DNA of 64,000 nucleotides from Candidatus Eiseniibacteriota bacterium (lineage in GTDB: Bacteria; Eisenbacteria; RBG-16-71-46; CAIMUX01; VGJL01). The stretch's first letter is position 1, and every line of letters starts with the position of its first letter. This document shows, in pieces, positions 1 through 64,000 of this stretch. The DNA is taken from NCBI GenBank assembly GCA_963792585.1, contig CAWBWI010000003.1:96001-160000 (forward strand), read 5' to 3'. Under the pieces are notes generated by a model that ran no database searches, was not told where the DNA came from, and was given only the letters and a program-made list of their open reading frames with translations. The position numbers were made by a program, and so were the translations under genes.

Positions 1-600
1 GGCGGTCCCATTCCCCGCCGCCAGGACGACCTTGATCGGCCGTGTCAACTTGCCCGCGCGGAGGACGTCCTTTCGGTATGCGTCGAAGACCTCGTTCGTC
101 GCCTCATGCGATCCCTTGCCGGATGCGAACTTGCCCCCCATGACGATCTGCTTGAACTGGAGAATTCCGTCCGGGCCGAGGGTCGAGGATAGACCGTTCG
201 CCACCTTGAGACCGGTCCAGCCGTTTTCGTTGTGGCTTGCCGTCACCATGGCGGCGCCCTTGACGCCGAAATGATGCTGCGCGAAGTAGGTTAGCGGCGT
301 CACCGCGAGGCCGATATCGATCACGTGCACGCCGGTCGACATCAACCCAACGGTCAGGGAGGTGCAGAGATCCTGGCTGTAGGAGCGGAAGTCATGCCCG
401 ACGACGACCCTGTCCTCCTTCAGGATCTCCCGCACGAAGGTGCCGTACGCTTTGCCGAGGACGATGAACCCGTTCGGGTTGATCTCCTTGCCGAGGACCC
501 AGCGAACATCGTATTCGCGGAATCCATTGTCCGTGATCAGCGTCTCCTCGAAGTAGTCGAACGAGTTGTACGGCACCTTCTTCGCGACATCCCAACGCAT
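1..600 (-). CDS. Phosphomannomutase/phosphoglucomutase (5' part; runs off the window edge)
   Basis: Not in the ORF track. Manual translation from ATG at 600 gives MRWDVAKK...FREYDVRW...VVVGHDFRSYS...MVTASHNENGWTGLK, with the phosphohexomutase active-site TASHN motif. GGAGG RBS upstream. Confidence 0.9.
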   Translation of the reverse strand, partial: MRWDVAKKVPYNSFDYFEETLITDNGFREYDVRWVLGKEINPNGFIVLGKAYGTFVREILKEDRVVVGHDFRSYSQDLCTSLTVGLMSTGVHVIDIGLAVTPLTYFAQHHFGVKGAAMVTASHNENGWTGLKVANGLSSTLGPDGILQFKQIVMGGKFASGKGSHEATNEVFDAYRKDVLRAGKLTRPIKVVLAAGNGTA

Positions 601-842
601 CAGTGTCCTCCCTCTTGGGGGCACGGCGGCCCGACCGTTGATGATGCCCGATGGCAGGAGATCCATCAAGGCGAGGATTGGCACTGCAATCGGCACACAC
701 GCGACGCCTCCGCCACAGTCTCCGCCTGCGGGTCCCCGGCCACGTTATCTGGAACTCGCCATTCGGATACCACGCGAGCCCCTCCAATCCTCTGACCGCC
801 CGGATGGTGTACGATTTCGGATGAGAAGAGGAGGTCGATCCG

Positions 843-2183
843 ATGGCGATCAACTGGCAGGATGTGGTCTACCGCGGCGATGCCGCCGACGTGAAGGAGC
901 TGTTCGACGAGTACCGGGTCGGCGACTACCTCGAGGCATTCGAGGAACAGCAGCGCCAGCAGGACAGGGGACTCCGCGAGAAGCTCCTGAAGGATGGGAT
1001 CCGCCTCACCGACCGTCTCTCTCCACGGATCTACCGTCTCTTCGGCGAGATCTGCAAGTCCCTCGAAATCGAGGCCCAGCCGGAGATCTTCTGCCTCTCC
1101 GATCCCGACATCAACGCCTTCGCGATGCTGGATGTTCAGGAGAAGGGGACCTACTCGCTCGTCGGCGTCACGTCCGGCGCCCTCGAGAAGCTGAACGACC
1201 CCGAGCTGAAGTCGATCCTCGGACACGAACTGGGGCACTTCCTCTCCGGCAACAACCGGCTGAACGCGCTTCTGTCGCAGGACCAGAACAACCCATCGAT
1301 CACCGTCCTCCCGCCGCTCGGCGAGAGCCTCTTCCTGCGCTGGCGCAAGAAGGCGGAGGTCAGCGGCGATCGCGTCGGCCTGCTGGCCAGTCGGGACTTC
1401 CTCGCCTCCGCGACGTCTCTGATGAAGGCGACCTTCGGGCTCTCCGAGAAGAACCTGAACCTGGATATCGATGCGCTGCTCTCCCAGGTCGACGAGATCA
1501 AGGGGCACCCCGAGATGATGGAGGAGACCTTCGCCTCTCACCCGGTCCTGCCGGTGCGTCTAAGGGCTCTCGAACTCTTCTCCCGTTCGGAGAAGGCGAA
1601 GCGGCACGGCTACCCGGCGACCGGCGCGCTGATCAAGGATGACGATCTCGAAACGGCCGTTGACGAGCTGATCAATCTCACCCGCCGCTATCCGTTCAAG
1701 CGGGAACATGAGGCGGTCATGCGAATCGTCGCCATGGGCGGCGCGCTCCTCCTGGCGTCGGACAAGGACATCAGCGACGACGAGGTGAAGATCCTGATTC
1801 ACATCTTGCAGCGATACTTCACGGATGAACCCGAGCGTGAGATCGTCACCAACAAGGACGAGATCATGACGCGGCTACCCGAGGAAATCGAGCTCGTCAA
1901 GAAATCGGACAACATGGAGTTGAAGACCTTCATTCTCTCGCGGCTGGCCGATGTCGCTCTCGCCGACGGCGCACTCATGGACCCCGAGGGGGCGGTCATT
2001 CTCCAGGTCGCTCAATGGCTCGAGGTCCCCCAGAAGACGGCCTATGCGATCATGGTAGGGGCGGCGCAGTCGAGCGGCTTTCACACGGACTCGAAGCTCA
2101 ACCACATCGCCGACATGTTGCGGAAGTCGTTTCAGACCGGATTTGCGGGGCCCTTGGCTACAGTCCAAGCGCCGGGTAAGTGA
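843..2183 (+). CDS. M48-family zinc metallopeptidase with C-terminal TerB-like domain
   Basis: HELGH zinc motif, AEVSGDR and SHPVLPVR as in M48 peptidases. C-terminal DKDISDDE and ADGALMDPE resemble TerB. AGGAGG RBS. Confidence 0.8.
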   Translation: MAINWQDVVYRGDAADVKELFDEYRVGDYLEAFEEQQRQQDRGLREKLLKDGIRLTDRLSPRIYRLFGEICKSLEIEAQPEIFCLSDPDINAFAMLDVQEKGTYSLVGVTSGALEKLNDPELKSILGHELGHFLSGNNRLNALLSQDQNNPSITVLPPLGESLFLRWRKKAEVSGDRVGLLASRDFLASATSLMKATFGLSEKNLNLDIDALLSQVDEIKGHPEMMEETFASHPVLPVRLRALELFSRSEKAKRHGYPATGALIKDDDLETAVDELINLTRRYPFKREHEAVMRIVAMGGALLLASDKDISDDEVKILIHILQRYFTDEPEREIVTNKDEIMTRLPEEIELVKKSDNMELKTFILSRLADVALADGALMDPEGAVILQVAQWLEVPQKTAYAIMVGAAQSSGFHTDSKLNHIADMLRKSFQTGFAGPLATVQAPGK

Positions 2184-2802
2184 CCCGCGCGCCTTCGAAC
2201 CGGGCGAAGGGTGTCACCTCGTGTGGTTGGCGTGTCGCGGCGCTGATGATGTGCTCCACAGGTACGCCGCGCGCCGTGAGGGCATCCGCAATCAACGAGC
2301 GATGGCAGCGCCACGGGAGCGCCTCGGCGCACATGAGCGTGCAAAGAGATGGGCGCGCGACGCCCGGTTCGTTCGCGGCGCCTGTGTCATTTACGGCGGG
2401 CGTCTCGTGGACGGCGCCAGGCGCCCGGCTGGCAGCCGAATCCGACAAGCGCCCCTGGTCCGCCCCCTCCACCCATCGATCCGCCATCTCGATCAACCGC
2501 CGCAGACCCGCATCGAATTCCAGCGTCTCCATGTAGTCCGCATAGCCCCGGAAGGACTCGTTCCGCCAGGCCAGGTTCGTCGAGTCCGCTCGTGCCTTTC
2601 GCAGGCCGCCCAGCTCCGGCATGTGTGTGTAGGCGATCCTGACGGCCGCCAGCTCTCCGGGCAGGCTCTCCCGATTGAATTGGGGATTCCGCGCGGAGCG
2701 GGGCACCGTCCGCACGTCGATGACCTGCGCGACCCCATGCGCGAGCAACATCGCGAGGAATCCTTCGAGCGGGTGGGTGGAATGCCCGACGGTGAGGATC
2801 AT
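2158..2802 (-). CDS. DUF488 family protein
   Basis: ILTVGHSTH, IDVRTVPRS, ELGGLR, SFRGYADYM and LMCAEALPWRCHRSLIAD motifs. Confidence 0.85.
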   Translation of the reverse strand: MILTVGHSTHPLEGFLAMLLAHGVAQVIDVRTVPRSARNPQFNRESLPGELAAVRIAYTHMPELGGLRKARADSTNLAWRNESFRGYADYMETLEFDAGLRRLIEMADRWVEGADQGRLSDSAASRAPGAVHETPAVNDTGAANEPGVARPSLCTLMCAEALPWRCHRSLIADALTARGVPVEHIISAATRQPHEVTPFARFEGARVTYPALGL

Positions 2803-2842
2803 GCGCGACTTCCTTCAATCAAGCCCGGATCCTTCGGCTCGA

Positions 2843-3526
2843 TCACTTCAAGAACCCAAGCCACTCTCCCAAGAGGAAGTCAACCCGCCCGATCAGGAGG
2901 GACATGCGGCTCATCACCGTGTAGCCGAAGGACGCTCCGAAGGTCACCATGATGAAGTAGATTCCCAGGCGCGCCGTCTTCCCCACGACCTTCGTATGCT
3001 CGACCGAGAAGAAGAAATACACCAGACCTGTGAATGTCCCCACGAAAACGAACAACGCGCTCCAGTCGATGTGGAACGGGACCGGGAACCAGAGCAGCTT
3101 CCCCGTCCCCGCGGTGACCAGGGGTACGATCGTCTCCTGGATCTGGCTAAGCGCGTTTGACTGCAGATAGGTGATGAAGTAGAGCCCCGCCGTCGAGCCG
3201 ACGATGAAGGCCAGCGGCCAGCGGGAAATCCATCCCCCCTTGGGCAACAGCCGCATCAGCATCATGATCCCGAGCACGCCGGCGCCGAGGTAGATCCACT
3301 TTTCGCTCCAGATGCCGTGTGTCGAGAGTTCGACGGTCGCGTCGCGCAGGTTCAGGACCAACTTGGGCCAAATGTTCTGCCAGAAGAGGCTCACGAACCA
3401 GTACCCGGCCGAAACACCGACGAAGATCGCCTCGCAGAGCTTGTAGATCGGGTTGTCCTTGTACAGGAAGGTCAGAATCCCGAGGGTCAGGAACGCGCCG
3501 ATCCAGACGCCGATCATAGGGCTCAT
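2843..3526 (-). CDS. Conserved multi-pass membrane protein (DUF6754 operon, gene 4)
   Basis: About 6 hydrophobic segments; LYKDNP near the N-terminus and FGASFGYTVMSRMSLLIGR near the C-terminus. Confidence 0.7.
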   Translation of the reverse strand: MSPMIGVWIGAFLTLGILTFLYKDNPIYKLCEAIFVGVSAGYWFVSLFWQNIWPKLVLNLRDATVELSTHGIWSEKWIYLGAGVLGIMMLMRLLPKGGWISRWPLAFIVGSTAGLYFITYLQSNALSQIQETIVPLVTAGTGKLLWFPVPFHIDWSALFVFVGTFTGLVYFFFSVEHTKVVGKTARLGIYFIMVTFGASFGYTVMSRMSLLIGRVDFLLGEWLGFLK

Positions 3527-3627
3527 CGCGTTGCCCCCTGCCCGTCGGCCGCTCGTCTCATCCCGTTGCCCCCCGTCCGTCGGACTCCCGTATCATCGCA
3601 TCGCCCCTGCACCTGTGACCGCCGGGC

Positions 3628-4485
3628 TCATGCTTTCCCCTCCGGGGCTCGGCGCGCCCGCCGCCGGCTGAGGAAGAAGGCGACGTTGCCGACCAGGATG
3701 AACAGGATCACCACGATGTGACCGGCCGACTGCGAGAGCATGTACGTCTTCCCCTTTCCGGGGAATCCCGAGACCTGCTCGTAGGCCGCGGCGCCGAGCA
3801 TGCCCCCCAGGATGCCGGTAATCTGTCGTGGGTAATAGGGATACGCCAGTGGCGCGTTGACCGCCGTGACGCCGATTCCGATCGTCGCGTGGAATCGATC
3901 CCCCGCAAACTGGGTCCACTCGACCTGCCCCGGATATCCCGCGGAGATGTTCATGACATAGGCGAATGAAGAGAAGTCGTGGACTCCCTGCATGATCGGG
4001 AAGCGCTCGATCGGATCGCCGTGCATATCCCGCGGGAAGACCGCCGGGATATCTGAGCCCATCCGCTGGATAACCACCTCGTTGCCCGCCGAATAACCGA
4101 GGTTCACATAGTTCACGCCGTACTGGACCCCGACCTGCGCCACCTTTGGATCGCGCTGCGCCTCCAAGAGCGCCTGATTTGCCTGGATCGGCCCCTGCGG
4201 CCAGAGCCCCACGACGACCACTCGCAGACCCCGCGAAATCGCCTGCTTCAGGAAGGTGACCGTCATCGGCTGGATCTCGGCCGCCGACCCCGGGTCATAG
4301 TCACAGGCAAGCAGCACCCGGGATCCCGGTGGAAGGTTCTCGATGGCATCGTAGATGCCACGCACCTCCGGGGTCTCGGGGATCTTCTGGTTCAGGTGCA
4401 GGAAAAGCGGCATCGTCACGCCCACCGCGATGAAGAGGTAGATCCAGCGCCGATCGAGCTTCAGCAGCCGGTCGAGGAGGCTCAT
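3628..4485 (-). CDS. Conserved membrane-anchored protein (DUF6754 operon, gene 3)
   Basis: Start re-called at ATG 4485 (MSLLDRLLKLDRRWIY), giving an ATGA overlap with the upstream stop. N- and C-terminal TM helices flank an alpha/beta domain (DYDPGSAAEIQP, NLGY). Confidence 0.7.
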   Translation of the reverse strand: MSLLDRLLKLDRRWIYLFIAVGVTMPLFLHLNQKIPETPEVRGIYDAIENLPPGSRVLLACDYDPGSAAEIQPMTVTFLKQAISRGLRVVVVGLWPQGPIQANQALLEAQRDPKVAQVGVQYGVNYVNLGYSAGNEVVIQRMGSDIPAVFPRDMHGDPIERFPIMQGVHDFSSFAYVMNISAGYPGQVEWTQFAGDRFHATIGIGVTAVNAPLAYPYYPRQITGILGGMLGAAAYEQVSGFPGKGKTYMLSQSAGHIVVILFILVGNVAFFLSRRRARRAPEGKA

Positions 4486-5138
4486 GATTCGCCTCCCAGG
4501 TGACCCTTCTCGATTCCCAGGATCAGCCGAAGGCTCGTCGAGACGACCCCCAACGCGATCCCGATCATGATGGCCCGCTGCCCCGCCTTGTTCGGGACAT
4601 TCATGATCCAGTCGGCCAGGTTGGACAGCCGGTGTCCCTCGGGCAGGAAGTGCGTCAGCTGATCGCCGATCGGCACCCGCCCGAGCATCACCAGGAAGCC
4701 CGCCAGCAGCAGTAGCGTCGCCTCGCGATTGCGCGCGCGGAAGGCGCGGTAGGAGGCGCTCGCAACATAGAAGGCGAGCATTGCGAACATCGTTGCCGAG
4801 AGCGGATTGTATATGTTGTTGTAGGTCCAGTCGAACGGTGTCCCCGGATCCTGGAACCGCATGCCCCCGCTGAAGAAGAACCCAACCACGCTCGTCGCGA
4901 GGAACACCGCGATGATGACGGCCGCGTAGAACCAACCCTCCTGCTTGCGGTATACCTTGTCGCCCGAGACCTTCATCAGGTTGAGAGCGCCGAGCCAGAT
5001 CGCGAACGCCATGACGATCTGGACCCAGTCGGCGAGCAGGTCCTGCATCCCCGAGAACGGGCGGTGCGGAACGAAGAACTGCACGACGTAGACGACCCCG
5101 ACGAAACCGGTGATGAACAGAGGAACGCGCCGCTTCAC
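4482..5138 (-). CDS. Conserved multi-pass membrane protein (DUF6754 operon, gene 2)
   Basis: About 6 TM segments; ATMFAMLAFYVASASYRAFRAR and AGQRAIMIGIALG. Starts 4 nt after the stop of gene 1. Confidence 0.7.
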   Translation of the reverse strand: MKRRVPLFITGFVGVVYVVQFFVPHRPFSGMQDLLADWVQIVMAFAIWLGALNLMKVSGDKVYRKQEGWFYAAVIIAVFLATSVVGFFFSGGMRFQDPGTPFDWTYNNIYNPLSATMFAMLAFYVASASYRAFRARNREATLLLLAGFLVMLGRVPIGDQLTHFLPEGHRLSNLADWIMNVPNKAGQRAIMIGIALGVVSTSLRLILGIEKGHLGGES

Positions 5139-5142
5139 GGCG

Positions 5143-6369
5143 TCACTCCACCGCGAACAGGGACGCGAAGTCCATCACGCCCATGGTCTGGAGAACAATG
5201 CCGATCAATAACAGCAGCAGGATCAGCGCCTTTCCCATGTCCTGGCCCTTGAGACTCCCGAGCTGCCGCGGCTCGCGCGAGAGGTAGGCGCCCGCGACGA
5301 ACAGCTCCTCGCCAATCAACGTGTAGTCGCAGGCGGCGACGAAGAAGGGAAGCTGGCTCGGTTCGGCGGTGCCGGCGATCTGGATCGCGCCGACCGAATT
5401 CCCCGTCTCCGCCAGGACCAGCGACTCCGCATAGAAGAGACCGAGCATGAAGATCGTCGCCGGCTTCTCGCGCACCATGAGACCATCCATCGCCGCCGCA
5501 TATCCGAATTGATCGTCGGTGACGTAATGGACCATGTCATCGCTGTATCCGTCGGGACGCCCCTCGGCGATGTAGGCTTCCTTCACCGTCTCCCGACATG
5601 CCACCATCACCAGCGACCGCGAGACCGGCACGTCCAGGGCCGTGTCGTATTGCGCCGTCATGCGCGCGACGCGGCCGAGGATCGAGATTCCCGCGAGCGT
5701 CTGCACCTGATCCATGTCCTGCGTGCCGGGAATGTACAAGATCTTGCGACCCATCTCGGTCGCGCGTCCGACGGCCTCGTCGACCGCATCGAGGCCAGCG
5801 ATCTTGCGGATGAAGAGCGGTTTGCCCCGGCGCGCGTATTCAATGAAGTAAATGATCAAGCCCGAGAGGATCAGGACCGCGACGAGAGTGTTGATGCGGC
5901 CGGTGTGGAACCACTGGGCGCTCGCGATGACCGGACCCGCCACCGTCGAGGGCGCGCTCTCTTCACCCCGGCGGGCAAGGACCCGGTAGTAGTAGCGGAC
6001 GCCGTCCCGAACGCCCTGAGCGTCGATGGCCTCCTTGTTGCGCCGGGGGCTGTGGTCGATGGTGGTGAACGGACCGTCGGCTGAGGTCGCCCGCTGAAAG
6101 TCATAGCCGGCGAAGGTCAGGTCGGCGGGATCGTCGCTGGGTGAGAGTTCCCAGGTGATGGTGAGACTGCCGCCCCGGTCGTTGGGCGTGTCGTGGACGG
6201 CGACGCTCGCGGGGGGCGAGAGGACCGCGGTAGGGAGTGCCGGTGATTCCTGGGATTGGACCGGGAGCGCGGCCGCGAACGCCGGAATGGTGAGGCCCCA
6301 GACCCAGAAAAACGTCGCGGCGTTCCGGCTGGCCGGACCCGCCTGGTGTATGTCACCGCGGGCGCCCAT
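5143..6369 (-). CDS. Fibronectin type III + DUF6754 domain membrane protein (operon gene 1)
   Basis: Signal-like N-terminus and FN3-like segment (DTPNDRGGSLTITW...YYYRV). IRKIAGLDAVDEAVGRATEMG, FYAESL and CDYTLIGEELF are typical of DUF6754. Start 6369 or 6375 after GGGGAGGGG. Confidence 0.75.
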   Translation of the reverse strand: MGARGDIHQAGPASRNAATFFWVWGLTIPAFAAALPVQSQESPALPTAVLSPPASVAVHDTPNDRGGSLTITWELSPSDDPADLTFAGYDFQRATSADGPFTTIDHSPRRNKEAIDAQGVRDGVRYYYRVLARRGEESAPSTVAGPVIASAQWFHTGRINTLVAVLILSGLIIYFIEYARRGKPLFIRKIAGLDAVDEAVGRATEMGRKILYIPGTQDMDQVQTLAGISILGRVARMTAQYDTALDVPVSRSLVMVACRETVKEAYIAEGRPDGYSDDMVHYVTDDQFGYAAAMDGLMVREKPATIFMLGLFYAESLVLAETGNSVGAIQIAGTAEPSQLPFFVAACDYTLIGEELFVAGAYLSREPRQLGSLKGQDMGKALILLLLLIGIVLQTMGVMDFASLFAVE

Positions 6370-6419
6370 GCGCATGCCCCTCCCCTTCAACGACTCGGGT
6401 AGTCGGCCAGCCCCACGTC

Positions 6420-6448
6420 AGGATGCGCGCTGGCTGGTGGGAGGTCAA
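6420..6448 (-). promoter_or_regulatory. Putative sigma70 promoter of the DUF6754 operon
   Basis: TTGACC-N17-CATCCT on the minus strand, about 45-50 nt upstream of the start. Confidence 0.35.
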
Positions 6449-6652
6449 GCGAGGAGCGCCACTTGGAGGCGTCTCCCTAGATGGACAATCCTTCACCCGA
6501 CGTGAGATTGCGCGGGTCTATGAATGGAGTCTCGTCGGGATCCGGGTCGAGCGACGCCGGCCCGCTCACCTTGATCCACCTCTGTGCGGCCCGTGGTGAT
6601 GGTGCGTGCGGCAGACCGTCGATAGGTTCGCCGGATCGCGCCTCCCGCCACG

Positions 6653-7453
6653 CTACCCCGCCGGCTGCATCGCCCCTTTCTGCACTAGACCTTCGAAGTG
6701 GCGCTCGAGGTGGTCGGCGAAGGCAGCGGACTCGATCAGCACACCGGCCTCGATGTTCCGCTCCAGCGCCGCCTCGGTGAAGTTCGCCGAAGAGACGAGC
6801 GTGGTCGAGTGGTCGACCACGATGCACTTGGCATGGAGGCAGGCCCGATCGCGCGCACTGAGCGCCAGCGACCGCGGGTCGTAGTAGATCGCAGGCAGCC
6901 GTCTGCCCGGCCACTCCTTTTCGCGAAATCTCTCGACGAAGCGGTCCACGATGTCGGAGTCGAGCGAGGTGTCGGTCGGACGCCGCTCGATGTTGAGGAA
7001 CATGCGCACGTCCAGATCCGGGTCCTGGTCCATCCGCGCGGCGAGCGTCTCGAAGACGCGCCACCCCTGGAACACCACGTATCCCGCCAGGAGAACGGTC
7101 TTTCGCGCCTTCTGGAACAGCTCACGTACGACGACGACCGTGTCGCGGCTTGGCGCGCCTTCGACCTCGGGTCCGGTCCAGACGAGATCGATCGTCCGCC
7201 GGCCCATGACCTGAGAGCGCGCGCGGACGATCGACCAGACAAGGAGCACCAACTTCCGCCGGTCCCATCCCTGGTCCGCGAGATCCGTCAGTGCATTCGC
7301 GACCGCCTTCACGTCCGGGAACTCTCCGCACGTTCGGAGTATGGAGAGCGCGTCGTACGGCGGCGCGAGGCCCCCTCCGTACAGCGCAAACGCGAGCTTG
7401 TGCAGGTTTCCGTCGTCCAGCGCCTCGATCACCGGCAGATCTATGTCTCCCAT
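6653..7453 (-). CDS. drmC: DISARM phospholipase D-like nuclease DrmC
   Basis: Start re-called at ATG 7453 (TGATG overlap with the drmB stop). DLVWTGP and the HKD motif LHAKCIVVD...SSANFT; directly follows the DUF1998 gene. Confidence 0.9.
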   Translation of the reverse strand: MGDIDLPVIEALDDGNLHKLAFALYGGGLAPPYDALSILRTCGEFPDVKAVANALTDLADQGWDRRKLVLLVWSIVRARSQVMGRRTIDLVWTGPEVEGAPSRDTVVVVRELFQKARKTVLLAGYVVFQGWRVFETLAARMDQDPDLDVRMFLNIERRPTDTSLDSDIVDRFVERFREKEWPGRRLPAIYYDPRSLALSARDRACLHAKCIVVDHSTTLVSSANFTEAALERNIEAGVLIESAAFADHLERHFEGLVQKGAMQPAG

Positions 7454-9273
7454 CAGAACCCCCCGAAGAACGCGCATGCCGCCTCGTCCACGGTCGGCAC
7501 GACGAGCGACCGGTCCAGGAAATCGTTCTGCATCTCGCAGCTCGTCTCGGCGATCAGCAGGCAGCCGTGGCAGGCCGCGCCGACCAGGAACCGCCGCTCG
7601 AGCTCGTTCACCGGATCGTGCTGGGCGCAGACGGGATCGTTCGAGCAAAGCCTCCCGATGTCGATGGCGGAACTCAGATGCCGCTCGATCCGCCTCCCCT
7701 CCTCGACGAGGCCGCCCAGCGTCCCCTCGGCATCCGTCGTCCCGGTGTACAGGAGGATGCCGTATCCCGACGGCCCGGCGTAGATCCGCTCGCGGATCGA
7801 ACTGGCCGGATAGCCGCACTCGAGCGCGACGCCCGTGATCAGCATGTGCGACAGCGAGTGGAGCATGATGTACGGAAGTCCGGGGAACTGCCGCTTCGTC
7901 CCGCGATGCTCCTCGCGCCAGACCTCGAAACCGGACGCCAGTCGCCTGCCCCGGGACACCACCCCGGACAGGGACGCCCACGCATCAACCGCCGCCCCGT
8001 CCCACTGCAGAAAGATCCCCTCGCCACGGTTCTCGATGGCCGGCAGCCAGTTCGTCTCGCGCGAGAGTGCGGCGCGCCGCACGCCGATGTCGAGGTCCCC
8101 GCTCACATCGGGACCGATCGGCTCGAAGCGGCTGAAGCCGACGAGCGCCCGCACCTCCCGGAGCCGGTGAACGCGCACGACCTTCTCGAGTGTCCGCGTC
8201 CACGGCCGATCCCAGACCGCACGCGGCAGCGCCCGCGCGAAGAAATCTCCGTCGGGAGTGTCGCTCCCAAGCTCCTCTCCGCTCGCAGTGAGGACCTGGA
8301 TCTCCGCCTCCTTGACGGGCGGGAGCTTCGCCGACGGCCCGGCGTCGCGCCGCTTCCGGATCGCGTCGAAGACCCGCTCATTCGGATATCCCTCCAGCGC
8401 CTTCTCGACCGGAGGCTTCTTCGTCCGCTCCCGCTCGAGTTCCTCGATCGAGTCGACGTACTGGAGATAGGCTTCCCAGATCGAATCGATCGCCTTCGCG
8501 AACGGCTCGTCCTCGTCGGGCAGGGAGATGACGCTCAGGATCTGCGGGAAGTAAGCGTTGCTCGCGGTGCGGACGAGGAGGCGGTTGGTCTCGTCGCACA
8601 TCTCGCGCGACATGACCCCGAGCCAGGGGCGGGTGCCGTCGCAGGGTCCGAGGGCTTTGAATTCAGCGGTCGCGGCGTCGGACACCGGACGCTGCTTCCC
8701 GCACTCGCACCGTACCCAGACCTCGGAGATGTCGCCGCTCGTCCCCCGCTCATCGATCCAGAGCGACCGGCGGCAATCTCCCGTGCCCTCGTGAACGAAA
8801 CCGTACCAGTCGATGTCCCCGATGTGCCCGCGCCGACAGGCCCGTACGAAGCGGATCGGCACCACTGCCCGCCTCTTGCCGTCACGGCCGACGTACTTTG
8901 CCTTCGTGAGCGCCCCGTGATGTACGAGCATGCGCGTGCGCCCGGCTATCCCCGCGCGCTCCTCCTCCGTCGAGGCCTGCACGATGAACCACTCGGGGAA
9001 CTGGAAGACGGTGATGCCCGACGGCGCGCCACGCGGATCGTCCGTCGCGGCTGGAGGCGCATAGAGCCTCAACGCCGGCGCGCCGATCAGCTCGCACGCC
9101 TTCGCGGTCAATCGCGGCTCGCGCAGCACGGACCCCAGGCCGGACCAGAACTCGAGTCCTCCGACCAGCACCGAAGTGGTCGGCAGATCGACCAGCGAGC
9201 CCGGCCCGAAGGTCGTGACGATCTGGCTCTGGCGGATCTGCCCATGGGGACGCCGGGGCGACTTCGCCTTCAT
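7453..9273 (-). CDS. drmB: DISARM DUF1998 protein DrmB
   Basis: IRQSQIVTTFGPGSLVDL at the N-terminus; LHSLSHMLI, GYPASSIRER, GTLGGL, CSNDPVC and AACHGCLLIAETSCE (DUF1998 cysteines). ATGA overlap with drmA. Confidence 0.93.
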   Translation of the reverse strand: MKAKSPRRPHGQIRQSQIVTTFGPGSLVDLPTTSVLVGGLEFWSGLGSVLREPRLTAKACELIGAPALRLYAPPAATDDPRGAPSGITVFQFPEWFIVQASTEEERAGIAGRTRMLVHHGALTKAKYVGRDGKRRAVVPIRFVRACRRGHIGDIDWYGFVHEGTGDCRRSLWIDERGTSGDISEVWVRCECGKQRPVSDAATAEFKALGPCDGTRPWLGVMSREMCDETNRLLVRTASNAYFPQILSVISLPDEDEPFAKAIDSIWEAYLQYVDSIEELERERTKKPPVEKALEGYPNERVFDAIRKRRDAGPSAKLPPVKEAEIQVLTASGEELGSDTPDGDFFARALPRAVWDRPWTRTLEKVVRVHRLREVRALVGFSRFEPIGPDVSGDLDIGVRRAALSRETNWLPAIENRGEGIFLQWDGAAVDAWASLSGVVSRGRRLASGFEVWREEHRGTKRQFPGLPYIMLHSLSHMLITGVALECGYPASSIRERIYAGPSGYGILLYTGTTDAEGTLGGLVEEGRRIERHLSSAIDIGRLCSNDPVCAQHDPVNELERRFLVGAACHGCLLIAETSCEMQNDFLDRSLVVPTVDEAACAFFGGF

Positions 9274-12200
9274 GCCGGGCCCTCCCCGGATCCGTCGCCG
9301 CCCTCGTCCTCGACCTCCGCACCCGCCAGGCTGCGCAGCCATAGGTTCACGTTCGGCTCGACGTCGCGCATCGACCGGTTCGCGCGGAACCGACGCTCAA
9401 GCGGACCCAGACCTTCCTGCTCGGCGGCGAGGAAGTCGTGCAGGAGCGCCTTGGCTCCACCGCCCTCCCCTTCGTTGTACTGGAGATGGACCCCTCTCTC
9501 CCGGTACCCCTGCGCCATCCGCACCCACGCATCGAGCAGATCCGACGCCCGCTCATGCACGCGCTGGCGCAGGCGCTCCGCGCGGGCCGGATCGCCCGCC
9601 CCCTGGTCCGCGGCGCGACGCTCCAGCGCTTCGACCACGAACGCGAGCGCCGAGCGCTCCTCGACCACCCGCTCCGCGCCCCGCGGGGCGCACATCGGCG
9701 CATGCCCCAGCCGCGCCAGCGCGACCAGCGTCCCCGCGAGCCCGCGATCGAGCGCGCGCGGCGAGAACGGGGTCACGCTGGTGGCCTCCACGCTTCGATA
9801 GAAAGACTGATGGTAGGCGCCGAAGAGCTCGTAGTGCGACCGGTCGCGCGGCCGGTGGATATTGAACAGGGTGACGATCAGGCCGGGCCGCGCGGGGTCG
9901 CGCCCCACGCGGCTCGTCGCCTGGATGTACTCCGCACTCGTCTTCGGCTGCCCCAGGACGACCATCAGACCCAGGCGCGCGATGTCGAGACCCACCGAGA
10001 TCATGTTCGTGGCGATCGCAACGTCGACCCGGTCCTTCTCGCTGAAGGTGAGCCCCAATCGCCGGCGCGCCTCCGCGACCTGATCGGTCCCCACGCGCGA
10101 GGTCAGCTCCACCACGTCGTAGGCGATCTTGCGGCCGGCGAAGAGGCCCGCCTCCTCCCCCACCCGCCGGCGCTCGGCATAACGCATGAGCCGCGAGGTG
10201 ACCTCGTCCTCGACGATGCGACGGCTGCCGCCGAGCTCGCGCAGGCTGTTGAAGTAGCCGACCAGGGTCATGTAGGGGTCGGCGGGATTGAGACCGCCGG
10301 GATGTGTCGAGACGGGGACACCTTCCCCACCCCCCTCCACCCACGCCCTCTGCGCCGCCCCGAGCAGCGCCAGATAGGTCCGCAGGAGGATCACCTTGGG
10401 CGTACGTCCCTGCGCGGCGATGCCGAGGTAGAGACGCGCGGGACTCTCCTCGGGCGCCAGGGTGCGCGCGAAGAACGAATCGCGCCGGTCGGGACCCGGC
10501 GGCGGGAAGACCTCGACCGAGTGACGGTCGAAGAGGGCACGGATTTGCCGGTCCGCGCGCCGGACCGTCGCCGTCGAGGCGACGATCTTCGGCCGGATCG
10601 TTCCCCCGTCCCCCACGCGCGAGCAGAGCGCATCGAGCGCGGTCTCGTAAAGGCCGACCATCGTGCCCATCGGACCCGAGATCAGGTGCAGCTCGTCCTG
10701 GATGATCAGATCGGGCGGCGCAAGGGGCGCGGGCAGACGTTCGCCGCTCCCGGCCGGATCGCACGGACCGTAGAAGCCGTGCGAGTCGCCTCGGTCCGCG
10801 CCCCCGAAGAAGCCCCCCACCGGCCCCGTCCACGGCATCGCCGCGAACTTGTCCACCGTTGCGATCATGAAGCAGGGCAGGCGCCGGTAGATCGGCTCGT
10901 CGACCCCCAGGATCGGCAGCGAGCGCCCGCGCGTGAAGTCGCAGTCGCGGTTGAGGCAGTTCACCCGTAGCTCGGTCGGCTGATCCGTGTTCGGCCAGAG
11001 CTGGAACGAATTGCGGCCAAACCGTTCGCCGCACCACGGGCACTCCTCGAGCGGGATCGGCGAGGGATTGCGGTCGTCGTTCTGGAAGCGGATCGTCTTC
11101 GCGCGCGCCGTGTTCGGGTCGTTGTCGCCCTTGCGACCCATCCGGTTCGGCGTGGCCGCTCGCCCCACCCAGAGACCGATCTCGAACGGCCATGGACCCA
11201 GCCTGTCGGGCGCGCGCTCGCGCTCGCGCTCGAGGGCGCAGATCAGGGTCGCCGCGCGGCCGAGCTGATCGAGGGTGAGCAGGCGCAACGTGTAGCGCAT
11301 CAATACGCACACGCCCGCCGAGGACGCGTCCGGCCTGCGCAGGCGCCGAAGGATCAATGTGAAAGCCGCGAGGCCGAGGTAGGCCTCCGTCTTGCCGCCT
11401 CCCGTCGGGAAGAAGAGGAGGTCGACGATCTCGCGCTCCGGGTGCACGGACTCGACGATCCCGCGGAGGTTCATGAGGATGAACGCGAGCTGGAAGGACC
11501 GCCACTCAGGCGGATCGACGTCGCCTGGGCGGCATTTGCGCTCCATCGCGCGGCGGCGGCGGGCAGCCTCGCCCATCGCCCGGTTGGCGATGCGGAAGGC
11601 GTCGAGAGCGAGCGGATCGGTCGCGAGGAGCTCGATCCCCCGCTCGATGCGCCCGGCGACGATGGAGGCGTTCTTCATGAGGTGGAGGGCGATCTCGCGG
11701 CGGGATGTCGGGAGGCCATCGATCGATTTGCGTTGCGCCTCAATCCAATCACGGTAGGCGGAAACGAGGTTGGTCAAGATCCTGCGCGCCTGCTCGCCAT
11801 CGGCGATGCCCGCAAGCGTCTCCATGCCCGCTTCCACCCCGGGGATCGTCTGCGGGGCGACGCGCTCGACCTCGGCCGCGGGGATCCACCGGGTGCGCAG
11901 GGAGAGGCATGTACCATTCGCGTCGCAGCAAGACTCGGTCGCGATCCCGTGGCCGACCGCGACCTCCCGCGCATCGCGGTACTGGAGGTCAGCGACCCGG
12001 TCGTCCCAGTCGCTCGAGTTGGCGCCCGCGCCGGATTCCCTCGGAATGAACGGGACCGGGGAATCGACCACCAGTTCCGCCTGGAACGCGTACGCCTCGT
12101 CCTTCACTTCGTCGTCCGCGGGCGTGCGGCGGTTGACGAGAAAGATGGAGACCGAGCGGGCGCCGGCGGGGAAGGAGTCAGAGAGAGCGCTATCGGGAAT

Positions 12201-12755
12201 GGAGCCCGTGGCGACGGAGCCTGGGACCTTCGCTCCCTCTCCATGAACCGGCCGTACGGTCAGTGCGACGACGAGACCCCGGCTGCCGGGGATCGGCGTT
12301 TCGATCGTACGGGTCGTCGCGGCGGGGAGCGCGAGGTGCAGGCTCTCGACGCACTGCGTGCGGGTCCAGTCTTGCGGGGCCTTGTCCTCGGGGCCCGTGC
12401 GCTGCGCGCGATAGTCTCCCCAGCGGGCGGTCACCTGCAGCGTCTTCGCCTCGTGCGGGAGCAGGACGCTCAGGCCGATGGAAGATGGCAGATTCGCCCG
12501 GCGGGCCGAAGGTGGCTCCGGCGGGACCGCGTCGTCGGCCGCGCCGGCTTCGGCTTGCAGGTCGAGCTGCTCATCATCGCTCTCGTCCCCGGCGTGCTTC
12601 TCGGGCGCGCCCGCTGGGATCAGGAAGCCGGTCAGGTACCAGCGCGAGGGGGGCTGCGGGAGCGTTTCGGACTCGAGGGGCGATCCGGGGAAAGGGCCGA
12701 CCAGATCGAGGAGGAGCGCCTCGACTAGCCTTTGACGGACTTCGATGGACTTCAT
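9270..12755 (-). CDS. drmA: DISARM SF2 helicase DrmA
   Basis: PSRWYLTGFL N-terminus, Walker A FPTGGGKT, QDELH, ATNMISVGLD and YIQATSRVGR. Start re-called at ATG 12755 with a GGAGG RBS. Confidence 0.93.
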   Translation of the reverse strand: MKSIEVRQRLVEALLLDLVGPFPGSPLESETLPQPPSRWYLTGFLIPAGAPEKHAGDESDDEQLDLQAEAGAADDAVPPEPPSARRANLPSSIGLSVLLPHEAKTLQVTARWGDYRAQRTGPEDKAPQDWTRTQCVESLHLALPAATTRTIETPIPGSRGLVVALTVRPVHGEGAKVPGSVATGSIPDSALSDSFPAGARSVSIFLVNRRTPADDEVKDEAYAFQAELVVDSPVPFIPRESGAGANSSDWDDRVADLQYRDAREVAVGHGIATESCCDANGTCLSLRTRWIPAAEVERVAPQTIPGVEAGMETLAGIADGEQARRILTNLVSAYRDWIEAQRKSIDGLPTSRREIALHLMKNASIVAGRIERGIELLATDPLALDAFRIANRAMGEAARRRRAMERKCRPGDVDPPEWRSFQLAFILMNLRGIVESVHPEREIVDLLFFPTGGGKTEAYLGLAAFTLILRRLRRPDASSAGVCVLMRYTLRLLTLDQLGRAATLICALERERERAPDRLGPWPFEIGLWVGRAATPNRMGRKGDNDPNTARAKTIRFQNDDRNPSPIPLEECPWCGERFGRNSFQLWPNTDQPTELRVNCLNRDCDFTRGRSLPILGVDEPIYRRLPCFMIATVDKFAAMPWTGPVGGFFGGADRGDSHGFYGPCDPAGSGERLPAPLAPPDLIIQDELHLISGPMGTMVGLYETALDALCSRVGDGGTIRPKIVASTATVRRADRQIRALFDRHSVEVFPPPGPDRRDSFFARTLAPEESPARLYLGIAAQGRTPKVILLRTYLALLGAAQRAWVEGGGEGVPVSTHPGGLNPADPYMTLVGYFNSLRELGGSRRIVEDEVTSRLMRYAERRRVGEEAGLFAGRKIAYDVVELTSRVGTDQVAEARRRLGLTFSEKDRVDVAIATNMISVGLDIARLGLMVVLGQPKTSAEYIQATSRVGRDPARPGLIVTLFNIHRPRDRSHYELFGAYHQSFYRSVEATSVTPFSPRALDRGLAGTLVALARLGHAPMCAPRGAERVVEERSALAFVVEALERRAADQGAGDPARAERLRQRVHERASDLLDAWVRMAQGYRERGVHLQYNEGEGGGAKALLHDFLAAEQEGLGPLERRFRANRSMRDVEPNVNLWLRSLAGAEVEDEGGDGSGEGPA

Positions 12756-12761
12756 GGCGTC

Positions 12762-12774
12762 GGGCCTCCGGGTC
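12762..12774 (+). repeat. 13-bp direct repeat GGGCCTCCGGGTC, left copy
   Basis: Exact match to 38943-38955; on the minus strand it contains the drmA GGAGG RBS. Confidence 0.6.
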
Positions 12775-13085
12775 GCGGGATGAGTCGGTTTCCCCGTCGC
12801 TTGCGTGCCGCGTCGCTCGCTCAACCGGATGAGACTGTGGGGTATTTCGGCTTCGCGATCAAGGGGCGGGTGTGGGCGCCGGTAGGAACGTGGAGCACGG
12901 AGTGAGCCGTGGCGCCGCGACCCGGGAAATCATCTGCACCAAGGCGAAGCCACTTTCTGGGCATGCTTCACGGGGTCGGACCAAGGCTGGCCCGAATGGC
13001 GACGCCGTTCAGTCCAGCTGGTTCCAGGAATCCCGCCCGGGATAGATCGAGTGTGGGAAAAGCCGGCTTTGCGAAAGGCGGTGCG

Positions 13086-13679
13086 CTAGAAAGTGACGCC
13101 GAGGCCGACCACTCCGCTGCAACAGTCCCGTGGAGGAACGACTGCCAACCACAGCCGCCGACGCTCCGGCCGCGAGGTTTCCGAACTCCTCACGACACCC
13201 TCCCCTTCGAGGTCTGCGGATGACCGGTAGTACACCGTTTCCCAGTCACTCGACGCGTTGCCGACCAAGGCGCCCAACCCCGCGAATAGGGCCGACCAGA
13301 CCATGGTCCCCGCGTAACACTGGCCGCGGCTTCCACCCGCCGAAGACAAGTCTTCCTCGCTCGATGCGGTGCATGCCAGCATTCCGATCGCCATGCAGCC
13401 CCCGCCTCCGATGCAGGCGCCCTTGGCGGCATTCCCTTCACGGACGTCCACCCGGTCGATATCTCGAAGGTCGAGAAACGTCGTCTGTCCACCGACCGAG
13501 AGGGACACCGATTCGCCGTTCACCTCCAGATTCCTGCCCTCGACGGTAAGGGTCCCCTTGAAGACGCGGACCTTGCCTTTCTTGGACACCAGCGTTTGTG
13601 CGGACGCAGACGTGCACAGACTCGGGCCGACGATCGCCGCCATTGCGATCGCCACGAACAGACATCGCGTTCGAGTCAT
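13086..13679 (-). CDS. Hypothetical exported/membrane protein
   Basis: Signal peptide (AIAMAAIVG...ASAQ), two Gly-rich hydrophobic segments, C-terminal GLGVTF; GGAGG RBS. Confidence 0.65.
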   Translation of the reverse strand: MTRTRCLFVAIAMAAIVGPSLCTSASAQTLVSKKGKVRVFKGTLTVEGRNLEVNGESVSLSVGGQTTFLDLRDIDRVDVREGNAAKGACIGGGGCMAIGMLACTASSEEDLSSAGGSRGQCYAGTMVWSALFAGLGALVGNASSDWETVYYRSSADLEGEGVVRSSETSRPERRRLWLAVVPPRDCCSGVVGLGVTF

Positions 13680-13785
13680 CCAACCTCCCCCAGCAACGAG
13701 TCGTTGTTCGACTCGTGCATTTCGAAACCCCCGAACCCATCCAAGACAATCCCCTCACAGACAAACAGCTGAGGGGCGACCATAC

Positions 13786-14790
13786 TCACGGCAAGATGTA
13801 ATCATTGAATGAAGATGACTCGAGTTCTCTCCGGAACGACTGCATCGCCGTCTCCAGCTTACGTGCGTTGTAGGAGGCTACAGAATTGGCCCCTCCGTAT
13901 ATGTTCGCTATGTATAAAGTCCCGGCGAGTATAACACCCAGCGTGAACGTCGTCGATGATTCCTCCCTCTCCCCGTGGATCGCCAGGGCGGTGGAGGCGC
14001 CGACCATCAGCCAGGTGTTGATCGCATCGAATGCACGGCCCGCATAGAGCTGCCCCCCCCCGGGGACGATGGAAAGGAGCGCGCCCAACGCCACACGCTT
14101 CTGCCCAAATGGAGGCGTCACCGAAAGCTCGCGGTCGATCCGGTCCGCCAGTTGAAAATTTCCGCCACCGGGAAACAGCTCCTTGTAACGGCGCATCGAT
14201 GTGCGGGCGTCGCTCCACTCCGCGGCGTTCAGTTGCGACCAGGCGAGTGCGAATGCCCCCCGTTCGGAGAGATCGGGGTCGACGGAACTCATTTGGCGGA
14301 AGACGGCCTGCGCCGCATCATGTTCGCCCAGCATGTCCCAGCACCTGCCTGTGTAGAATTCGCTCGCTTCCCGGAGTCGGCCCGAGGTCGTGACATCCGC
14401 ATACGCTTCGAATTCCGCCACCGCATCCCCGAAACGTCCCGCTGCGTACTCGCTGAGCGGGATCATGTAGCCTGCCAGGCTGACGGCGCTCGAATCGGCC
14501 CGGAAGAACGCGTGACGTTTGAAAGAGGTGATGGCCCTGTAGTAGTCCTTCGAGTGAAACAGATGCATCCCAAAGTCGAACTCGGACGGATGGGCGCCGT
14601 CGACCGGAGCGGTGGGGGCCGTGGCGATCTCGGACCGACCGTCGCCCCCGCGCTGCCCCTCGGGTGGGGAGGTCGACGCGATCTCGGCCTGAATGTCCCC
14701 CCCGCGTTGCCCCGCAGGTCGGGGAGTTTGGGCAGGACCGGCGGTAGCCGTGCAGAAGAGCAAGAGGACGAGTTCGAGAACCTTTCTCAC
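13786..14790 (-). CDS. Exported tetratricopeptide-repeat protein with C-terminal membrane segments
   Basis: GTG start at 14790 overlaps the yidD-like stop (GTGA). Signal peptide, TPR helices (DYYRAITSFKR), then LSIVPGGGQLYAG and TM segments. Confidence 0.75.
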   Translation of the reverse strand: MRKVLELVLLLFCTATAGPAQTPRPAGQRGGDIQAEIASTSPPEGQRGGDGRSEIATAPTAPVDGAHPSEFDFGMHLFHSKDYYRAITSFKRHAFFRADSSAVSLAGYMIPLSEYAAGRFGDAVAEFEAYADVTTSGRLREASEFYTGRCWDMLGEHDAAQAVFRQMSSVDPDLSERGAFALAWSQLNAAEWSDARTSMRRYKELFPGGGNFQLADRIDRELSVTPPFGQKRVALGALLSIVPGGGQLYAGRAFDAINTWLMVGASTALAIHGEREESSTTFTLGVILAGTLYIANIYGGANSVASYNARKLETAMQSFRRELESSSFNDYILP

Positions 14791-15326
14791 GGCGCGAGCG
14801 CTCCGCTCGGCCCGGCGCACCCGAGCCAGCAGGGAGGATCTTGCAGATGAACTCGTTTCCCCGAGTCGTCCAGTTCATAGCCGTTGAGGATTGCCGCGGG
14901 ATGACATCGCATCAACCGATCTCCCGTCATGAGTACGGCCCGAGGAATCCCGTATCCCCGGAAAGCCCCAAGCCCGTATTCGGAGCATGTGGGTGTGAAC
15001 GGGCAACCACCCGGATTGAATGCCGTGTTGTAGGGCTTGGACAGGATGACCTGGTAGAAGCGGATCGCTGCGACCGCGGCGATCGAAGCAGTGCCCGGCG
15101 TGGATTCGACACAGGCTGCGCCGGTGCCTCCGGCCGATTCCCACTGATGTAGTCCAGCCTGTGCCGTCAACCTCGCCGGCGGGATGGAGTAATCCCACGG
15201 GGGCCACTCCGGTTGAGAAGCACCGGCCCCCATGCTCGCGAAACTCACGCCGAGCGATGACAGAACCACCGCTCCCCAAATCCTCGCCCAGCGGACACGG
15301 TCCGGGATTCTCAAGCCGCTAGCCAC
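14787..15326 (-). CDS. yidD: YidD-like membrane protein insertion efficiency factor with N-terminal extension
   Basis: IRFYQVILS...CPFTPTCSEYG...DRLMRCHP, the YidD three-Cys signature. Start is uncertain; GTG 15326 chosen. Confidence 0.75.
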   Translation of the reverse strand: MASGLRIPDRVRWARIWGAVVLSSLGVSFASMGAGASQPEWPPWDYSIPPARLTAQAGLHQWESAGGTGAACVESTPGTASIAAVAAIRFYQVILSKPYNTAFNPGGCPFTPTCSEYGLGAFRGYGIPRAVLMTGDRLMRCHPAAILNGYELDDSGKRVHLQDPPCWLGCAGPSGALAP

Positions 15327-16869
15327 CGGTGCTGGCCTCGAATTGGTAGCCGTCGACCGCTTCCTTTCGAAGCAGATAGCGTGTGCCCTCCACATGCCGT
15401 ACCGCGTCCTCCGGGTTCAGAGCGCTGATCTCGACACGACGATTGGCCTTGCGCGCGTCGTCTGTCTGGCCAACTGCCGCAGGACGCTCTTCCCCGTAGC
15501 CGTGAGTCGCGAACTGCTCCCGCCTCAATCCGGAGAACTTGCCCAGTAGGTACTGCACAACGGATTCGGCGCGCTGTTCACTAAGGATCCGATTCGCTTC
15601 GGGAGTGCCCCGGTCGTCACAGTGCCCATCAATCCTGAAGTTGATTTCCGGAAGTCTGCTCAACGCCTCTCCCAGCGAGTCGAGGCGTGCAGCCGAATCT
15701 GGCAATAGTCTAGCCTCTCCCGTTTCGAACAGGATTCGCCGTTCCTGGAGCACCCGGCGCTCCAGGAGCCATTTGATAATATCGGGGTCCTCCACCGGAC
15801 AGCCGTGCCCGTCCACGACGTAGCGGACATTCGTCGTGTCACAATCGTCCTCGGCATCAGGAACGCCATCATAGTCCGCGTCGCCAGGGACGATGGGAAT
15901 GCCGTCCGGCCCGACCATCAGGCGATACAGAGAGATCGTGAACGGTTGCGCGTCAATGGAGTTCGGCTTTCCATCCCCATCGGAATCGAGGGTCCTTCCG
16001 TAGTAGTCAACCTCGTATCCAAGTGGAGTGTGCGGCTCCAGATCTCTGCTGTCCGGCACCCCGTCACCGTCAGAGTCCACATAGTGGCTGGGAAGGCGGC
16101 TGAAGACCGCGGTCAGCGCGTTGCGCGTCGTCTGCTGGTCCGATCCAAGGTAGTCGAACGGTCGCCCACGCGGGACCTTCAGGGTGTGAGCGAACTCCGA
16201 ATGAACGGCGCCAGTTTGCGGCCGCGTCGCGCGCCAGGCGAAGGAGATTCGGTCATGTGAGGTGCTGTCCGGGACCCGGGATATCCGGACCATCAGCGAT
16301 AGCAGCGGAATCGAGTCCGCTCTACCGTTGAGTTCCTCTGGCGACCGGAGCAAGTAATACCCATTCCTGGCCAGCTTCAGGCGGGAGGTCGCGAAGGCTC
16401 TCTCTTCCAGCTCCTCCATCAGTGCGCTATCCGTGATCCCCGCCCCGGCGGCGTCGAATTGCCAGCTTACCAGGCAATTCTCGCAGACTCGAAGCGAGTC
16501 GCGCGCCGCAGGCGAATCGGATAAGCGCGCAGCTAGGCCGAGAACCCACATCGTATAACCCTCGTGAAGTGGGTCGTCATGGCCCATGATCGCGTTAACA
16601 ATGATGTTTCCGCCGCAGACCCGCGCCTCGAGCGCCGTCTGTTCATAGATGGAGTGCGCGAGCTGGTTCTGGCGGCGAAAGGCGTGGACAACCCCGAGGA
16701 TGACATAGGGCGGAGCTTGGCCCGGCTCGAAATATCGAATGCGGCCGGCCGAGATCGGGATGGACTCTCCGTCCGATGCAGCGACCCAGTTGAAGAGGAC
16801 GATCAGAAGGAGCGGAGCGAGCCCAATCGTCCCTCGGAACGCTCGCGATTCGTGCGATCTCGCCATCAT
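15319..16869 (-). CDS. OmpA-family protein with thrombospondin type 3-like Asp-rich repeats
   Basis: Signal peptide; DSDGDGVPDSRD-type repeats; OmpA_C motifs ILFETGEARL, IDGHCDDRG, NRILSEQRA, GYGE and NRRVEI. Confidence 0.85.
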   Translation of the reverse strand: MMARSHESRAFRGTIGLAPLLLIVLFNWVAASDGESIPISAGRIRYFEPGQAPPYVILGVVHAFRRQNQLAHSIYEQTALEARVCGGNIIVNAIMGHDDPLHEGYTMWVLGLAARLSDSPAARDSLRVCENCLVSWQFDAAGAGITDSALMEELEERAFATSRLKLARNGYYLLRSPEELNGRADSIPLLSLMVRISRVPDSTSHDRISFAWRATRPQTGAVHSEFAHTLKVPRGRPFDYLGSDQQTTRNALTAVFSRLPSHYVDSDGDGVPDSRDLEPHTPLGYEVDYYGRTLDSDGDGKPNSIDAQPFTISLYRLMVGPDGIPIVPGDADYDGVPDAEDDCDTTNVRYVVDGHGCPVEDPDIIKWLLERRVLQERRILFETGEARLLPDSAARLDSLGEALSRLPEINFRIDGHCDDRGTPEANRILSEQRAESVVQYLLGKFSGLRREQFATHGYGEERPAAVGQTDDARKANRRVEISALNPEDAVRHVEGTRYLLRKEAVDGYQFEASTGG

Positions 16870-16903
16870 CCTCTATCCCCCGGCCGCGGGCGAGAGACCG
16901 GTA

Positions 16904-19900
16904 TCATTCCACCGTCGCGACGAACGCCCCCCAGAAGTACGGGTGATGCGTCATACCTTGCGACCGCCGGTCGCGCAGCGTTCGCAATGACACCTCCCGC
17001 ACGGCTTCCGCAGCGTCGAGGTTCGCCTCGAGCCTTCTGGAGAACAGGTCCTGCATCCACCGTGCGGTCGCGTCGTCCGCAACAGACCACAGGGTCATGA
17101 TGAGATTGCGGACTCCGGCCACCTGAAACGCGCGCCGGAGGCCGATCACTCCCTCACCGGCTTGTACCTGGCCCAAGCCCGTTCCGCAGGCGGATAATAC
17201 TGCCAGGTCCACGCTGCGCAAGTCGAGTCCGGCGACTTCCTCTGCTGTCAAGACGCCGTCGTCCGCGGAGCTGGCAGCGCTCGCTCGAAGATTCGCGCCC
17301 GCGAAGGCCAGCCCGGACAGGAGGAGAGGGCTCTCGGCAACCAGGCTTCCGACCGTGAGTTCGTCGCGTTCGGCCCATCCACGGCGCGCGGGCTGCACGG
17401 AGCACTCGGAGCCGAGAAAGAAGCCGTGGGTGGCAACATGCAGGACGGCGCGACCGGCGGCCTCGGCCCGAAAGCGCCGTTCGCTGGCTTCGGCGCCCGA
17501 GAGCTGAAGGACCGGTCCCTGTCCTTGGGCCCGCCACAGCCGGACGATCGCCTCCTCTTCGAGTGCGGTTCCCTCGAGTGGTTCGAACTTCAGCGCTCTG
17601 AACTGCCCGCATGGAATCCCACGGTGCGCGGACGGCGCCGGCATCTCAGGGGACTTCGCAGGCGCAGTCGAGTACGCAGGAGCTCCGACGGTCAAGAGCC
17701 CATCGCCTTGGCTCTTCGCCCCTGCAAGCTGGGTCACGTTGCGCTCCGCTGCGAGCGTGAGCAGGAGCGGAGTGTCCTCGATCAAGAAACCACCGCCGTC
17801 GTTCGGCAGCGCGTCGAAGTTCACCAGGCACAGCGCTCCGTCGGGGACGAGGAAGACACGATCAGCGACATCCGACGCCGGAAAGACGCGATCCCAGACG
17901 ATCCGGCGCAAGGCCAGTCCAGCCCCAGCGCACTCCCGCTCCGCTGTCTCGCGGGATCCATTCTCCGGGTTCCTGCCCGCCTGGTCCCGCCACTTCGACA
18001 CGAGCGCGTCGATCTCTGCGGCACTGCCCAAGGGCACCAGACGAAGATCTCGCGTGTCTGAAATTGACGACAAAGGCGGCATAGTACGGCTTGCCGTCCT
18101 CCGGGTGATCTCCCCCGGATTGCGTTCGCTCCAGACGATTGTACTGAACCCACGCAATGAGGACCGATCGTCCCGGAAGCGCTTTCAGGACCTCCGATAG
18201 ACCGACTCTTGCTCGCTCCGTCGCTTCGTTGAATTCAGAGCTTCGGGCGGCGAGCGCTCGCTCCGCGGCCTCTTTCTCGAGACGTGCCGCCTGGAGACGC
18301 CGCTTGAAGTCGGGGAGCGGCTCCCCTTCGCTCCGACCTCGAACCGCAAGGTAGGCCAGATGATCACTGGCGCCCGCCAAGCGGTCTGCAAGGGCGAGCA
18401 CCTCGGGTTCGTGGGTGGTCACGGTGAAGCGGCGCCGGAATGCCATCTCTTCCAGAACAGCGGCCCGTGAGCGAATGACCAGATCCCACGCTCGTTCCCA
18501 GTCTCCCCGGGCTTCGCTCCGCCCTGCCGCGGTCAAGACAATGTCTGTCCCGTGGATACGATCCGCCGCGAAGTGCAACGCCTCCCGCTCGGACACTCCG
18601 CAGACGATCAGCTCGAAGTGCTGCCGGCCGAGGCGCTCGGCTTCCTCCGCCTCCTCGATCGCTGCCGGAAGGTTCCGTTCCTCGAGAGACAGCGTGGCGA
18701 GATTGTGATAATCGAGGGCCAGAGCCGGCGCCTCCGCCCCCAGCGCGTTGCGATGGATGTCGATCGCGACCTCGTACTGGGCACGCGCCCCGGCACGATC
18801 GCCCATCGCCTTCAGCGCGTTGCCCAGACCCAGCCGAGTGGCCGCAACATCGGGGTGATCCGGCCCCAGCGATCTTTCGAGGATCGCGAGCGCCTGCTCG
18901 TAGAGACTTCTGGCTTCGGGGTAGCGTCCCCTGGCGTTTGCCAGGCTGGCGAGATTCCTCTGGATGAAGGCGGTGCGAGGATGATCGGCCCCGCAGACCC
19001 GGCCGGTGATCGCCAGCGCCTCCTGCAACCTGTTGAACGCCGCCTCTTCGTTTCCCAGAGACCACTCGAGCAGGCCCAGGCTGCTCACGATCGCCGCCTG
19101 GGATTCACTTTCGCGTCCGCTCTTCGAGACCAGCTCCAGCGCGTGCTCCAGATCGGAGCGCGCGCCTCCGGGGTCGCCCAGCCGCCGCTTCACGATGCCG
19201 AGCTCATGGAATGCGTCGCAGAGTCGCGGGTCTTTGTCTCCATCCACGCTCTCGAGGATTTCCATTGCGCGCTCTGCCCCTGCGCGCGCCTGCGCGAGAT
19301 CCCCCCGCTCCCGGGCCAGCGTGGCGAGGCGGAGGATCGGCTCCGCCACAAGGGGGTTGGCGTCGCCCAGGTTCGCGATGAGGTCGTCGCGAGCCCTCTC
19401 GTACTGAAGCTTCGCTGAGTCGGACTGTTGCGCCCCTTGTAGGGTCGCCGCGAATTCCAATCGAGTGATCGCGGTCTCGCTGGAGCGCGCCCCCCAGACT
19501 CCTGGGCTCGCCGCCAACGCCCGCCGGGCATAGCCCAGGGCCTCGGCGTACCGCGCAAGGTCCAGTGCGATGGACGCGAGCCTCCGAAGGCAGTTGGTCT
19601 GCGCGGCAGCGTCCGGGCGCGCCGGCGATCCGTGGACGCGTAGGGCTTCCAGGAACGTCGAGAGCGCTTCCGCGTTGCGGAAGGCGGATCGTTGGGCATC
19701 TCCGATTGCCATGATGCAGTTAGCGACGCGGGGATCCGACGGACCGGCGGACTCGATGAAGAGATCCCTCGCCTCGGCGGCCCGCGCGACCGCGGAACCG
19801 CTCTCGCCGGCGGCCAGGTGTACCCGAGCCCGCTCGTATATGCCCTCCGCGAGCGGGATCCCCCGTCGCCCTGGCTTCTCGAGGATTGTGATCGCGCGGT

Positions 19901-20714
19901 CGAGCATGCGGGCCGCCCCGGCCAGGTTCCCGCACGTCGAACGCCAGGTCCCATCACGAACCAGAACATCCGCCACGCGGGGGGAATCCGGGCCGTCGTA
20001 TCGCTCGAAGATCCTCCGCGCCCGATCATAGTCGGCCGCGATGCCGAGCGTGTCGCCGGACGCCTCCCTCGCCGCATTGAGATTCACAATCACGACCGCC
20101 ACCTCGGCGGTCTCCACCCCGATCGCCTTCCGGGCCTCCAGATCGAGCTCGAATTCGTGCTTTGCCTCCGCGTAACGGCGGCTCTGGAAATATGTCGTCG
20201 CCAGATTGTGATGCGCGCGCTCTCTCTCGACATGATTGGGAGGATTGTGGGACTCGATGATCCGGAGTGCCGCTTCAAAGTGTTCGATCGCGGAGTCCAC
20301 GTGATTCCGGTATCTCTCAACGATTCCTGCATATTGGTGCGCATCCGCCAGGAACGCGGACCGTGGCCCAAGGACAGACTTGCTCATTCGAAGGAGTGTC
20401 TCAACGTGGGAGTCGAGCATGGGATCGTCGGTTCGGGACTGCTGAAGTTCGGCCGCCACGAGCACCCTCGTCGCCACCAAGAAGTCGATGGAATCAGCCC
20501 GGTTCTCGAGTCGCGCGGTCGCCAAGAACCGGGTCGCGCGTTGTTCGGCTTCGGCGACCTTGCCACGCTCGAGAAGTTCCTGGAGAGCGCGGGCGCTGTC
20601 AACCGGCGGGGCCGCCCCCACAATGTTCGCGGTCAGCGTCAGGAACCATGGTAACCAACATGCATCTCTCCGCACTGCGCCCAGGACCTTTTCCATTTGC
20701 AGTGGACCGAGCAT
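16904..20714 (-). CDS. TPR-repeat + CHAT (caspase-like) protease, one frameshift near 18064
   Basis: ORFs 17862-20714 (signal-like N-terminus, many TPRs such as SLGPDHPDVA) and 16904-18157 (HVATHGFF, LSACGTG, LWSV, HPYFWGAF) join as ...PYYAAFVV/ISDTRDLRLVPLG... after removing one base. Confidence 0.85.
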
Positions 20715-20817
20715 CTGGCTATCCTTAGCACGTTTCTATGATGAGTACCTCATAGAATGATCGACATCTCGGCTTCACAGACAATAGGATCCAAATGCAC
20801 GGGGAGGAGGCGCGAGG

Positions 20818-21648
20818 ATGACGCAGAGAAGCGCGGGCGCGTCGCGTCCGGGCAGATCCGCCATCACGGCCGTCGTCGGTGCTTGCGCGTTGTTTGGCGC
20901 GCTGGTGCTCGCACCTGAGACCGCGGTAGGCCAGCAAGCGCACCAGGAGTTCCCGGACGGCGTCTGTTTTCCCGTGAACGGGTCGGGCTACATCGTGTCC
21001 GCGTCCAGCAAGTCGCGCACCGACAGAGTCCCCATCGGCCCCTTCAGTGCCGTATTCGAGGGAGACAGCCTCGTGATTGAAGAGGGCACGGTTACCTTCA
21101 TCGATTTCCGCGATCGCCAGCGTTCCGTCTTCGGAAAGGACACCAGACACAGAATCCCGCACGTGGTTGACCCGAATGCGCCCACACGGTGGGAGGAGAT
21201 GAAGCAGCGGCTGACGGAGATCTTCCGGGACCGTCATGGCTACGAAACCAGCGCGTCGCGTGAGGGAGCGTTGAAGGTCTGGCCGGACGACGGGGTGGAG
21301 TTCGCTCCCGATGTGCCGATCATCCTCACCTGGTCGGCGGATACCACTGCATCTGCGATCCAGGTCCGAACCGAGAAGGGTCAGTCCGAGATTCCCATCT
21401 CGGAGTCTGTCGCGACGAGACGAGAGATCGCCTGGACCCCAAGCGAGGTGCCTTCCGGGTCGGTTCAGTGGTCGTTGCTGGATGCCGATGGCGAACCGCT
21501 TCTCACGGGTCGGTTCAATGTTCTCACGGCGAAGCAGGCAGATGAAAAGCGCGAAATGTACCGCGCTCAGGCAGCCGGTGACGGCTCGATGTCGTCGGAA
21601 CTAGGGGCGGTCTTGCGCGCGCTCGCCGACAGATCGTATCTCTGGTGA
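20818..21648 (+). CDS. Exported protein, DUF928-like C-terminal region
   Basis: Signal peptide; C-terminal PIILTW...VQWSL...GRFNVL pattern. Lies between the CHAT and CHASE2 genes, where DUF928 genes usually occur. Family call is tentative. Confidence 0.55.
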   Translation: MTQRSAGASRPGRSAITAVVGACALFGALVLAPETAVGQQAHQEFPDGVCFPVNGSGYIVSASSKSRTDRVPIGPFSAVFEGDSLVIEEGTVTFIDFRDRQRSVFGKDTRHRIPHVVDPNAPTRWEEMKQRLTEIFRDRHGYETSASREGALKVWPDDGVEFAPDVPIILTWSADTTASAIQVRTEKGQSEIPISESVATRREIAWTPSEVPSGSVQWSLLDADGEPLLTGRFNVLTAKQADEKREMYRAQAAGDGSMSSELGAVLRALADRSYLW

Positions 21649-22943
21649 CCGCAGCGGGTCGTCCGCCATCTCGATCGGTTCTCCGGGCGGCGAGAACGCT
21701 GCACACCACAACGGACAAGATCTATGTCTTCAGGCGACTGATCCTCACGTCGTTCCTCGTGACCCTGGCGGTCTTCGGTGCCCGCAAGGCCCATCTGCTC
21801 GACGGCGTAGAGAACCGGTGGCTCGACCTGATGGCGAACGCCGATCGGCCGAGCTTCGACGTCCCCATCGTCGTCGTAGGGATCAGCGACAAGGATTACT
21901 ACGACCCGAGTCTGTTCGGCGGCACGTCACCGCTCGAGCCGGGCGCACTGGGGCGCATGGTGTCGACCGTCCTCGCCCACAAACCGCGTGGAGTGGTCCT
22001 GGACGTGCTGATTCACCCCAGCCCTGGAGAGTCGCCTCAGCGCTCCATCGCTCGAGAAAACCTGTACCGGCTGCTCCTCGATGCCTCCGAATTTCTGCCC
22101 ATTGTCGTGGTCCGCGATCCGGCATCGGAGGCTCTTGAACGCAGGATCGAAGAACCGGGTTGGCGCACCTTCGATGCGCTGACCAAGAATCCCCACCTGA
22201 CCTGCGCGAGTGCCGGCGTCCGGCGGTCACGGGGCTACGTGCGGGCGATTCCCCTACGGTACCAAGATGATGATCCGGCAGTCGGGAACCTCCCCACAGT
22301 CCTCGGCGCCACGGTTACCGCCATGGGGCTCGAATCCGAGCACTCGAGTTCCTGGTTGTTCCGTCGTCATGAGAACGACCCGGTGAAGCCGCGGCGCATT
22401 CGGTTCTCCAAATGCTTCCTCGAGGCGGGAAGCTCCGTGGACCCGCACTACGTGGATTCGGCGTCGCTTCTTTCCCAGGCAGCGATTCCCGGTGCACGCT
22501 CCTTACTCAGGGACCAGATCGTCCTGGTGGGGGGCACATTCCACGCGGGCCGGGACGTGCTTCCCACGGTGGTCGGGGACATGGCGGGTGTCTATGTGTG
22601 GGCGGAAGCAATCGCGTCATGGATCCGAGGCGATGCCTTACGGGAACCGCTCGAGCTGATCTCATTCTTACTCGAGTTCTTCATCGGCGTCTTGGCGGGG
22701 TACTTGCTCGTGCGTTTGGGCCCGTTCTTTGGATTCGTCTCTTCTCTCGCGGTCGTCGGTCCCCTGACGATCTTCTTTTCCCTCCTGACGTTCGGTGATC
22801 GCGTGCAGTTCGTGAACTTCTTACCATCATTCCTCGGGGTCTATTTGCACTATCAGTACTATCAGATAGAGGTTCACTCGGAGATCCGCAGGCTGAAGGC
22901 GGAGATCGCCAGGCTCTCGCCGCCGGTTTCCCCTTCGGAGTAG
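21645..22943 (+). CDS. CHASE2 domain membrane sensor without cytoplasmic output domain
   Basis: N-terminal TM; IVVVGISDKDY, PRGVVLDV, LRDQIVLVGG, DVLPTVVGDMAGVYVWA; three C-terminal TMs. GTGA overlap with the upstream gene. Confidence 0.8.
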   Translation: MTAAGRPPSRSVLRAARTLHTTTDKIYVFRRLILTSFLVTLAVFGARKAHLLDGVENRWLDLMANADRPSFDVPIVVVGISDKDYYDPSLFGGTSPLEPGALGRMVSTVLAHKPRGVVLDVLIHPSPGESPQRSIARENLYRLLLDASEFLPIVVVRDPASEALERRIEEPGWRTFDALTKNPHLTCASAGVRRSRGYVRAIPLRYQDDDPAVGNLPTVLGATVTAMGLESEHSSSWLFRRHENDPVKPRRIRFSKCFLEAGSSVDPHYVDSASLLSQAAIPGARSLLRDQIVLVGGTFHAGRDVLPTVVGDMAGVYVWAEAIASWIRGDALREPLELISFLLEFFIGVLAGYLLVRLGPFFGFVSSLAVVGPLTIFFSLLTFGDRVQFVNFLPSFLGVYLHYQYYQIEVHSEIRRLKAEIARLSPPVSPSE

Positions 22944-22974
22944 GTCGTCGTGGCAGATCCGTCTGGAGGCTCGC

Positions 22975-23286
22975 ATGAAACTCGTCCTCTGTATTTTCGC
23001 GCTATTCGTGCTCTTAGCAGCAATCAGCTGCGCACACCAACCCAAGGTTCCGATGCCGGGAGTCGACGCCGCGCCGGACCAATGGAAGGAGTACTACAAG
23101 GACCAGTTCCGGGCCTTCGGTGACAAGGTGACACCGCCCGACGCACAAGCTTCGCTAGACCAGCGCGTCGCCTATGACGACGCAAAGCGAGCATTCCACC
23201 ACGCGAAGATGGTCGGCGCGGTCGTCGGTGGCTGCGCGCTCCTGATCTCAGTAGCGATCTTCCTGAGTACGATTAGCCAGCTCTAG
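22975..23286 (+). CDS. Small putative lipoprotein
   Basis: MKLVLCIFALFVLLAAISC lipobox-like signal; C-terminal TM; GGAGG RBS. Confidence 0.65.
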   Translation: MKLVLCIFALFVLLAAISCAHQPKVPMPGVDAAPDQWKEYYKDQFRAFGDKVTPPDAQASLDQRVAYDDAKRAFHHAKMVGAVVGGCALLISVAIFLSTISQL

Positions 23287-23665
23287 CGGATCCGATTTCC
23301 TACGACCTGGACCAAGCGGCGCAGCAAGGATGCCTTCCTGTGGCGTAGTTTGCCCTGGAGCTTCACTCTCGTAACCTGGCGTTCCATCTTCACAGAACGT
23401 CATTTCGGGTGCGTGACATGACCCTCAATTTGCCGGACCCGGCGCCTCGAGTGCTCGCCGCCGCACCTGTGCCAGCCCGGGCGAGGAACGGAACGCTCAA
23501 TCTGACGTTTCTACTACCGCGGTACCCATCTCACGCAGTCTTTCTGAGGATTCGGCCAGCGAGATCGACGGCACGAGCCGTCGTTCCCCACCGGGGCCGC
23601 CCCGTGGTATCATCTTCCCGGCGAAACCTGATGAGTGCCGGGCTGCCAGAAGGAGGGCCGCTCCG

Positions 23666-25549
23666 ATGAACCGCTCGCCGCGCCATGGAATCGTGCTCGC
23701 GTCCGTGCTCTTGATGATTCTGATCGCGACTGCCGCCGCACTTCCTGTGGGCCAGGCGCTTGCCGCCCCCGACCCGACTCGCTTTGGGGACAGCCCGCCG
23801 CACCGGATCATCGACAACGACGCGGTGATCGACGCCAACGATGTGCGGATGCTGGTCACCAATCGAGGGACTTTCGGCCGGGATCTTGAAGGACCGGGCG
23901 GACCCGCGGGCACGTTCTACCCGGCGGACACGGACCGAACGTGCATGTACACGGCGGGAGTCTGGGTCGGCGGCAAGGTCGGCCAGGAGATCCGCGTCAC
24001 GGTCGCGGAATACGACCTGGAATACGGGCCCGGTGTGATTCTCCCTGGCGGCGGTTGGTCCGATCCGTCGCTGCCCGAGTACCGGACCTACAAGCTGACG
24101 CCGCTCTCCGGTCCCGGTGATCCAGACTACGACGAGTGGCCCGTCGGGGACGGCGCGCCACTCGATCGAGACGGCCATCCCCTCGTCGTGGGCGACCAGA
24201 CGCTCTGGTCGGTCTTCAATGATGCAAACCCGAATGGCCACACGAACGACGCCGGCTTCACCACCCCGATCGGCGTCGAGGTAAGCCAGCTCACTTACGC
24301 GTTCGCGCTCCCCCATCCTCTGGACAGGGTGATCTTCGTGGACTACCGGCTGATCCACAAAGGGCTGCAGGCGCTCAACCCGGCGTTCGTCGGAATCTAT
24401 ACCGACATCGACCTAGGGAATGGACGCGACGACCTGGCGGGGTGCGATTCGCTCCTCGAGGCCGGCTTCACCATGAACGGCGATGACTTCGATGATGTGT
24501 ACGAAGATCGGCCGCCGACCACCGGGTTCGTCGTCCTGAAGGGACCGGCCCATCTCGCCCATCCGCTCTATGCGGCGATCGACTACGTCAACGGCCAGGA
24601 TCCGACTTCGGCCGACGCATCGTACAATCTGCTGCGGGGATTGAATACGGACGGCACCCCGATGATCGACCCGTACACCAATCGGCCGACTCGCTTCTGG
24701 CACGCCGGGAACTTCGATACCGGCGAAGGCTGGCTGGACTATTGGGTTCAAGATAAGCGGAACCTCCTCAGCATGGGTCCGTTCGCCTTCTCGCCTGGCC
24801 AGGTTGAGTCGGTTCGCGTCGCGTTCGTCGTTGGCGACAAGGACAACTGGATCGGCAGCACGGTCGACATGCTCGACGTGAGCCGGTGCGTGAAGCGCCT
24901 CAACGAGAAGGGCGCGTTCCTGCAGCCGTCGCGCTGGGCGATCGCCGGGTTCTATCCCCAGCCGTTTCATCCGATCGAGGATGCTCCGGGACGGATCTTC
25001 ATCCTCGCCCCCGAGGCGGGGCGGGTCCTGGTGCGCGTGAACGACATGCAGAATCAGCTCGTTCGCTCCTTCCCCGAGCAGGACGTGGCCGCCGGGATCA
25101 ACCCGCTCGAGTGGGACGGCAGGAACGACGGGGGCGCGATCGTCGCGTCGGGGACGTATCGGTTCGACCTGCGCGTCGTGAAGCCGGTGCTGTCGACGCG
25201 GCACCTCATCATCGATTCGGAAGAGATGAGGGTCATGGGAGGTCGCGATGTGGCGGCCGTCTCGGCTCCGGGCTTGCCTGCTGCCGGCGGGCTGAAGGTG
25301 CCGGGGATCGCGCGCGGCGGCGTGTGGATCAGGTTCGACGGGCCTAGTCCCGGTCGAGCTGCGCAGGCGGTCACGATCTATGACCTGGGCGGCCGCGTCA
25401 TCAGCCGACTCGATGTTCCGGTCGGCGAACACGGCGCGTGGTGGGATGCGCGCGATTCGGCGGGGCGAAGGCTGCCGGCGGGCATGTACTTCGTGCGGGC
25501 GGAGGGATCTGAGGCAATGGATGCGCGGAGGACGTTACTCCTGAGGTGA
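23666..25549 (+). CDS. Secreted protein with two FlgD-Ig/T9SS-like C-terminal domains
   Basis: Signal peptide; WDGRNDGGAIVASGTY and IYDLGGRVI...WDARDSAGRRLPAGMYFVR; AGGAGG RBS. Confidence 0.8.
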   Translation: MNRSPRHGIVLASVLLMILIATAAALPVGQALAAPDPTRFGDSPPHRIIDNDAVIDANDVRMLVTNRGTFGRDLEGPGGPAGTFYPADTDRTCMYTAGVWVGGKVGQEIRVTVAEYDLEYGPGVILPGGGWSDPSLPEYRTYKLTPLSGPGDPDYDEWPVGDGAPLDRDGHPLVVGDQTLWSVFNDANPNGHTNDAGFTTPIGVEVSQLTYAFALPHPLDRVIFVDYRLIHKGLQALNPAFVGIYTDIDLGNGRDDLAGCDSLLEAGFTMNGDDFDDVYEDRPPTTGFVVLKGPAHLAHPLYAAIDYVNGQDPTSADASYNLLRGLNTDGTPMIDPYTNRPTRFWHAGNFDTGEGWLDYWVQDKRNLLSMGPFAFSPGQVESVRVAFVVGDKDNWIGSTVDMLDVSRCVKRLNEKGAFLQPSRWAIAGFYPQPFHPIEDAPGRIFILAPEAGRVLVRVNDMQNQLVRSFPEQDVAAGINPLEWDGRNDGGAIVASGTYRFDLRVVKPVLSTRHLIIDSEEMRVMGGRDVAAVSAPGLPAAGGLKVPGIARGGVWIRFDGPSPGRAAQAVTIYDLGGRVISRLDVPVGEHGAWWDARDSAGRRLPAGMYFVRAEGSEAMDARRTLLLR

Positions 25550-25582
25550 CCCTCCCGGGGACGGGGAATGAACAGCACTCAT

Positions 25583-25612
25583 GATCCCGGCGGCTGTCAC
25601 TCCGCCGGGATC
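25583..25612. terminator. Hairpin between convergent genes (putative terminator)
   Basis: Perfect 11-bp stem GATCCCGGCGG/CCGCCGGGATC with an 8-nt loop; no clear U-tract. Confidence 0.5.
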
Positions 25613-25692
25613 GCCTTAATTGCCTCCCGGCCCGCGGTTTCCATTTCCTGCTCGATCTCGACGTAGGATCGGGCGACGAAAGCCCCCCGTGA

Positions 25693-25810
25693 CGCACGAG
25701 GCCCCCAAGGCGCATGACGCCTTCGCGGCGAACGACGTCCTCGGGACGAACGGTCCCTATGGCTCGAACGGTCCCTATGGCTCGAACGGTCCCTACGGCT
25801 CGAACGGCCC
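25693..25810. repeat. 18-bp tandem repeat with polar degeneration
   Basis: CGAACGGTCCCTAYGGCT x3 at 25747-25800 plus a partial copy at 25801. Degenerate in-register units at 25729, 25711 and 25693. Confidence 0.8.
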
Positions 25811-28159
25811 CCTCACTCGCCGGTTGCCCCGGTAGACCAGCAGCGGCGTCCCGTCCCTGCGCCTCCCCAGCTCGTAGCGCAGCGCGTGCGGCGCCGTCCC
25901 TCCGATCTTCACGTGGCCCCTGTGCACGCCATGCTGGTGATGACCATGACAGAGGACGGCGAGGTTGCCCGGATCGTTGCCTCCACCTTGCGAGCGGGGC
26001 TTGATGTGGTGCGTCTCGAGCTGATCGCGCCTCGTGCAGCCAGGGACGACGCACCGGTACCGGTCGCGTTCCAGGATCTTCACCCGCACCGGGACCCGCT
26101 CCGGATCCTGTTGCTCCCAGATCTCCTTCACCTCGGAGAAGAGCATCGCCATCGCTGCCCATTCGGGCATCCGCGGGATCCGGCCCGAGAGCCTCCCGGT
26201 GGGTTTCTCGCGCCGGTATGCCCACAGAACTTGCTTCAGATCGATGTAGGTCTGTCTCGGGAGCGGGAAGCGCGTCCATGTCTCCGCCCGCTGATAGGCT
26301 AACGTTTGCCGGTCCGCTTCGCCGGTCTCCGGGACCTCTTCCCAATGACGGAGCGCGAGGAGCTGGACCATCGTCTCCAGACGATCCATCAAGATGGGGT
26401 TCTCGGCCGGGTCGGTCGATCCGCCGGACGGCAGCGGAGGGATGCCGCGCAGCTGCAGCGACTCCTCGATCGCCTCCCGGTCTCCGCCAAGCGCGGCGAC
26501 AAGGGCTTCCTCGATGTCCCCCTTCGACAGCGGCCGCAGCGCATGCCTGCCGAGGTCGCACGTGCGCATGAGCATCAGCAGGCGGTACTCCCGCTGGAAC
26601 TGCCGCCAGGTGGTCTCTCGCGCGCGCTCGATGAACTCATCGACATCCTCGGTGTGCTTGAGCTGCCGGATCAGGTGCGCCTGCATCGTCGAGATGCGTC
26701 CCGTCGCGAAGGCGCGTTCCATCGCCGCGCTGCCCTCGAACATCAGCGACTCGGCCACCCGGTTGCGCGCCGAGCGCTCGGAGATCTTCAGCAGGTCCTC
26801 GACCATCCGGGCCACGGAGGAATAGCCGAGCAGCTCCACCGCCCCGACACGGCGGAGGTCGCGGATCAGGTGCGCGAGAAGCACCTTCCCGGGGGCGCGG
26901 AGCAGTTGGATCTGGCGCAGGATCAGGAGCGCTTCCTCCGGTGACCCCGGCTCCTCGGTTCGATCGATCTGCTCGACGTCCTCGAGGTACTCGGCCACGA
27001 GGGCGAGGGTCTGTCTGGCATGCGCGATCGCCTCGGGACGGACGGGGATGGCCACCGGCGGACGTCTCTCGATGACCGGACCCAGCGCGGGCCGCCTCGG
27101 AGGCGGGCCGTCCCCGCCTATCCCCGGCCAGGCGACCTCGGCAAGCATCGCCTCGATGCACTCGTGGATGGGCGCCTCGTGGCCGAGGACCATGCGGGTG
27201 TGCTCCATCATCTCGTCGAAGGAGACCTGGAAACCGAGGGGGTGCTTGAAGGCGAAGGGGACCATCTCGGGGTCGTCGCAGTGTTCATCCACGAAAATCG
27301 AATCGGGCACCGGGGCCTCATCCCCATCGCGTTCCCATAGCTCCTTTTCCAGCGCCGCCAAAGCTCCGGCCGACATCGACTCCTCATCCTCCGTGCAGGC
27401 GATTTCCCCCCTCTGCCCCGCCTCCGCCCGCCTGCGGGCGCGCTCTTCTTCGCTTCGCGCCCGATAGCGGAGCTGGTCCACGGGGACCGCGCTAATCCTC
27501 TCGATGAATGCTCGAATCAACTCGTCAGGAACGGGAAGCGCCTCGATGAGCCGGGCGATGTAGGGGAGCTGGCAGGCGCTGATCCCGCCACCGAGGAAGG
27601 CCCGTTCGAGCTCGGGGTGCTTCGCGAGCACGCGGTGCAAGGCAAGGCGGGATCGGGTCGTGCGCGGCCGCAGGCCGAGCGTCTCGAGGGCGAGGCTGCT
27701 GATGGAGGAGAAACCGCAGCGCTGCACGCGCCCTCCCTCGGAGAGCCAGGCGAGCATGCGCGCTTGCGAGCGGACGAATCGTGCCTCGGCGTGACGCGTG
27801 GAGAGGGTCGCCGCAGTGAGCGAGCGAACCAGCGTGGCGCTGGCGAGGGTGGGTCCAGCGGGCTGCGTAGCGGGCCGAGTAGCAGGCTCCTGAACGGGCT
27901 GGTGAACAGGCGGGAAAGAGGGCGATGCGATAGAAGTCGATGGGGCGGCAGCGAGCGCGGAGTCCTCGGCGCGCGGCGATGCGATGGAAGTCGATGAGAC
28001 GCCATCCCCCGCGGACTCCTCGGCGTGCGACGATGCGTCCCCGGAGCGCGCAGCATCGTCCGCCCCGTAACGAGGAGTGTCCTCGCGACAGGTCCACGCG
28101 TGCGGGAACCCGCGCTCCACGGGGCTTTCCGGTGGGTATGTAAGGATGGTGGCGGCCAT
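25793..28159 (-). CDS. HNH endonuclease with two DUF222-like regions
   Basis: C-terminal RDRYRCVVPGC...HHIKPRSQGG...NLAVLCHGHH. Two internal units G(F/Y)SS...ERAF..G.IS. Confidence 0.8.
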   Translation of the reverse strand: MAATILTYPPESPVERGFPHAWTCREDTPRYGADDAARSGDASSHAEESAGDGVSSTSIASPRAEDSALAAAPSTSIASPSFPPVHQPVQEPATRPATQPAGPTLASATLVRSLTAATLSTRHAEARFVRSQARMLAWLSEGGRVQRCGFSSISSLALETLGLRPRTTRSRLALHRVLAKHPELERAFLGGGISACQLPYIARLIEALPVPDELIRAFIERISAVPVDQLRYRARSEEERARRRAEAGQRGEIACTEDEESMSAGALAALEKELWERDGDEAPVPDSIFVDEHCDDPEMVPFAFKHPLGFQVSFDEMMEHTRMVLGHEAPIHECIEAMLAEVAWPGIGGDGPPPRRPALGPVIERRPPVAIPVRPEAIAHARQTLALVAEYLEDVEQIDRTEEPGSPEEALLILRQIQLLRAPGKVLLAHLIRDLRRVGAVELLGYSSVARMVEDLLKISERSARNRVAESLMFEGSAAMERAFATGRISTMQAHLIRQLKHTEDVDEFIERARETTWRQFQREYRLLMLMRTCDLGRHALRPLSKGDIEEALVAALGGDREAIEESLQLRGIPPLPSGGSTDPAENPILMDRLETMVQLLALRHWEEVPETGEADRQTLAYQRAETWTRFPLPRQTYIDLKQVLWAYRREKPTGRLSGRIPRMPEWAAMAMLFSEVKEIWEQQDPERVPVRVKILERDRYRCVVPGCTRRDQLETHHIKPRSQGGGNDPGNLAVLCHGHHQHGVHRGHVKIGGTAPHALRYELGRRRDGTPLLVYRGNRRVRGPFEP

Positions 28160-28175
28160 CAGGAGTGTATACTAA

Positions 28176-28234
28176 CAAACAAACGTTCGGTTCCACAAGA
28201 ACAAACTGCAAAATGCGAAAGAAATATACGTTCG
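28176..28234. promoter_or_regulatory. Two LexA/SOS-box-like sites in the AT-rich promoter of the HNH gene
   Basis: CAAACAAACGTTCG (28176-28189) and GAAATATACGTTCG (28221-28234) compared with the GAAC-N4-GTTC consensus. Confidence 0.5.
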
Positions 28235-28353
28235 GACGAAGCGATGAGCAACAGATCAGTCTGAGGACATGGGTAACACCTACACGTTCCAAGAATGGCA
28301 GCGATACCGGGCGCTTCTCAACCAGCAGCCATCAGCGATCCCCGATCTGATCC

Positions 28354-30792
28354 TCACTCCACCACGAACCACTTCGCCGTATCGCTCCCACCGGGCACGT
28401 CAAGACGCAGCAGATATGCACCCGCCGGCAGTGCGCGACCCTTGCTCCCGCTGACGTCCCAGCGAAGCAGCCGAGTCCCAGCCTGCTGGCCCGTCAGTTC
28501 CTTGCGCGCGACCTCCCTGCCCTGCGAATCGAACAGGCGTAGCAGGCCGCCTCCAGGCCGCGGCACGGTGACAGAGAGGTTCAACCACCGCCTCCCGGGA
28601 TTCGGCCACGCACGGACGTGGACACCCGCGGGAAGGATCGCGCGCGCGCTCACGGGACCATACCGTCCAACCGATCCCCGCGAGTCGAACGCTTCGACCG
28701 CATACTCATAGAGCGCCCCGGGCTCGACCGTCCCATCCAGATAGCTGCCCTCAGGCGATTCCGCGGGCATCCGCGGCGACACGCCCGTCCATGCTCCTCC
28801 GGCACCCGCAGTCCTCCGTTCGACCTGCACACCCTCCAGCAGAATCCCCTCGGGAATCGTCCAGGAGATCAGGATTCCGTCCGCGCGAGCTGTCGCCATC
28901 GGCGCCAGCAGAACCGGCGTCGGCTCATCGGGACAGTGGAGGGCGGCAACGTTGAAGGACTCGAAACCGCCGAGGTAGAGGTATTCGTCCGACCCGCAGA
29001 TGGAGAATCCCCCGCCTCCCATCGTCGTTCCGCCGACCAACGTCGGAAGGCTGGGATCGGAGATGTCGGCGACCATCAGCCAGCCCCCCGTCACCACGTA
29101 TGCGTAGGCGCCAGACCCGATGACATCCTGACCATAGTCGACCATCCCCCCGATTCCCTCGAGTTGCGGGGCATCCGGGTTGGAGACATCGACCACGGCG
29201 ACGCCAGGGAATCCCCCGACGAGCAGGACGTGTTTTCCCGATACGGCAAGGCCATTGATATAACTATCCATCTGGATCGCGGGATGCGCCCATCCGCCGA
29301 TGTCCCCAATGTACAGCCACCCACCCCACGAGCCGACGTACATCTTCGTCCCCGAGATCACAATACTCCTGATCCAGTCGTCCGGAGGCTGGGTGTACAG
29401 AAGATCGGGATGCGTGGGATCACTCACATCCACGACATCGATACCGTGCTGCGTGCCGAGGTAAGCGATCCCGTCGTGCACGGCAATCCCCTGGGTCGTC
29501 CACGCTGACCTGGCAGTTCCCACGATCACCGGCGTCGTCGGGTCGGACACATCGATGACCTGAAGGCCGTACCATGCGTCAGCGACGTAGGCATACTGGC
29601 CGAGAACCACGACACCCTGGGCCTGCCCTGGCGTGTCGACCGATCCAACAACCCTCGGGGCATCCGGTGCGTCGACGTCGACGATCGAGAGTCCCTCGGT
29701 GTCGCATGCCAGGTAAATCAAATGGCCGTCGACGGCAGCGTCATACGCCGCCTCCGGGAGAGGAACCGTGCCCACCAGTGGGGGTGACACAGGAACGGAC
29801 ACGTCGATCACCTGCATGCCGCTTCCCCAGCATGCTGCGTATGCATAGTTGCCATCGACTGCCACGTCGAACGTGTAAGAACCGGTCTTCGCGGATCCCA
29901 CGATCCTCGGAGATGTGGGATCCGAGACATCGGCGACCTCCAGGCCGGCCGACTCATCGCCGAAGAAGACATGGTTGCCGCTGACCGCTATGCCGGAGGC
30001 ATACCTCTGCGCGGGCGCGCTGCCGATGAGGATCGGATTCGTCGGGTCCGCGATGTCGAGCACCTGCAGACCGGCATCACCCCCACCTACATAGGCGTGT
30101 GTACCGGAAATTGCGATCCCGTGCGCCGAACCGGGAGGGTCCAGTCCTCCGGCGAGGAATGCCGCGTCCGGGTCCAGGATATCGATCACGGCGACTCCAG
30201 CATCGAGCGCACCAACGAAGGCGAATGCTCCACTGAGGGCGACGTCGACGGGGCGACCTCCCGGGACAGCCACGACACTCGTGACCTGAGGAGCGGCGGG
30301 GTCCGAGACGTCGATGACCACGAGACCGTCGGTCCGATCGGCGACATAGGCCCGCGATCCCCGGACCGCCACGGCGAAGGCATCGCTGGTGGAGACTCCA
30401 CCGAGTCGGACCGGAGCGGACGGTCCGGACACATCGAAGATCTGGAGTCCCGCCGAGGCTGCCGCGACGTACGCCAGCGTTCCGGCTACGGCGACCCCGT
30501 TCGCATCGTCTGCAACAGAGGCCTGGCCGACTCGTGATGGATGGGTCGGGTCATGCACATCGATGATCTGCAACCCACGCACGACGTCCGTCGCATAGAC
30601 GTACCCGCCGGCGAAGGCCACGTCCCAGATGGGCCCCTCCGTGCCAATCCCTCCAACCCACCGGAGCGACCGGGAGTAATCGAGGCACTCGCCAGAGGCG
30701 GAGGAAGTCGGAAGACCCATCAGCATCACGCAAATGGCCGGGACCGACCAAACGCCAAGCTTGGATGTCCAGATAAGGCAAGCAGGTTTCAC
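28354..30792 (-). CDS. LVIVD-repeat secreted protein with FlgD-Ig/T9SS-like C-terminal domain
   Basis: More than 10 repeats of V..xGxYAYVA....GLQ(V/I)xDVSDPxxP; C-terminal WPNP...FDSQGR...WD...LPAGAY. Start re-called at GTG 30792. Confidence 0.85.
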   Translation of the reverse strand: MKPACLIWTSKLGVWSVPAICVMLMGLPTSSASGECLDYSRSLRWVGGIGTEGPIWDVAFAGGYVYATDVVRGLQIIDVHDPTHPSRVGQASVADDANGVAVAGTLAYVAAASAGLQIFDVSGPSAPVRLGGVSTSDAFAVAVRGSRAYVADRTDGLVVIDVSDPAAPQVTSVVAVPGGRPVDVALSGAFAFVGALDAGVAVIDILDPDAAFLAGGLDPPGSAHGIAISGTHAYVGGGDAGLQVLDIADPTNPILIGSAPAQRYASGIAVSGNHVFFGDESAGLEVADVSDPTSPRIVGSAKTGSYTFDVAVDGNYAYAACWGSGMQVIDVSVPVSPPLVGTVPLPEAAYDAAVDGHLIYLACDTEGLSIVDVDAPDAPRVVGSVDTPGQAQGVVVLGQYAYVADAWYGLQVIDVSDPTTPVIVGTARSAWTTQGIAVHDGIAYLGTQHGIDVVDVSDPTHPDLLYTQPPDDWIRSIVISGTKMYVGSWGGWLYIGDIGGWAHPAIQMDSYINGLAVSGKHVLLVGGFPGVAVVDVSNPDAPQLEGIGGMVDYGQDVIGSGAYAYVVTGGWLMVADISDPSLPTLVGGTTMGGGGFSICGSDEYLYLGGFESFNVAALHCPDEPTPVLLAPMATARADGILISWTIPEGILLEGVQVERRTAGAGGAWTGVSPRMPAESPEGSYLDGTVEPGALYEYAVEAFDSRGSVGRYGPVSARAILPAGVHVRAWPNPGRRWLNLSVTVPRPGGGLLRLFDSQGREVARKELTGQQAGTRLLRWDVSGSKGRALPAGAYLLRLDVPGGSDTAKWFVVE

Positions 30793-31297
30793 GACGGCCC
30801 CCTTCTCACGAGGAAGAGCACCCCGACTCCGGCTCCCAGGTCGGTATCGCAAGCGCACGAACTACATCCGGAATGCCGCACCTGATTATACTCTGTATTG
30901 GTAGGCTGGACTCTCGGAATCTCCGCAGCGCAATGCTTCGTACCCGCGCGAACAGCCACCATGCCGCGCCTCCCACACGTCCCCGACCCGGTGAACGGGC
31001 GCACGATCGGGAAGGCAGCGCTTCATCGAGAACAGCGCCCGATCGGCAGGAGCGATCCCGGCGGCGGCGAGCGGCTCCGCGATTTCATCGAGGCGCAGGG
31101 GCGAGCCGCGCAGGCTCAATGGCTTCCCTCCAGCGAAACGGTGAACGCTCTCGGCATAAGCGAACCCCAGGGAGGACGCCACACGAGACCGCGTTCTCCT
31201 GGTTGACGCGGCCGCGATTGTGGCGTGCCGCGCGCGCTACTTACCAATCCCGAGAGCCCGGTGGTGCGTGTCTGCTGGGACTATCTATCCGCGCACG

Positions 31298-32074
31298 CTA
31301 CATAGGACCGCTTGACGATTCGGCGCTCAATGCCTCCCTAAGAGCGGTTTGGAAATGATCGAAACCAAGTTGATCGGCTAGTCCCAGCAGGATTCTCTCT
31401 TCCGGCGCGTTGGACGCCGATCCGAGTTCCTCAGGATTCGCCGCTTCTGCGAATCTCACGATCGCTGTCCGCAGTGCCTCGCGATCAATCCCGGCAAGGA
31501 CCGGCGTGTTGGCTGTGGCCATCGCGACGAAATTGGTCGCTACATTGCGGCACAGCTCGGCACGGCGATCCATGACCTCACGTTTCGTCACTCTCCCACG
31601 ATCGATGCTGAGGATCAGGTCCTCTTCATACACCGATCCGAAACCCATGTGCTCATATTGAAGTCTCTCTCCTCTGGGCACGCGGAGCTCTCCGGAGAAC
31701 CATGTGGCCGCTACGCGGTCACCCGCCTCGGGAAAGAGGAAGGTGAGAGGTACCTGGCGCGGGTTGAGTGCGCGCTCCACCAGACCGGCCCAACCTCCAC
31801 CGGATGGGAGAGCCTCGAGGTTCTCACGGAGGCTGATGTCCATTGGATGCGATGCCCTCAGCGGCTTGGTCGCGATCCAACCCTTGAGAGCTACCAAGAA
31901 GAGAACATCATCTTCGATCTCCCAGGTAGCGACATAGCCCCGCCAGTAGGACGTGATGGCGGACGCGAACGGCCAACCCTTTCCCCGTCTGGCGATGTAA
32001 GGGTCGAGGGGGGTGGAATAGAGTGAGACCTTCTCGCCATCGACGATGAGAATGTCGGGCTGTTGTGCGGTCAC
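31298..32074 (-). CDS. Conserved hypothetical protein
   Basis: MTAQQPD...YWRGYVATWEI...ATWFSGELRVPRGE...HMGFGSVYE; globular and protein-like, resembling a widespread uncharacterised family. Confidence 0.7.
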   Translation of the reverse strand: MTAQQPDILIVDGEKVSLYSTPLDPYIARRGKGWPFASAITSYWRGYVATWEIEDDVLFLVALKGWIATKPLRASHPMDISLRENLEALPSGGGWAGLVERALNPRQVPLTFLFPEAGDRVAATWFSGELRVPRGERLQYEHMGFGSVYEEDLILSIDRGRVTKREVMDRRAELCRNVATNFVAMATANTPVLAGIDREALRTAIVRFAEAANPEELGSASNAPEERILLGLADQLGFDHFQTALREALSAESSSGPM

Positions 32075-32549
32075 CGGAGTTCCCTGCTCGCCGCATCCAG
32101 GATCTGGTCTGGGTGAACCAGGCTGCCCAGTAGGCTCTTGGGGTATGAGAACATTGAGTTCACATCCATCGGCAAGCCTCGCCTCCAGCGTCAGCTATGC
32201 CGAGAGGCTATCCCCATACCGGAAGTCGGTCAATGGTGAGCAGTGCGCGGGGCTTGAAGTCGATCGGGTTCCGGAACAAGTTTGCCATCGATAAGCCTGC
32301 AACCAAGGCTCTGAAAGGAGGTCGAACGACAGACTGACCGTAGTCACGTGTCATCCTGATGACCGCCGATGCGATCGGGACACGCCGGGCATGAGCGCTG
32401 GAGCGCGGGGATCGCGGGCCCGCCAGATCGGAATTGGCGTGGCCCTTCTGGCTCCCCGCGAGTATCATCAGGTGCGCGATATCCGGAGAACGGATGGTGA
32501 CTCGTCGGCGGTCCAATGTCTGGATAGAGTTCTTAGGAGGCAAAGGGCA

Positions 32550-34031
32550 ATGAGTCCATGGCTGCGCCGTCTGCTCGTCACCGGGGCCCTCATCATCGCC
32601 TATCGTCTCGGAATGGGCATTCCACTGCCGGGAATCGGTGCGATCTGGGATTGGATCGTCTCGACAGACCCAAGGAACATTGGTGGGGGCGGCTACGGCC
32701 TGGGGCGTGTATCGTTTCTTGGGCTTGGTATATCCCCGTACATCGCAGCCTCGGTCTTCCTGTTGCTCCTGAGCGGCGCAATCGCACCGCTGCGCCGGCT
32801 GCGCGACGGGAACGAGGCGCAACGCTCTCGATTCACCGCCTATCTCTTGGGTATGACGGCTTTGGTTGCATTGGTTCAGGGGCTGGGGATCGCCATCTAT
32901 TGCCAGAGCTTGAGGCACCAAATCGATCCCGCCGGCTCCACGAATTGGTCCGGCTATCGCATCGCCATCATGCTCCTGCTCGTCGCGGGGTCTTTCGTCG
33001 CAGTCGGGATTGCTCACTTCATTACAAAGTATGGCATCGCTAACGGTGTTGCGATTCTGGTTGCCATTCCTTTGCTGACCGAGGCCATCCCCAGGTTCCG
33101 GACTTCCATCCTCAATCCCCGCGACTCTCAGGCACCACCCCCGCTGCTGGCCATTCTCGTGCTGGGCATTGGGATTCTCCTCTCCATCTTGATCATCCAG
33201 TCGTGTCGAAAGCTACCCTTGCAGTCGGAAGGGAACACGGGCGCCGTTAGTGACAACTCAGAGGAACTGCCGTGGCTGCCCCTTCGAATGCAGCCCGCAG
33301 GGGCCGCGCCGTTGTTCTTCGCCGACAATTTGCTTCACGTGCCGGCGACCGTCCGCTCGCTTCTCGAACCAGACGCGACCGGACCGCTCATGTCGGCTTG
33401 GTTGTACACGGGGGTGAGTAGCCTCCTGATCATTGCCTCCAGCATCTTGTTCGCGTCCTGGATCTTCAATGGAGCTGATCTGGAGGGTCGCCTGAATGCA
33501 TGGCGCGTGCGAATCAAAGACGACGCAGGCGATCTGTGGACCGCGCGACGTCTGGAGCAGGTGCAGGAAAAGCTGATCTGGGTGGGCGCCCTGATGCTCG
33601 TGCTGGTAGGTGCGTTGCCGTTGCTCGGGATCCGGTACGAGCGGTTTCTGGAGGGGATCGCTGGTCTGGTGGATGCCCACCTGGTGGTGCTCACAGCCGT
33701 CGTGCTGGAGATCTGGAGAAACCTGCGCGCCTGGCGGAGGCATTCGCGGAGTGGTTCGTGGGCCTCGGTCTATCGAAGCGATATCGCGTTGGAAGCCCGG
33801 CTTGTCTGTCATGCGCTGCGCCAGGCAGGTTTGACTGCCGTAATGCACTCAGCCAGGCCAAGTCCAGTAATCGGCTCCTTCGGGTGTTGGGAGGTCTGCC
33901 GGCCGCAATTCCCGTCCGTGGTCGTCTATTCCCGGCTTGGCTCCGGCCATGACGAGGTCCATGTGCCGGCTGACGTGAGAGTGCAGGCGGAGGAGGTACT
34001 CGCACGGATCGCGCCTCCTCCTCATGTGTAG
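32550..34031 (+). CDS. Divergent SecY paralogue with C-terminal DUF2007-like domain
   Basis: ATG 32550 after AGGAGG. YRLGMGIPLPGI, LGISPYIAAS, ITKYGIANGVAI and LPLRMQPAGAAPLFFA align with SecY TM1, TM2, TM5 and TM7. Tail VYRSDIALEARLVCHALRQAG...VHVPADVRVQAEEVL. Confidence 0.8.
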   Translation: MSPWLRRLLVTGALIIAYRLGMGIPLPGIGAIWDWIVSTDPRNIGGGGYGLGRVSFLGLGISPYIAASVFLLLLSGAIAPLRRLRDGNEAQRSRFTAYLLGMTALVALVQGLGIAIYCQSLRHQIDPAGSTNWSGYRIAIMLLLVAGSFVAVGIAHFITKYGIANGVAILVAIPLLTEAIPRFRTSILNPRDSQAPPPLLAILVLGIGILLSILIIQSCRKLPLQSEGNTGAVSDNSEELPWLPLRMQPAGAAPLFFADNLLHVPATVRSLLEPDATGPLMSAWLYTGVSSLLIIASSILFASWIFNGADLEGRLNAWRVRIKDDAGDLWTARRLEQVQEKLIWVGALMLVLVGALPLLGIRYERFLEGIAGLVDAHLVVLTAVVLEIWRNLRAWRRHSRSGSWASVYRSDIALEARLVCHALRQAGLTAVMHSARPSPVIGSFGCWEVCRPQFPSVVVYSRLGSGHDEVHVPADVRVQAEEVLARIAPPPHV

Positions 34032-34288
34032 CGGCCTACTGTCCCTCCCATGCGTGTGTCACGAAGACCATGAAGGGAGGTCACCCCTCGTCACCGCGGC
34101 ATCCGCCACGCCGGCCGTCCCGACGAACCCAAACGTCATCCGCACCGCGAGCGCTTGCGTCTACACACGCCCGTATGGCGACAATGAGACATTATTCACA
34201 TGACCAATCGGTTGGAATGACTCATCGCAATGGTGGTAGGATATCCGCGCGATTCGTTCACGTTCCGGTGTCGAACAAGGAGGGTTCC

Positions 34289-34693
34289 ATGCCAACCACC
34301 GCCAATACCACTTCGTATATTGCCGGCGCTCAACGGACTCAGGGCCTCGTCGCTCCGGCAGTGATGGGCGAGCACGTTCTTGTCAAATTGCGCGGGCCGG
34401 GGGTATTCGTGTGCGCAGAGGTGAGCAGGCAAGGCGATCCGGCGGGAGTTTCCTTTGTCTCCCTCGATCTCGACAACCGCAATGTCGTATCCGTGTCGTT
34501 CGAGGCCGTCGGCAACTGGGGATTGACGCAGAACAATCCATACGGGCTCGTACGATTGAAGGGCAGCGGGATCGACACCTTGGCCATCGGGTACCAACTC
34601 CCCCTTCGTTTCGAGAAGGAGCTGGTGCTCAAGGTCACCGTGCAGGAGATCGGCATTCCCCAGATTCTCGCGAATGTAATTCACGGGATTTGA
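34289..34693 (+). CDS. Hypothetical beta-rich protein
   Basis: ATG 34289 after AAGGAGG; 134 aa with protein-like composition. Confidence 0.6.
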   Translation: MPTTANTTSYIAGAQRTQGLVAPAVMGEHVLVKLRGPGVFVCAEVSRQGDPAGVSFVSLDLDNRNVVSVSFEAVGNWGLTQNNPYGLVRLKGSGIDTLAIGYQLPLRFEKELVLKVTVQEIGIPQILANVIHGI

Positions 34694-34821
34694 GGGCGCG
34701 CGCCGCGCGAGGGGATAATGGAACGGTGCGCCGGCGATCCCACCGATCGTCGGCCCCGAGACTGCGCGCACTGACGTGGAAATCCTTCTCAGACGACGTC
34801 TCCGGGCCTTCGAGGTGCGTC

Positions 34822-35265
34822 TCAGCGGGTCAACAGGGCCGCCACTTGCTGCAGCAGGGCCCGCCCGTCACTGTCCTTCACAACATGAACTACTTTGTGC
34901 GACAAGATGGACAATTCCCTCTCCAGGTCCTTCTCATCCAGGACAGTGTACAGGATGATCGGAACGGTCGTGAGCTCAGGAGTGCTGCGGAGTCTTGCCT
35001 GGCATCTGAGTCCGGCGCGATAGAACCCCTCTGCCTCCACGTCGCGCGGGGGCCTGGGCATGTTCGGTGAGGGCTCGGTCCAGGGCACCATAACGTCCAT
35101 GATGATCATGTCGGGAGGGTTCGCCACCCAGCCTGTGATCGCTTCGTAGAACTCATGCTCCGTGTGGATTTCCTCGATCAAGGCCTCCGGGTACTCTCCC
35201 GAAAGCAGCTCCTTAATGTAATCAACCTGCATCTCGTCGTCTTCGACTACGACAAACCGCGTCAT
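34822..35265 (-). CDS. Single-domain response regulator (receiver)
   Basis: VVVEDD, IIMDVM (phospho-acceptor Asp), PIILYT and conserved Lys; no output domain. Confidence 0.85.
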   Translation of the reverse strand: MTRFVVVEDDEMQVDYIKELLSGEYPEALIEEIHTEHEFYEAITGWVANPPDMIIMDVMVPWTEPSPNMPRPPRDVEAEGFYRAGLRCQARLRSTPELTTVPIILYTVLDEKDLERELSILSHKVVHVVKDSDGRALLQQVAALLTR

Positions 35266-35277
35266 GCTACCTCACTC

Positions 35278-37659
35278 CTAGACCGGGAACACCAGCCGGA
35301 CAACCGTCCTCCCCCCGTCGTCGGTCGGGACGACCACCAGCTTTCCACCATGCGCCTTCATGACACTGCTGACGATCCACAAACCGATGCCTGTTCCCTC
35401 CCCCAGCACCTGCTTCGCGTTTGCGCCCTGCCAACCCCGATTCGAGCACTGGGCGACGTCCTCGGCAGTGATGGGTATACCGACGTTCGTCACCGCGACG
35501 CAGTTTTCTCCATCCGCCCTTTCAGCGAGGACGGTCACCCTCGTGTTCGAGTAGCTGTACTTCGCCGCGTTGTCGAGCACGTCCATTACCATCTGCTCCA
35601 ACAGGTCCCGATCGACGACGATCCCCCGAGAGAAGTAGGTCGTCACGCTTTCGGTTTCGACCTCCATCTCCAAATGCCGGCGGCTGTTGATCGTACACTT
35701 AGTATCGGCCGTTGCCTCAATCAGCAGTCGGACTAGGCTCTCTACGGAGATGGATGTCGGCTTCAGCTTGAGATTGCGACCGCTCGCGAGGTCGGCAAAC
35801 ACCCGGATATTCCGGGTCACCCGCATTGCTTTTGCGCACAGCCCTTTGATGGCCGCAAGCTGACCGCGCAATTCATCTTCCTGGGGCATCCGCCGAATGG
35901 CTCCGCGGGATCGGATGACAGCCATGTTGATCGGGCTCTTCAATTGGTGCCCGAGGTCCAGGAAGGTCTGTGTTTCTTGAGCCTGCATCGCGCTGACGTC
36001 GCTCAGGGTCGAGATGAGATGGTGATACAATCCGAGCTGCTGCCCGATCAACTCCACGACTTTCGGCGCCTGGAGGGGCAGCGCCCTCAGGCCGAGACTT
36101 CGCACGGTCAGCACGCCCCGGATGCTGCCGGGGCTCGTTCCGACTGCAGTCACGATCATTGCATCGACGTCGGGTACGCTCCGATCAGCGAGACCCAAGC
36201 ACTCTTGACGATTGAAGACAGCCGCTTCCCCAGTTCGGAAGACCTCCTCAGCAGCGCTGCGGGCCGTTCCGCCCGCCGTCGCAGAGGCCGCGATTCCAGC
36301 CCGAATTTCTCGGCCCAACCCTAAGGTGGCCACAACCATGAGCTTATTGGTCGCTTCGTCGTAGAGCTTCACGTCGAGAGCATCAGCACCCGGTAGCCCT
36401 GCCTTCATGAGGCGGAGGGACCTTCCGAGCAAACGCGCGCTTGAAGGACGCTTTCTCGACAGCTCCCGCGAGAACGCGCGGTTCAGTGCCGTCACCGTGT
36501 CCACGAGCTGCTGCCATGATTGCGTCTCCTGCTGCGCGCGCATGAGGTCGATCCACATCTTCCATGCGTGTGCGATGCGCGCAGCGACCAGAAGGAGCAA
36601 CCGCAGTTCCGGCTCGCCAAAGAAGTAAGGCCCGCGCACAGCGGTGCAGCAGCGGATCGCACCCAGAACACTGGAGCCTGCCTTCAACGGAGCCGCCATA
36701 AAGCTCAGCGGCGGCATGGCAGTCTTTGCATCGATCTTGAGGAATCGTCGCGCGGACTCGTTGATGTCCAGGGAGTCATTCCACTGAATGCCGGGGTAGG
36801 TCTCCTGATTCTCCGCATCGCTGGGCACAAAAGTGGCCAGGTCGAAGATATTGACGGAGCCTCCTTTCGCGAGAACGTACCCCGTCAGACCCTCGCTCAG
36901 GGCCGCGCGATACCGCTGCTTCGGCATCTCCTCGGGCCAGGTAGTTCCTACAAGGTCGTAATAGCCTGGGGCTGAGAAGGGATCCTCGAGGAAAACGGAG
37001 GTCTCAAGGCACTGCAGCGCCCCTTGAACATGTTTTGTGACGGCGGTGATCGCTTGTTGGAGGGTTCCCTTGCTGGAGGGGTCGTGCGTGTTCGTGACCT
37101 CCGCCTGCTGAACAAGGTCGTCGACTTCGATGATGAGATTCAGCAGCACGCGGTCTCGGATCATCTGATACGTTGCAGGGAGTCCCTGGGCAAGGCCGAT
37201 CGCGTCGGATACCTCCGCATCCGTGAATCCACTCTGGGCGGCAGTACGATAGAAGTTGATCGCTCCACGGCCTCCGTCCGGGAATGTGACTGGCACAACA
37301 CAGAACGCGTTGATCGAGAACCGCGACCAGAAGGACGTTCCTCGGAAGACCCCCGGCTCCCGGCTAACGTCCGCGACAATGCGCAGCTCCTGCTTCATGA
37401 TCGACTCGCCGGTCACCGATTTGCTCACGGGCATGTTCTTGAAGGCGTATACCGCGTCCCCGGGAAACCAATGCGCGAGCGTTGAAAGCGTCTGCTCGCC
37501 GCCTGCCTCTCCCTGTCCTCTCGGCTGAACAGCCTCCCACACAATGACGCCCTCGGCCCCCATCTGCCGGGTGGCGGCTTCGAGGACGCGGCCGAAGGTG
37601 GAGAGGCCCCTGCCCTCCGAGGCGATGCGCATGAGCTCGTGCAGGTTCGCAGGCATCAT
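35278..37659 (-). CDS. Cytoplasmic multi-GAF sensor histidine kinase
   Basis: Two to three GAF-like regions; H-box LGHQLKSP, N-box VLDNAAKYS, G2 GTGIGL. Start re-called at about 37659 (MMPANL). Confidence 0.85.
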   Translation of the reverse strand: MMPANLHELMRIASEGRGLSTFGRVLEAATRQMGAEGVIVWEAVQPRGQGEAGGEQTLSTLAHWFPGDAVYAFKNMPVSKSVTGESIMKQELRIVADVSREPGVFRGTSFWSRFSINAFCVVPVTFPDGGRGAINFYRTAAQSGFTDAEVSDAIGLAQGLPATYQMIRDRVLLNLIIEVDDLVQQAEVTNTHDPSSKGTLQQAITAVTKHVQGALQCLETSVFLEDPFSAPGYYDLVGTTWPEEMPKQRYRAALSEGLTGYVLAKGGSVNIFDLATFVPSDAENQETYPGIQWNDSLDINESARRFLKIDAKTAMPPLSFMAAPLKAGSSVLGAIRCCTAVRGPYFFGEPELRLLLLVAARIAHAWKMWIDLMRAQQETQSWQQLVDTVTALNRAFSRELSRKRPSSARLLGRSLRLMKAGLPGADALDVKLYDEATNKLMVVATLGLGREIRAGIAASATAGGTARSAAEEVFRTGEAAVFNRQECLGLADRSVPDVDAMIVTAVGTSPGSIRGVLTVRSLGLRALPLQAPKVVELIGQQLGLYHHLISTLSDVSAMQAQETQTFLDLGHQLKSPINMAVIRSRGAIRRMPQEDELRGQLAAIKGLCAKAMRVTRNIRVFADLASGRNLKLKPTSISVESLVRLLIEATADTKCTINSRRHLEMEVETESVTTYFSRGIVVDRDLLEQMVMDVLDNAAKYSYSNTRVTVLAERADGENCVAVTNVGIPITAEDVAQCSNRGWQGANAKQVLGEGTGIGLWIVSSVMKAHGGKLVVVPTDDGGRTVVRLVFPV

Positions 37660-37738
37660 GTACCGAAGTATCCGCGGGCCGGCAGCTTGGATGCACCGCC
37701 ACCTCCACGCAACGCAGGACTCGTCCAACAGCTCCGCG

Positions 37739-38371
37739 TCAAGGCAGGACCTTGATTCGGCCGAGCACCTGCCGCCTGTTGATGTCGATGGCCGAGCTGA
37801 TGTCCGTGAGGACTTCGTCTCCGGTAATGCGGACGCAGTAGGCAATGTGGCCGTTTACCGCGGCGATTAGAGAACGTTCCGACTGATAAGGATGTGCGCG
37901 GCGTACGTCTTCGATCTTTTCCGCCAGCTCATTTGCAACTGGGGACATCGAATGCTCCATTCGGATGCACATCACTTCCCCGTTGCATAGCGTCCTCAAG
38001 ATCCGGTACCTGGTGACCATCGGAGGGATGAACCCGAGCGCCTGTTTCCAGTAGACCCCGCTGTCCCGTGACAGGACAAAGTGAAGATGCGGCAGGCAGG
38101 TAACGACCCAGGTGGGCCAGAGAAACCGATCGGCAAGGACCACGAGGTACCAGTCCGAGTGCTTTCCCCGCTCCTGCTCCAGGAGCGCGCGCATCCGCGG
38201 ACGCCGGTCCGGATCGCCTTCAATTGCTGCCGCGAATTCCAGAACCTGCCGCGCCCAGGCCGTCGCCGTCGCATGTCGTTTGGTGGCGGCGCCCACACGG
38301 AGAACTGCGAGGAACAGGGTCAACGCCAATCCCGCCGCGACGGCTGCGGTTACAGTTTCCTGAGCCATCAT
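37739..38371 (-). CDS. Hypothetical protein with N-terminal membrane anchor
   Basis: Start re-called at ATG 38371 (ATGA overlap with the upstream stop); N-terminal hydrophobic helix. Confidence 0.55.
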   Translation of the reverse strand: MMAQETVTAAVAAGLALTLFLAVLRVGAATKRHATATAWARQVLEFAAAIEGDPDRRPRMRALLEQERGKHSDWYLVVLADRFLWPTWVVTCLPHLHFVLSRDSGVYWKQALGFIPPMVTRYRILRTLCNGEVMCIRMEHSMSPVANELAEKIEDVRRAHPYQSERSLIAAVNGHIAYCVRITGDEVLTDISSAIDINRRQVLGRIKVLP

Positions 38372-38733
38372 TGCAGGAATGACAGGAAGGGCTGCTGTTC
38401 CACGACGTGCATGTAGAACCGCTCCACCGCGTGCACGATCGAAATGCCACCAATGGCCCCGCAGGACAGCTCGACGCAGCCGTGCGGGGTGCTTCCCGTT
38501 GCGACGATATACCCGAATGCGGAAGAGAAGATGATACTGACTATTATTGTCAGCAGGAGGAACGGAAAGTGCTTGGACGAAGACTCGAGTGTGACCGGGT
38601 ATACCGCAGCGAGGAGGGTGATGGACTTGTGATTGAACCCGTCGGCAAACCACGCCTCCAGTAGGGCAGGCAAGAGCGGAAGGACCATCAGCACGAGGAT
38701 GCTCGATGTGTAGTGGTGCCACGGTTTCAGCAT
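38368..38733 (-). CDS. Small four-TM membrane protein
   Basis: 121 aa, four hydrophobic segments, GGGAGG RBS. Confidence 0.6.
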   Translation of the reverse strand: MLKPWHHYTSSILVLMVLPLLPALLEAWFADGFNHKSITLLAAVYPVTLESSSKHFPFLLLTIIVSIIFSSAFGYIVATGSTPHGCVELSCGAIGGISIVHAVERFYMHVVEQQPFLSFLQ

Positions 38734-38942
38734 TCGCGACCTCCCGTCGTTAGGACAGCCTGGAGTCCAGGCCGAAGGTGTTCATTCGATTGCGGATCCG
38801 TATCTGCGAGGCATTGTTGATCCGCGGGAAGGCGGCCTCCCAAGGTCGACGCGGGCTTGTTCCCCCTCGTCCGCACTGGCACAGGGTCTTTCGGGATCAA
38901 CGGGGTTCGCGGGCTGCGTTCGAGCGATTCGCCGTTCGCAGT

Positions 38943-38955
38943 GGGCCTCCGGGTC
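38943..38955 (+). repeat. 13-bp direct repeat GGGCCTCCGGGTC, right copy
   Basis: Exact match to 12762-12774; about 155 bp downstream of the drmMI stop. Confidence 0.6.
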
Positions 38956-39108
38956 TGGCCAACGCACGTGATCCTCATGCTCGCCGCGTTCATCGCGTGG
39001 CCAATGTACACCACGGCCGCAATAGTTTCCAGTCGAAGTCGCCCCTGCGAGCAAGCGTGCTTGTAACGCTTACCGGTCGCTTGTCGGGTTCCCAGATACC
39101 CGGGGCCT

Positions 39109-42100
39109 CTACAAGCCAAGGGAGCCCTCCCTTCCGTGGCCGGCCTTCTTGGTCAATCCTGCTCGGATGCGACCCTTGGGTAATTCAGGTCTTCGGATCA
39201 CAGGTGGAACTCCGTCGGTCGCCCTGTCGTGGTTGAGCATGAGCATGCGAGCGAGGATGTCGTCGCGGAGGGGGTCGGGCCAGCGATAGCGCCAGGGCTT
39301 CTTGCGGGTGCGGGTGGGGGGGGTGTCGTCGTCGTCGGGGTCGTCGTCTTCGTAGTCGAGGAGGAACTCGCAAGTGGGCTGGAAATCGGTCCAGCCGTAG
39401 GCGTCGAGGACGGCGCGGTCCATGGCGGCGTGGAGCTCGCGAAGTTTCAGAATGTCAGGCGAGGTTTCGTCGGGGTCGTGGAAACGGTTGTAGGTCTTGG
39501 TGAGGCCTTCGTTGTTGCGAACCATGAGGACGGCGCGGAACTCGTAGTAGGCGCGGCCGGCGGTTTCGAGTGCAGCGTTCGCCTCATAGTCGGGCGGGAA
39601 GGGGAAGGTCTCGAAGCAGTCGGTTGGGGTATACGCAAGATCGTCTTTCAGAGTAGAGCTGAATGTCCTTGCCCACGTCTCGTGTATCCGGCTTTGGAGC
39701 AGACAGAAGGTGCCCATGGTCTTGGAGGCAACAACATTGAGTTTGTTGCTGAAGACTCGGCGGGAGGGCAGGAAACAGAAGGAAAGATAGGGGCTATAGA
39801 GCGCGTTCACCAGCACCCGGTCCAAACCGCGAATGGCAACATGAAGCTCGCCTCGGGGTCGCCAGAATTGCCACCAGGGCCAGGCCGCAATCTCCCTAGA
39901 CTTTGTTGCACGATCCGGCCTCACTCGCTCCTGCAGGATCGCATAGAGGTCGGGCCATGATCTTGCTTCTTGCTCCGCGATTTCCCCAAAGTTAATGACG
40001 TACCGGTGATGCGCATGCGTGGGGCTCTCGTTGACTTCCTCGCCGCCGATAAAGGGGAATATGCGCTCGGAATTCCGTGGGTCCTTTGCAATCAGGCGGT
40101 GCATCTCAGCAATCGGGGAGGCGAGACCCTTCTTGTCGGTGTCATCGAAGGTGAACCCCATACCGAGGACGATGCTCCCCTGGAAGCTCTTCCCGGCATT
40201 CTCGGTCAGGCGAGCAGGATCGTCGTGCCCTCTCCCGTGCAGCAGAAAAGCAGTGATTGTCGGGACGCTCCGCCCGTCCAGATCGAACGGCCCCGAGATA
40301 ACACCTCTACCGATGTGCACGATGCTGACTACTACCGCAGCCTCACCCGACCACTTGTACCGTCGTCGGGCGGCAAAGATGGTCCCGCCATGAGTACAAA
40401 TCCACCGAAGGCCGGTTGCGCGCGTGTCGCCCTGTGCGAGTGTGTTCGTCGCGAGCAACCCAAGAGTCCCAAGGGAGCGGAGGTTGAGAAAGACTCGACG
40501 AAAGAAGTGGGCGACGAGATCTGATCCGCCCGAAGACCCTTCATGTGCGGTCTGCAGCCAGTTCGAGTATTCCTCGCCGTGGTTGGTAGTGATGCTTCGC
40601 CCGCCTAGAAACGGCGGATTCCCCACCACCGCATCGAACCCCTGGTTCTCCCGCCCGAACACCTCGGGGAACTCGATCTCCCAGTGGAAGGGTACGATTG
40701 GCCTCTCTTGCTCGCGCAGGCCCTGCGCGAAGCCGTGCAGCTCCTCGAAACCACGATCATCCGCGAGCCACCGGTTGACCTTCGTCGCGAACTCCGCCCG
40801 CCTTGCCTCGCGGTCCCGATCCTTCTCTCCCGAGAAGAAGGCTGCGACGACGAGATCGCCGATCAGCGTCACCTCGTCCACGGCGTCCACAGCATGCGTG
40901 TGCAGGATTCGCAGCTCCGCCTCGGGGGCATCGTCGCCGGCCGACTGAATCTGCCTCCTCAGCTCCGCGGCCTTCTCCAGCCGCTCGCGGATCAGCTTCT
41001 CAACCGTCTCGAGCTGCGCACCCTCCTTCCAATGGAATGACTCGATCTGCCGGCGGGTGAGGCCGACGAGCGAATCGCCATGCCGCAGGGCATGGTCGAG
41101 GAACGTGAAAGCATGATCCTTCGCGAGTGTCGCGAGCCAGAGCGAGAGCTTGGCCAGATCCACGGCGAGCGGGTTCTTGTCCACCCCGTACAGGCAGCGC
41201 TGCGCGATCAGGCGGCGGGCGTGGAGGACTTCGTCCTCGTCTGCGGGGATGCGCGGCACGCGGCCGTGCGTATACCAAGCGCGGATCAGCACATCGGCGA
41301 GCTGACGGCAGGCTTCCACGAGGAACGCGCCGGAGCCCATTGCGGGGTCGCAGACCTTCAGATCCAGCACCTGCTCGGGAGTGGGGTTCGTCCCCAGCCG
41401 CTCGAGGATCGGCCGCAGGGTCGTTCGCACGATCGGCTCGGTCAACGAGCGGGGCGTGTAGTGCGACCCCGACCGTCGCCGCTCGTCGCTCGGCTGGAGG
41501 ATCATGTCACCCCGCGGGACGATGTTCGGCGTGGCGTCGCGGGCGATCAGCTTCTCCAGCGCGGCGGCGAGGTCCTCCGGCGTCGTCGCCCGCTTGAGCG
41601 CATCGGCAGCCTTGCCGGTCGCGTCGCGGTCGCTCTCCTCGCGCAGGCGCTTGCCCCGGTCCTCCTGTCGCGCGGCGAGGAGGGCGTCCAGGTCGATCGT
41701 GATCGGCGCACCGTGGCGCTTCTTCGAGCGCACGGCGATCGAGCGGCCGCGCGCGACGCGTAGGTGGAATCCCATCATCGCTTCGTAGACCGAGCCGATC
41801 TGCTCGACGTCGAGGCTGCGGTAGCTGATCCGCTCGCCGTCCAGGATCAGGAGGTTCTGCAGGATCCGGTAGACGACGCCATCGGCGACCATCGGCGGGT
41901 CGATCCGCTCGTGCAGGACCCGGCCGATCCGCCACGAGCGTCCTTCGAGGAAGTTGAACCGGTTGGGGTCAAAGAGGCCGCCGTGACGTGGGGGCAGCTC
42001 AAGGCCGCCATGGTGCGCGCCGTCGTGGACGAGGCGGAAGAGGGTCAGGATCTGCGCCCAGGCGCCGAAGCGCTGGTCCATCGTGTCGGGATGCGCTCCG

Positions 42101-43118
42101 GCGTCGGCGCGCAGGCGCTCGAAGAGGCCGGTCACCGCGTAGTGGTTCGCGTAGACCGGATCGGTCGAGATGAGGTCGCGGTCCTCGGCGTAGAGGAGGA
42201 AGACCAGGCGCAGGAGGACCGTGAGGAGTCCCGCGTAGACGTGGTCGGGATCGTCGCGGAGGACGTCGCGGAGCAGCTCGCCGCGGCGGTGCGCGTCGGC
42301 CGCCTGGAAGCCGCGCACGAGTTCGTAGAGGGCGGCGAGGACCTGCTGCGCCAGGCGCGTCGAGACGAGGTTCTGGTACTTGCGGCTCTCGATGAGGATC
42401 GCGGGGAGGCGCTGCCTGTCCGGAAGCGTGAAGAGGCGCTCGGCCGAGAGGAGCATGTGGAGCGCCGCAAAGATCGGGCGGCCCGCGACCTCGGCCATGT
42501 CTTAATGTGGAACGTGGCGTAGCCCGAGGACTCGCCGCGCGGGGCGTAGACGAGGCGGAGGCTCGTCGCGTTGGAGAGCAGGCCGATCGGGACCTGCGTC
42601 TCGCGCAGAAGGCGCTCCAGACGCGCCTGCGGGGAGGCCTGCCAGCGGCGATCGTTGTCGGTGGCGAGGGGGGAGTCGAGGTCGGTGGCGGGGGCGGTTT
42701 GCATGATGAGGAGCTGGTAGGGGGGCGGAGCTTTGCCTTCCAACGCGCTGGCCGACGTCGCCCCGCCGGGCCTCGGAACGGCAAACGTTGGCCGCAGCGT
42801 CTCACCGTACTCGGGGAGCGCGACCTCCAGTCTGTCGGGGAGCTCCGGGCCACCCGGGCCACCCGCGATGTCGCTCGCGCGCCAGCCGAGGACGTCATGC
42901 AGGAAGCGCGGGAGGTCGGCGATGCCCGGCAAGCGGTTGCCGTCGACCTCAATCTGCGTCAGCGCCTCGGTGAACCGCTTGTGCTCGGGGATGATGTTAC
43001 GGTTGACGAACGCGCCGCAGTCGGCCAGAGCGGGGGCCGAGACAAGCAGGCCCGTCGGCTGGACGTAGCCGATCCACTCCAGGTGGAAGCCGAATTCACC
43101 AGTACCAATCACGCTCAT
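39109..43118 (-). CDS. drmMI: DISARM N6-adenine DNA methyltransferase DrmMI, one frameshift near 42500
   Basis: ORFs 42132-43118 (HLEWIGYVQP) and 39109-42498 join at AAG-AC-ATG (one base missing). SGSHYTP, motif I DPAMGSGAFL, motif IV NPPF, C-terminal DCFETFPFP and WRYRWPD. Confidence 0.88.
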
Positions 43119-43262
43119 TCTAGGAACACTATCCCTAGCATCTCTGCACTTACCCCCGGAGCTTGCGCTGTCCCTCCACTACCCGAAGTGTGTGAAGGAC
43201 CTTCGATTCTGTGAACATCCAACGCGTAATCTATTTCCCCCTGAGGATCGTTTGTCCCAGCC

Positions 43263-44798
43263 TCATGGCGTCTCCTTCTGCCACCGCACCCAATAGTCTG
43301 GACCCAGGGGTAGCGCGGATGGATATACAAGTCGCCTGTGGTAAGCGGCGTACAAGACGGTGCACCATCTATCAATGAACTTTGGAGTGTCCTCGTCATC
43401 GATCGTGGCGGGTCCCCATGCAAGCCGAATTGAATGAATGACTCGAGATACAGCTTGAGCTGCCAATTCGACCCGGTCGACCGCAAATGGAACATAAGCC
43501 ACCCTCTTACCTGCAGTGAAATAGGACACCTCTCGCCATCTAAATGCGCCATCCTCGGGGGTTGCGGAGTACCACAAATTGGCAGCCCATTCGTAGTGTG
43601 GCTCAGCCTGAACGACAAGAATGCGACCGCCAGCCGCTACGTCCCAGCCCGTTCCCAGAAACGCGCCCTCCTGAATGGGCATCCCCCCCAATAGGTAACT
43701 GACCCTCAGCATTGCGCTCCCCAGCCCTACGCTCACCGTATTGTGGCGCCTCAACTGCTCTCCCAAGTCATCATCGGCAATTGCTCCGAGTTGCGCTGTC
43801 GGTGCGGCACTCCTTATCGCATCAATTAGATCAAGATAGATCATCCCCAACAGTCCTAAACCCTCAGATGCAAGAGCGGATCGGGTTTGCCATTTTTCCG
43901 TCGCCGCAAGATTCGCAGCCTGCCTGGCAGCTTCCCGTTCGGCTTCGATCGCCCCAGCCATGGCAATGATCCTGGATCCAGTGACTTGGACCTCGGTTGT
44001 CGCCTGGTCCCGAATCTTCTCTAGCAACCCGATGATTCTGTCCCGAGTTGGACGGGTGTCCGGCTGTTTTCGCAACATCATGGAAATGAGCGTCCGCAGT
44101 TGAGGCGATGCCGTCGAGACTGGCGGCGGACTTGTCTTCAGGTGCTGATCCATGTAGCTCGCTTGATCCGGACCCGGGAAGGGAGGCGCTCCAGCAATCA
44201 TCGCGTGTGCCACGCAGCCAAGACTGTAGATGTCTGTGGAGTTAGTGGCACGCTGCAGAAGCCACTGCTCCGGTGCGGCATACGCTGGACTGAGACAGTC
44301 CTTCAAGGACCTGGCTGAAGTGGCATCTTCGACGAATCGCGCGATCCCAAAATCGCCGATCTTCCAGGAACCTTCATGGTGGAGGATATTCGGTGGCTTA
44401 AGATCTCGATGCACGAGATCTGCCACCTCACACAACCCACGCAGGACATCCAAGAGGACCCGAACGGCTTCCGTTTCTGCCAGGGGCCCATCCCTATCAA
44501 TCCTGTCCTGTAGCGATTCCAGGGCTCTCGGCATAACAACGAAGTACCGATCTGATCTCGAGTCTTGCCCTACGTCTAGGATCGGGAGAACGTGCGCGAG
44601 ATTCCTGCCCATTAATTCCTGTGCGATTCTGATTTCACGATGTGCGGCTTCTGATGCGTTCAAATGGAGTCGCTTGACGGCAACCTCCGGCCAGGACTCG
44701 TTTGATCCCAGGAAGACTTCTCCGAACCCACCAGCGGGTCCCAGGGGTTTGCTTGGATCAAAAACCCACACCCCGCCTTCAAGGGCAATCTCTACCAT
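43263..44798 (-). CDS. Hanks-type Ser/Thr protein kinase with unknown C-terminal domain
   Basis: GPAGGFGEV, VAVKRL, HRDLKPPNIL, DFG and APE motifs; no TM segment. Start re-called at ATG 44798. Confidence 0.9.
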   Translation of the reverse strand: MVEIALEGGVWVFDPSKPLGPAGGFGEVFLGSNESWPEVAVKRLHLNASEAAHREIRIAQELMGRNLAHVLPILDVGQDSRSDRYFVVMPRALESLQDRIDRDGPLAETEAVRVLLDVLRGLCEVADLVHRDLKPPNILHHEGSWKIGDFGIARFVEDATSARSLKDCLSPAYAAPEQWLLQRATNSTDIYSLGCVAHAMIAGAPPFPGPDQASYMDQHLKTSPPPVSTASPQLRTLISMMLRKQPDTRPTRDRIIGLLEKIRDQATTEVQVTGSRIIAMAGAIEAEREAARQAANLAATEKWQTRSALASEGLGLLGMIYLDLIDAIRSAAPTAQLGAIADDDLGEQLRRHNTVSVGLGSAMLRVSYLLGGMPIQEGAFLGTGWDVAAGGRILVVQAEPHYEWAANLWYSATPEDGAFRWREVSYFTAGKRVAYVPFAVDRVELAAQAVSRVIHSIRLAWGPATIDDEDTPKFIDRWCTVLYAAYHRRLVYPSALPLGPDYWVRWQKETP

Positions 44799-44866
44799 GT
44801 GCTCTTCCTTATATCGCGCGGACATCTACGTTGCCCCGCGCGAGCTCCAGAATCCGGAAAGGTACA

Positions 44867-47800
44867 TCACCCCGTCACCGGCCACAGATACACCAGCCCC
44901 ACCGGTTCAATCCTCGTCGCCTTCACCTCATAGAGTGCCTGGATGCGCGCCGGCTCTTCGCGCAGCTCCCGATCGATCGCCGTGAGCCTCTTATCCCAGT
45001 AACGCCGGTCGGACTCGAGCTGCCGGCGCTCTTCTTCCTCCTCCAATGCCAGGCGCTGCTGCGGGTCGTCGACCTTCTTCGCCGTCCCGGCGATTCGTGC
45101 GCGCTGCTCTTCCAGGATCTTCCGCATGGCGTCGGCCTCGCGCTTACCCCGGTCCGCCAGTTGCCGGCGCGCTTCCTCCGCCAGGGCCTCGGCGCGGGCG
45201 GTCAGGTGCGGAAGCAGATCCTCCACATCCTGCGGACCGCTTCCCTGCAGGTTCGATTGCACCGTGTTGGAGACCGCCTGGCTCGGTCCCGGCGCGAGGG
45301 CGTCTTCCAGCAGATCGAGCGTGATCGCCTCCGCATCGCGCTGGTAGGGCGTGAGCTGCCCCTTGCGTCGCTTCGCCTCGATCCAGCGGGAGGTGACGGG
45401 GATCAGCTCCTCGTGGAGCCGGGCGGCGTTGGGGCCGTACAGGCAGAGCCTCCCGAGCAGGATCACGCGCGGGATCGAGTCACGGGTCTGCACGAGGCAG
45501 GCGCGGGTCAGGTCGTTGTGGATGAAGCCCTGCGAGCGGAAGCGGCCCAGCAATCGCTGGACGACGCGGTGCTCGAGGTGCAGGTGGACGACGCTCTCGT
45601 CCATCGTCCCGGGGTCGGCGAAGACGATCGGGCGGATAGGCGAGCTGCTGCGCCACTCCCACTGCCGCTGGTCGCGCGGGCGCGGAGCGCGCAGGGCGTC
45701 GAGCGTGTCGGCCCAGGTGGGGTCGGCCCCCTGCGCCTGGTCGATCGCGGGGAATGTGAAACGCGGCTGGCGATCCTTGCCGCGGTCGACGGCCTTTTGC
45801 GCGGGGTCGGCCTCGCGCTCGAGCGGCGGCGCGCCCATGACCTCCAGCGCCGCTGAGATCGTCGCGCGGAAGGGATCCTCCTCCAGCCGGATCCAGTCTC
45901 TCGAGGCCGCGAGGAGGGTGCGGCAGCGTTCGATCTGCTCGCCGAGCTTCTCCTGGCGCTCGCGCGCCTCCTCGAGTTCCTGCGCGGTCACGCGGCGGCG
46001 TTCGTCGTCGACGGTCTGCTCCTCGACTTCGCGGGCGATCGCTTCGATCCGATCGTGGCCGATTCCGCGCTTCAGGAGATCGGCGATCCTCCCCTCGACG
46101 ACCTGGGAGACGCTGCCCAGCTCCTCCTTGTCGGTCTTGGTCTTCCGCACGAGCGACCTGGAGGACGCGATCCTCGGGCCGCTGCCGGTAGAAGAAGTAG
46201 TGGCAGAAGACCTCCGGCTCGGGCTGGAGCTTGCGGTCGATGCGGCCGTTACGCTGCTCCATCCGGCTCGGGTTCCACGGGACGTCGAAGTGGAAGAGGT
46301 TGTAGCAGTGGGTCTGGAGGTTGATCCCCTCGCGGGCGGCGTCGGTGGCGATCAGGATCCGCACCGGGTGCGCGCGGGGTCGCCGTTGAAGGCCCGCTTG
46401 ATCTCCTCGCGCTCGTCATCGGGCGTGGGGCCGTGGAAGACGGCGATCCGCTCATCGGCACGGTCGGTCCCGCCGATGGCCGCTGCGAGCTGCTCGCGTA
46501 GGTAACGCTTCGTGTCGTCGTACTCGGTGAAGATGAGGAGGCGCGTCTCGGTCCAGGGCGGCAAACGTTTGCCGGTCTCCGGTTGCCGGCCGGCCTGCGC
46601 GCGCCGGCCCGGCGGCGATCTCGGGCACATGTGCGCGCGGATCCAGTCGACGAGCAGGCGCACCCGCGCGTCGGGCAGGCCGCGCGCCGCCTCGGCGATC
46701 TCCGTCATCTCGTCGAGGAGCTTCTGCTCGCTGGGCGAAGAGGGCGCGAGCGTCGGTGGTCTCGGTCGGTCCGGCCGTGGCCGCGGTGGCGGCTTCGACC
46801 TGGGCGTCCTCTTCGGAGCGGATCTCCTCTTCGGAGAGGGCCGCGCGATCGTCGTCGCTGCCGACGGAGGCGTTGAGGAGGTCGAGGTCGGTGTCCCGGT
46901 CCAGGCCGGGGCCGCCTGGGCGGAATGAGCCGCTTGGCAGCCTCAGCCGCCTGCGCCGCCTCCCAGTGCCGCAGGACCGTCCTGCGGTGGACGCGCAGCG
47001 TGCGCGCGAACGCCTCGATGGACGAGAGGAGCCGCTGCTGGAGTCCCGAGATGAGGAGCATCGACTGCGGCCTGCTTGCGCTTCGTCTCGCTCGCGAGCC
47101 GCTGCTCGCGCAGGTGCGCGGTACTGGTCGAGCAGCGCCGAGAGGCGCAGTTCGGGGGCGTCGGCCGGCAGGCCGTCGATGTCGACCTGGACCACGTTGC
47201 GCTTGGGGAAGCCGCCCGAGATCTCGCGGATGTCCTCCTTCAGGCGGCGGACCATGACCTCGTCGCGCAGCTTCGCCTCGACGGGCACGCCGCGGCAGAA
47301 CCGCTGCGGGTCGAGGATCTCGAGCAGCGCCGAGAAGCTGTTCGAGTGGCCGTTGTGCGGCGTCGCGGAGAGGAAGAGCCGGTGCTCGAAGCGCGGGGCG
47401 AGGTCGCGGACGGCGCGGGTGATCTTCGAGTCGATCGCGTAGCGCCGCGCCGCTCGCGGGGGCGGCGTGGTGCGCCTCGTCGAGGATCAGGAGCGAGCCG
47501 GGGCGGAAGCTCGCCCAGCCAGTCGCGCAGCGGGCCGGCGTAGTCCTCGTCGATCAGCAGGCGGTGCGAGATCAGGAAGCGCGTGTGGGTCGTCCACGGG
47601 TTGATCGCCGAAGCCGCGCTCCTGGCGCACGCGGGCGATGTACTCCTTGTCGAGGACCTCGAAGATCAGCCCGAAGCGGTTCTCCAGCTCGTCCTGCCAC
47701 TGGTGGAGCATCGACGGCGGGCACGGCGACGACGATCTCGCGCACCTTCTTGCGCAGGAGCAGCTCGCGGGCGATCAGGCCGGCCTCGATCGTCTTGCCG

Positions 47801-48222
47801 AGCCCCACGTCGTCGGCGATGAAGAGGTTCACGCGGGGCAGCAGGAGCGCCTTGCGGAGCGGCTCGAGCTGGTAGGCGTCGATCCGGATGCCCGCGCGGA
47901 AGGGCGCCTGGAAGAGCTTCGGGTTCGTCGAGGTGACGCAGTTCCAGCGGAGCGTGTGGAGGTAGGCCGCGAAGAGCCGGGGCGGATCGAACCCGCGCTG
48001 GGCGAGGGAGTGCCAGGACTCGCCGGTCAGGATCTCGGGATCGACTTCCTTGTCCCAGAGGACTTCGAGGGGTTGGCCTTGCGCGTCGTCATCGATGCAG
48101 GAGAGGCGGACGAGGGTCGACTCTGCCGGGTCGGCCGGGCGGATGACCTCTTCGACGAGGTATTGCCGCTGGCGGACACGGACGATCTGGCCGACGCCCG
48201 GGGGCAAAGAAATCTGGGGCAA
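44867..48222 (-). CDS. drmD: DISARM SNF2-like helicase DrmD, about 10 frameshifts between 46150 and 47730 (assembly artefact or pseudogene)
   Basis: Fragments reassemble in order: GQIVRVRQR, IADDVGLGKT, ILDEAHH, FLSATPHNG, IFTEY, ATDAAREGINLQ, PWNPSRMEQRNGRIDR, C-terminal EPVGLVYLWP. Confidence 0.88.
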
Positions 48223-48317
48223 CGAGATGCCTCCACGTCTTCAGTTGCGGGCGCACTTCCAGCCCGCATGCACAGTCGTTGACCGACCCAGCCCCCAGGT
48301 CGGCACATGCGTAAGAA

Positions 48318-48346
48318 AGAATAGGGACTGTGGAGGGGCTCGTCAA
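48318..48346 (-). promoter_or_regulatory. Putative sigma70 promoter of drmD-kinase-drmMI
   Basis: TTGACG-N17-TATTCT on the minus strand, about 95 nt upstream of the drmD TTG start. Confidence 0.6.
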
Positions 48347-48376
48347 GGCGTGGTCTGGGCGGGGTGCGCTGTGCCG

Positions 48377-48456
48377 CGTGCCCTGCGCGGCCTGCTGGGT
48401 GGAGTGGCCTTGCGCGGCGTGCTGGGTGGAGTGCCTCCGCGCGTGCCTCGGCGGGG
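48377..48456. repeat. Degenerate 27-bp tandem repeat (about 3 units)
   Basis: CGTGCCCTGCGCGGCCTGCTGGGTGGA, then GTGGCCTTGCGCGGCGTGCTGGGTGGA, then a degenerate third unit. Confidence 0.6.
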
Positions 48457-48603
48457 TTCCCTGGCGTCGTGGTCCCGGCGCCCCATCCGTGGTAACTTCC
48501 GCCGTGATTCTGCGTAGGGCTGCTCACGGTTCGGCCGGCAGCGCCACCAGCGCCCTCAGATCCGGGCAGAATTCACTAAGCCCCTCGGGCAAGGAGGAAG
48601 ATT

Positions 48604-49704
48604 TTGCGGCATCCCCGATTCGAACGCCGTCCAATACACCGCTGCCTCGCAATATCAGTGGCTCTTCTTGCAGCCACGCTGGTCTGCCCAGGGGTCGTCG
48701 CCTTGGCGGGCGACACGCATCCCGCACCCCGCCTCCCCTCCCGCCCAACCCTGGCCGTCGAGGACACGATCCACGCCCTCGTCGCCGAGCCGTTGCCCGA
48801 GGTGGTCATCACGGCGCCCCGGCAGACGCTCGATGACATCCTCCGCCACGTGGCCGAGGGCGAGGCGTACCGGGACTCGATGATCGACGACCAGGCCTTC
48901 ACGCTCTTCATCCGCATGACGGGCCGTGACTCCAAGAAGGACGGCCTCGAGAAGAGCGAGCCGTACATCGAACTGGCGACGCGGATCTATCAAAAGCAGC
49001 CGGACAAGCAACGGACGGTCGTGCTGAGGGAGTGGTCCCGCTACGACAAGAAGGACGAGCAGGAGGAAACGGAAGGCGGGGAGATCGATATCCACGTCGG
49101 TGATGCGGGCGACGAGAAGCCGGGAGAGAAAGCCCCTGCCGACAAGGGTAGTCCCGGTGAGGGGCAAACAGACAATACCGGGAACTCGGATAAGGAAGAT
49201 CGCAAGACCGGTGTAAGCGTCTCCGTCAACTCCGGGATGGGAGAGCAGTTCGTCGCCTTCGCATTCGACCCGAAGACGCGCTCGCGCTTTCGCTTCCGGA
49301 TCGAGGATCGCAAGATCATCGGCGACCAGGTGATCTACGTGATCGCCTTTTCCCCGAAGTCACCGCTCGATGTCCTGCCGACGGGCCGCGCTTGGGTCAA
49401 CACCAATGACTTCGTCATCTTGCGGGAAGAGTTCGCCTACCGCGACCGCTCCCCGGCACCGCTTTTCATGGAGTCGCTCGATTCGTGCATCCTCGAACGG
49501 ACCCGGATCGACGGCCAGTACTGGGTCCTCTCGCGGATATTCGCGCGCGTGACCCTGACCGATCCGGTGCGCCTGATGGGGAAGATCGCGCGCACCAAGG
49601 TCCCGAAGGTCGCCGACTTCGCCGTGACCTGGAACGACTGGATCATCAACGGCGGCATCCCGGATTCGCTCTTCGCCCCGGCCGCGACGAAGGAGGCGAA
49701 ATGA
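48604..49704 (+). CDS. Exported protein resembling the N-terminal half of DUF5686-type outer-membrane proteins
   Basis: Signal peptide; LPEVVITA; FRFRIEDRKIIGDQVIYVIAFSPK...GRAWVNTNDF. Family call is tentative. Confidence 0.6.
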   Translation: MRHPRFERRPIHRCLAISVALLAATLVCPGVVALAGDTHPAPRLPSRPTLAVEDTIHALVAEPLPEVVITAPRQTLDDILRHVAEGEAYRDSMIDDQAFTLFIRMTGRDSKKDGLEKSEPYIELATRIYQKQPDKQRTVVLREWSRYDKKDEQEETEGGEIDIHVGDAGDEKPGEKAPADKGSPGEGQTDNTGNSDKEDRKTGVSVSVNSGMGEQFVAFAFDPKTRSRFRFRIEDRKIIGDQVIYVIAFSPKSPLDVLPTGRAWVNTNDFVILREEFAYRDRSPAPLFMESLDSCILERTRIDGQYWVLSRIFARVTLTDPVRLMGKIARTKVPKVADFAVTWNDWIINGGIPDSLFAPAATKEAK

Positions 49705-51053
49705 GGGCGCGGCGGGATGAACCGGCGGTGAGCCGATGCGGGGCGCGCATTCCATGGCCGTCTCTGTGGCTCGCGATCTTCTTCCTCCTCGGCGCGCGCG
49801 CCGCCGCGGCGCAGACATCCCCCGACCCGCTTGGCCCCTTCCTCCGTGGCCTGGCCGACTCGACCGACGCCTACTTCGGTCCCAACGCGGCGATCTTCGA
49901 CACGACGGGCATCGACTCGCTTATTCGCGTGAAGGGATCGGCGAAGCCGGATTCGGTAGTTCCGCATAAGCGGGGTGTGCAGCGCTCCGCGAGCGCCGGC
50001 TACCACCGCGCGACCGGCACGGTTCTCGGCATCGGCGCGGGCAGGAGTCTCCCGGGCGGAACATGGCTCGACATGAAGGGAAGCTACGGTTTCGCGAACA
50101 AGGAGGGCCGGTACTCCTTCGGTCTCTCCCGAACCCTTGCGCGCCGGTCGGGGAAGATGACGGAACGCACTGCGAGCTCGCACGGCACGCTGGGACTCAA
50201 CCTCGCCTACGCGCGCGAGACCGTCCCCTTCGCACCCGAACACGAGACGCCGTTTTCGAGCACGGTCGGCGCCTTCTTCACGGGGCTCGACCGCCAGAGC
50301 GTCTACGAACGGCGCGGAGGATCCGCCGCGCTGACCTGGGCGCGGGAGAGCTTCTTCGCCTCGGCCGGCTGGCGCGCGGCGCGCGACCAGTCGATGCCGC
50401 GGGCGACCAAGTTCAGCCTCTGGGGCTCCAAGCACAGTGTGTCCGAGGTCACGCGCGCCCGCACCGGATCGTACCAGGAGGGATTCGCGCGCATCGCCTC
50501 GACGCGGGCCGGCCTCCCATTCGTAGGCGCCGAGGGGCAGTACGCCTCGCGCTCTCGATGGCGTGCGCGGGTCGCGGCCGCGCAGAGCGTCGTCCTCTCG
50601 CGGATCGAGGCGCACCTCCAGGTGGAGGGCGGAATGGCCGCGCGCAAGGGCCCTTCGCAGGATCGCTTCGAGCTGGGCGGCCCGCTCGCCGTGCCGTCGC
50701 TCGGCTTCGGGCGCGAAGCGGGCAACCGCCTCCTTCTCGGGAAGATCGAGTTCGTCCACGGGATGGACCTGATCCGGACATTGCACATTCCCTATGTGAC
50801 GTTTATGGCGTTGCACCCGGCGGTGTTCGCGCAAGGGGCGTCCGCGTGGACGGCCGATGACGGGGATTGGAATCGTCCTCCGGACGCCGCGTGGCGCGGC
50901 GCGGCGGGGTTTGCGCTCGTCCACATTCCCGGATTCCCGACGTCAACCACGCATGTCCGCCTGCAGATGGCATGGCCGGTGGGGCGCGAGAGCGGCGTGG
51001 CGCGCTTCAGCGTCGCCATCGGACAGTGGTTCGATTCGATCCCGAAGAGATGA
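49701..51053 (+). CDS. Putative outer-membrane beta-barrel protein
   Basis: Start re-called at ATG 49701 (ATGA overlap, AAGGAGG RBS). Amphipathic beta-strands, FELGG loop, C-terminal FSVAIGQWF. Confidence 0.65.
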   Translation: MRARRDEPAVSRCGARIPWPSLWLAIFFLLGARAAAAQTSPDPLGPFLRGLADSTDAYFGPNAAIFDTTGIDSLIRVKGSAKPDSVVPHKRGVQRSASAGYHRATGTVLGIGAGRSLPGGTWLDMKGSYGFANKEGRYSFGLSRTLARRSGKMTERTASSHGTLGLNLAYARETVPFAPEHETPFSSTVGAFFTGLDRQSVYERRGGSAALTWARESFFASAGWRAARDQSMPRATKFSLWGSKHSVSEVTRARTGSYQEGFARIASTRAGLPFVGAEGQYASRSRWRARVAAAQSVVLSRIEAHLQVEGGMAARKGPSQDRFELGGPLAVPSLGFGREAGNRLLLGKIEFVHGMDLIRTLHIPYVTFMALHPAVFAQGASAWTADDGDWNRPPDAAWRGAAGFALVHIPGFPTSTTHVRLQMAWPVGRESGVARFSVAIGQWFDSIPKR

Positions 51054-51118
51054 TGCCTGCGGGGCGGATGACGGGCGACTTTTCTGCGTCGGAGCTGATG
51101 CTCGCGGCCCAATGATGA

Positions 51119-51175
51119 AGCCGGCGATCGCCGTTCCGAGGGGTCCCTCTACCCTCGTGAGGCCGATCGCCGGCT
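51119..51175. terminator. Long hairpin between convergent genes
   Basis: AGCCGGCGATCG (51119-51130) pairs with CGATCGCCGGCT (51164-51175), with an inner CGAGGG/CCCTCG stem. Confidence 0.45.
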
Positions 51176-51177
51176 CC

Positions 51178-51209
51178 GTGTGTCCTCCCGCGGGTGTGTC
51201 CTCCCGCGG
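51178..51209. repeat. 16-bp perfect tandem duplication
   Basis: GTGTGTCCTCCCGCGG x2. Confidence 0.75.
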
Positions 51210-51228
51210 ATTCTCGCGCGACGGATCC

Positions 51229-52452
51229 TCAGTCGATCACGACCATGCGACCCGTCTGCGAACCCGTCCGCGTGCTGAGTTGGTAGAAGTAGGTTCCCGC
51301 CGGTTGGCGGGTTCCCGAAGCATCGCGCCGGTCCCAGGTCGCGACATGCGGGCCCGCGGACTGCGTCTCGTTGACCAGCGTGCGGACCCAGCGACCCTGG
51401 GCGTCGTAGACGCGCAGAAGGACCGGCTCGTCGTCTTCCATCCGGAAGTGGACATTGGCAACGTCCGTCACCGGGTTCGGAAACGTCATGAGCCGATCCG
51501 CCCGCCCGCCGACCGGATCGTCCCCGACGGTGGCGACGGGAAGCGCCGGAATGCGGATCACATTGACGACGAACTTGCCGATCAGACCCGCCTGTGATGC
51601 CGGGCTGGTGTTCAACAGCAACATGAGTTCCTGGCCTATCTCCGCGGGTTGCGTCGTCCAGGTCCCGTTATCGCCGATATGGAAGCTCGCCGGCGTTGTC
51701 GTGAACGTTCCCAGCAGCGCCCCGTACGGACCGTCAACCATAGGCTGCGTGGGATCGACGAGGCCGAGCAGACCCTCGGGACCGAAGTATCCGGTGGAGT
51801 AAACGGAGTTCGGCAGGGCGGGGTCCTTCATGCTCCCATACGGCAGGACGATGAACCGGTCCCCGTCGGCCGCCACCAGTCCCGTCGGTGCCGGGAGGAC
51901 TGTGTTGCGATTGATCACCACCTGGGAAACATCGCGGCTACCCGAGGGCACGTGGATGACCGTGATGGTGACCGACCCCTCCATCGACGCCAGATCAGCG
52001 TCCGACATGTTCAGACTGAGCCGCAGCTCCTGACCAACGTGGGCGGGCTGGATTGTGAACGACCCGGCACGCCCGAAGAACTGATAGTCCGTCATGTTGC
52101 CGGTGAAGCCGCCGATGAGCGCGCCGTACGGCATACCCGAAGAGATCAGCTGTGTCCCCGAAGTCCAGTTCGCCTGGCCCGCGGGGCCGAACCATCCCCG
52201 GTCAAAACGCAGCGGCAGAGCGTCCGTGCGGAGAGATCCCTCCGCGATGAAGATCACCTCGCTCGACGTGTTCACCGGAAAGATCCCGGTGTGCACCGGC
52301 TGCGTCGTGGAAGAATCGATCGTGACGACGACGCTCTGGACGTACTGCGCGCTCGCCGTGGAAGCGCCCGCTATCGCGATCGCCGCGACGACCAGCATGG
52401 CAAGCCACGGATTGCGGCGCGCTGGAGTCTTATCGAGAACTCTGTTAAGCAT
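51229..52452 (-). CDS. Secreted protein with two LecA/PA-IL-like beta domains and a FlgD-Ig C-terminal domain
   Basis: Start re-called at ATG 52452 (GGAGGT RBS). PYGALIG/PYGALLG and GQELxLxLN occur twice; tail FPNP...VYDAQGRWVRTL...WDRRD...AGTYFY. Confidence 0.75.
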   Translation of the reverse strand: MLNRVLDKTPARRNPWLAMLVVAAIAIAGASTASAQYVQSVVVTIDSSTTQPVHTGIFPVNTSSEVIFIAEGSLRTDALPLRFDRGWFGPAGQANWTSGTQLISSGMPYGALIGGFTGNMTDYQFFGRAGSFTIQPAHVGQELRLSLNMSDADLASMEGSVTITVIHVPSGSRDVSQVVINRNTVLPAPTGLVAADGDRFIVLPYGSMKDPALPNSVYSTGYFGPEGLLGLVDPTQPMVDGPYGALLGTFTTTPASFHIGDNGTWTTQPAEIGQELMLLLNTSPASQAGLIGKFVVNVIRIPALPVATVGDDPVGGRADRLMTFPNPVTDVANVHFRMEDDEPVLLRVYDAQGRWVRTLVNETQSAGPHVATWDRRDASGTRQPAGTYFYQLSTRTGSQTGRMVVID

Positions 52453-52472
52453 TGGAATCACCTCCCAGCCGC

Positions 52473-53378
52473 TCATTGCGGGATCCGGATGACGTTGACG
52501 ACGAAACGTCCATCGCACCCGACGAGATCCGCCGGGGCGAGGTTCACGTTCAGTTTCAGTTCCTGACCGGCGACACCCGTGCCCACCATCCATGTGCCGC
52601 TGTCGCCGATGTAGAAGGCGGCCGCCGCGTCGTCGAAATGACCGTAGAGCCCGCCGAAAGGTCCATCCGTATACGGCTGGCCGACGCGGTTGAACTTCGG
52701 CAGACCGGCGGGATCGAAGTACCCGTCCGTGAAGAGGTGAAATGGGATGGTCGTCTGGATCGCCCCATACGGAAGGACCAGGAACCGATCCCCCGCCGCG
52801 GCGAAGATCCCCGTGGGGACGGGAAGCGTCGTGCCGTCCCTGATCTCGAGCATCGCGGTATCGGCCGTCCCGTCCGCAATGTAGATGACCGTTATCTCGA
52901 ACTGGCCATTGAGGGCGGCAAGATCGGCGTCCGACATGTTGAGCGCCAGACGGAATTCCTGTCCGACGTGGGCGGGAAGCAGGTGGAACGCGCCCATCCG
53001 GCCGACATAGCGGTAGTCGGGGACGTTCGTCGTGAACCCGCCGACCACCGCGCCGTAGGGCATGCCGTTCCCGATCGGCTGTCCCCCCCGCGCCATTCGG
53101 GTCATTCCCGCAGGACCGAACCAGTCCTGGTCGTACCGGCCCGTATTGGGGTAGTTCTGGACGCTCCCTTCCGCCAGGATGATGACCTCGCCGTTCGCGT
53201 TCGCGGGGACGAAGCCCGTACCGACGGGCTGCGTCGTGGAAGCGTCGATCGTGATCTGATGGCTCTCGTAGTTCTGCGCGTGGACGGCCGGCGGGATGAT
53301 CCCGACCAATCCCGCCAGCAGGATCCCGCTCGCGACCGATCGCGGGAGTTTCTTGATCATATCTAGCTGCGTCGACAT
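52473..53378 (-). CDS. Secreted paralogue of the downstream protein, lacking the C-terminal domain
   Basis: Colinear with 51229-52452 (STTQPV.TG, WFGPAG, NMSDADLA, GDRF.VLPYG, FVVNVIRIP) and stops right after IRIPQ. Confidence 0.75.
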   Translation of the reverse strand: MSTQLDMIKKLPRSVASGILLAGLVGIIPPAVHAQNYESHQITIDASTTQPVGTGFVPANANGEVIILAEGSVQNYPNTGRYDQDWFGPAGMTRMARGGQPIGNGMPYGAVVGGFTTNVPDYRYVGRMGAFHLLPAHVGQEFRLALNMSDADLAALNGQFEITVIYIADGTADTAMLEIRDGTTLPVPTGIFAAAGDRFLVLPYGAIQTTIPFHLFTDGYFDPAGLPKFNRVGQPYTDGPFGGLYGHFDDAAAAFYIGDSGTWMVGTGVAGQELKLNVNLAPADLVGCDGRFVVNVIRIPQ

Positions 53379-53628
53379 TGGAGACGACTCCTTCCTCAAG
53401 GTTGGGGCTTGCGATTTCCTCTCATCGAAACCTCGCGGCGTCCCCGGCGTGGAAGCGCCCGCGGGTTGCGGGCGGGAGGGCTCAACCGTGGAGCCGTTCG
53501 GGTCTCTATGGGGGAACGCGGAAACGGGCGGCGGAGGGTGACACGGAATCTATTCGTTGATTGGGTGGGGCTGCAGAGGGGACGGGGTCGGGGGTCGGGT
53601 CGGGGCCCGCTCGGGCGCTGTCGTGAGC

Positions 53629-54092
53629 ATGGTCGTGGAGATAATTGTCATCGGCCGACCAAAATCACCCACGATCTCCTCCGGAGCGGATCCGCCGAGT
53701 CCGCAGTGGGCGTACTTGGCCCGAGCCCATCTCGGGGGCACATCGGCAGGATCCGACCCGGCGGGAATCCAGGTCTACAGCGCCGTCGGTCTGGAGGTCG
53801 CGGCGCGCCGCTGTCTGGAGGGAGCGTTCGGCGCGGAATGCTGCCTGGCCCTCGAATCCCGCGAGGTGGAGCGGACCGATGCTGGCGGCGTGAAGGCGAA
53901 TCTCGGCTCGATCGAATCGCTCCCGTTGACGGCGCTCCTCCAGTGGCGCATTCCCGTCCGTGGGTCGATCCGACCCTACGTGGGCGCGGGAGCAAACCTC
54001 ACCGTGTTCTGGGAGAAGAGCAGGGAACGAAGATCGCCACGCTGCGCATCCATCTGTCGTCGTTCGGTGCGGGGATCGGGTTTCGGTTCTGA
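53629..54092 (+). pseudogene. OmpW-like beta-barrel gene remnant with internal deletion
   Basis: LGSIESLPLTALLQW...PYVGAGANLTVFWEKS in one frame. The barrel C-terminus GTKIATLRIHLSSFGAGIGFRF* follows at once in another frame. No signal peptide. Confidence 0.55.
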
Positions 54093-54133
54093 GCGGGGGA
54101 TCCTCCCAGCGCGCGTGCTAGTATCCCCTCGGC

Positions 54134-57100
54134 ATGGCTTCCGCGGACCCTCGGCCCGGCCTCTCCGTCTCCACCCGGATTCTGGAGAGGTTCTCCGCCT
54201 GGCCCGCCTTTGCGAAGGTCCTCGTGGATCTTCGGGGTGGGGCGGAGCGCGTTTGCCTCCGGGGCCTGACGGGCTCGGCCCGCTCCGTCGCCGCCGCAGC
54301 GATCGCCCTAGAGCGGGGCGCTCCGATCGTCCTCCTGACTTCCGAATCGAACGCGGCGGAGGAACATAGGGAGGACATCGACTTCCTGCTGGGCCCGCGC
54401 TCCGCGGTGCTCTTGCCCGATCCCGGGAGCGATCACTACGTCGCGCAGGCGCAGCGCAGTCCGCTTCGCTCGCTCCAGACGGAGATCCTCTGCGCGCTGG
54501 CGCTCGGGAGCCACGCGGCCCTGCCGTTTTATCGAGACCTGCGTATCCTGGTGACCACGCCGGGGGCGTGGTTGCGGCGCGTGCCGAGCCCGGAGTGGTT
54601 ACGGGGCAAGATCCGCATGCTGCGCGTGGGCACGACGGTCGATCCCGACGAGATCGTGCGCGGCCTCATCGATGCGGGATACGACATAGTGCCCCTGGTC
54701 GGCGAGTACGGCGACGCGAGCCGGCGCGGTGGGATCCTGGATGTCTACACGCTGGGCCGGGAGCACCCGATTCGCTGCGAGTTCGATGGAGACGAGATCG
54801 TCTCGCTTCGCGAGTTCGACGTATTCTCGCAGCGCTCCCTGGGAACCCTGCAAGAGGTGGCGCTCCTGCCGTCCGGGATCTTCTCGCTCACGGAGACCGA
54901 GCGGGCGCGCGCGGCGGAGAAGATCGAGGCTTCGGGAGTCGATCCCGGCGCTGCGGTCATCGACCTGGTCCGCAACGAACCTTCCTTCGACGGCGCGGAG
55001 TGGCTCGCGGGATTCTCCGAGATCCCCCTGGTTTCGATCACCGCCTACCTGCCCGAGCCGCTCTGGCGGGTGGTAGACGATCCGTTCGCCTTCGAGCGCG
55101 CGACCGAGGCGATCGAGGAACTGGTCTCGAAGTCGCATGCGGCGGCCATCGAGGGCGGCGCCGTCGTATCTCCGCCTGAGGACCTTTATGCAGACCCCGT
55201 AGAAGCGACCGGCGGGGTGCGGATCGATCTGGGCGGTTCGACAGACCTCTCCGCGAGCGAGATTGTGGAGCTGACGACCCGGCCGGCGGAACGGTTCGGC
55301 CGCTCGATCGACCTTACACAGAACTACATATTTCGATTGAGGGGGGCGTGTCCGGAGATCCATATCCTGTGCGACACGGACCCCCACCGAGAGCGTCTGT
55401 CCGAACTCCTCCACCCGGTGCCGGTGGAATTCCACGTCGGAAACCTGGCCGCCGGGTTCGAGATCCACGAGATCGGCCTCGCCGTCCTGACCGATCACGA
55501 GATCTTCGCGCGGACGCGCCGGCGTGCGGCGCCGCGCCGGTTCAGCCGGGGGATCTCTCTGAAAGAGCTCCTCGCGATGGGCCCGGGCGACTATGTCGTC
55601 CACATCGACCACGGGATCGGGATCTACAAGGGCCTCACGAAACTCCTGGTCAATGGCCAAATGACCGACTGCATGACGGTCGAATACGCAGGGGCGGATA
55701 AGCTCTATATCCCCGTGGACCAACTTCACCTCGTGCAGCGATATGCGGCGGAGGAAGGCCACCGCTCGATGCTGAGCCGGATCGGGAGCCCGAGCTGGGC
55801 CCGCAAGAAGGCGGCGATCAAGAAGAAGATCCGGGACATGGCGGAGGAGTTGCTCAAGTCGTATGCAATCCGTCGCTCCCGCCCGGGGCACGCCTTCTCA
55901 CAGGACACGGACGCGCAATCGGCGCTCGAGCTGTCGTTCCCCTACGACGAGACCTCCGACCAGTTGACCGCGATCGCGGACGTGAAACGGGACATGGAAG
56001 AACCCTCCCCCATGGACCGCCTGATTTGCGGAGACGTCGGATACGGGAAGACCGAGGTCGCCATCCGCGCCGCCTTCAAAGCGGCCATGGACTCGAAGCA
56101 GGTGGCGATCCTGGTCCCGACGACCCTGCTCGCGCAGCAGCACTTCGAGACGTTCGCCGAACGTCTCACCGACTTTCCCGTCCGCGTGGAGCTTCTCTCC
56201 CGCTTCCGAACGCCGGCTGAATCCCGCGAGGTCTTGAAGGATCTCAAGAACGGCAAGATCGACGTGGTGGTGGGCACCCACAAACTCCTCGGCAAGGAGG
56301 TCGGATTCCGGGACATCGGGCTGATCGTGATCGACGAGGAGCATCGCTTCGGCGTCGCCCACAAGGAGCGATTGAAGCGGATCAAGGAAACGGTCGACGT
56401 CCTCACCCTGACCGCGACCCCGATTCCGCGCACGTTGCATTTCGCCCTCTCCGGCGGCAGGGATATGTCGACGATCCTCACCCCGCCGCGCGACCGCAGG
56501 CCCGTGCAGACCGAAATCGTCGAGTTCCGCGACGACATGATCGCGCACGCGTTGATGCGCGAGGCGGATCGCGGAGGGCAGTCGTTCTTCGTCCACAACC
56601 GGATCGAGTCGATCGATGCGATGTCGGTCTATCTGAGCCGTTTGGTGCCGCACCTGCGGATCGCCGTCGCGCACGGCCGGATGGTCGAGCGCCAGCTCGA
56701 CAAGATCATGCACTCATTCCTCCACAAGGAGTACGACATCCTCCTCTCCACGACGATCATCGAGTCGGGACTCGACTTCCCGAACGTCAATACGATCCTC
56801 GTCAACCGCGGCGACACGTTCGGCCTGGCGCAGCTCTACCAGCTCCGCGGACGGGTCGGTCGTTCCTCGCGCAAGGCCTACTGCTATCTCCTCGTCCCGC
56901 CCTATCGGACGATCACCGAGACGGCGCAGAAGCGGCTGAAGGCGATCGAGGAGTTCGGCGACCTCGGTTCCGGCTTCCAGCTCGCGATGCGCGACCTCGA
57001 AATCCGCGGGGCGGGAAACCTGCTCGGCGGAGAACAGCACGGCTTCATTCTGGAGGTTGGATTCGACCTCTACAGCCGGCTGCTCGACGAAACCGTCCGT

Positions 57101-57589
57101 GAGTTGAAGGGCATGACGAGCGAGGTGAAGGTCGATGCGCGCGTCGTGACCGACGTGGAGGCGCACTTCCCCGACAGCTACATCCCCGACCACCGCGAGA
57201 AGATGAACCTCTACAAATCGATCGCGGACACGCGGGATCTGGAGACGATTGCCGGCATCGAGGAGGAGATCCGCGACCGCTTCGGGATGTTGCCCGATCC
57301 GGGCCGCCACCTGCTCGATCTCCGGCGGGTGCGCCTGATGGCCGGGGAAGCGGACGTCGAAACGGCGACGGTTCGCCGAGATCTCGTCATGTTCGAATTC
57401 CGACGCCCGCTCACGCGCGGCGACATCAAGCGATTGGCGGAATCACCCGTGGCCGTCGAGTTCCACACGCCGGCCCACGGGCGCCACCGGGTCCATTGTC
57501 GCAAACTCGACGCCGCGGGCCCGGTCGCGTCAGCCCTCATGATCCTGCGCAGCCTCTGCGCAAAGGAGATTCCCTTCGAGGGTAGGTAG
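54134..57589 (+). CDS. mfd: Transcription-repair coupling factor
   Basis: RRGGILDV, GDYVVHIDHGIG, CGDVGYGKTEVA, DEEHRFGV, TATPIPRT, QLRGRVGR and AMRDLEIRGAGNLLG. Confidence 0.98.
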   Translation: MASADPRPGLSVSTRILERFSAWPAFAKVLVDLRGGAERVCLRGLTGSARSVAAAAIALERGAPIVLLTSESNAAEEHREDIDFLLGPRSAVLLPDPGSDHYVAQAQRSPLRSLQTEILCALALGSHAALPFYRDLRILVTTPGAWLRRVPSPEWLRGKIRMLRVGTTVDPDEIVRGLIDAGYDIVPLVGEYGDASRRGGILDVYTLGREHPIRCEFDGDEIVSLREFDVFSQRSLGTLQEVALLPSGIFSLTETERARAAEKIEASGVDPGAAVIDLVRNEPSFDGAEWLAGFSEIPLVSITAYLPEPLWRVVDDPFAFERATEAIEELVSKSHAAAIEGGAVVSPPEDLYADPVEATGGVRIDLGGSTDLSASEIVELTTRPAERFGRSIDLTQNYIFRLRGACPEIHILCDTDPHRERLSELLHPVPVEFHVGNLAAGFEIHEIGLAVLTDHEIFARTRRRAAPRRFSRGISLKELLAMGPGDYVVHIDHGIGIYKGLTKLLVNGQMTDCMTVEYAGADKLYIPVDQLHLVQRYAAEEGHRSMLSRIGSPSWARKKAAIKKKIRDMAEELLKSYAIRRSRPGHAFSQDTDAQSALELSFPYDETSDQLTAIADVKRDMEEPSPMDRLICGDVGYGKTEVAIRAAFKAAMDSKQVAILVPTTLLAQQHFETFAERLTDFPVRVELLSRFRTPAESREVLKDLKNGKIDVVVGTHKLLGKEVGFRDIGLIVIDEEHRFGVAHKERLKRIKETVDVLTLTATPIPRTLHFALSGGRDMSTILTPPRDRRPVQTEIVEFRDDMIAHALMREADRGGQSFFVHNRIESIDAMSVYLSRLVPHLRIAVAHGRMVERQLDKIMHSFLHKEYDILLSTTIIESGLDFPNVNTILVNRGDTFGLAQLYQLRGRVGRSSRKAYCYLLVPPYRTITETAQKRLKAIEEFGDLGSGFQLAMRDLEIRGAGNLLGGEQHGFILEVGFDLYSRLLDETVRELKGMTSEVKVDARVVTDVEAHFPDSYIPDHREKMNLYKSIADTRDLETIAGIEEEIRDRFGMLPDPGRHLLDLRRVRLMAGEADVETATVRRDLVMFEFRRPLTRGDIKRLAESPVAVEFHTPAHGRHRVHCRKLDAAGPVASALMILRSLCAKEIPFEGR

Positions 57590-57594
57590 GATTC

Positions 57595-57751
57595 CGCGGC
57601 AGATATAGCCGTCGGGCGACCAGTCGGGATGGTGTTTGCGGATGGTCTCCACCACCGCCTCGCGGACGAAATGGCCCGGATATGCGTCGTGGTGTTGCAA
57701 CGTCTTTTCGCAAATCTGGCAAACGACCGTGCCCTTCGGGTGCTCACCCAT
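57595..57751 (-). pseudogene. Truncated 5' fragment of a DUF1003-type gene
   Basis: CQIC...VREAVVETIRKHHPDWSPDGYIC resembles the N-terminus of DUF1003 proteins. Starts 2 nt after the thioredoxin stop and breaks off at the mfd 3' end. Confidence 0.55.
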
Positions 57752-57753
57752 GG

Positions 57754-58356
57754 TCAGTCCCCGTATCTCCCCCGCAGCATCGGCGAGAGTCTCAGCATCA
57801 GGAGCATCCGCTCGAAGACGGCGATCCAGTCTCCCATCTCCGCAGCCAGTTCGTCGGCAGGGGGAGCAAAGATCCCGGCGCTGCAGGCCGCTCCGACCTC
57901 CCGGCGCGCCTTGGCGCGATAGACCGTGAGCATCCGATCGCCGAAGCGGCCGATCTCGAAGAAGTCCTCGGAAAGGAACACGGCCACGGGAACCCTCATG
58001 GCGCCCAGGATGCGCAACTCGTCCCGCAGCTCCGGAGAGGCGTCACGGTCGATGAACCGCAGGACGACGCCCGGCCCGCACGCCTCGGCGATGCGCCGGA
58101 TCATCGGACCTTGCCGCACGCAGTCGCCGCACCAGACGCCGGAGTAGAACAGGACGTTCATCCTCCGGTTGTGCCCCCGCACGCGCTGCGACTGCTCGGC
58201 CGTCAGTGGCGGGAGCTTGCTTTCCATCGCGGGCCAGCGCTCCGCCTTGGCCGGGTCGCCGGAAGCCAGGTACTCTTCATACCCCTTCGCCGCGTCGAAC
58301 TGCGCCCGCCAGAAATCCGCTCTAAGGTCGTAGTACTTCGGTCTCTCGTCGGACAT
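57754..58356 (-). CDS. Thioredoxin-like protein
   Basis: WCGDC motif, LRFIDRD and RVPVAVF (cis-Pro); GGGAGGG RBS. Confidence 0.85.
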   Translation of the reverse strand: MSDERPKYYDLRADFWRAQFDAAKGYEEYLASGDPAKAERWPAMESKLPPLTAEQSQRVRGHNRRMNVLFYSGVWCGDCVRQGPMIRRIAEACGPGVVLRFIDRDASPELRDELRILGAMRVPVAVFLSEDFFEIGRFGDRMLTVYRAKARREVGAACSAGIFAPPADELAAEMGDWIAVFERMLLMLRLSPMLRGRYGD

Positions 58357-58492
58357 CTCGCCCTCCCGGTTGGCCCCAAGATACCCGCCGGACCCACCCC
58401 CGCGAAAGGTGTGCTAGCATCGCCCCCGAATAGGGGGGGCTGCGATCCGGAACCTCCTGGTCCCGCGCGGAAGGAGATTCCCCAGGCGGGTC

Positions 58493-59269
58493 ATGAAGAA
58501 ACCTACGAAGAAGGCCGTGGCGAGGCAGTTCGGCGCGCGTGCGGGCGAATACGCGGCCAGCCGTTCTCACGCAGCCGGCGCCGACCTCGAGATCGTTCTA
58601 CGAATGCTCGAACCCGCGGCCGGCGATCGCGTTCTCGACGTTGCGACCGGCCCGGGGCATACGGCCGTGGCGATCGCGCCGAAGGTCCACGAGGTGATCG
58701 CGATCGACCTCGCGCCGGAGATGATCGAGCGCGCACGAGGGCTCTTCGGCTCCCGCGGGCTGAAGAACGTCCGCGCCGTCGTGATGGACGCCGAGGCGCT
58801 CGACTTTCCCGACGAGGTCTTCGACGCGGTTACCTGCAGGATCGCCCCGCACCATTTCGTGGACGTCGACCTCGCGCTCCGAGAAATCGCGCGCGTCTTG
58901 AAGCCCGGTGGACGCTTCATCCTCGAAGACAGCTGCGCGCCCATCGATCCGGACGCCGATCATTTTCTGAACGAACTCGAGATGCTTCGCGATCCGACGC
59001 ATGTTCGCTCCTACACGCAACTCGAGTGGAGGGCAATGCTCCTGGAGGCGGGGCTCCGCCTCCTCCACGCAGAGATCTACCGGAAGGAGCATCCGATCGA
59101 CGAATGGCTCGAGCGGGCCGGAACGCCTCCCGAAGTGCGCGGAGCGATCCGCAGGAGGATGCTCGAGGCGCCACCGCCCATCCGAGAGGCCTTCGCCATC
59201 ACAGTCGAGGACGGCCGTCCCGTTCGATTCACCGATGAGAAGTTGATCCTCCGGGCGGATCGCCCCTGA
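58493..59269 (+). CDS. Class I SAM-dependent methyltransferase
   Basis: VLDVATGPGH, DAEALDFPDEVFD, CRIAPHHF, RVLKPGG and RDPTH. Confidence 0.9.
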   Translation: MKKPTKKAVARQFGARAGEYAASRSHAAGADLEIVLRMLEPAAGDRVLDVATGPGHTAVAIAPKVHEVIAIDLAPEMIERARGLFGSRGLKNVRAVVMDAEALDFPDEVFDAVTCRIAPHHFVDVDLALREIARVLKPGGRFILEDSCAPIDPDADHFLNELEMLRDPTHVRSYTQLEWRAMLLEAGLRLLHAEIYRKEHPIDEWLERAGTPPEVRGAIRRRMLEAPPPIREAFAITVEDGRPVRFTDEKLILRADRP

Positions 59270-59300
59270 TCCTCCGGAGAGCGGAAACGCAGGAGGCCCT

Positions 59301-59768
59301 GTGCAGACCGAATCGCTCGCCGCCCTCTATGGGCTCGACCACCAGGTTTTGAAGCTCAACCTCGACGGCATCACGCACGCGGACAGCCTCGTGCAACCCA
59401 AGCCGTTCGGCAATTGTATCAACTGGATCATGGGTCACCTGGTTGTCCAGAGGAGCACGATTCTCACGATGGTGGGAGAGAAGCCGATCTGGGGCGATGC
59501 GGAGATCTCATTGTACAAACGGGGCGCGCCGCCGATCATCGATGGCGCCAAGGCGCTGCCCTTCGATCGGATCATGGCCGATCTCGATCGATCTCAAGAG
59601 ATCTTGATCCCCGCGCTGGCCAGAATGACGCCCGAACAACTCGCGCAGGGCGACGCCAACGGAACGCTCGGTGACAAGCTGGGCTTTCTGCAATTCCACG
59701 AGGCCTACCACGCGGGGCAGATCGGCCTTCTGAGGCGGCTCGTCGGGAAGGAAGGGAGAATTCAGTAA
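59301..59768 (+). CDS. DinB/YfiT family protein
   Basis: NCINWIMGHL and FHEAYHAGQI; AGGAGG RBS before GTG. Confidence 0.85.
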   Translation: MQTESLAALYGLDHQVLKLNLDGITHADSLVQPKPFGNCINWIMGHLVVQRSTILTMVGEKPIWGDAEISLYKRGAPPIIDGAKALPFDRIMADLDRSQEILIPALARMTPEQLAQGDANGTLGDKLGFLQFHEAYHAGQIGLLRRLVGKEGRIQ

Positions 59769-59870
59769 GGGCAGGGTCGATTCGGTAGAGGAACACAGGA
59801 TCCGCTACCGGAGCGGAACCGCGGAAGCGGAGCCGTGTCCCCGACGGGGCGCGACGATCCCGCCGATACG

Positions 59871-61013
59871 CTACGACCCCGCGGGCGGCCGGGCGAGAAC
59901 CGCCCGCCACGAGTCGAGGGCCGGTCTCGCAACGCCGTCTCCATCATAGAGCCCGGTGTCGCGCCAGAGTCTCAGCAGCGGCGCATCGGGCGCGAATTGC
60001 ATGTCGCTCTGCCAGAATGAGTCGTAGTCCCTCGTGAAGAACCAGCAGACGAACCGGGCATCCAGGGCCTCGCATTCGGCTAGAAGCCGCTCGACATAGA
60101 GCCGCTGCATCGCCGGGCTGGCTGGGATCGTGAGCGGGTAGGGCGCGTCCACCGTCTCTGCGGGCCACGCGGTCTCGGCCACGGCGAACGGCTTCCCGGG
60201 TGCGATTGCGGCCATCCCGCTGAAGTAGTCCTCCCGCAAGAGGAGCGGATCGGGTCCCAGCCATGAGTAGGGATAACCGCTCATGGCAACATAGTCCGTA
60301 TAGGGCAGGATCTCCGCGAGGGCCGCCTGGTAATGACCGGGATGGTCGAGGTAGGCATCGGCCTGCAACGTCAGCAAGACCGGCAAGTCGGGATGGTCCT
60401 CCTTGATCGACGCGTAGACGGCGGCGGCGAGATCGACGAAGCCGCCCCATCTGCCGGGCGCGTTCAAGTAGAGCAGGTTCGCCTCGATCGCATAGGCGAA
60501 GTAGTCCGGCTGGAACATCGCCACCATCGTCGAGCAGTGGGCGGCGAAGGCCGCAATCACCCGCGGAGAGCCGAAGGAGAGTGTGTCCCAGGGCGCGGTC
60601 AACGGCTCGCTTCCCTGGTCGCCCCGATGGGGAGCGAGGCGATCGCGCTCAAACGCGATGGGCGTGACGGCAAGGTAGAGCCGGTGGTTCGGCGGCGTCT
60701 GGTCGGCTTTGAAACGAAGGGCGTCCCGGAACCCTTGGGGGTAGAGCGCGCCGTCGAACGCCTCCTGCCACGGCACGCCGTCATCGAAGTGGAGGACGAC
60801 CAGGTCCGCATCGCGACGGATGACGCTCCAGGTTTCCAGGACGGCCGTGAGGTTGTTGCCGCTCGGAAAGTCGGTGAAGCCCATCGCGAACGCTCGCCCA
60901 TCGCCGTCTCCGGGGCCGGTCGATCCGCCGCCCCCGCACGAGACCAGGCAGAGGATCGCGAGCGCCGGGGCGAGAAGCGCCCGGACGCCCGCACACCCCG
61001 CGCGGCCGCTTAT
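59871..61013 (-). CDS. Putative lipoprotein with glycoside-hydrolase-like TIM barrel
   Basis: LAILCLVSC lipobox; AIEAN, MSGYPY, KPFAVAETAW and WRDTGL. Start is uncertain; only ATA/ATT are in frame near the upstream stop. Confidence 0.65.
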   Translation of the reverse strand: MSGRAGCAGVRALLAPALAILCLVSCGGGGSTGPGDGDGRAFAMGFTDFPSGNNLTAVLETWSVIRRDADLVVLHFDDGVPWQEAFDGALYPQGFRDALRFKADQTPPNHRLYLAVTPIAFERDRLAPHRGDQGSEPLTAPWDTLSFGSPRVIAAFAAHCSTMVAMFQPDYFAYAIEANLLYLNAPGRWGGFVDLAAAVYASIKEDHPDLPVLLTLQADAYLDHPGHYQAALAEILPYTDYVAMSGYPYSWLGPDPLLLREDYFSGMAAIAPGKPFAVAETAWPAETVDAPYPLTIPASPAMQRLYVERLLAECEALDARFVCWFFTRDYDSFWQSDMQFAPDAPLLRLWRDTGLYDGDGVARPALDSWRAVLARPPAGS

Positions 61014-61549
61014 TTCAATACCCAGATCTCGACCTTCCGCTCGAGACCCATCTTGATCTTCTCGAAGTCCTTCGCGCTCGAATAGCGCGAACCGAAGCTC
61101 GCGACCTGCACGCGATCCGCCTGGATCCCGAGGCTCGCCAGCAAGTTGCGCGCAGCTTCCGCCCTCTGCGTACCGAGTTTCTCGGCGTTCGCGTTCTCCT
61201 TGATGCCATCCGCGAATCCGACTGCGAGCAGTCGCGCCTCCGGCTTGTCGGCAAGTTGCTTCACCGCCTCGCGGCATGCCCCGACAGCTTCGGGCTTCAT
61301 GTCGGTCCCCTCCTCGGAAAACCCGAAGGAGGTCAGGCGGTAGTCCGGATTCCCCTCGAAGGCGGGCGTCGGCGCGGCGTCGTAGTCCCACGGGCCTACC
61401 GCGCTGCCCGCCATTTCCTGCACCACCTCGCTCGAGGCGGACGTGACCTCCGAGGTGCCGCCCGTGGTTGTCTTCTTCGATCCACACCCGTAAATGACCA
61501 AGCAGCCTGTCAGCAGGATTCCGACGATACCCAAAGCACTGCGATTCAT
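61010..61549 (-). CDS. OmpA/Pal-like lipoprotein
   Basis: VIYGC lipobox; VGFAD, LGTQRAEA, SFGSR and RKVEI. Start re-called at ATG 61549. Confidence 0.75.
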   Translation of the reverse strand: MNRSALGIVGILLTGCLVIYGCGSKKTTTGGTSEVTSASSEVVQEMAGSAVGPWDYDAAPTPAFEGNPDYRLTSFGFSEEGTDMKPEAVGACREAVKQLADKPEARLLAVGFADGIKENANAEKLGTQRAEAARNLLASLGIQADRVQVASFGSRYSSAKDFEKIKMGLERKVEIWVLK

Positions 61550-61581
61550 GAACGTATCCCCCTCTTTGTTCGCACCCATCG

Positions 61582-61980
61582 TCACGGCCGCCGCGCCACG
61601 TCCAACAGCTCGATCTCATCGGCCTTCAGGATCAATTCGATGCGCGACATCCCCGAGATGCGGATACGACTGCCGATCTCGAGTTCGGCCGGCCTCAACT
61701 CCGACCGATCGGGCCCGAAGATCCGCACATCCTCGGCGTAGGAGACCATCCACGTCGCGTGCTCTCGCACATCCTTCACGGTCAGCGCGCGTGCCTCGGG
61801 CCGGGCGTCCACGATGATCGCCTCGATCATCGTCGGGACGGGCGCCATGTCCATCATCCCGCCCGAACCCGGAGCCGTTCGGGGGGTCGTGGCCGCACAC
61901 CCGCATACGAGAAGGATCGCGAGCCCCATCGCCAAGGCCGCTCTCCGGGATGTCCGTATCGTCGCCATCGGGACGATCAT
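61582..61980 (-). CDS. Small putative lipoprotein
   Basis: LAILLVCGC lipobox followed by a small beta (OB-like) domain. Start 61980 or 61968. Confidence 0.55.
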   Translation of the reverse strand: MIVPMATIRTSRRAALAMGLAILLVCGCAATTPRTAPGSGGMMDMAPVPTMIEAIIVDARPEARALTVKDVREHATWMVSYAEDVRIFGPDRSELRPAELEIGSRIRISGMSRIELILKADEIELLDVARRP

Positions 61981-62178
61981 AGACCCGCCGCGGCCGGCCG
62001 TGCGAGACCTCACCCGCCTCGCCGGGCCTCTCGCCTCCCGAGACCGCTCCCGCGGCCCGGCGGTCCACGGCCCCCGCAGGGTCCGCCACCCTCATGGGGC
62101 GCCCGCCGGCCTTGACCACGCCCGTCGGGGAACCGTAGCCTCAGGGCCTGCAACTCGGGTGGGGAAAGGAGGGAGCGG

Positions 62179-63868
62179 ATGGCGGCCTTGGTGGAGTGCG
62201 TCCCGAATTTTCAGTGAGGGAAGGGACCGGTCGGTCCTCGACGCGATCGCCCGCGAGATCGAGGGGGTCGACGGCGCGCGCTTGCTCGATGTCGATCCTG
62301 GCGCCGACACGAACAGGACCGTCGTCACCTTCGTCGGCACCCCCGACGCCGTGGCCGAGGCGGCATTCCGCGCGATCCGCTGCGCATCCGAACGGATCGA
62401 CATGGGAAAGCACAAGGGAGCCCATCCACGCATGGGCGCGACCGACGTCTGCCCCTTCATCCCCATCAGCGGTATCACGATGGAGGAGTGCGCCGAAATC
62501 GCGCGGCGCGTGGGCGAGCGGGTCGGACGCGAGTTATCGATCCCCGTCTACCTTTACGAGCACGCGGCCTCCCGTCCGGAATGGCAGAGCCTCGCGAACA
62601 TCCGCGTGGGCGAGTACGAGGGCCTGGAGGCGAAGCTCGAAGATCCCGCCTGGAAGCCCGACTTCGGTCCTGCGAAGTTCAACGCCCGAGCCGGTGCCAC
62701 CGTGATCGGGGCCCGGGAGTTCCTGATCGCGTACAACGTGAACCTGAACACACGCGACAAGAAGCTCGCGAGCGAGATCGCCTTGAACATTCGCGAGACC
62801 GGAAGGCTCGCCAAGCATGCCGACGGTCAGCCGGTCCTCGACACCGCCGGGAACCCGGTGCGCAAGGCGGGGCTGTTGAAGGCGATTCGCGCGGTCGGCT
62901 GGACAATCGAGGAGTACGGCTGCGCCCAGGTTTCGATCAACCTCCTCAACTATGGCGTGACGCCCGTCCATGCGGCATTCGAGGCGTGCGTCGAGGAGGG
63001 GGCCAAGCTCGGCCTCCGCGTCACCGGTAGCGAGTTGGTCGGTTTGATCCCGCTCGAGGCGGTCTTGATGTCGGGTCGCTACTACCTCTCCCGTCAGGGC
63101 AAGTCGACCGGAGTACCGGAGTCGGAGCTGGTCCACGTCGCCGTGCAGTCGCTCGGGCTCTCGAGCATCACCCCATTCGATCCCGCGAAGAAGATCATCG
63201 AGTATCGGGTTCGCGAGGGGCGTGCGCTCCTCGTCGACCGCACCATCCGCGGTTTTGTCGATGAGCTGTCGACCGACTCCCCCGCGCCCGGCGGCGGAAG
63301 CGTCGCCGCGCTGTGCGGCTCCCTCGGGGCCGCGCTCGGCGCGATGGTCGCGAACCTCACGATCGGCAAGAAGGGATTCGAGCCGGCGCGCGTGGAGATG
63401 CTCAAGATCGCCGAGAAGGGGCAGACGTTAAAGGATGCCTTCCTCGACGATATCGATCGCGATACCGACGCCTTCAACGCCGTGCTCGCTGCGCGGCGCA
63501 TGCCGAAGAAGAGCCCCGAGGAGATCGCCGCGCGCGATGCGGCCATCGAGACGACGCAAAAGGGTGCGGTTCTCGTCCCGATGGGCGTCCTCGAGCGAAC
63601 CGGCGCCGTTCTCGACCTCGCCGAGGCTGTCGCCGCCCGGGGCAATCCAAACTCCGCGAGCGACGCAGCCGTCGCCGCCCTTGCTGCCGGCGCATGCGCC
63701 GAGGGGGCCTACGACAACGTCATGATCAATCTTCCCGGCATCGCGAATCACGACTGGGCCGCCCAGACCGCCGACAAGGCGAAGCTCGCGCTCACCTGGT
63801 GCCGCGAGCGGAGCATGAAGATCGCGGGCGAAGTCCGGGCACGACTGGAGGCTCAAGCGGGGATCTGA
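62179..63868 (+). CDS. ftcD: Glutamate formimidoyltransferase / formiminotetrahydrofolate cyclodeaminase, one frameshift near 62210
   Basis: ATG 62179 after AAGGAGG gives MAALVECVPNF; one extra T then separates it from SEGRD...NRTVVT...HPRMGATDVCPF and the cyclodeaminase motif SPAPGGGS. Confidence 0.92.
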
Positions 63869-64000
63869 CCATCGGTGGCCGGCAATCCTGAGTCCCCCCC
63901 TGCCCGAAACCCTCTAATTATGCTATACTTGCAACGTTTCGGACGACCCGGCCGGAATTCCGGCACCAACATGCCTGGAGGGCGGACATGCGTCGCAACT

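Follow-up and report, generated by a model that had tools for sequence, protein, structure and literature searches.

SecY/Sec61 occurs universally and, with SecY2 as the main known exception in bacteria, is regarded as a marker that serves one purpose and is present in one copy. The 64,000-nucleotide stretch of DNA analysed here (the window) holds an orphan SecY-like gene that fits neither description, and raises the question of what a second SecY with its own cytoplasmic tail might do. The gene and the SecY-like part of its product were delimited as follows.

32535..32540, + strand: Shine-Dalgarno sequence AGGAGG, 9 nt before the ATG (from the sequence)
32550..34031, + strand: whole gene, a SecY paralogue with a fused DUF2007-like tail (protein P0001), ATG at 32550 to TAG at 34031, 493 aa
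32550..33737, + strand: body of ten TM helices with the SecY fold, residues 1-396 (Pfam; model pTM 0.90; VIA match to 8y9y_Y at Z 27.0, covering model residues 1-402)

A longer frame from 32391 is an unlikely start: the metagenomic homologues P0002 and P0003 (77% and 71% identity) begin at the same methionine as the 32550 frame and are likewise 493 aa long, without gaps. Neither a promoter consensus for the gene nor a tRNA was found. Matches in related-DNA contigs begin at 32518-32519 (five records, three runs) and end at 34058 (three records), with unlike sequence some 30 nt beyond the gene on either side; the three runs may contain the same organisms and do not count as independent. Variants of the gene in bioreactor contigs stood at 82-91%. 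Of 345 differences in related contigs 40 were itemised, and 22 of these fell on third codon positions by hand count. Contigs of relatives in two RNA libraries lie over the gene, which may reflect transcription.

The SecY signature of P0001 is clear, with 131 bits to Pfam PF00344 (cut-off 32.2) over residues 55-362 and an identity of about 21-24% to solved bacterial SecY proteins. At 130.3 bits it stays well below the equivalog cut-off of the NCBIfam SecY model TIGR00967 (253.6), and it likewise falls short of both SecY2 models (52.9 versus 249.6 bits for TIGR02920 and 65.9 versus 353 for NF009082). The gene is a member of the SecY superfamily that fails the tests for housekeeping SecY as well as for SecY2. 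A separate secY sits between rplO and adk (G000:C3:1214312-1215628), the place of the spc operon, and the genome (84% complete) contains one secA locus, one secE and one secG, with neither SecA2 nor Asp2. Among the scanned neighbours of the gene there are no ribosomal-protein, secA or asp genes. The neighbour and genome scans thus bear out the initial annotation, which had described an orphan outside any ribosomal-protein operon, with no secA2 or asp nearby and distinct from SecY2.

Three close relatives differed at only 11 of 107 family-conserved sites, compared with 180 of 386 other sites (p 4e-13). For each pair none of 500 neutral simulations gave substitutions as conservative as those observed, and just 1/500 and 0/500 of the simulated sequences stayed free of stop codons. 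From these substitution patterns we conclude that the gene is under purifying selection; the relaxed selection that the initial annotation had named as evidence against itself is not what the relatives display.

Ordinary SecY filled the results of word-based protein searches, and the family to which the gene belongs came to light only in a complete HMMER scan of representatives clustered at 50% identity. Among the best 150 of 3,440 matches, a tail HMM found the same tail in at least 45; together with P0002, P0003 and a copy from another genome of the phylum (G012) these formed an alignment of 48 members, all of which matched PF00344. For comparison we took every second remaining tail-less match of at least 395 aa (56 rows) plus the SecY of the phylum and E. 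coli SecY; 13 fragments were left out, and the tail-less rows were not each confirmed as housekeeping SecY. In a FastTree phylogeny of the SecY body only, the 48 members formed one clade (SH 0.99) far from the phylum's own SecY. This separate, deep position is again at odds with a decaying duplicate. Fifty-five tailed proteins formed a larger clade in the same tree (support 0.988); long-branch attraction may have affected both groupings. Beside the 48-member family branch seven further matches with other DUF2007-like tails, recognised by eye (P0063, P0085, P0086, P0105, P0123, P0131 and P0149), whose tail inserts are different and shorter; the clade therefore has several subtypes. A zinc-ribbon-like cysteine module, N-terminal or preceding the tail, was seen by alignment and weak Pfam matches in P0039, P0045, P0047, P0060, P0062, P0082 and P0162.

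Within the phylum the family occurs in 4 of 206 genomes, intact in three (G000, G012 and G020) and decayed in one (G027), and none of five genomes from the same taxonomic family carries it. A single clade of the three intact same-order copies was rejected (p-AU 3.6e-8; 23 rows, an earlier tree having already been inspected), which points to separate acquisitions. Outside the phylum the range rests on Atlas clusters, where SecY+DUF2007 combinations were commonest in Acidobacteriota and Myxococcota; a narrow-pattern scan of the genome collection returned two known loci only. Two of four metagenome loci (L017 and L018) hold family members; L019 and L020 proved to be chance matches, and a weak match in G092 (E 3.8e-4) was rejected, none of the three having a SecY-like ORF. 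No adjacent gene is common to the six loci compared, two of which hold remnants only. The decayed copies lie at L006:1670-2454 (G027) and L017:7446-8261; one has deletions and a frameshift, and the other consists of a C-terminal half beside another decayed gene. The G012 copy (L004:2673-7990) directly follows a bacterial microcompartment locus on the same strand (shell proteins, aldehyde dehydrogenase and aldolase, identified by eye). Relatives of the tail were found in neither plasmids nor phages, and of 27 candidates in viral contigs none was confirmed. Among 443 candidates of 51-181 aa no free-standing tail turned up, although this search was weak and is no proof of absence.

Comparison with E. 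coli SecY and the tail-less set located the parts of the channel that have lost their usual constraints.

32634..32711, + strand: shortened, non-conserved plug region, 26 aa versus 32 in E. coli (alignment; residues 46-49 are the only stretch with pLDDT below 50)
33222..33272, + strand: tip of the C4 (6/7) loop, basic ribosome/SecA contact lost, hypervariable, net charge -4 over the aligned segment (alignment; pLDDT 56)
33510..33542, + strand: tip of the C5 (8/9) loop, PGIRPG/R357 motif replaced, hairpin length kept at 35 aa (alignment, model)

R357 is kept in 3 of 48 family members compared with 50 of 57 tail-less SecY proteins, P358 in 7 versus 49 and G359 in 6 versus 56, while T362 and Y429 are retained by 8% and 4% of the family. 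The loops of P0001 align to residues 244-264 and 352-362 of E. coli SecY, with net charges of -4 versus +4 and -1 versus 0, respectively. Family-wide, the median charge is -1 versus +3 for tail-less SecY at the C4 tip and -1.5 versus +1 at the C5 tip; the first half of the C5 hairpin is more basic (+2 versus 0). The C4 tip varies at 82% of its sites among the three close relatives, and across the family its length lies between 13 and 44 aa. The initial annotation had stated that these docking loops became acidic. The loop sequences it quoted are indeed in the translation and the basic contacts are lost throughout the family, but the family as a whole does not conserve an acidic character, and its C4 tip is hypervariable. 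Judged from the alignment, the change in C4 and C5 is better put as lost constraint than as selected acidity.

In E. coli, R357 cross-links to FtsY, SecA and uL23 (PMC4602035), and C4/C5 mutants of SecY cripple translocation (PMC13537251). Family-wide loss of these motifs supports in part the proposal that the channel is uncoupled from ribosome and SecA. Full uncoupling from the ribosome does not follow, as an E. coli R357E mutant still opened upon ribosome binding (PMC3689939). With the C5 hairpin length and its basic first half preserved, some contact with the ribosome or SecA is possible.

The sealing elements are altered as well, the plug being short and the C-half of the pore ring relaxed. 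The plug region has a median length of 26 aa in the family (n = 47) versus 32 aa and is unconserved. The pore-ring isoleucines are likewise rare in the 48 members compared with the 58 reference sequences (I86, 13 versus 55; I191, 7 versus 52; I278, 8 versus 57; I408, 9 versus 57). All six ring positions of P0001 are hydrophobic (I61, I65, V167, V171, F256 and V380), with isoleucine at two only, and a fully hydrophobic ring occurs in 19 of 48 members. In E. coli, super-active channels arise upon changes at F64, F67, I86, I195, I278, G402, G403 and I408 (PMC13537251), and plug deletions conduct ions (PMC3689939); a pore of this kind would need another seal. A conserved polar pore lining indicating a solute was not found. 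The framework of the channel persists: TM2b, the GNG of TM5, the start of TM7 and the hydropathy of all ten TM helices are kept, as are R242 and, in 45 of 48 members, a small residue at the position of E. coli G240, which we take to be a SecE-contact site.

Alongside these losses the family has acquired conserved features of its own.

32763..32846, + strand: family-specific end of TM2b with the C2 loop (LLLSG...LRRLRDG...F), putatively in contact with the tail or lipid (alignment)
33759..34019, + strand: tail, residues 404-490, beta-alpha-beta-[insert]-beta-alpha, DUF2007-like or ring-building-motif-like (Pfam, fold model, structure searches)
33846..33947, + strand: conserved 34-residue insert, predicted cap or plug (alignment; pLDDT of full-length versus tail-alone models)

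In the basic motif of the C2 region, R85 is present in 98% of the family compared with 9% of canonical SecY. Further family-conserved positions are A155, A168 and A383. The charges of the C2 loop and the tail did not covary. The tail had been described as a DUF2007-like domain following TM10. This assignment stood for the family, with 17 of 48 members matching Pfam DUF2007 (PF09413) at E<=0.05 (best 1.5e-5), but P0001 itself gave no match at E<=1, P0002 and P0003 scored 15-17 bits against a gathering score of 25.7, and the claim had not included the insert. Modelled alone (pLDDT 83), the tail adopts a beta-alpha-beta-insert-beta-alpha fold. The top Foldseek row was 2hfv (probability 0.98, E 0.066), presumably a DUF2007 structure. 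With VIA, the first ring-building domain of PrgK (Z 9.9 over 59 aa, rmsd 1.6) and that of EscJ (Z 9.7 over 63 aa, rmsd 2.1) ranked above 2hfv (Z 8.0 over 73 aa, rmsd 3.8). Scores of this size are modest for so small and common a fold, as unrelated small folds typically reach Z 7-8 at best; the sequence identity is 12-18%. A reading of the tail as a PII protein with its T-loop was not favoured (Foldseek E>=0.64; PII-like chains Z<=5.9). Sequence searches with the tail gave no PDB match (best E 0.33) and, for the tail alone, none in the Atlas.

Conservation within the family peaks in the insert (mean 0.64), which lies between strands 2 and 3 of the tail. The insert is 34 aa long in 46 of 48 members, and R436, G442, W447, E448, P452, L463 and G466 are conserved in 92-100% of all 48.

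An AlphaFold model of the full chain (pLDDT 89.5, pTM 0.90, best of five) displayed ten TM helices, and its body superposed on 8y9y_Y over 384 residues (rmsd 3.6). The SecY fold on which the initial annotation depended is therefore predicted with confidence. Between the tail-alone and the full-chain model the pLDDT of the insert rose from 63-75 to 93-96 (same 48 sequences, slightly different alignments). High model confidence for the insert thus depends on the presence of the channel, which suggests a built-in cap, and the whole-chain pTM implies a defined position of the tail. The confidence values suggest that the insert sits in the cytoplasmic mouth of the pore, though it may pack beside it. 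Gating by the protein's own cytoplasmic domain, as initially proposed, thus gained support in silico. The body resembles substrate-engaged SecY (Z 24-27) more closely than resting 5aww (Z 20.9) or 1rh5 (Z 15.8), a comparison confounded by species and resolution, given that resting and peptide-bound T. thermophilus SecY scored 20.9 and 20.6. The top structural rows presumably represent the SecY of one organism, solved only with SecA.

Taken together, we tentatively favour, with somewhat less than even confidence, an intact and selected second SecY devoid of conserved SecA/ribosome docking motifs that likely acts as a self-gated pore rather than as a general export channel. Such a protein would assemble with the host's single SecE, as the small residue at the G240 position hints, and its tail is predicted to pack on the channel and to order its insert there. 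The insert might then take over sealing from the degenerate plug and pore ring and occupy the space of SecA or the ribosome, by which, to go by the motif loss, the channel would be poorly served. Should a ligand, a partner, proteolysis or thiol chemistry at the insert's cysteine free the insert, a pore that opens easily could let through ions, small solutes or a limited range of peptides. A more far-reaching version, possible but held with somewhat greater reserve, is that a widespread bacterial family turned SecY into an auto-inhibited, signal-gated pore with its own pseudo-substrate plug, which moves as a single gene and whose main job is not protein export.

Several other explanations were weighed against the self-gated pore. 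The strongest of them, although we consider it unlikely, is a specialised accessory translocon or insertase whose tail serves as receptor or adaptor in place of SecA/ribosome docking and which handles a few clients via a pre-opened lateral gate. The preserved TM2b, TM5 GNG, TM7 start and helix hydropathies as well as the engaged-like model are in line with this idea, and in the E. coli screen SecY mutations affected insertion far less than translocation (PMC13537251). Yet the gene is not accompanied by genes for a client, motor or chaperone, the genome has one secA only, and no energy source is visible. The PrgK and EscJ matches, ranking ahead of 2hfv, could instead mean that the tail is an oligomerisation module building rings or arrays of SecY-like units as a scaffold or larger pore; we regard this as improbable in view of the Z values typical of unrelated small folds, the low identity and an insert that is already ordered in a single-chain model. 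Somewhat less probable again is a non-conducting modulator of the housekeeping translocon, for instance one that sequesters SecE or diverts FtsH or YidC as a decoy. It would make sense of the retained small residue at the back of the channel and of R242, and SecY lacking SecE is degraded by FtsH (PMC8082313), but it leaves the invariant tail insert and the new C2 motif unexplained, and a ten-TM decoy would be costly. A decaying duplicate, or a stand-in for a frameshifted operonic secY, is very improbable. The operonic secY does read in several frames in the assembly and two of the loci hold remnants; against this stand the purifying selection and the deep clade apart from the phylum's SecY. 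Moreover, secA lies in five pieces and rpoB, rpoC, fusA and several ribosomal-protein ORFs, named by eye, are also fragmented, so that the frameshifts of operonic secY are most likely assembly indels. A full-length operonic-type match is present in 39 of 40 relatives, the match in the remaining one covering positions 1-305 of 306. The assembly is rich in indels in general, the broken core genes lying at G000:C3:1195000-1220000 and G000:C1:856097-857598, and care is needed with 'pseudogenes' in this genome.

The surroundings of the gene bear on a further alternative, namely an anti-phage membrane effector that opens on infection (abortive infection).

12825..39108, no strand assigned: cargo region of about 26 kb, flanked by drmMI and drmA of a class 1 DISARM operon and containing the gene (PADLOC)

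PADLOC matched DrmD, DrmMI, DrmA, DrmB and DrmC, with drmMI at 39109-42498 and drmA at 9270-12824; the complete class 1 set (drmD in pieces) occupies 6653-12824 and 39109-48222 of the window on the - strand and is split by the cargo. A location inside a split defence operon, the patchy gain and loss of the family and the suitability of a self-inhibited pore for such a role speak for an effector. Nevertheless, PADLOC gave no match for any of three family members tested, and a defence context was present at this locus only: the other five loci have different neighbours (microcompartment genes, an Rnf operon, ilvE and others; ORFs read by eye), and the 26-kb cargo encodes mostly signalling and secreted proteins. 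We therefore judge this explanation a long shot, on a par with the oligomerisation module, and the phage protection suggested at the outset found no support beyond the location itself. The cargo location together with a codon adaptation at the 3rd percentile of 1636 long ORFs in the genome fits recent acquisition in a variable region. The cargo further includes a TPR, OmpA, CHAT, TPR, CHASE2 module (window 13786-23286), a 788-aa protein with a C-terminal HNH domain that is possibly a mobile element (25793-28159, - strand) and a GAF-GAF histidine kinase accompanied by a lone receiver protein (34822-37845, - strand). The ORFs flanking the gene, 31298-32074 (- strand, 258 aa) and 34289-34693 (+ strand, 134 aa), have no Pfam or PADLOC match and are not common to the other loci.

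If the self-gated pore is correct, a selected, mobile family without motor and ribosome motifs and with a built-in cap would constitute a third kind of bacterial SecY, and would reveal a way to close and open the channel that needs neither SecA nor a ribosome. Several members are annotated as 'preprotein translocase subunit SecY', which may mislead marker-gene work. None of the titles and abstracts listed by a literature search that covered few subscription journals describes the family.

With housekeeping SecY (E. coli 5abb, 8y9y and 5aww) the protein shares the ten-TM fold with colinear helices, the PG, G-x-x-PY, GNG and G-x-x-P motifs and the C4/C5 hairpins; it differs in lying outside the spc operon, in its degenerate C4/C5/Y429 contacts, GGTS motif and plug, in the fused tail and in being dispensable, as its rarity in the phylum indicates. 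SecY2 resides in a glycoprotein-export locus, which is not the setting of the present gene. SecY2, too, is a divergent extra SecY that accompanies a housekeeping one (PMC12445088); P0001 differs from it in scoring lower to SecY2 than to SecY, in the missing SecA2 and Asp2 partners and in the fused tail. The tail has the beta-alpha-beta-beta-alpha core in common with DUF2007 and the first ring-building domain of PrgK/EscJ, whereas the 34-residue insert and the fusion to the cytoplasmic end of SecY set it apart. As an analogy of function only, GlnK-AmtB comes closest: according to PMC3198391, a small cytoplasmic domain blocks a channel with a long loop there, whereas in the protein described here the cap would act in cis and is built on a tail that PII-like chains match only poorly.
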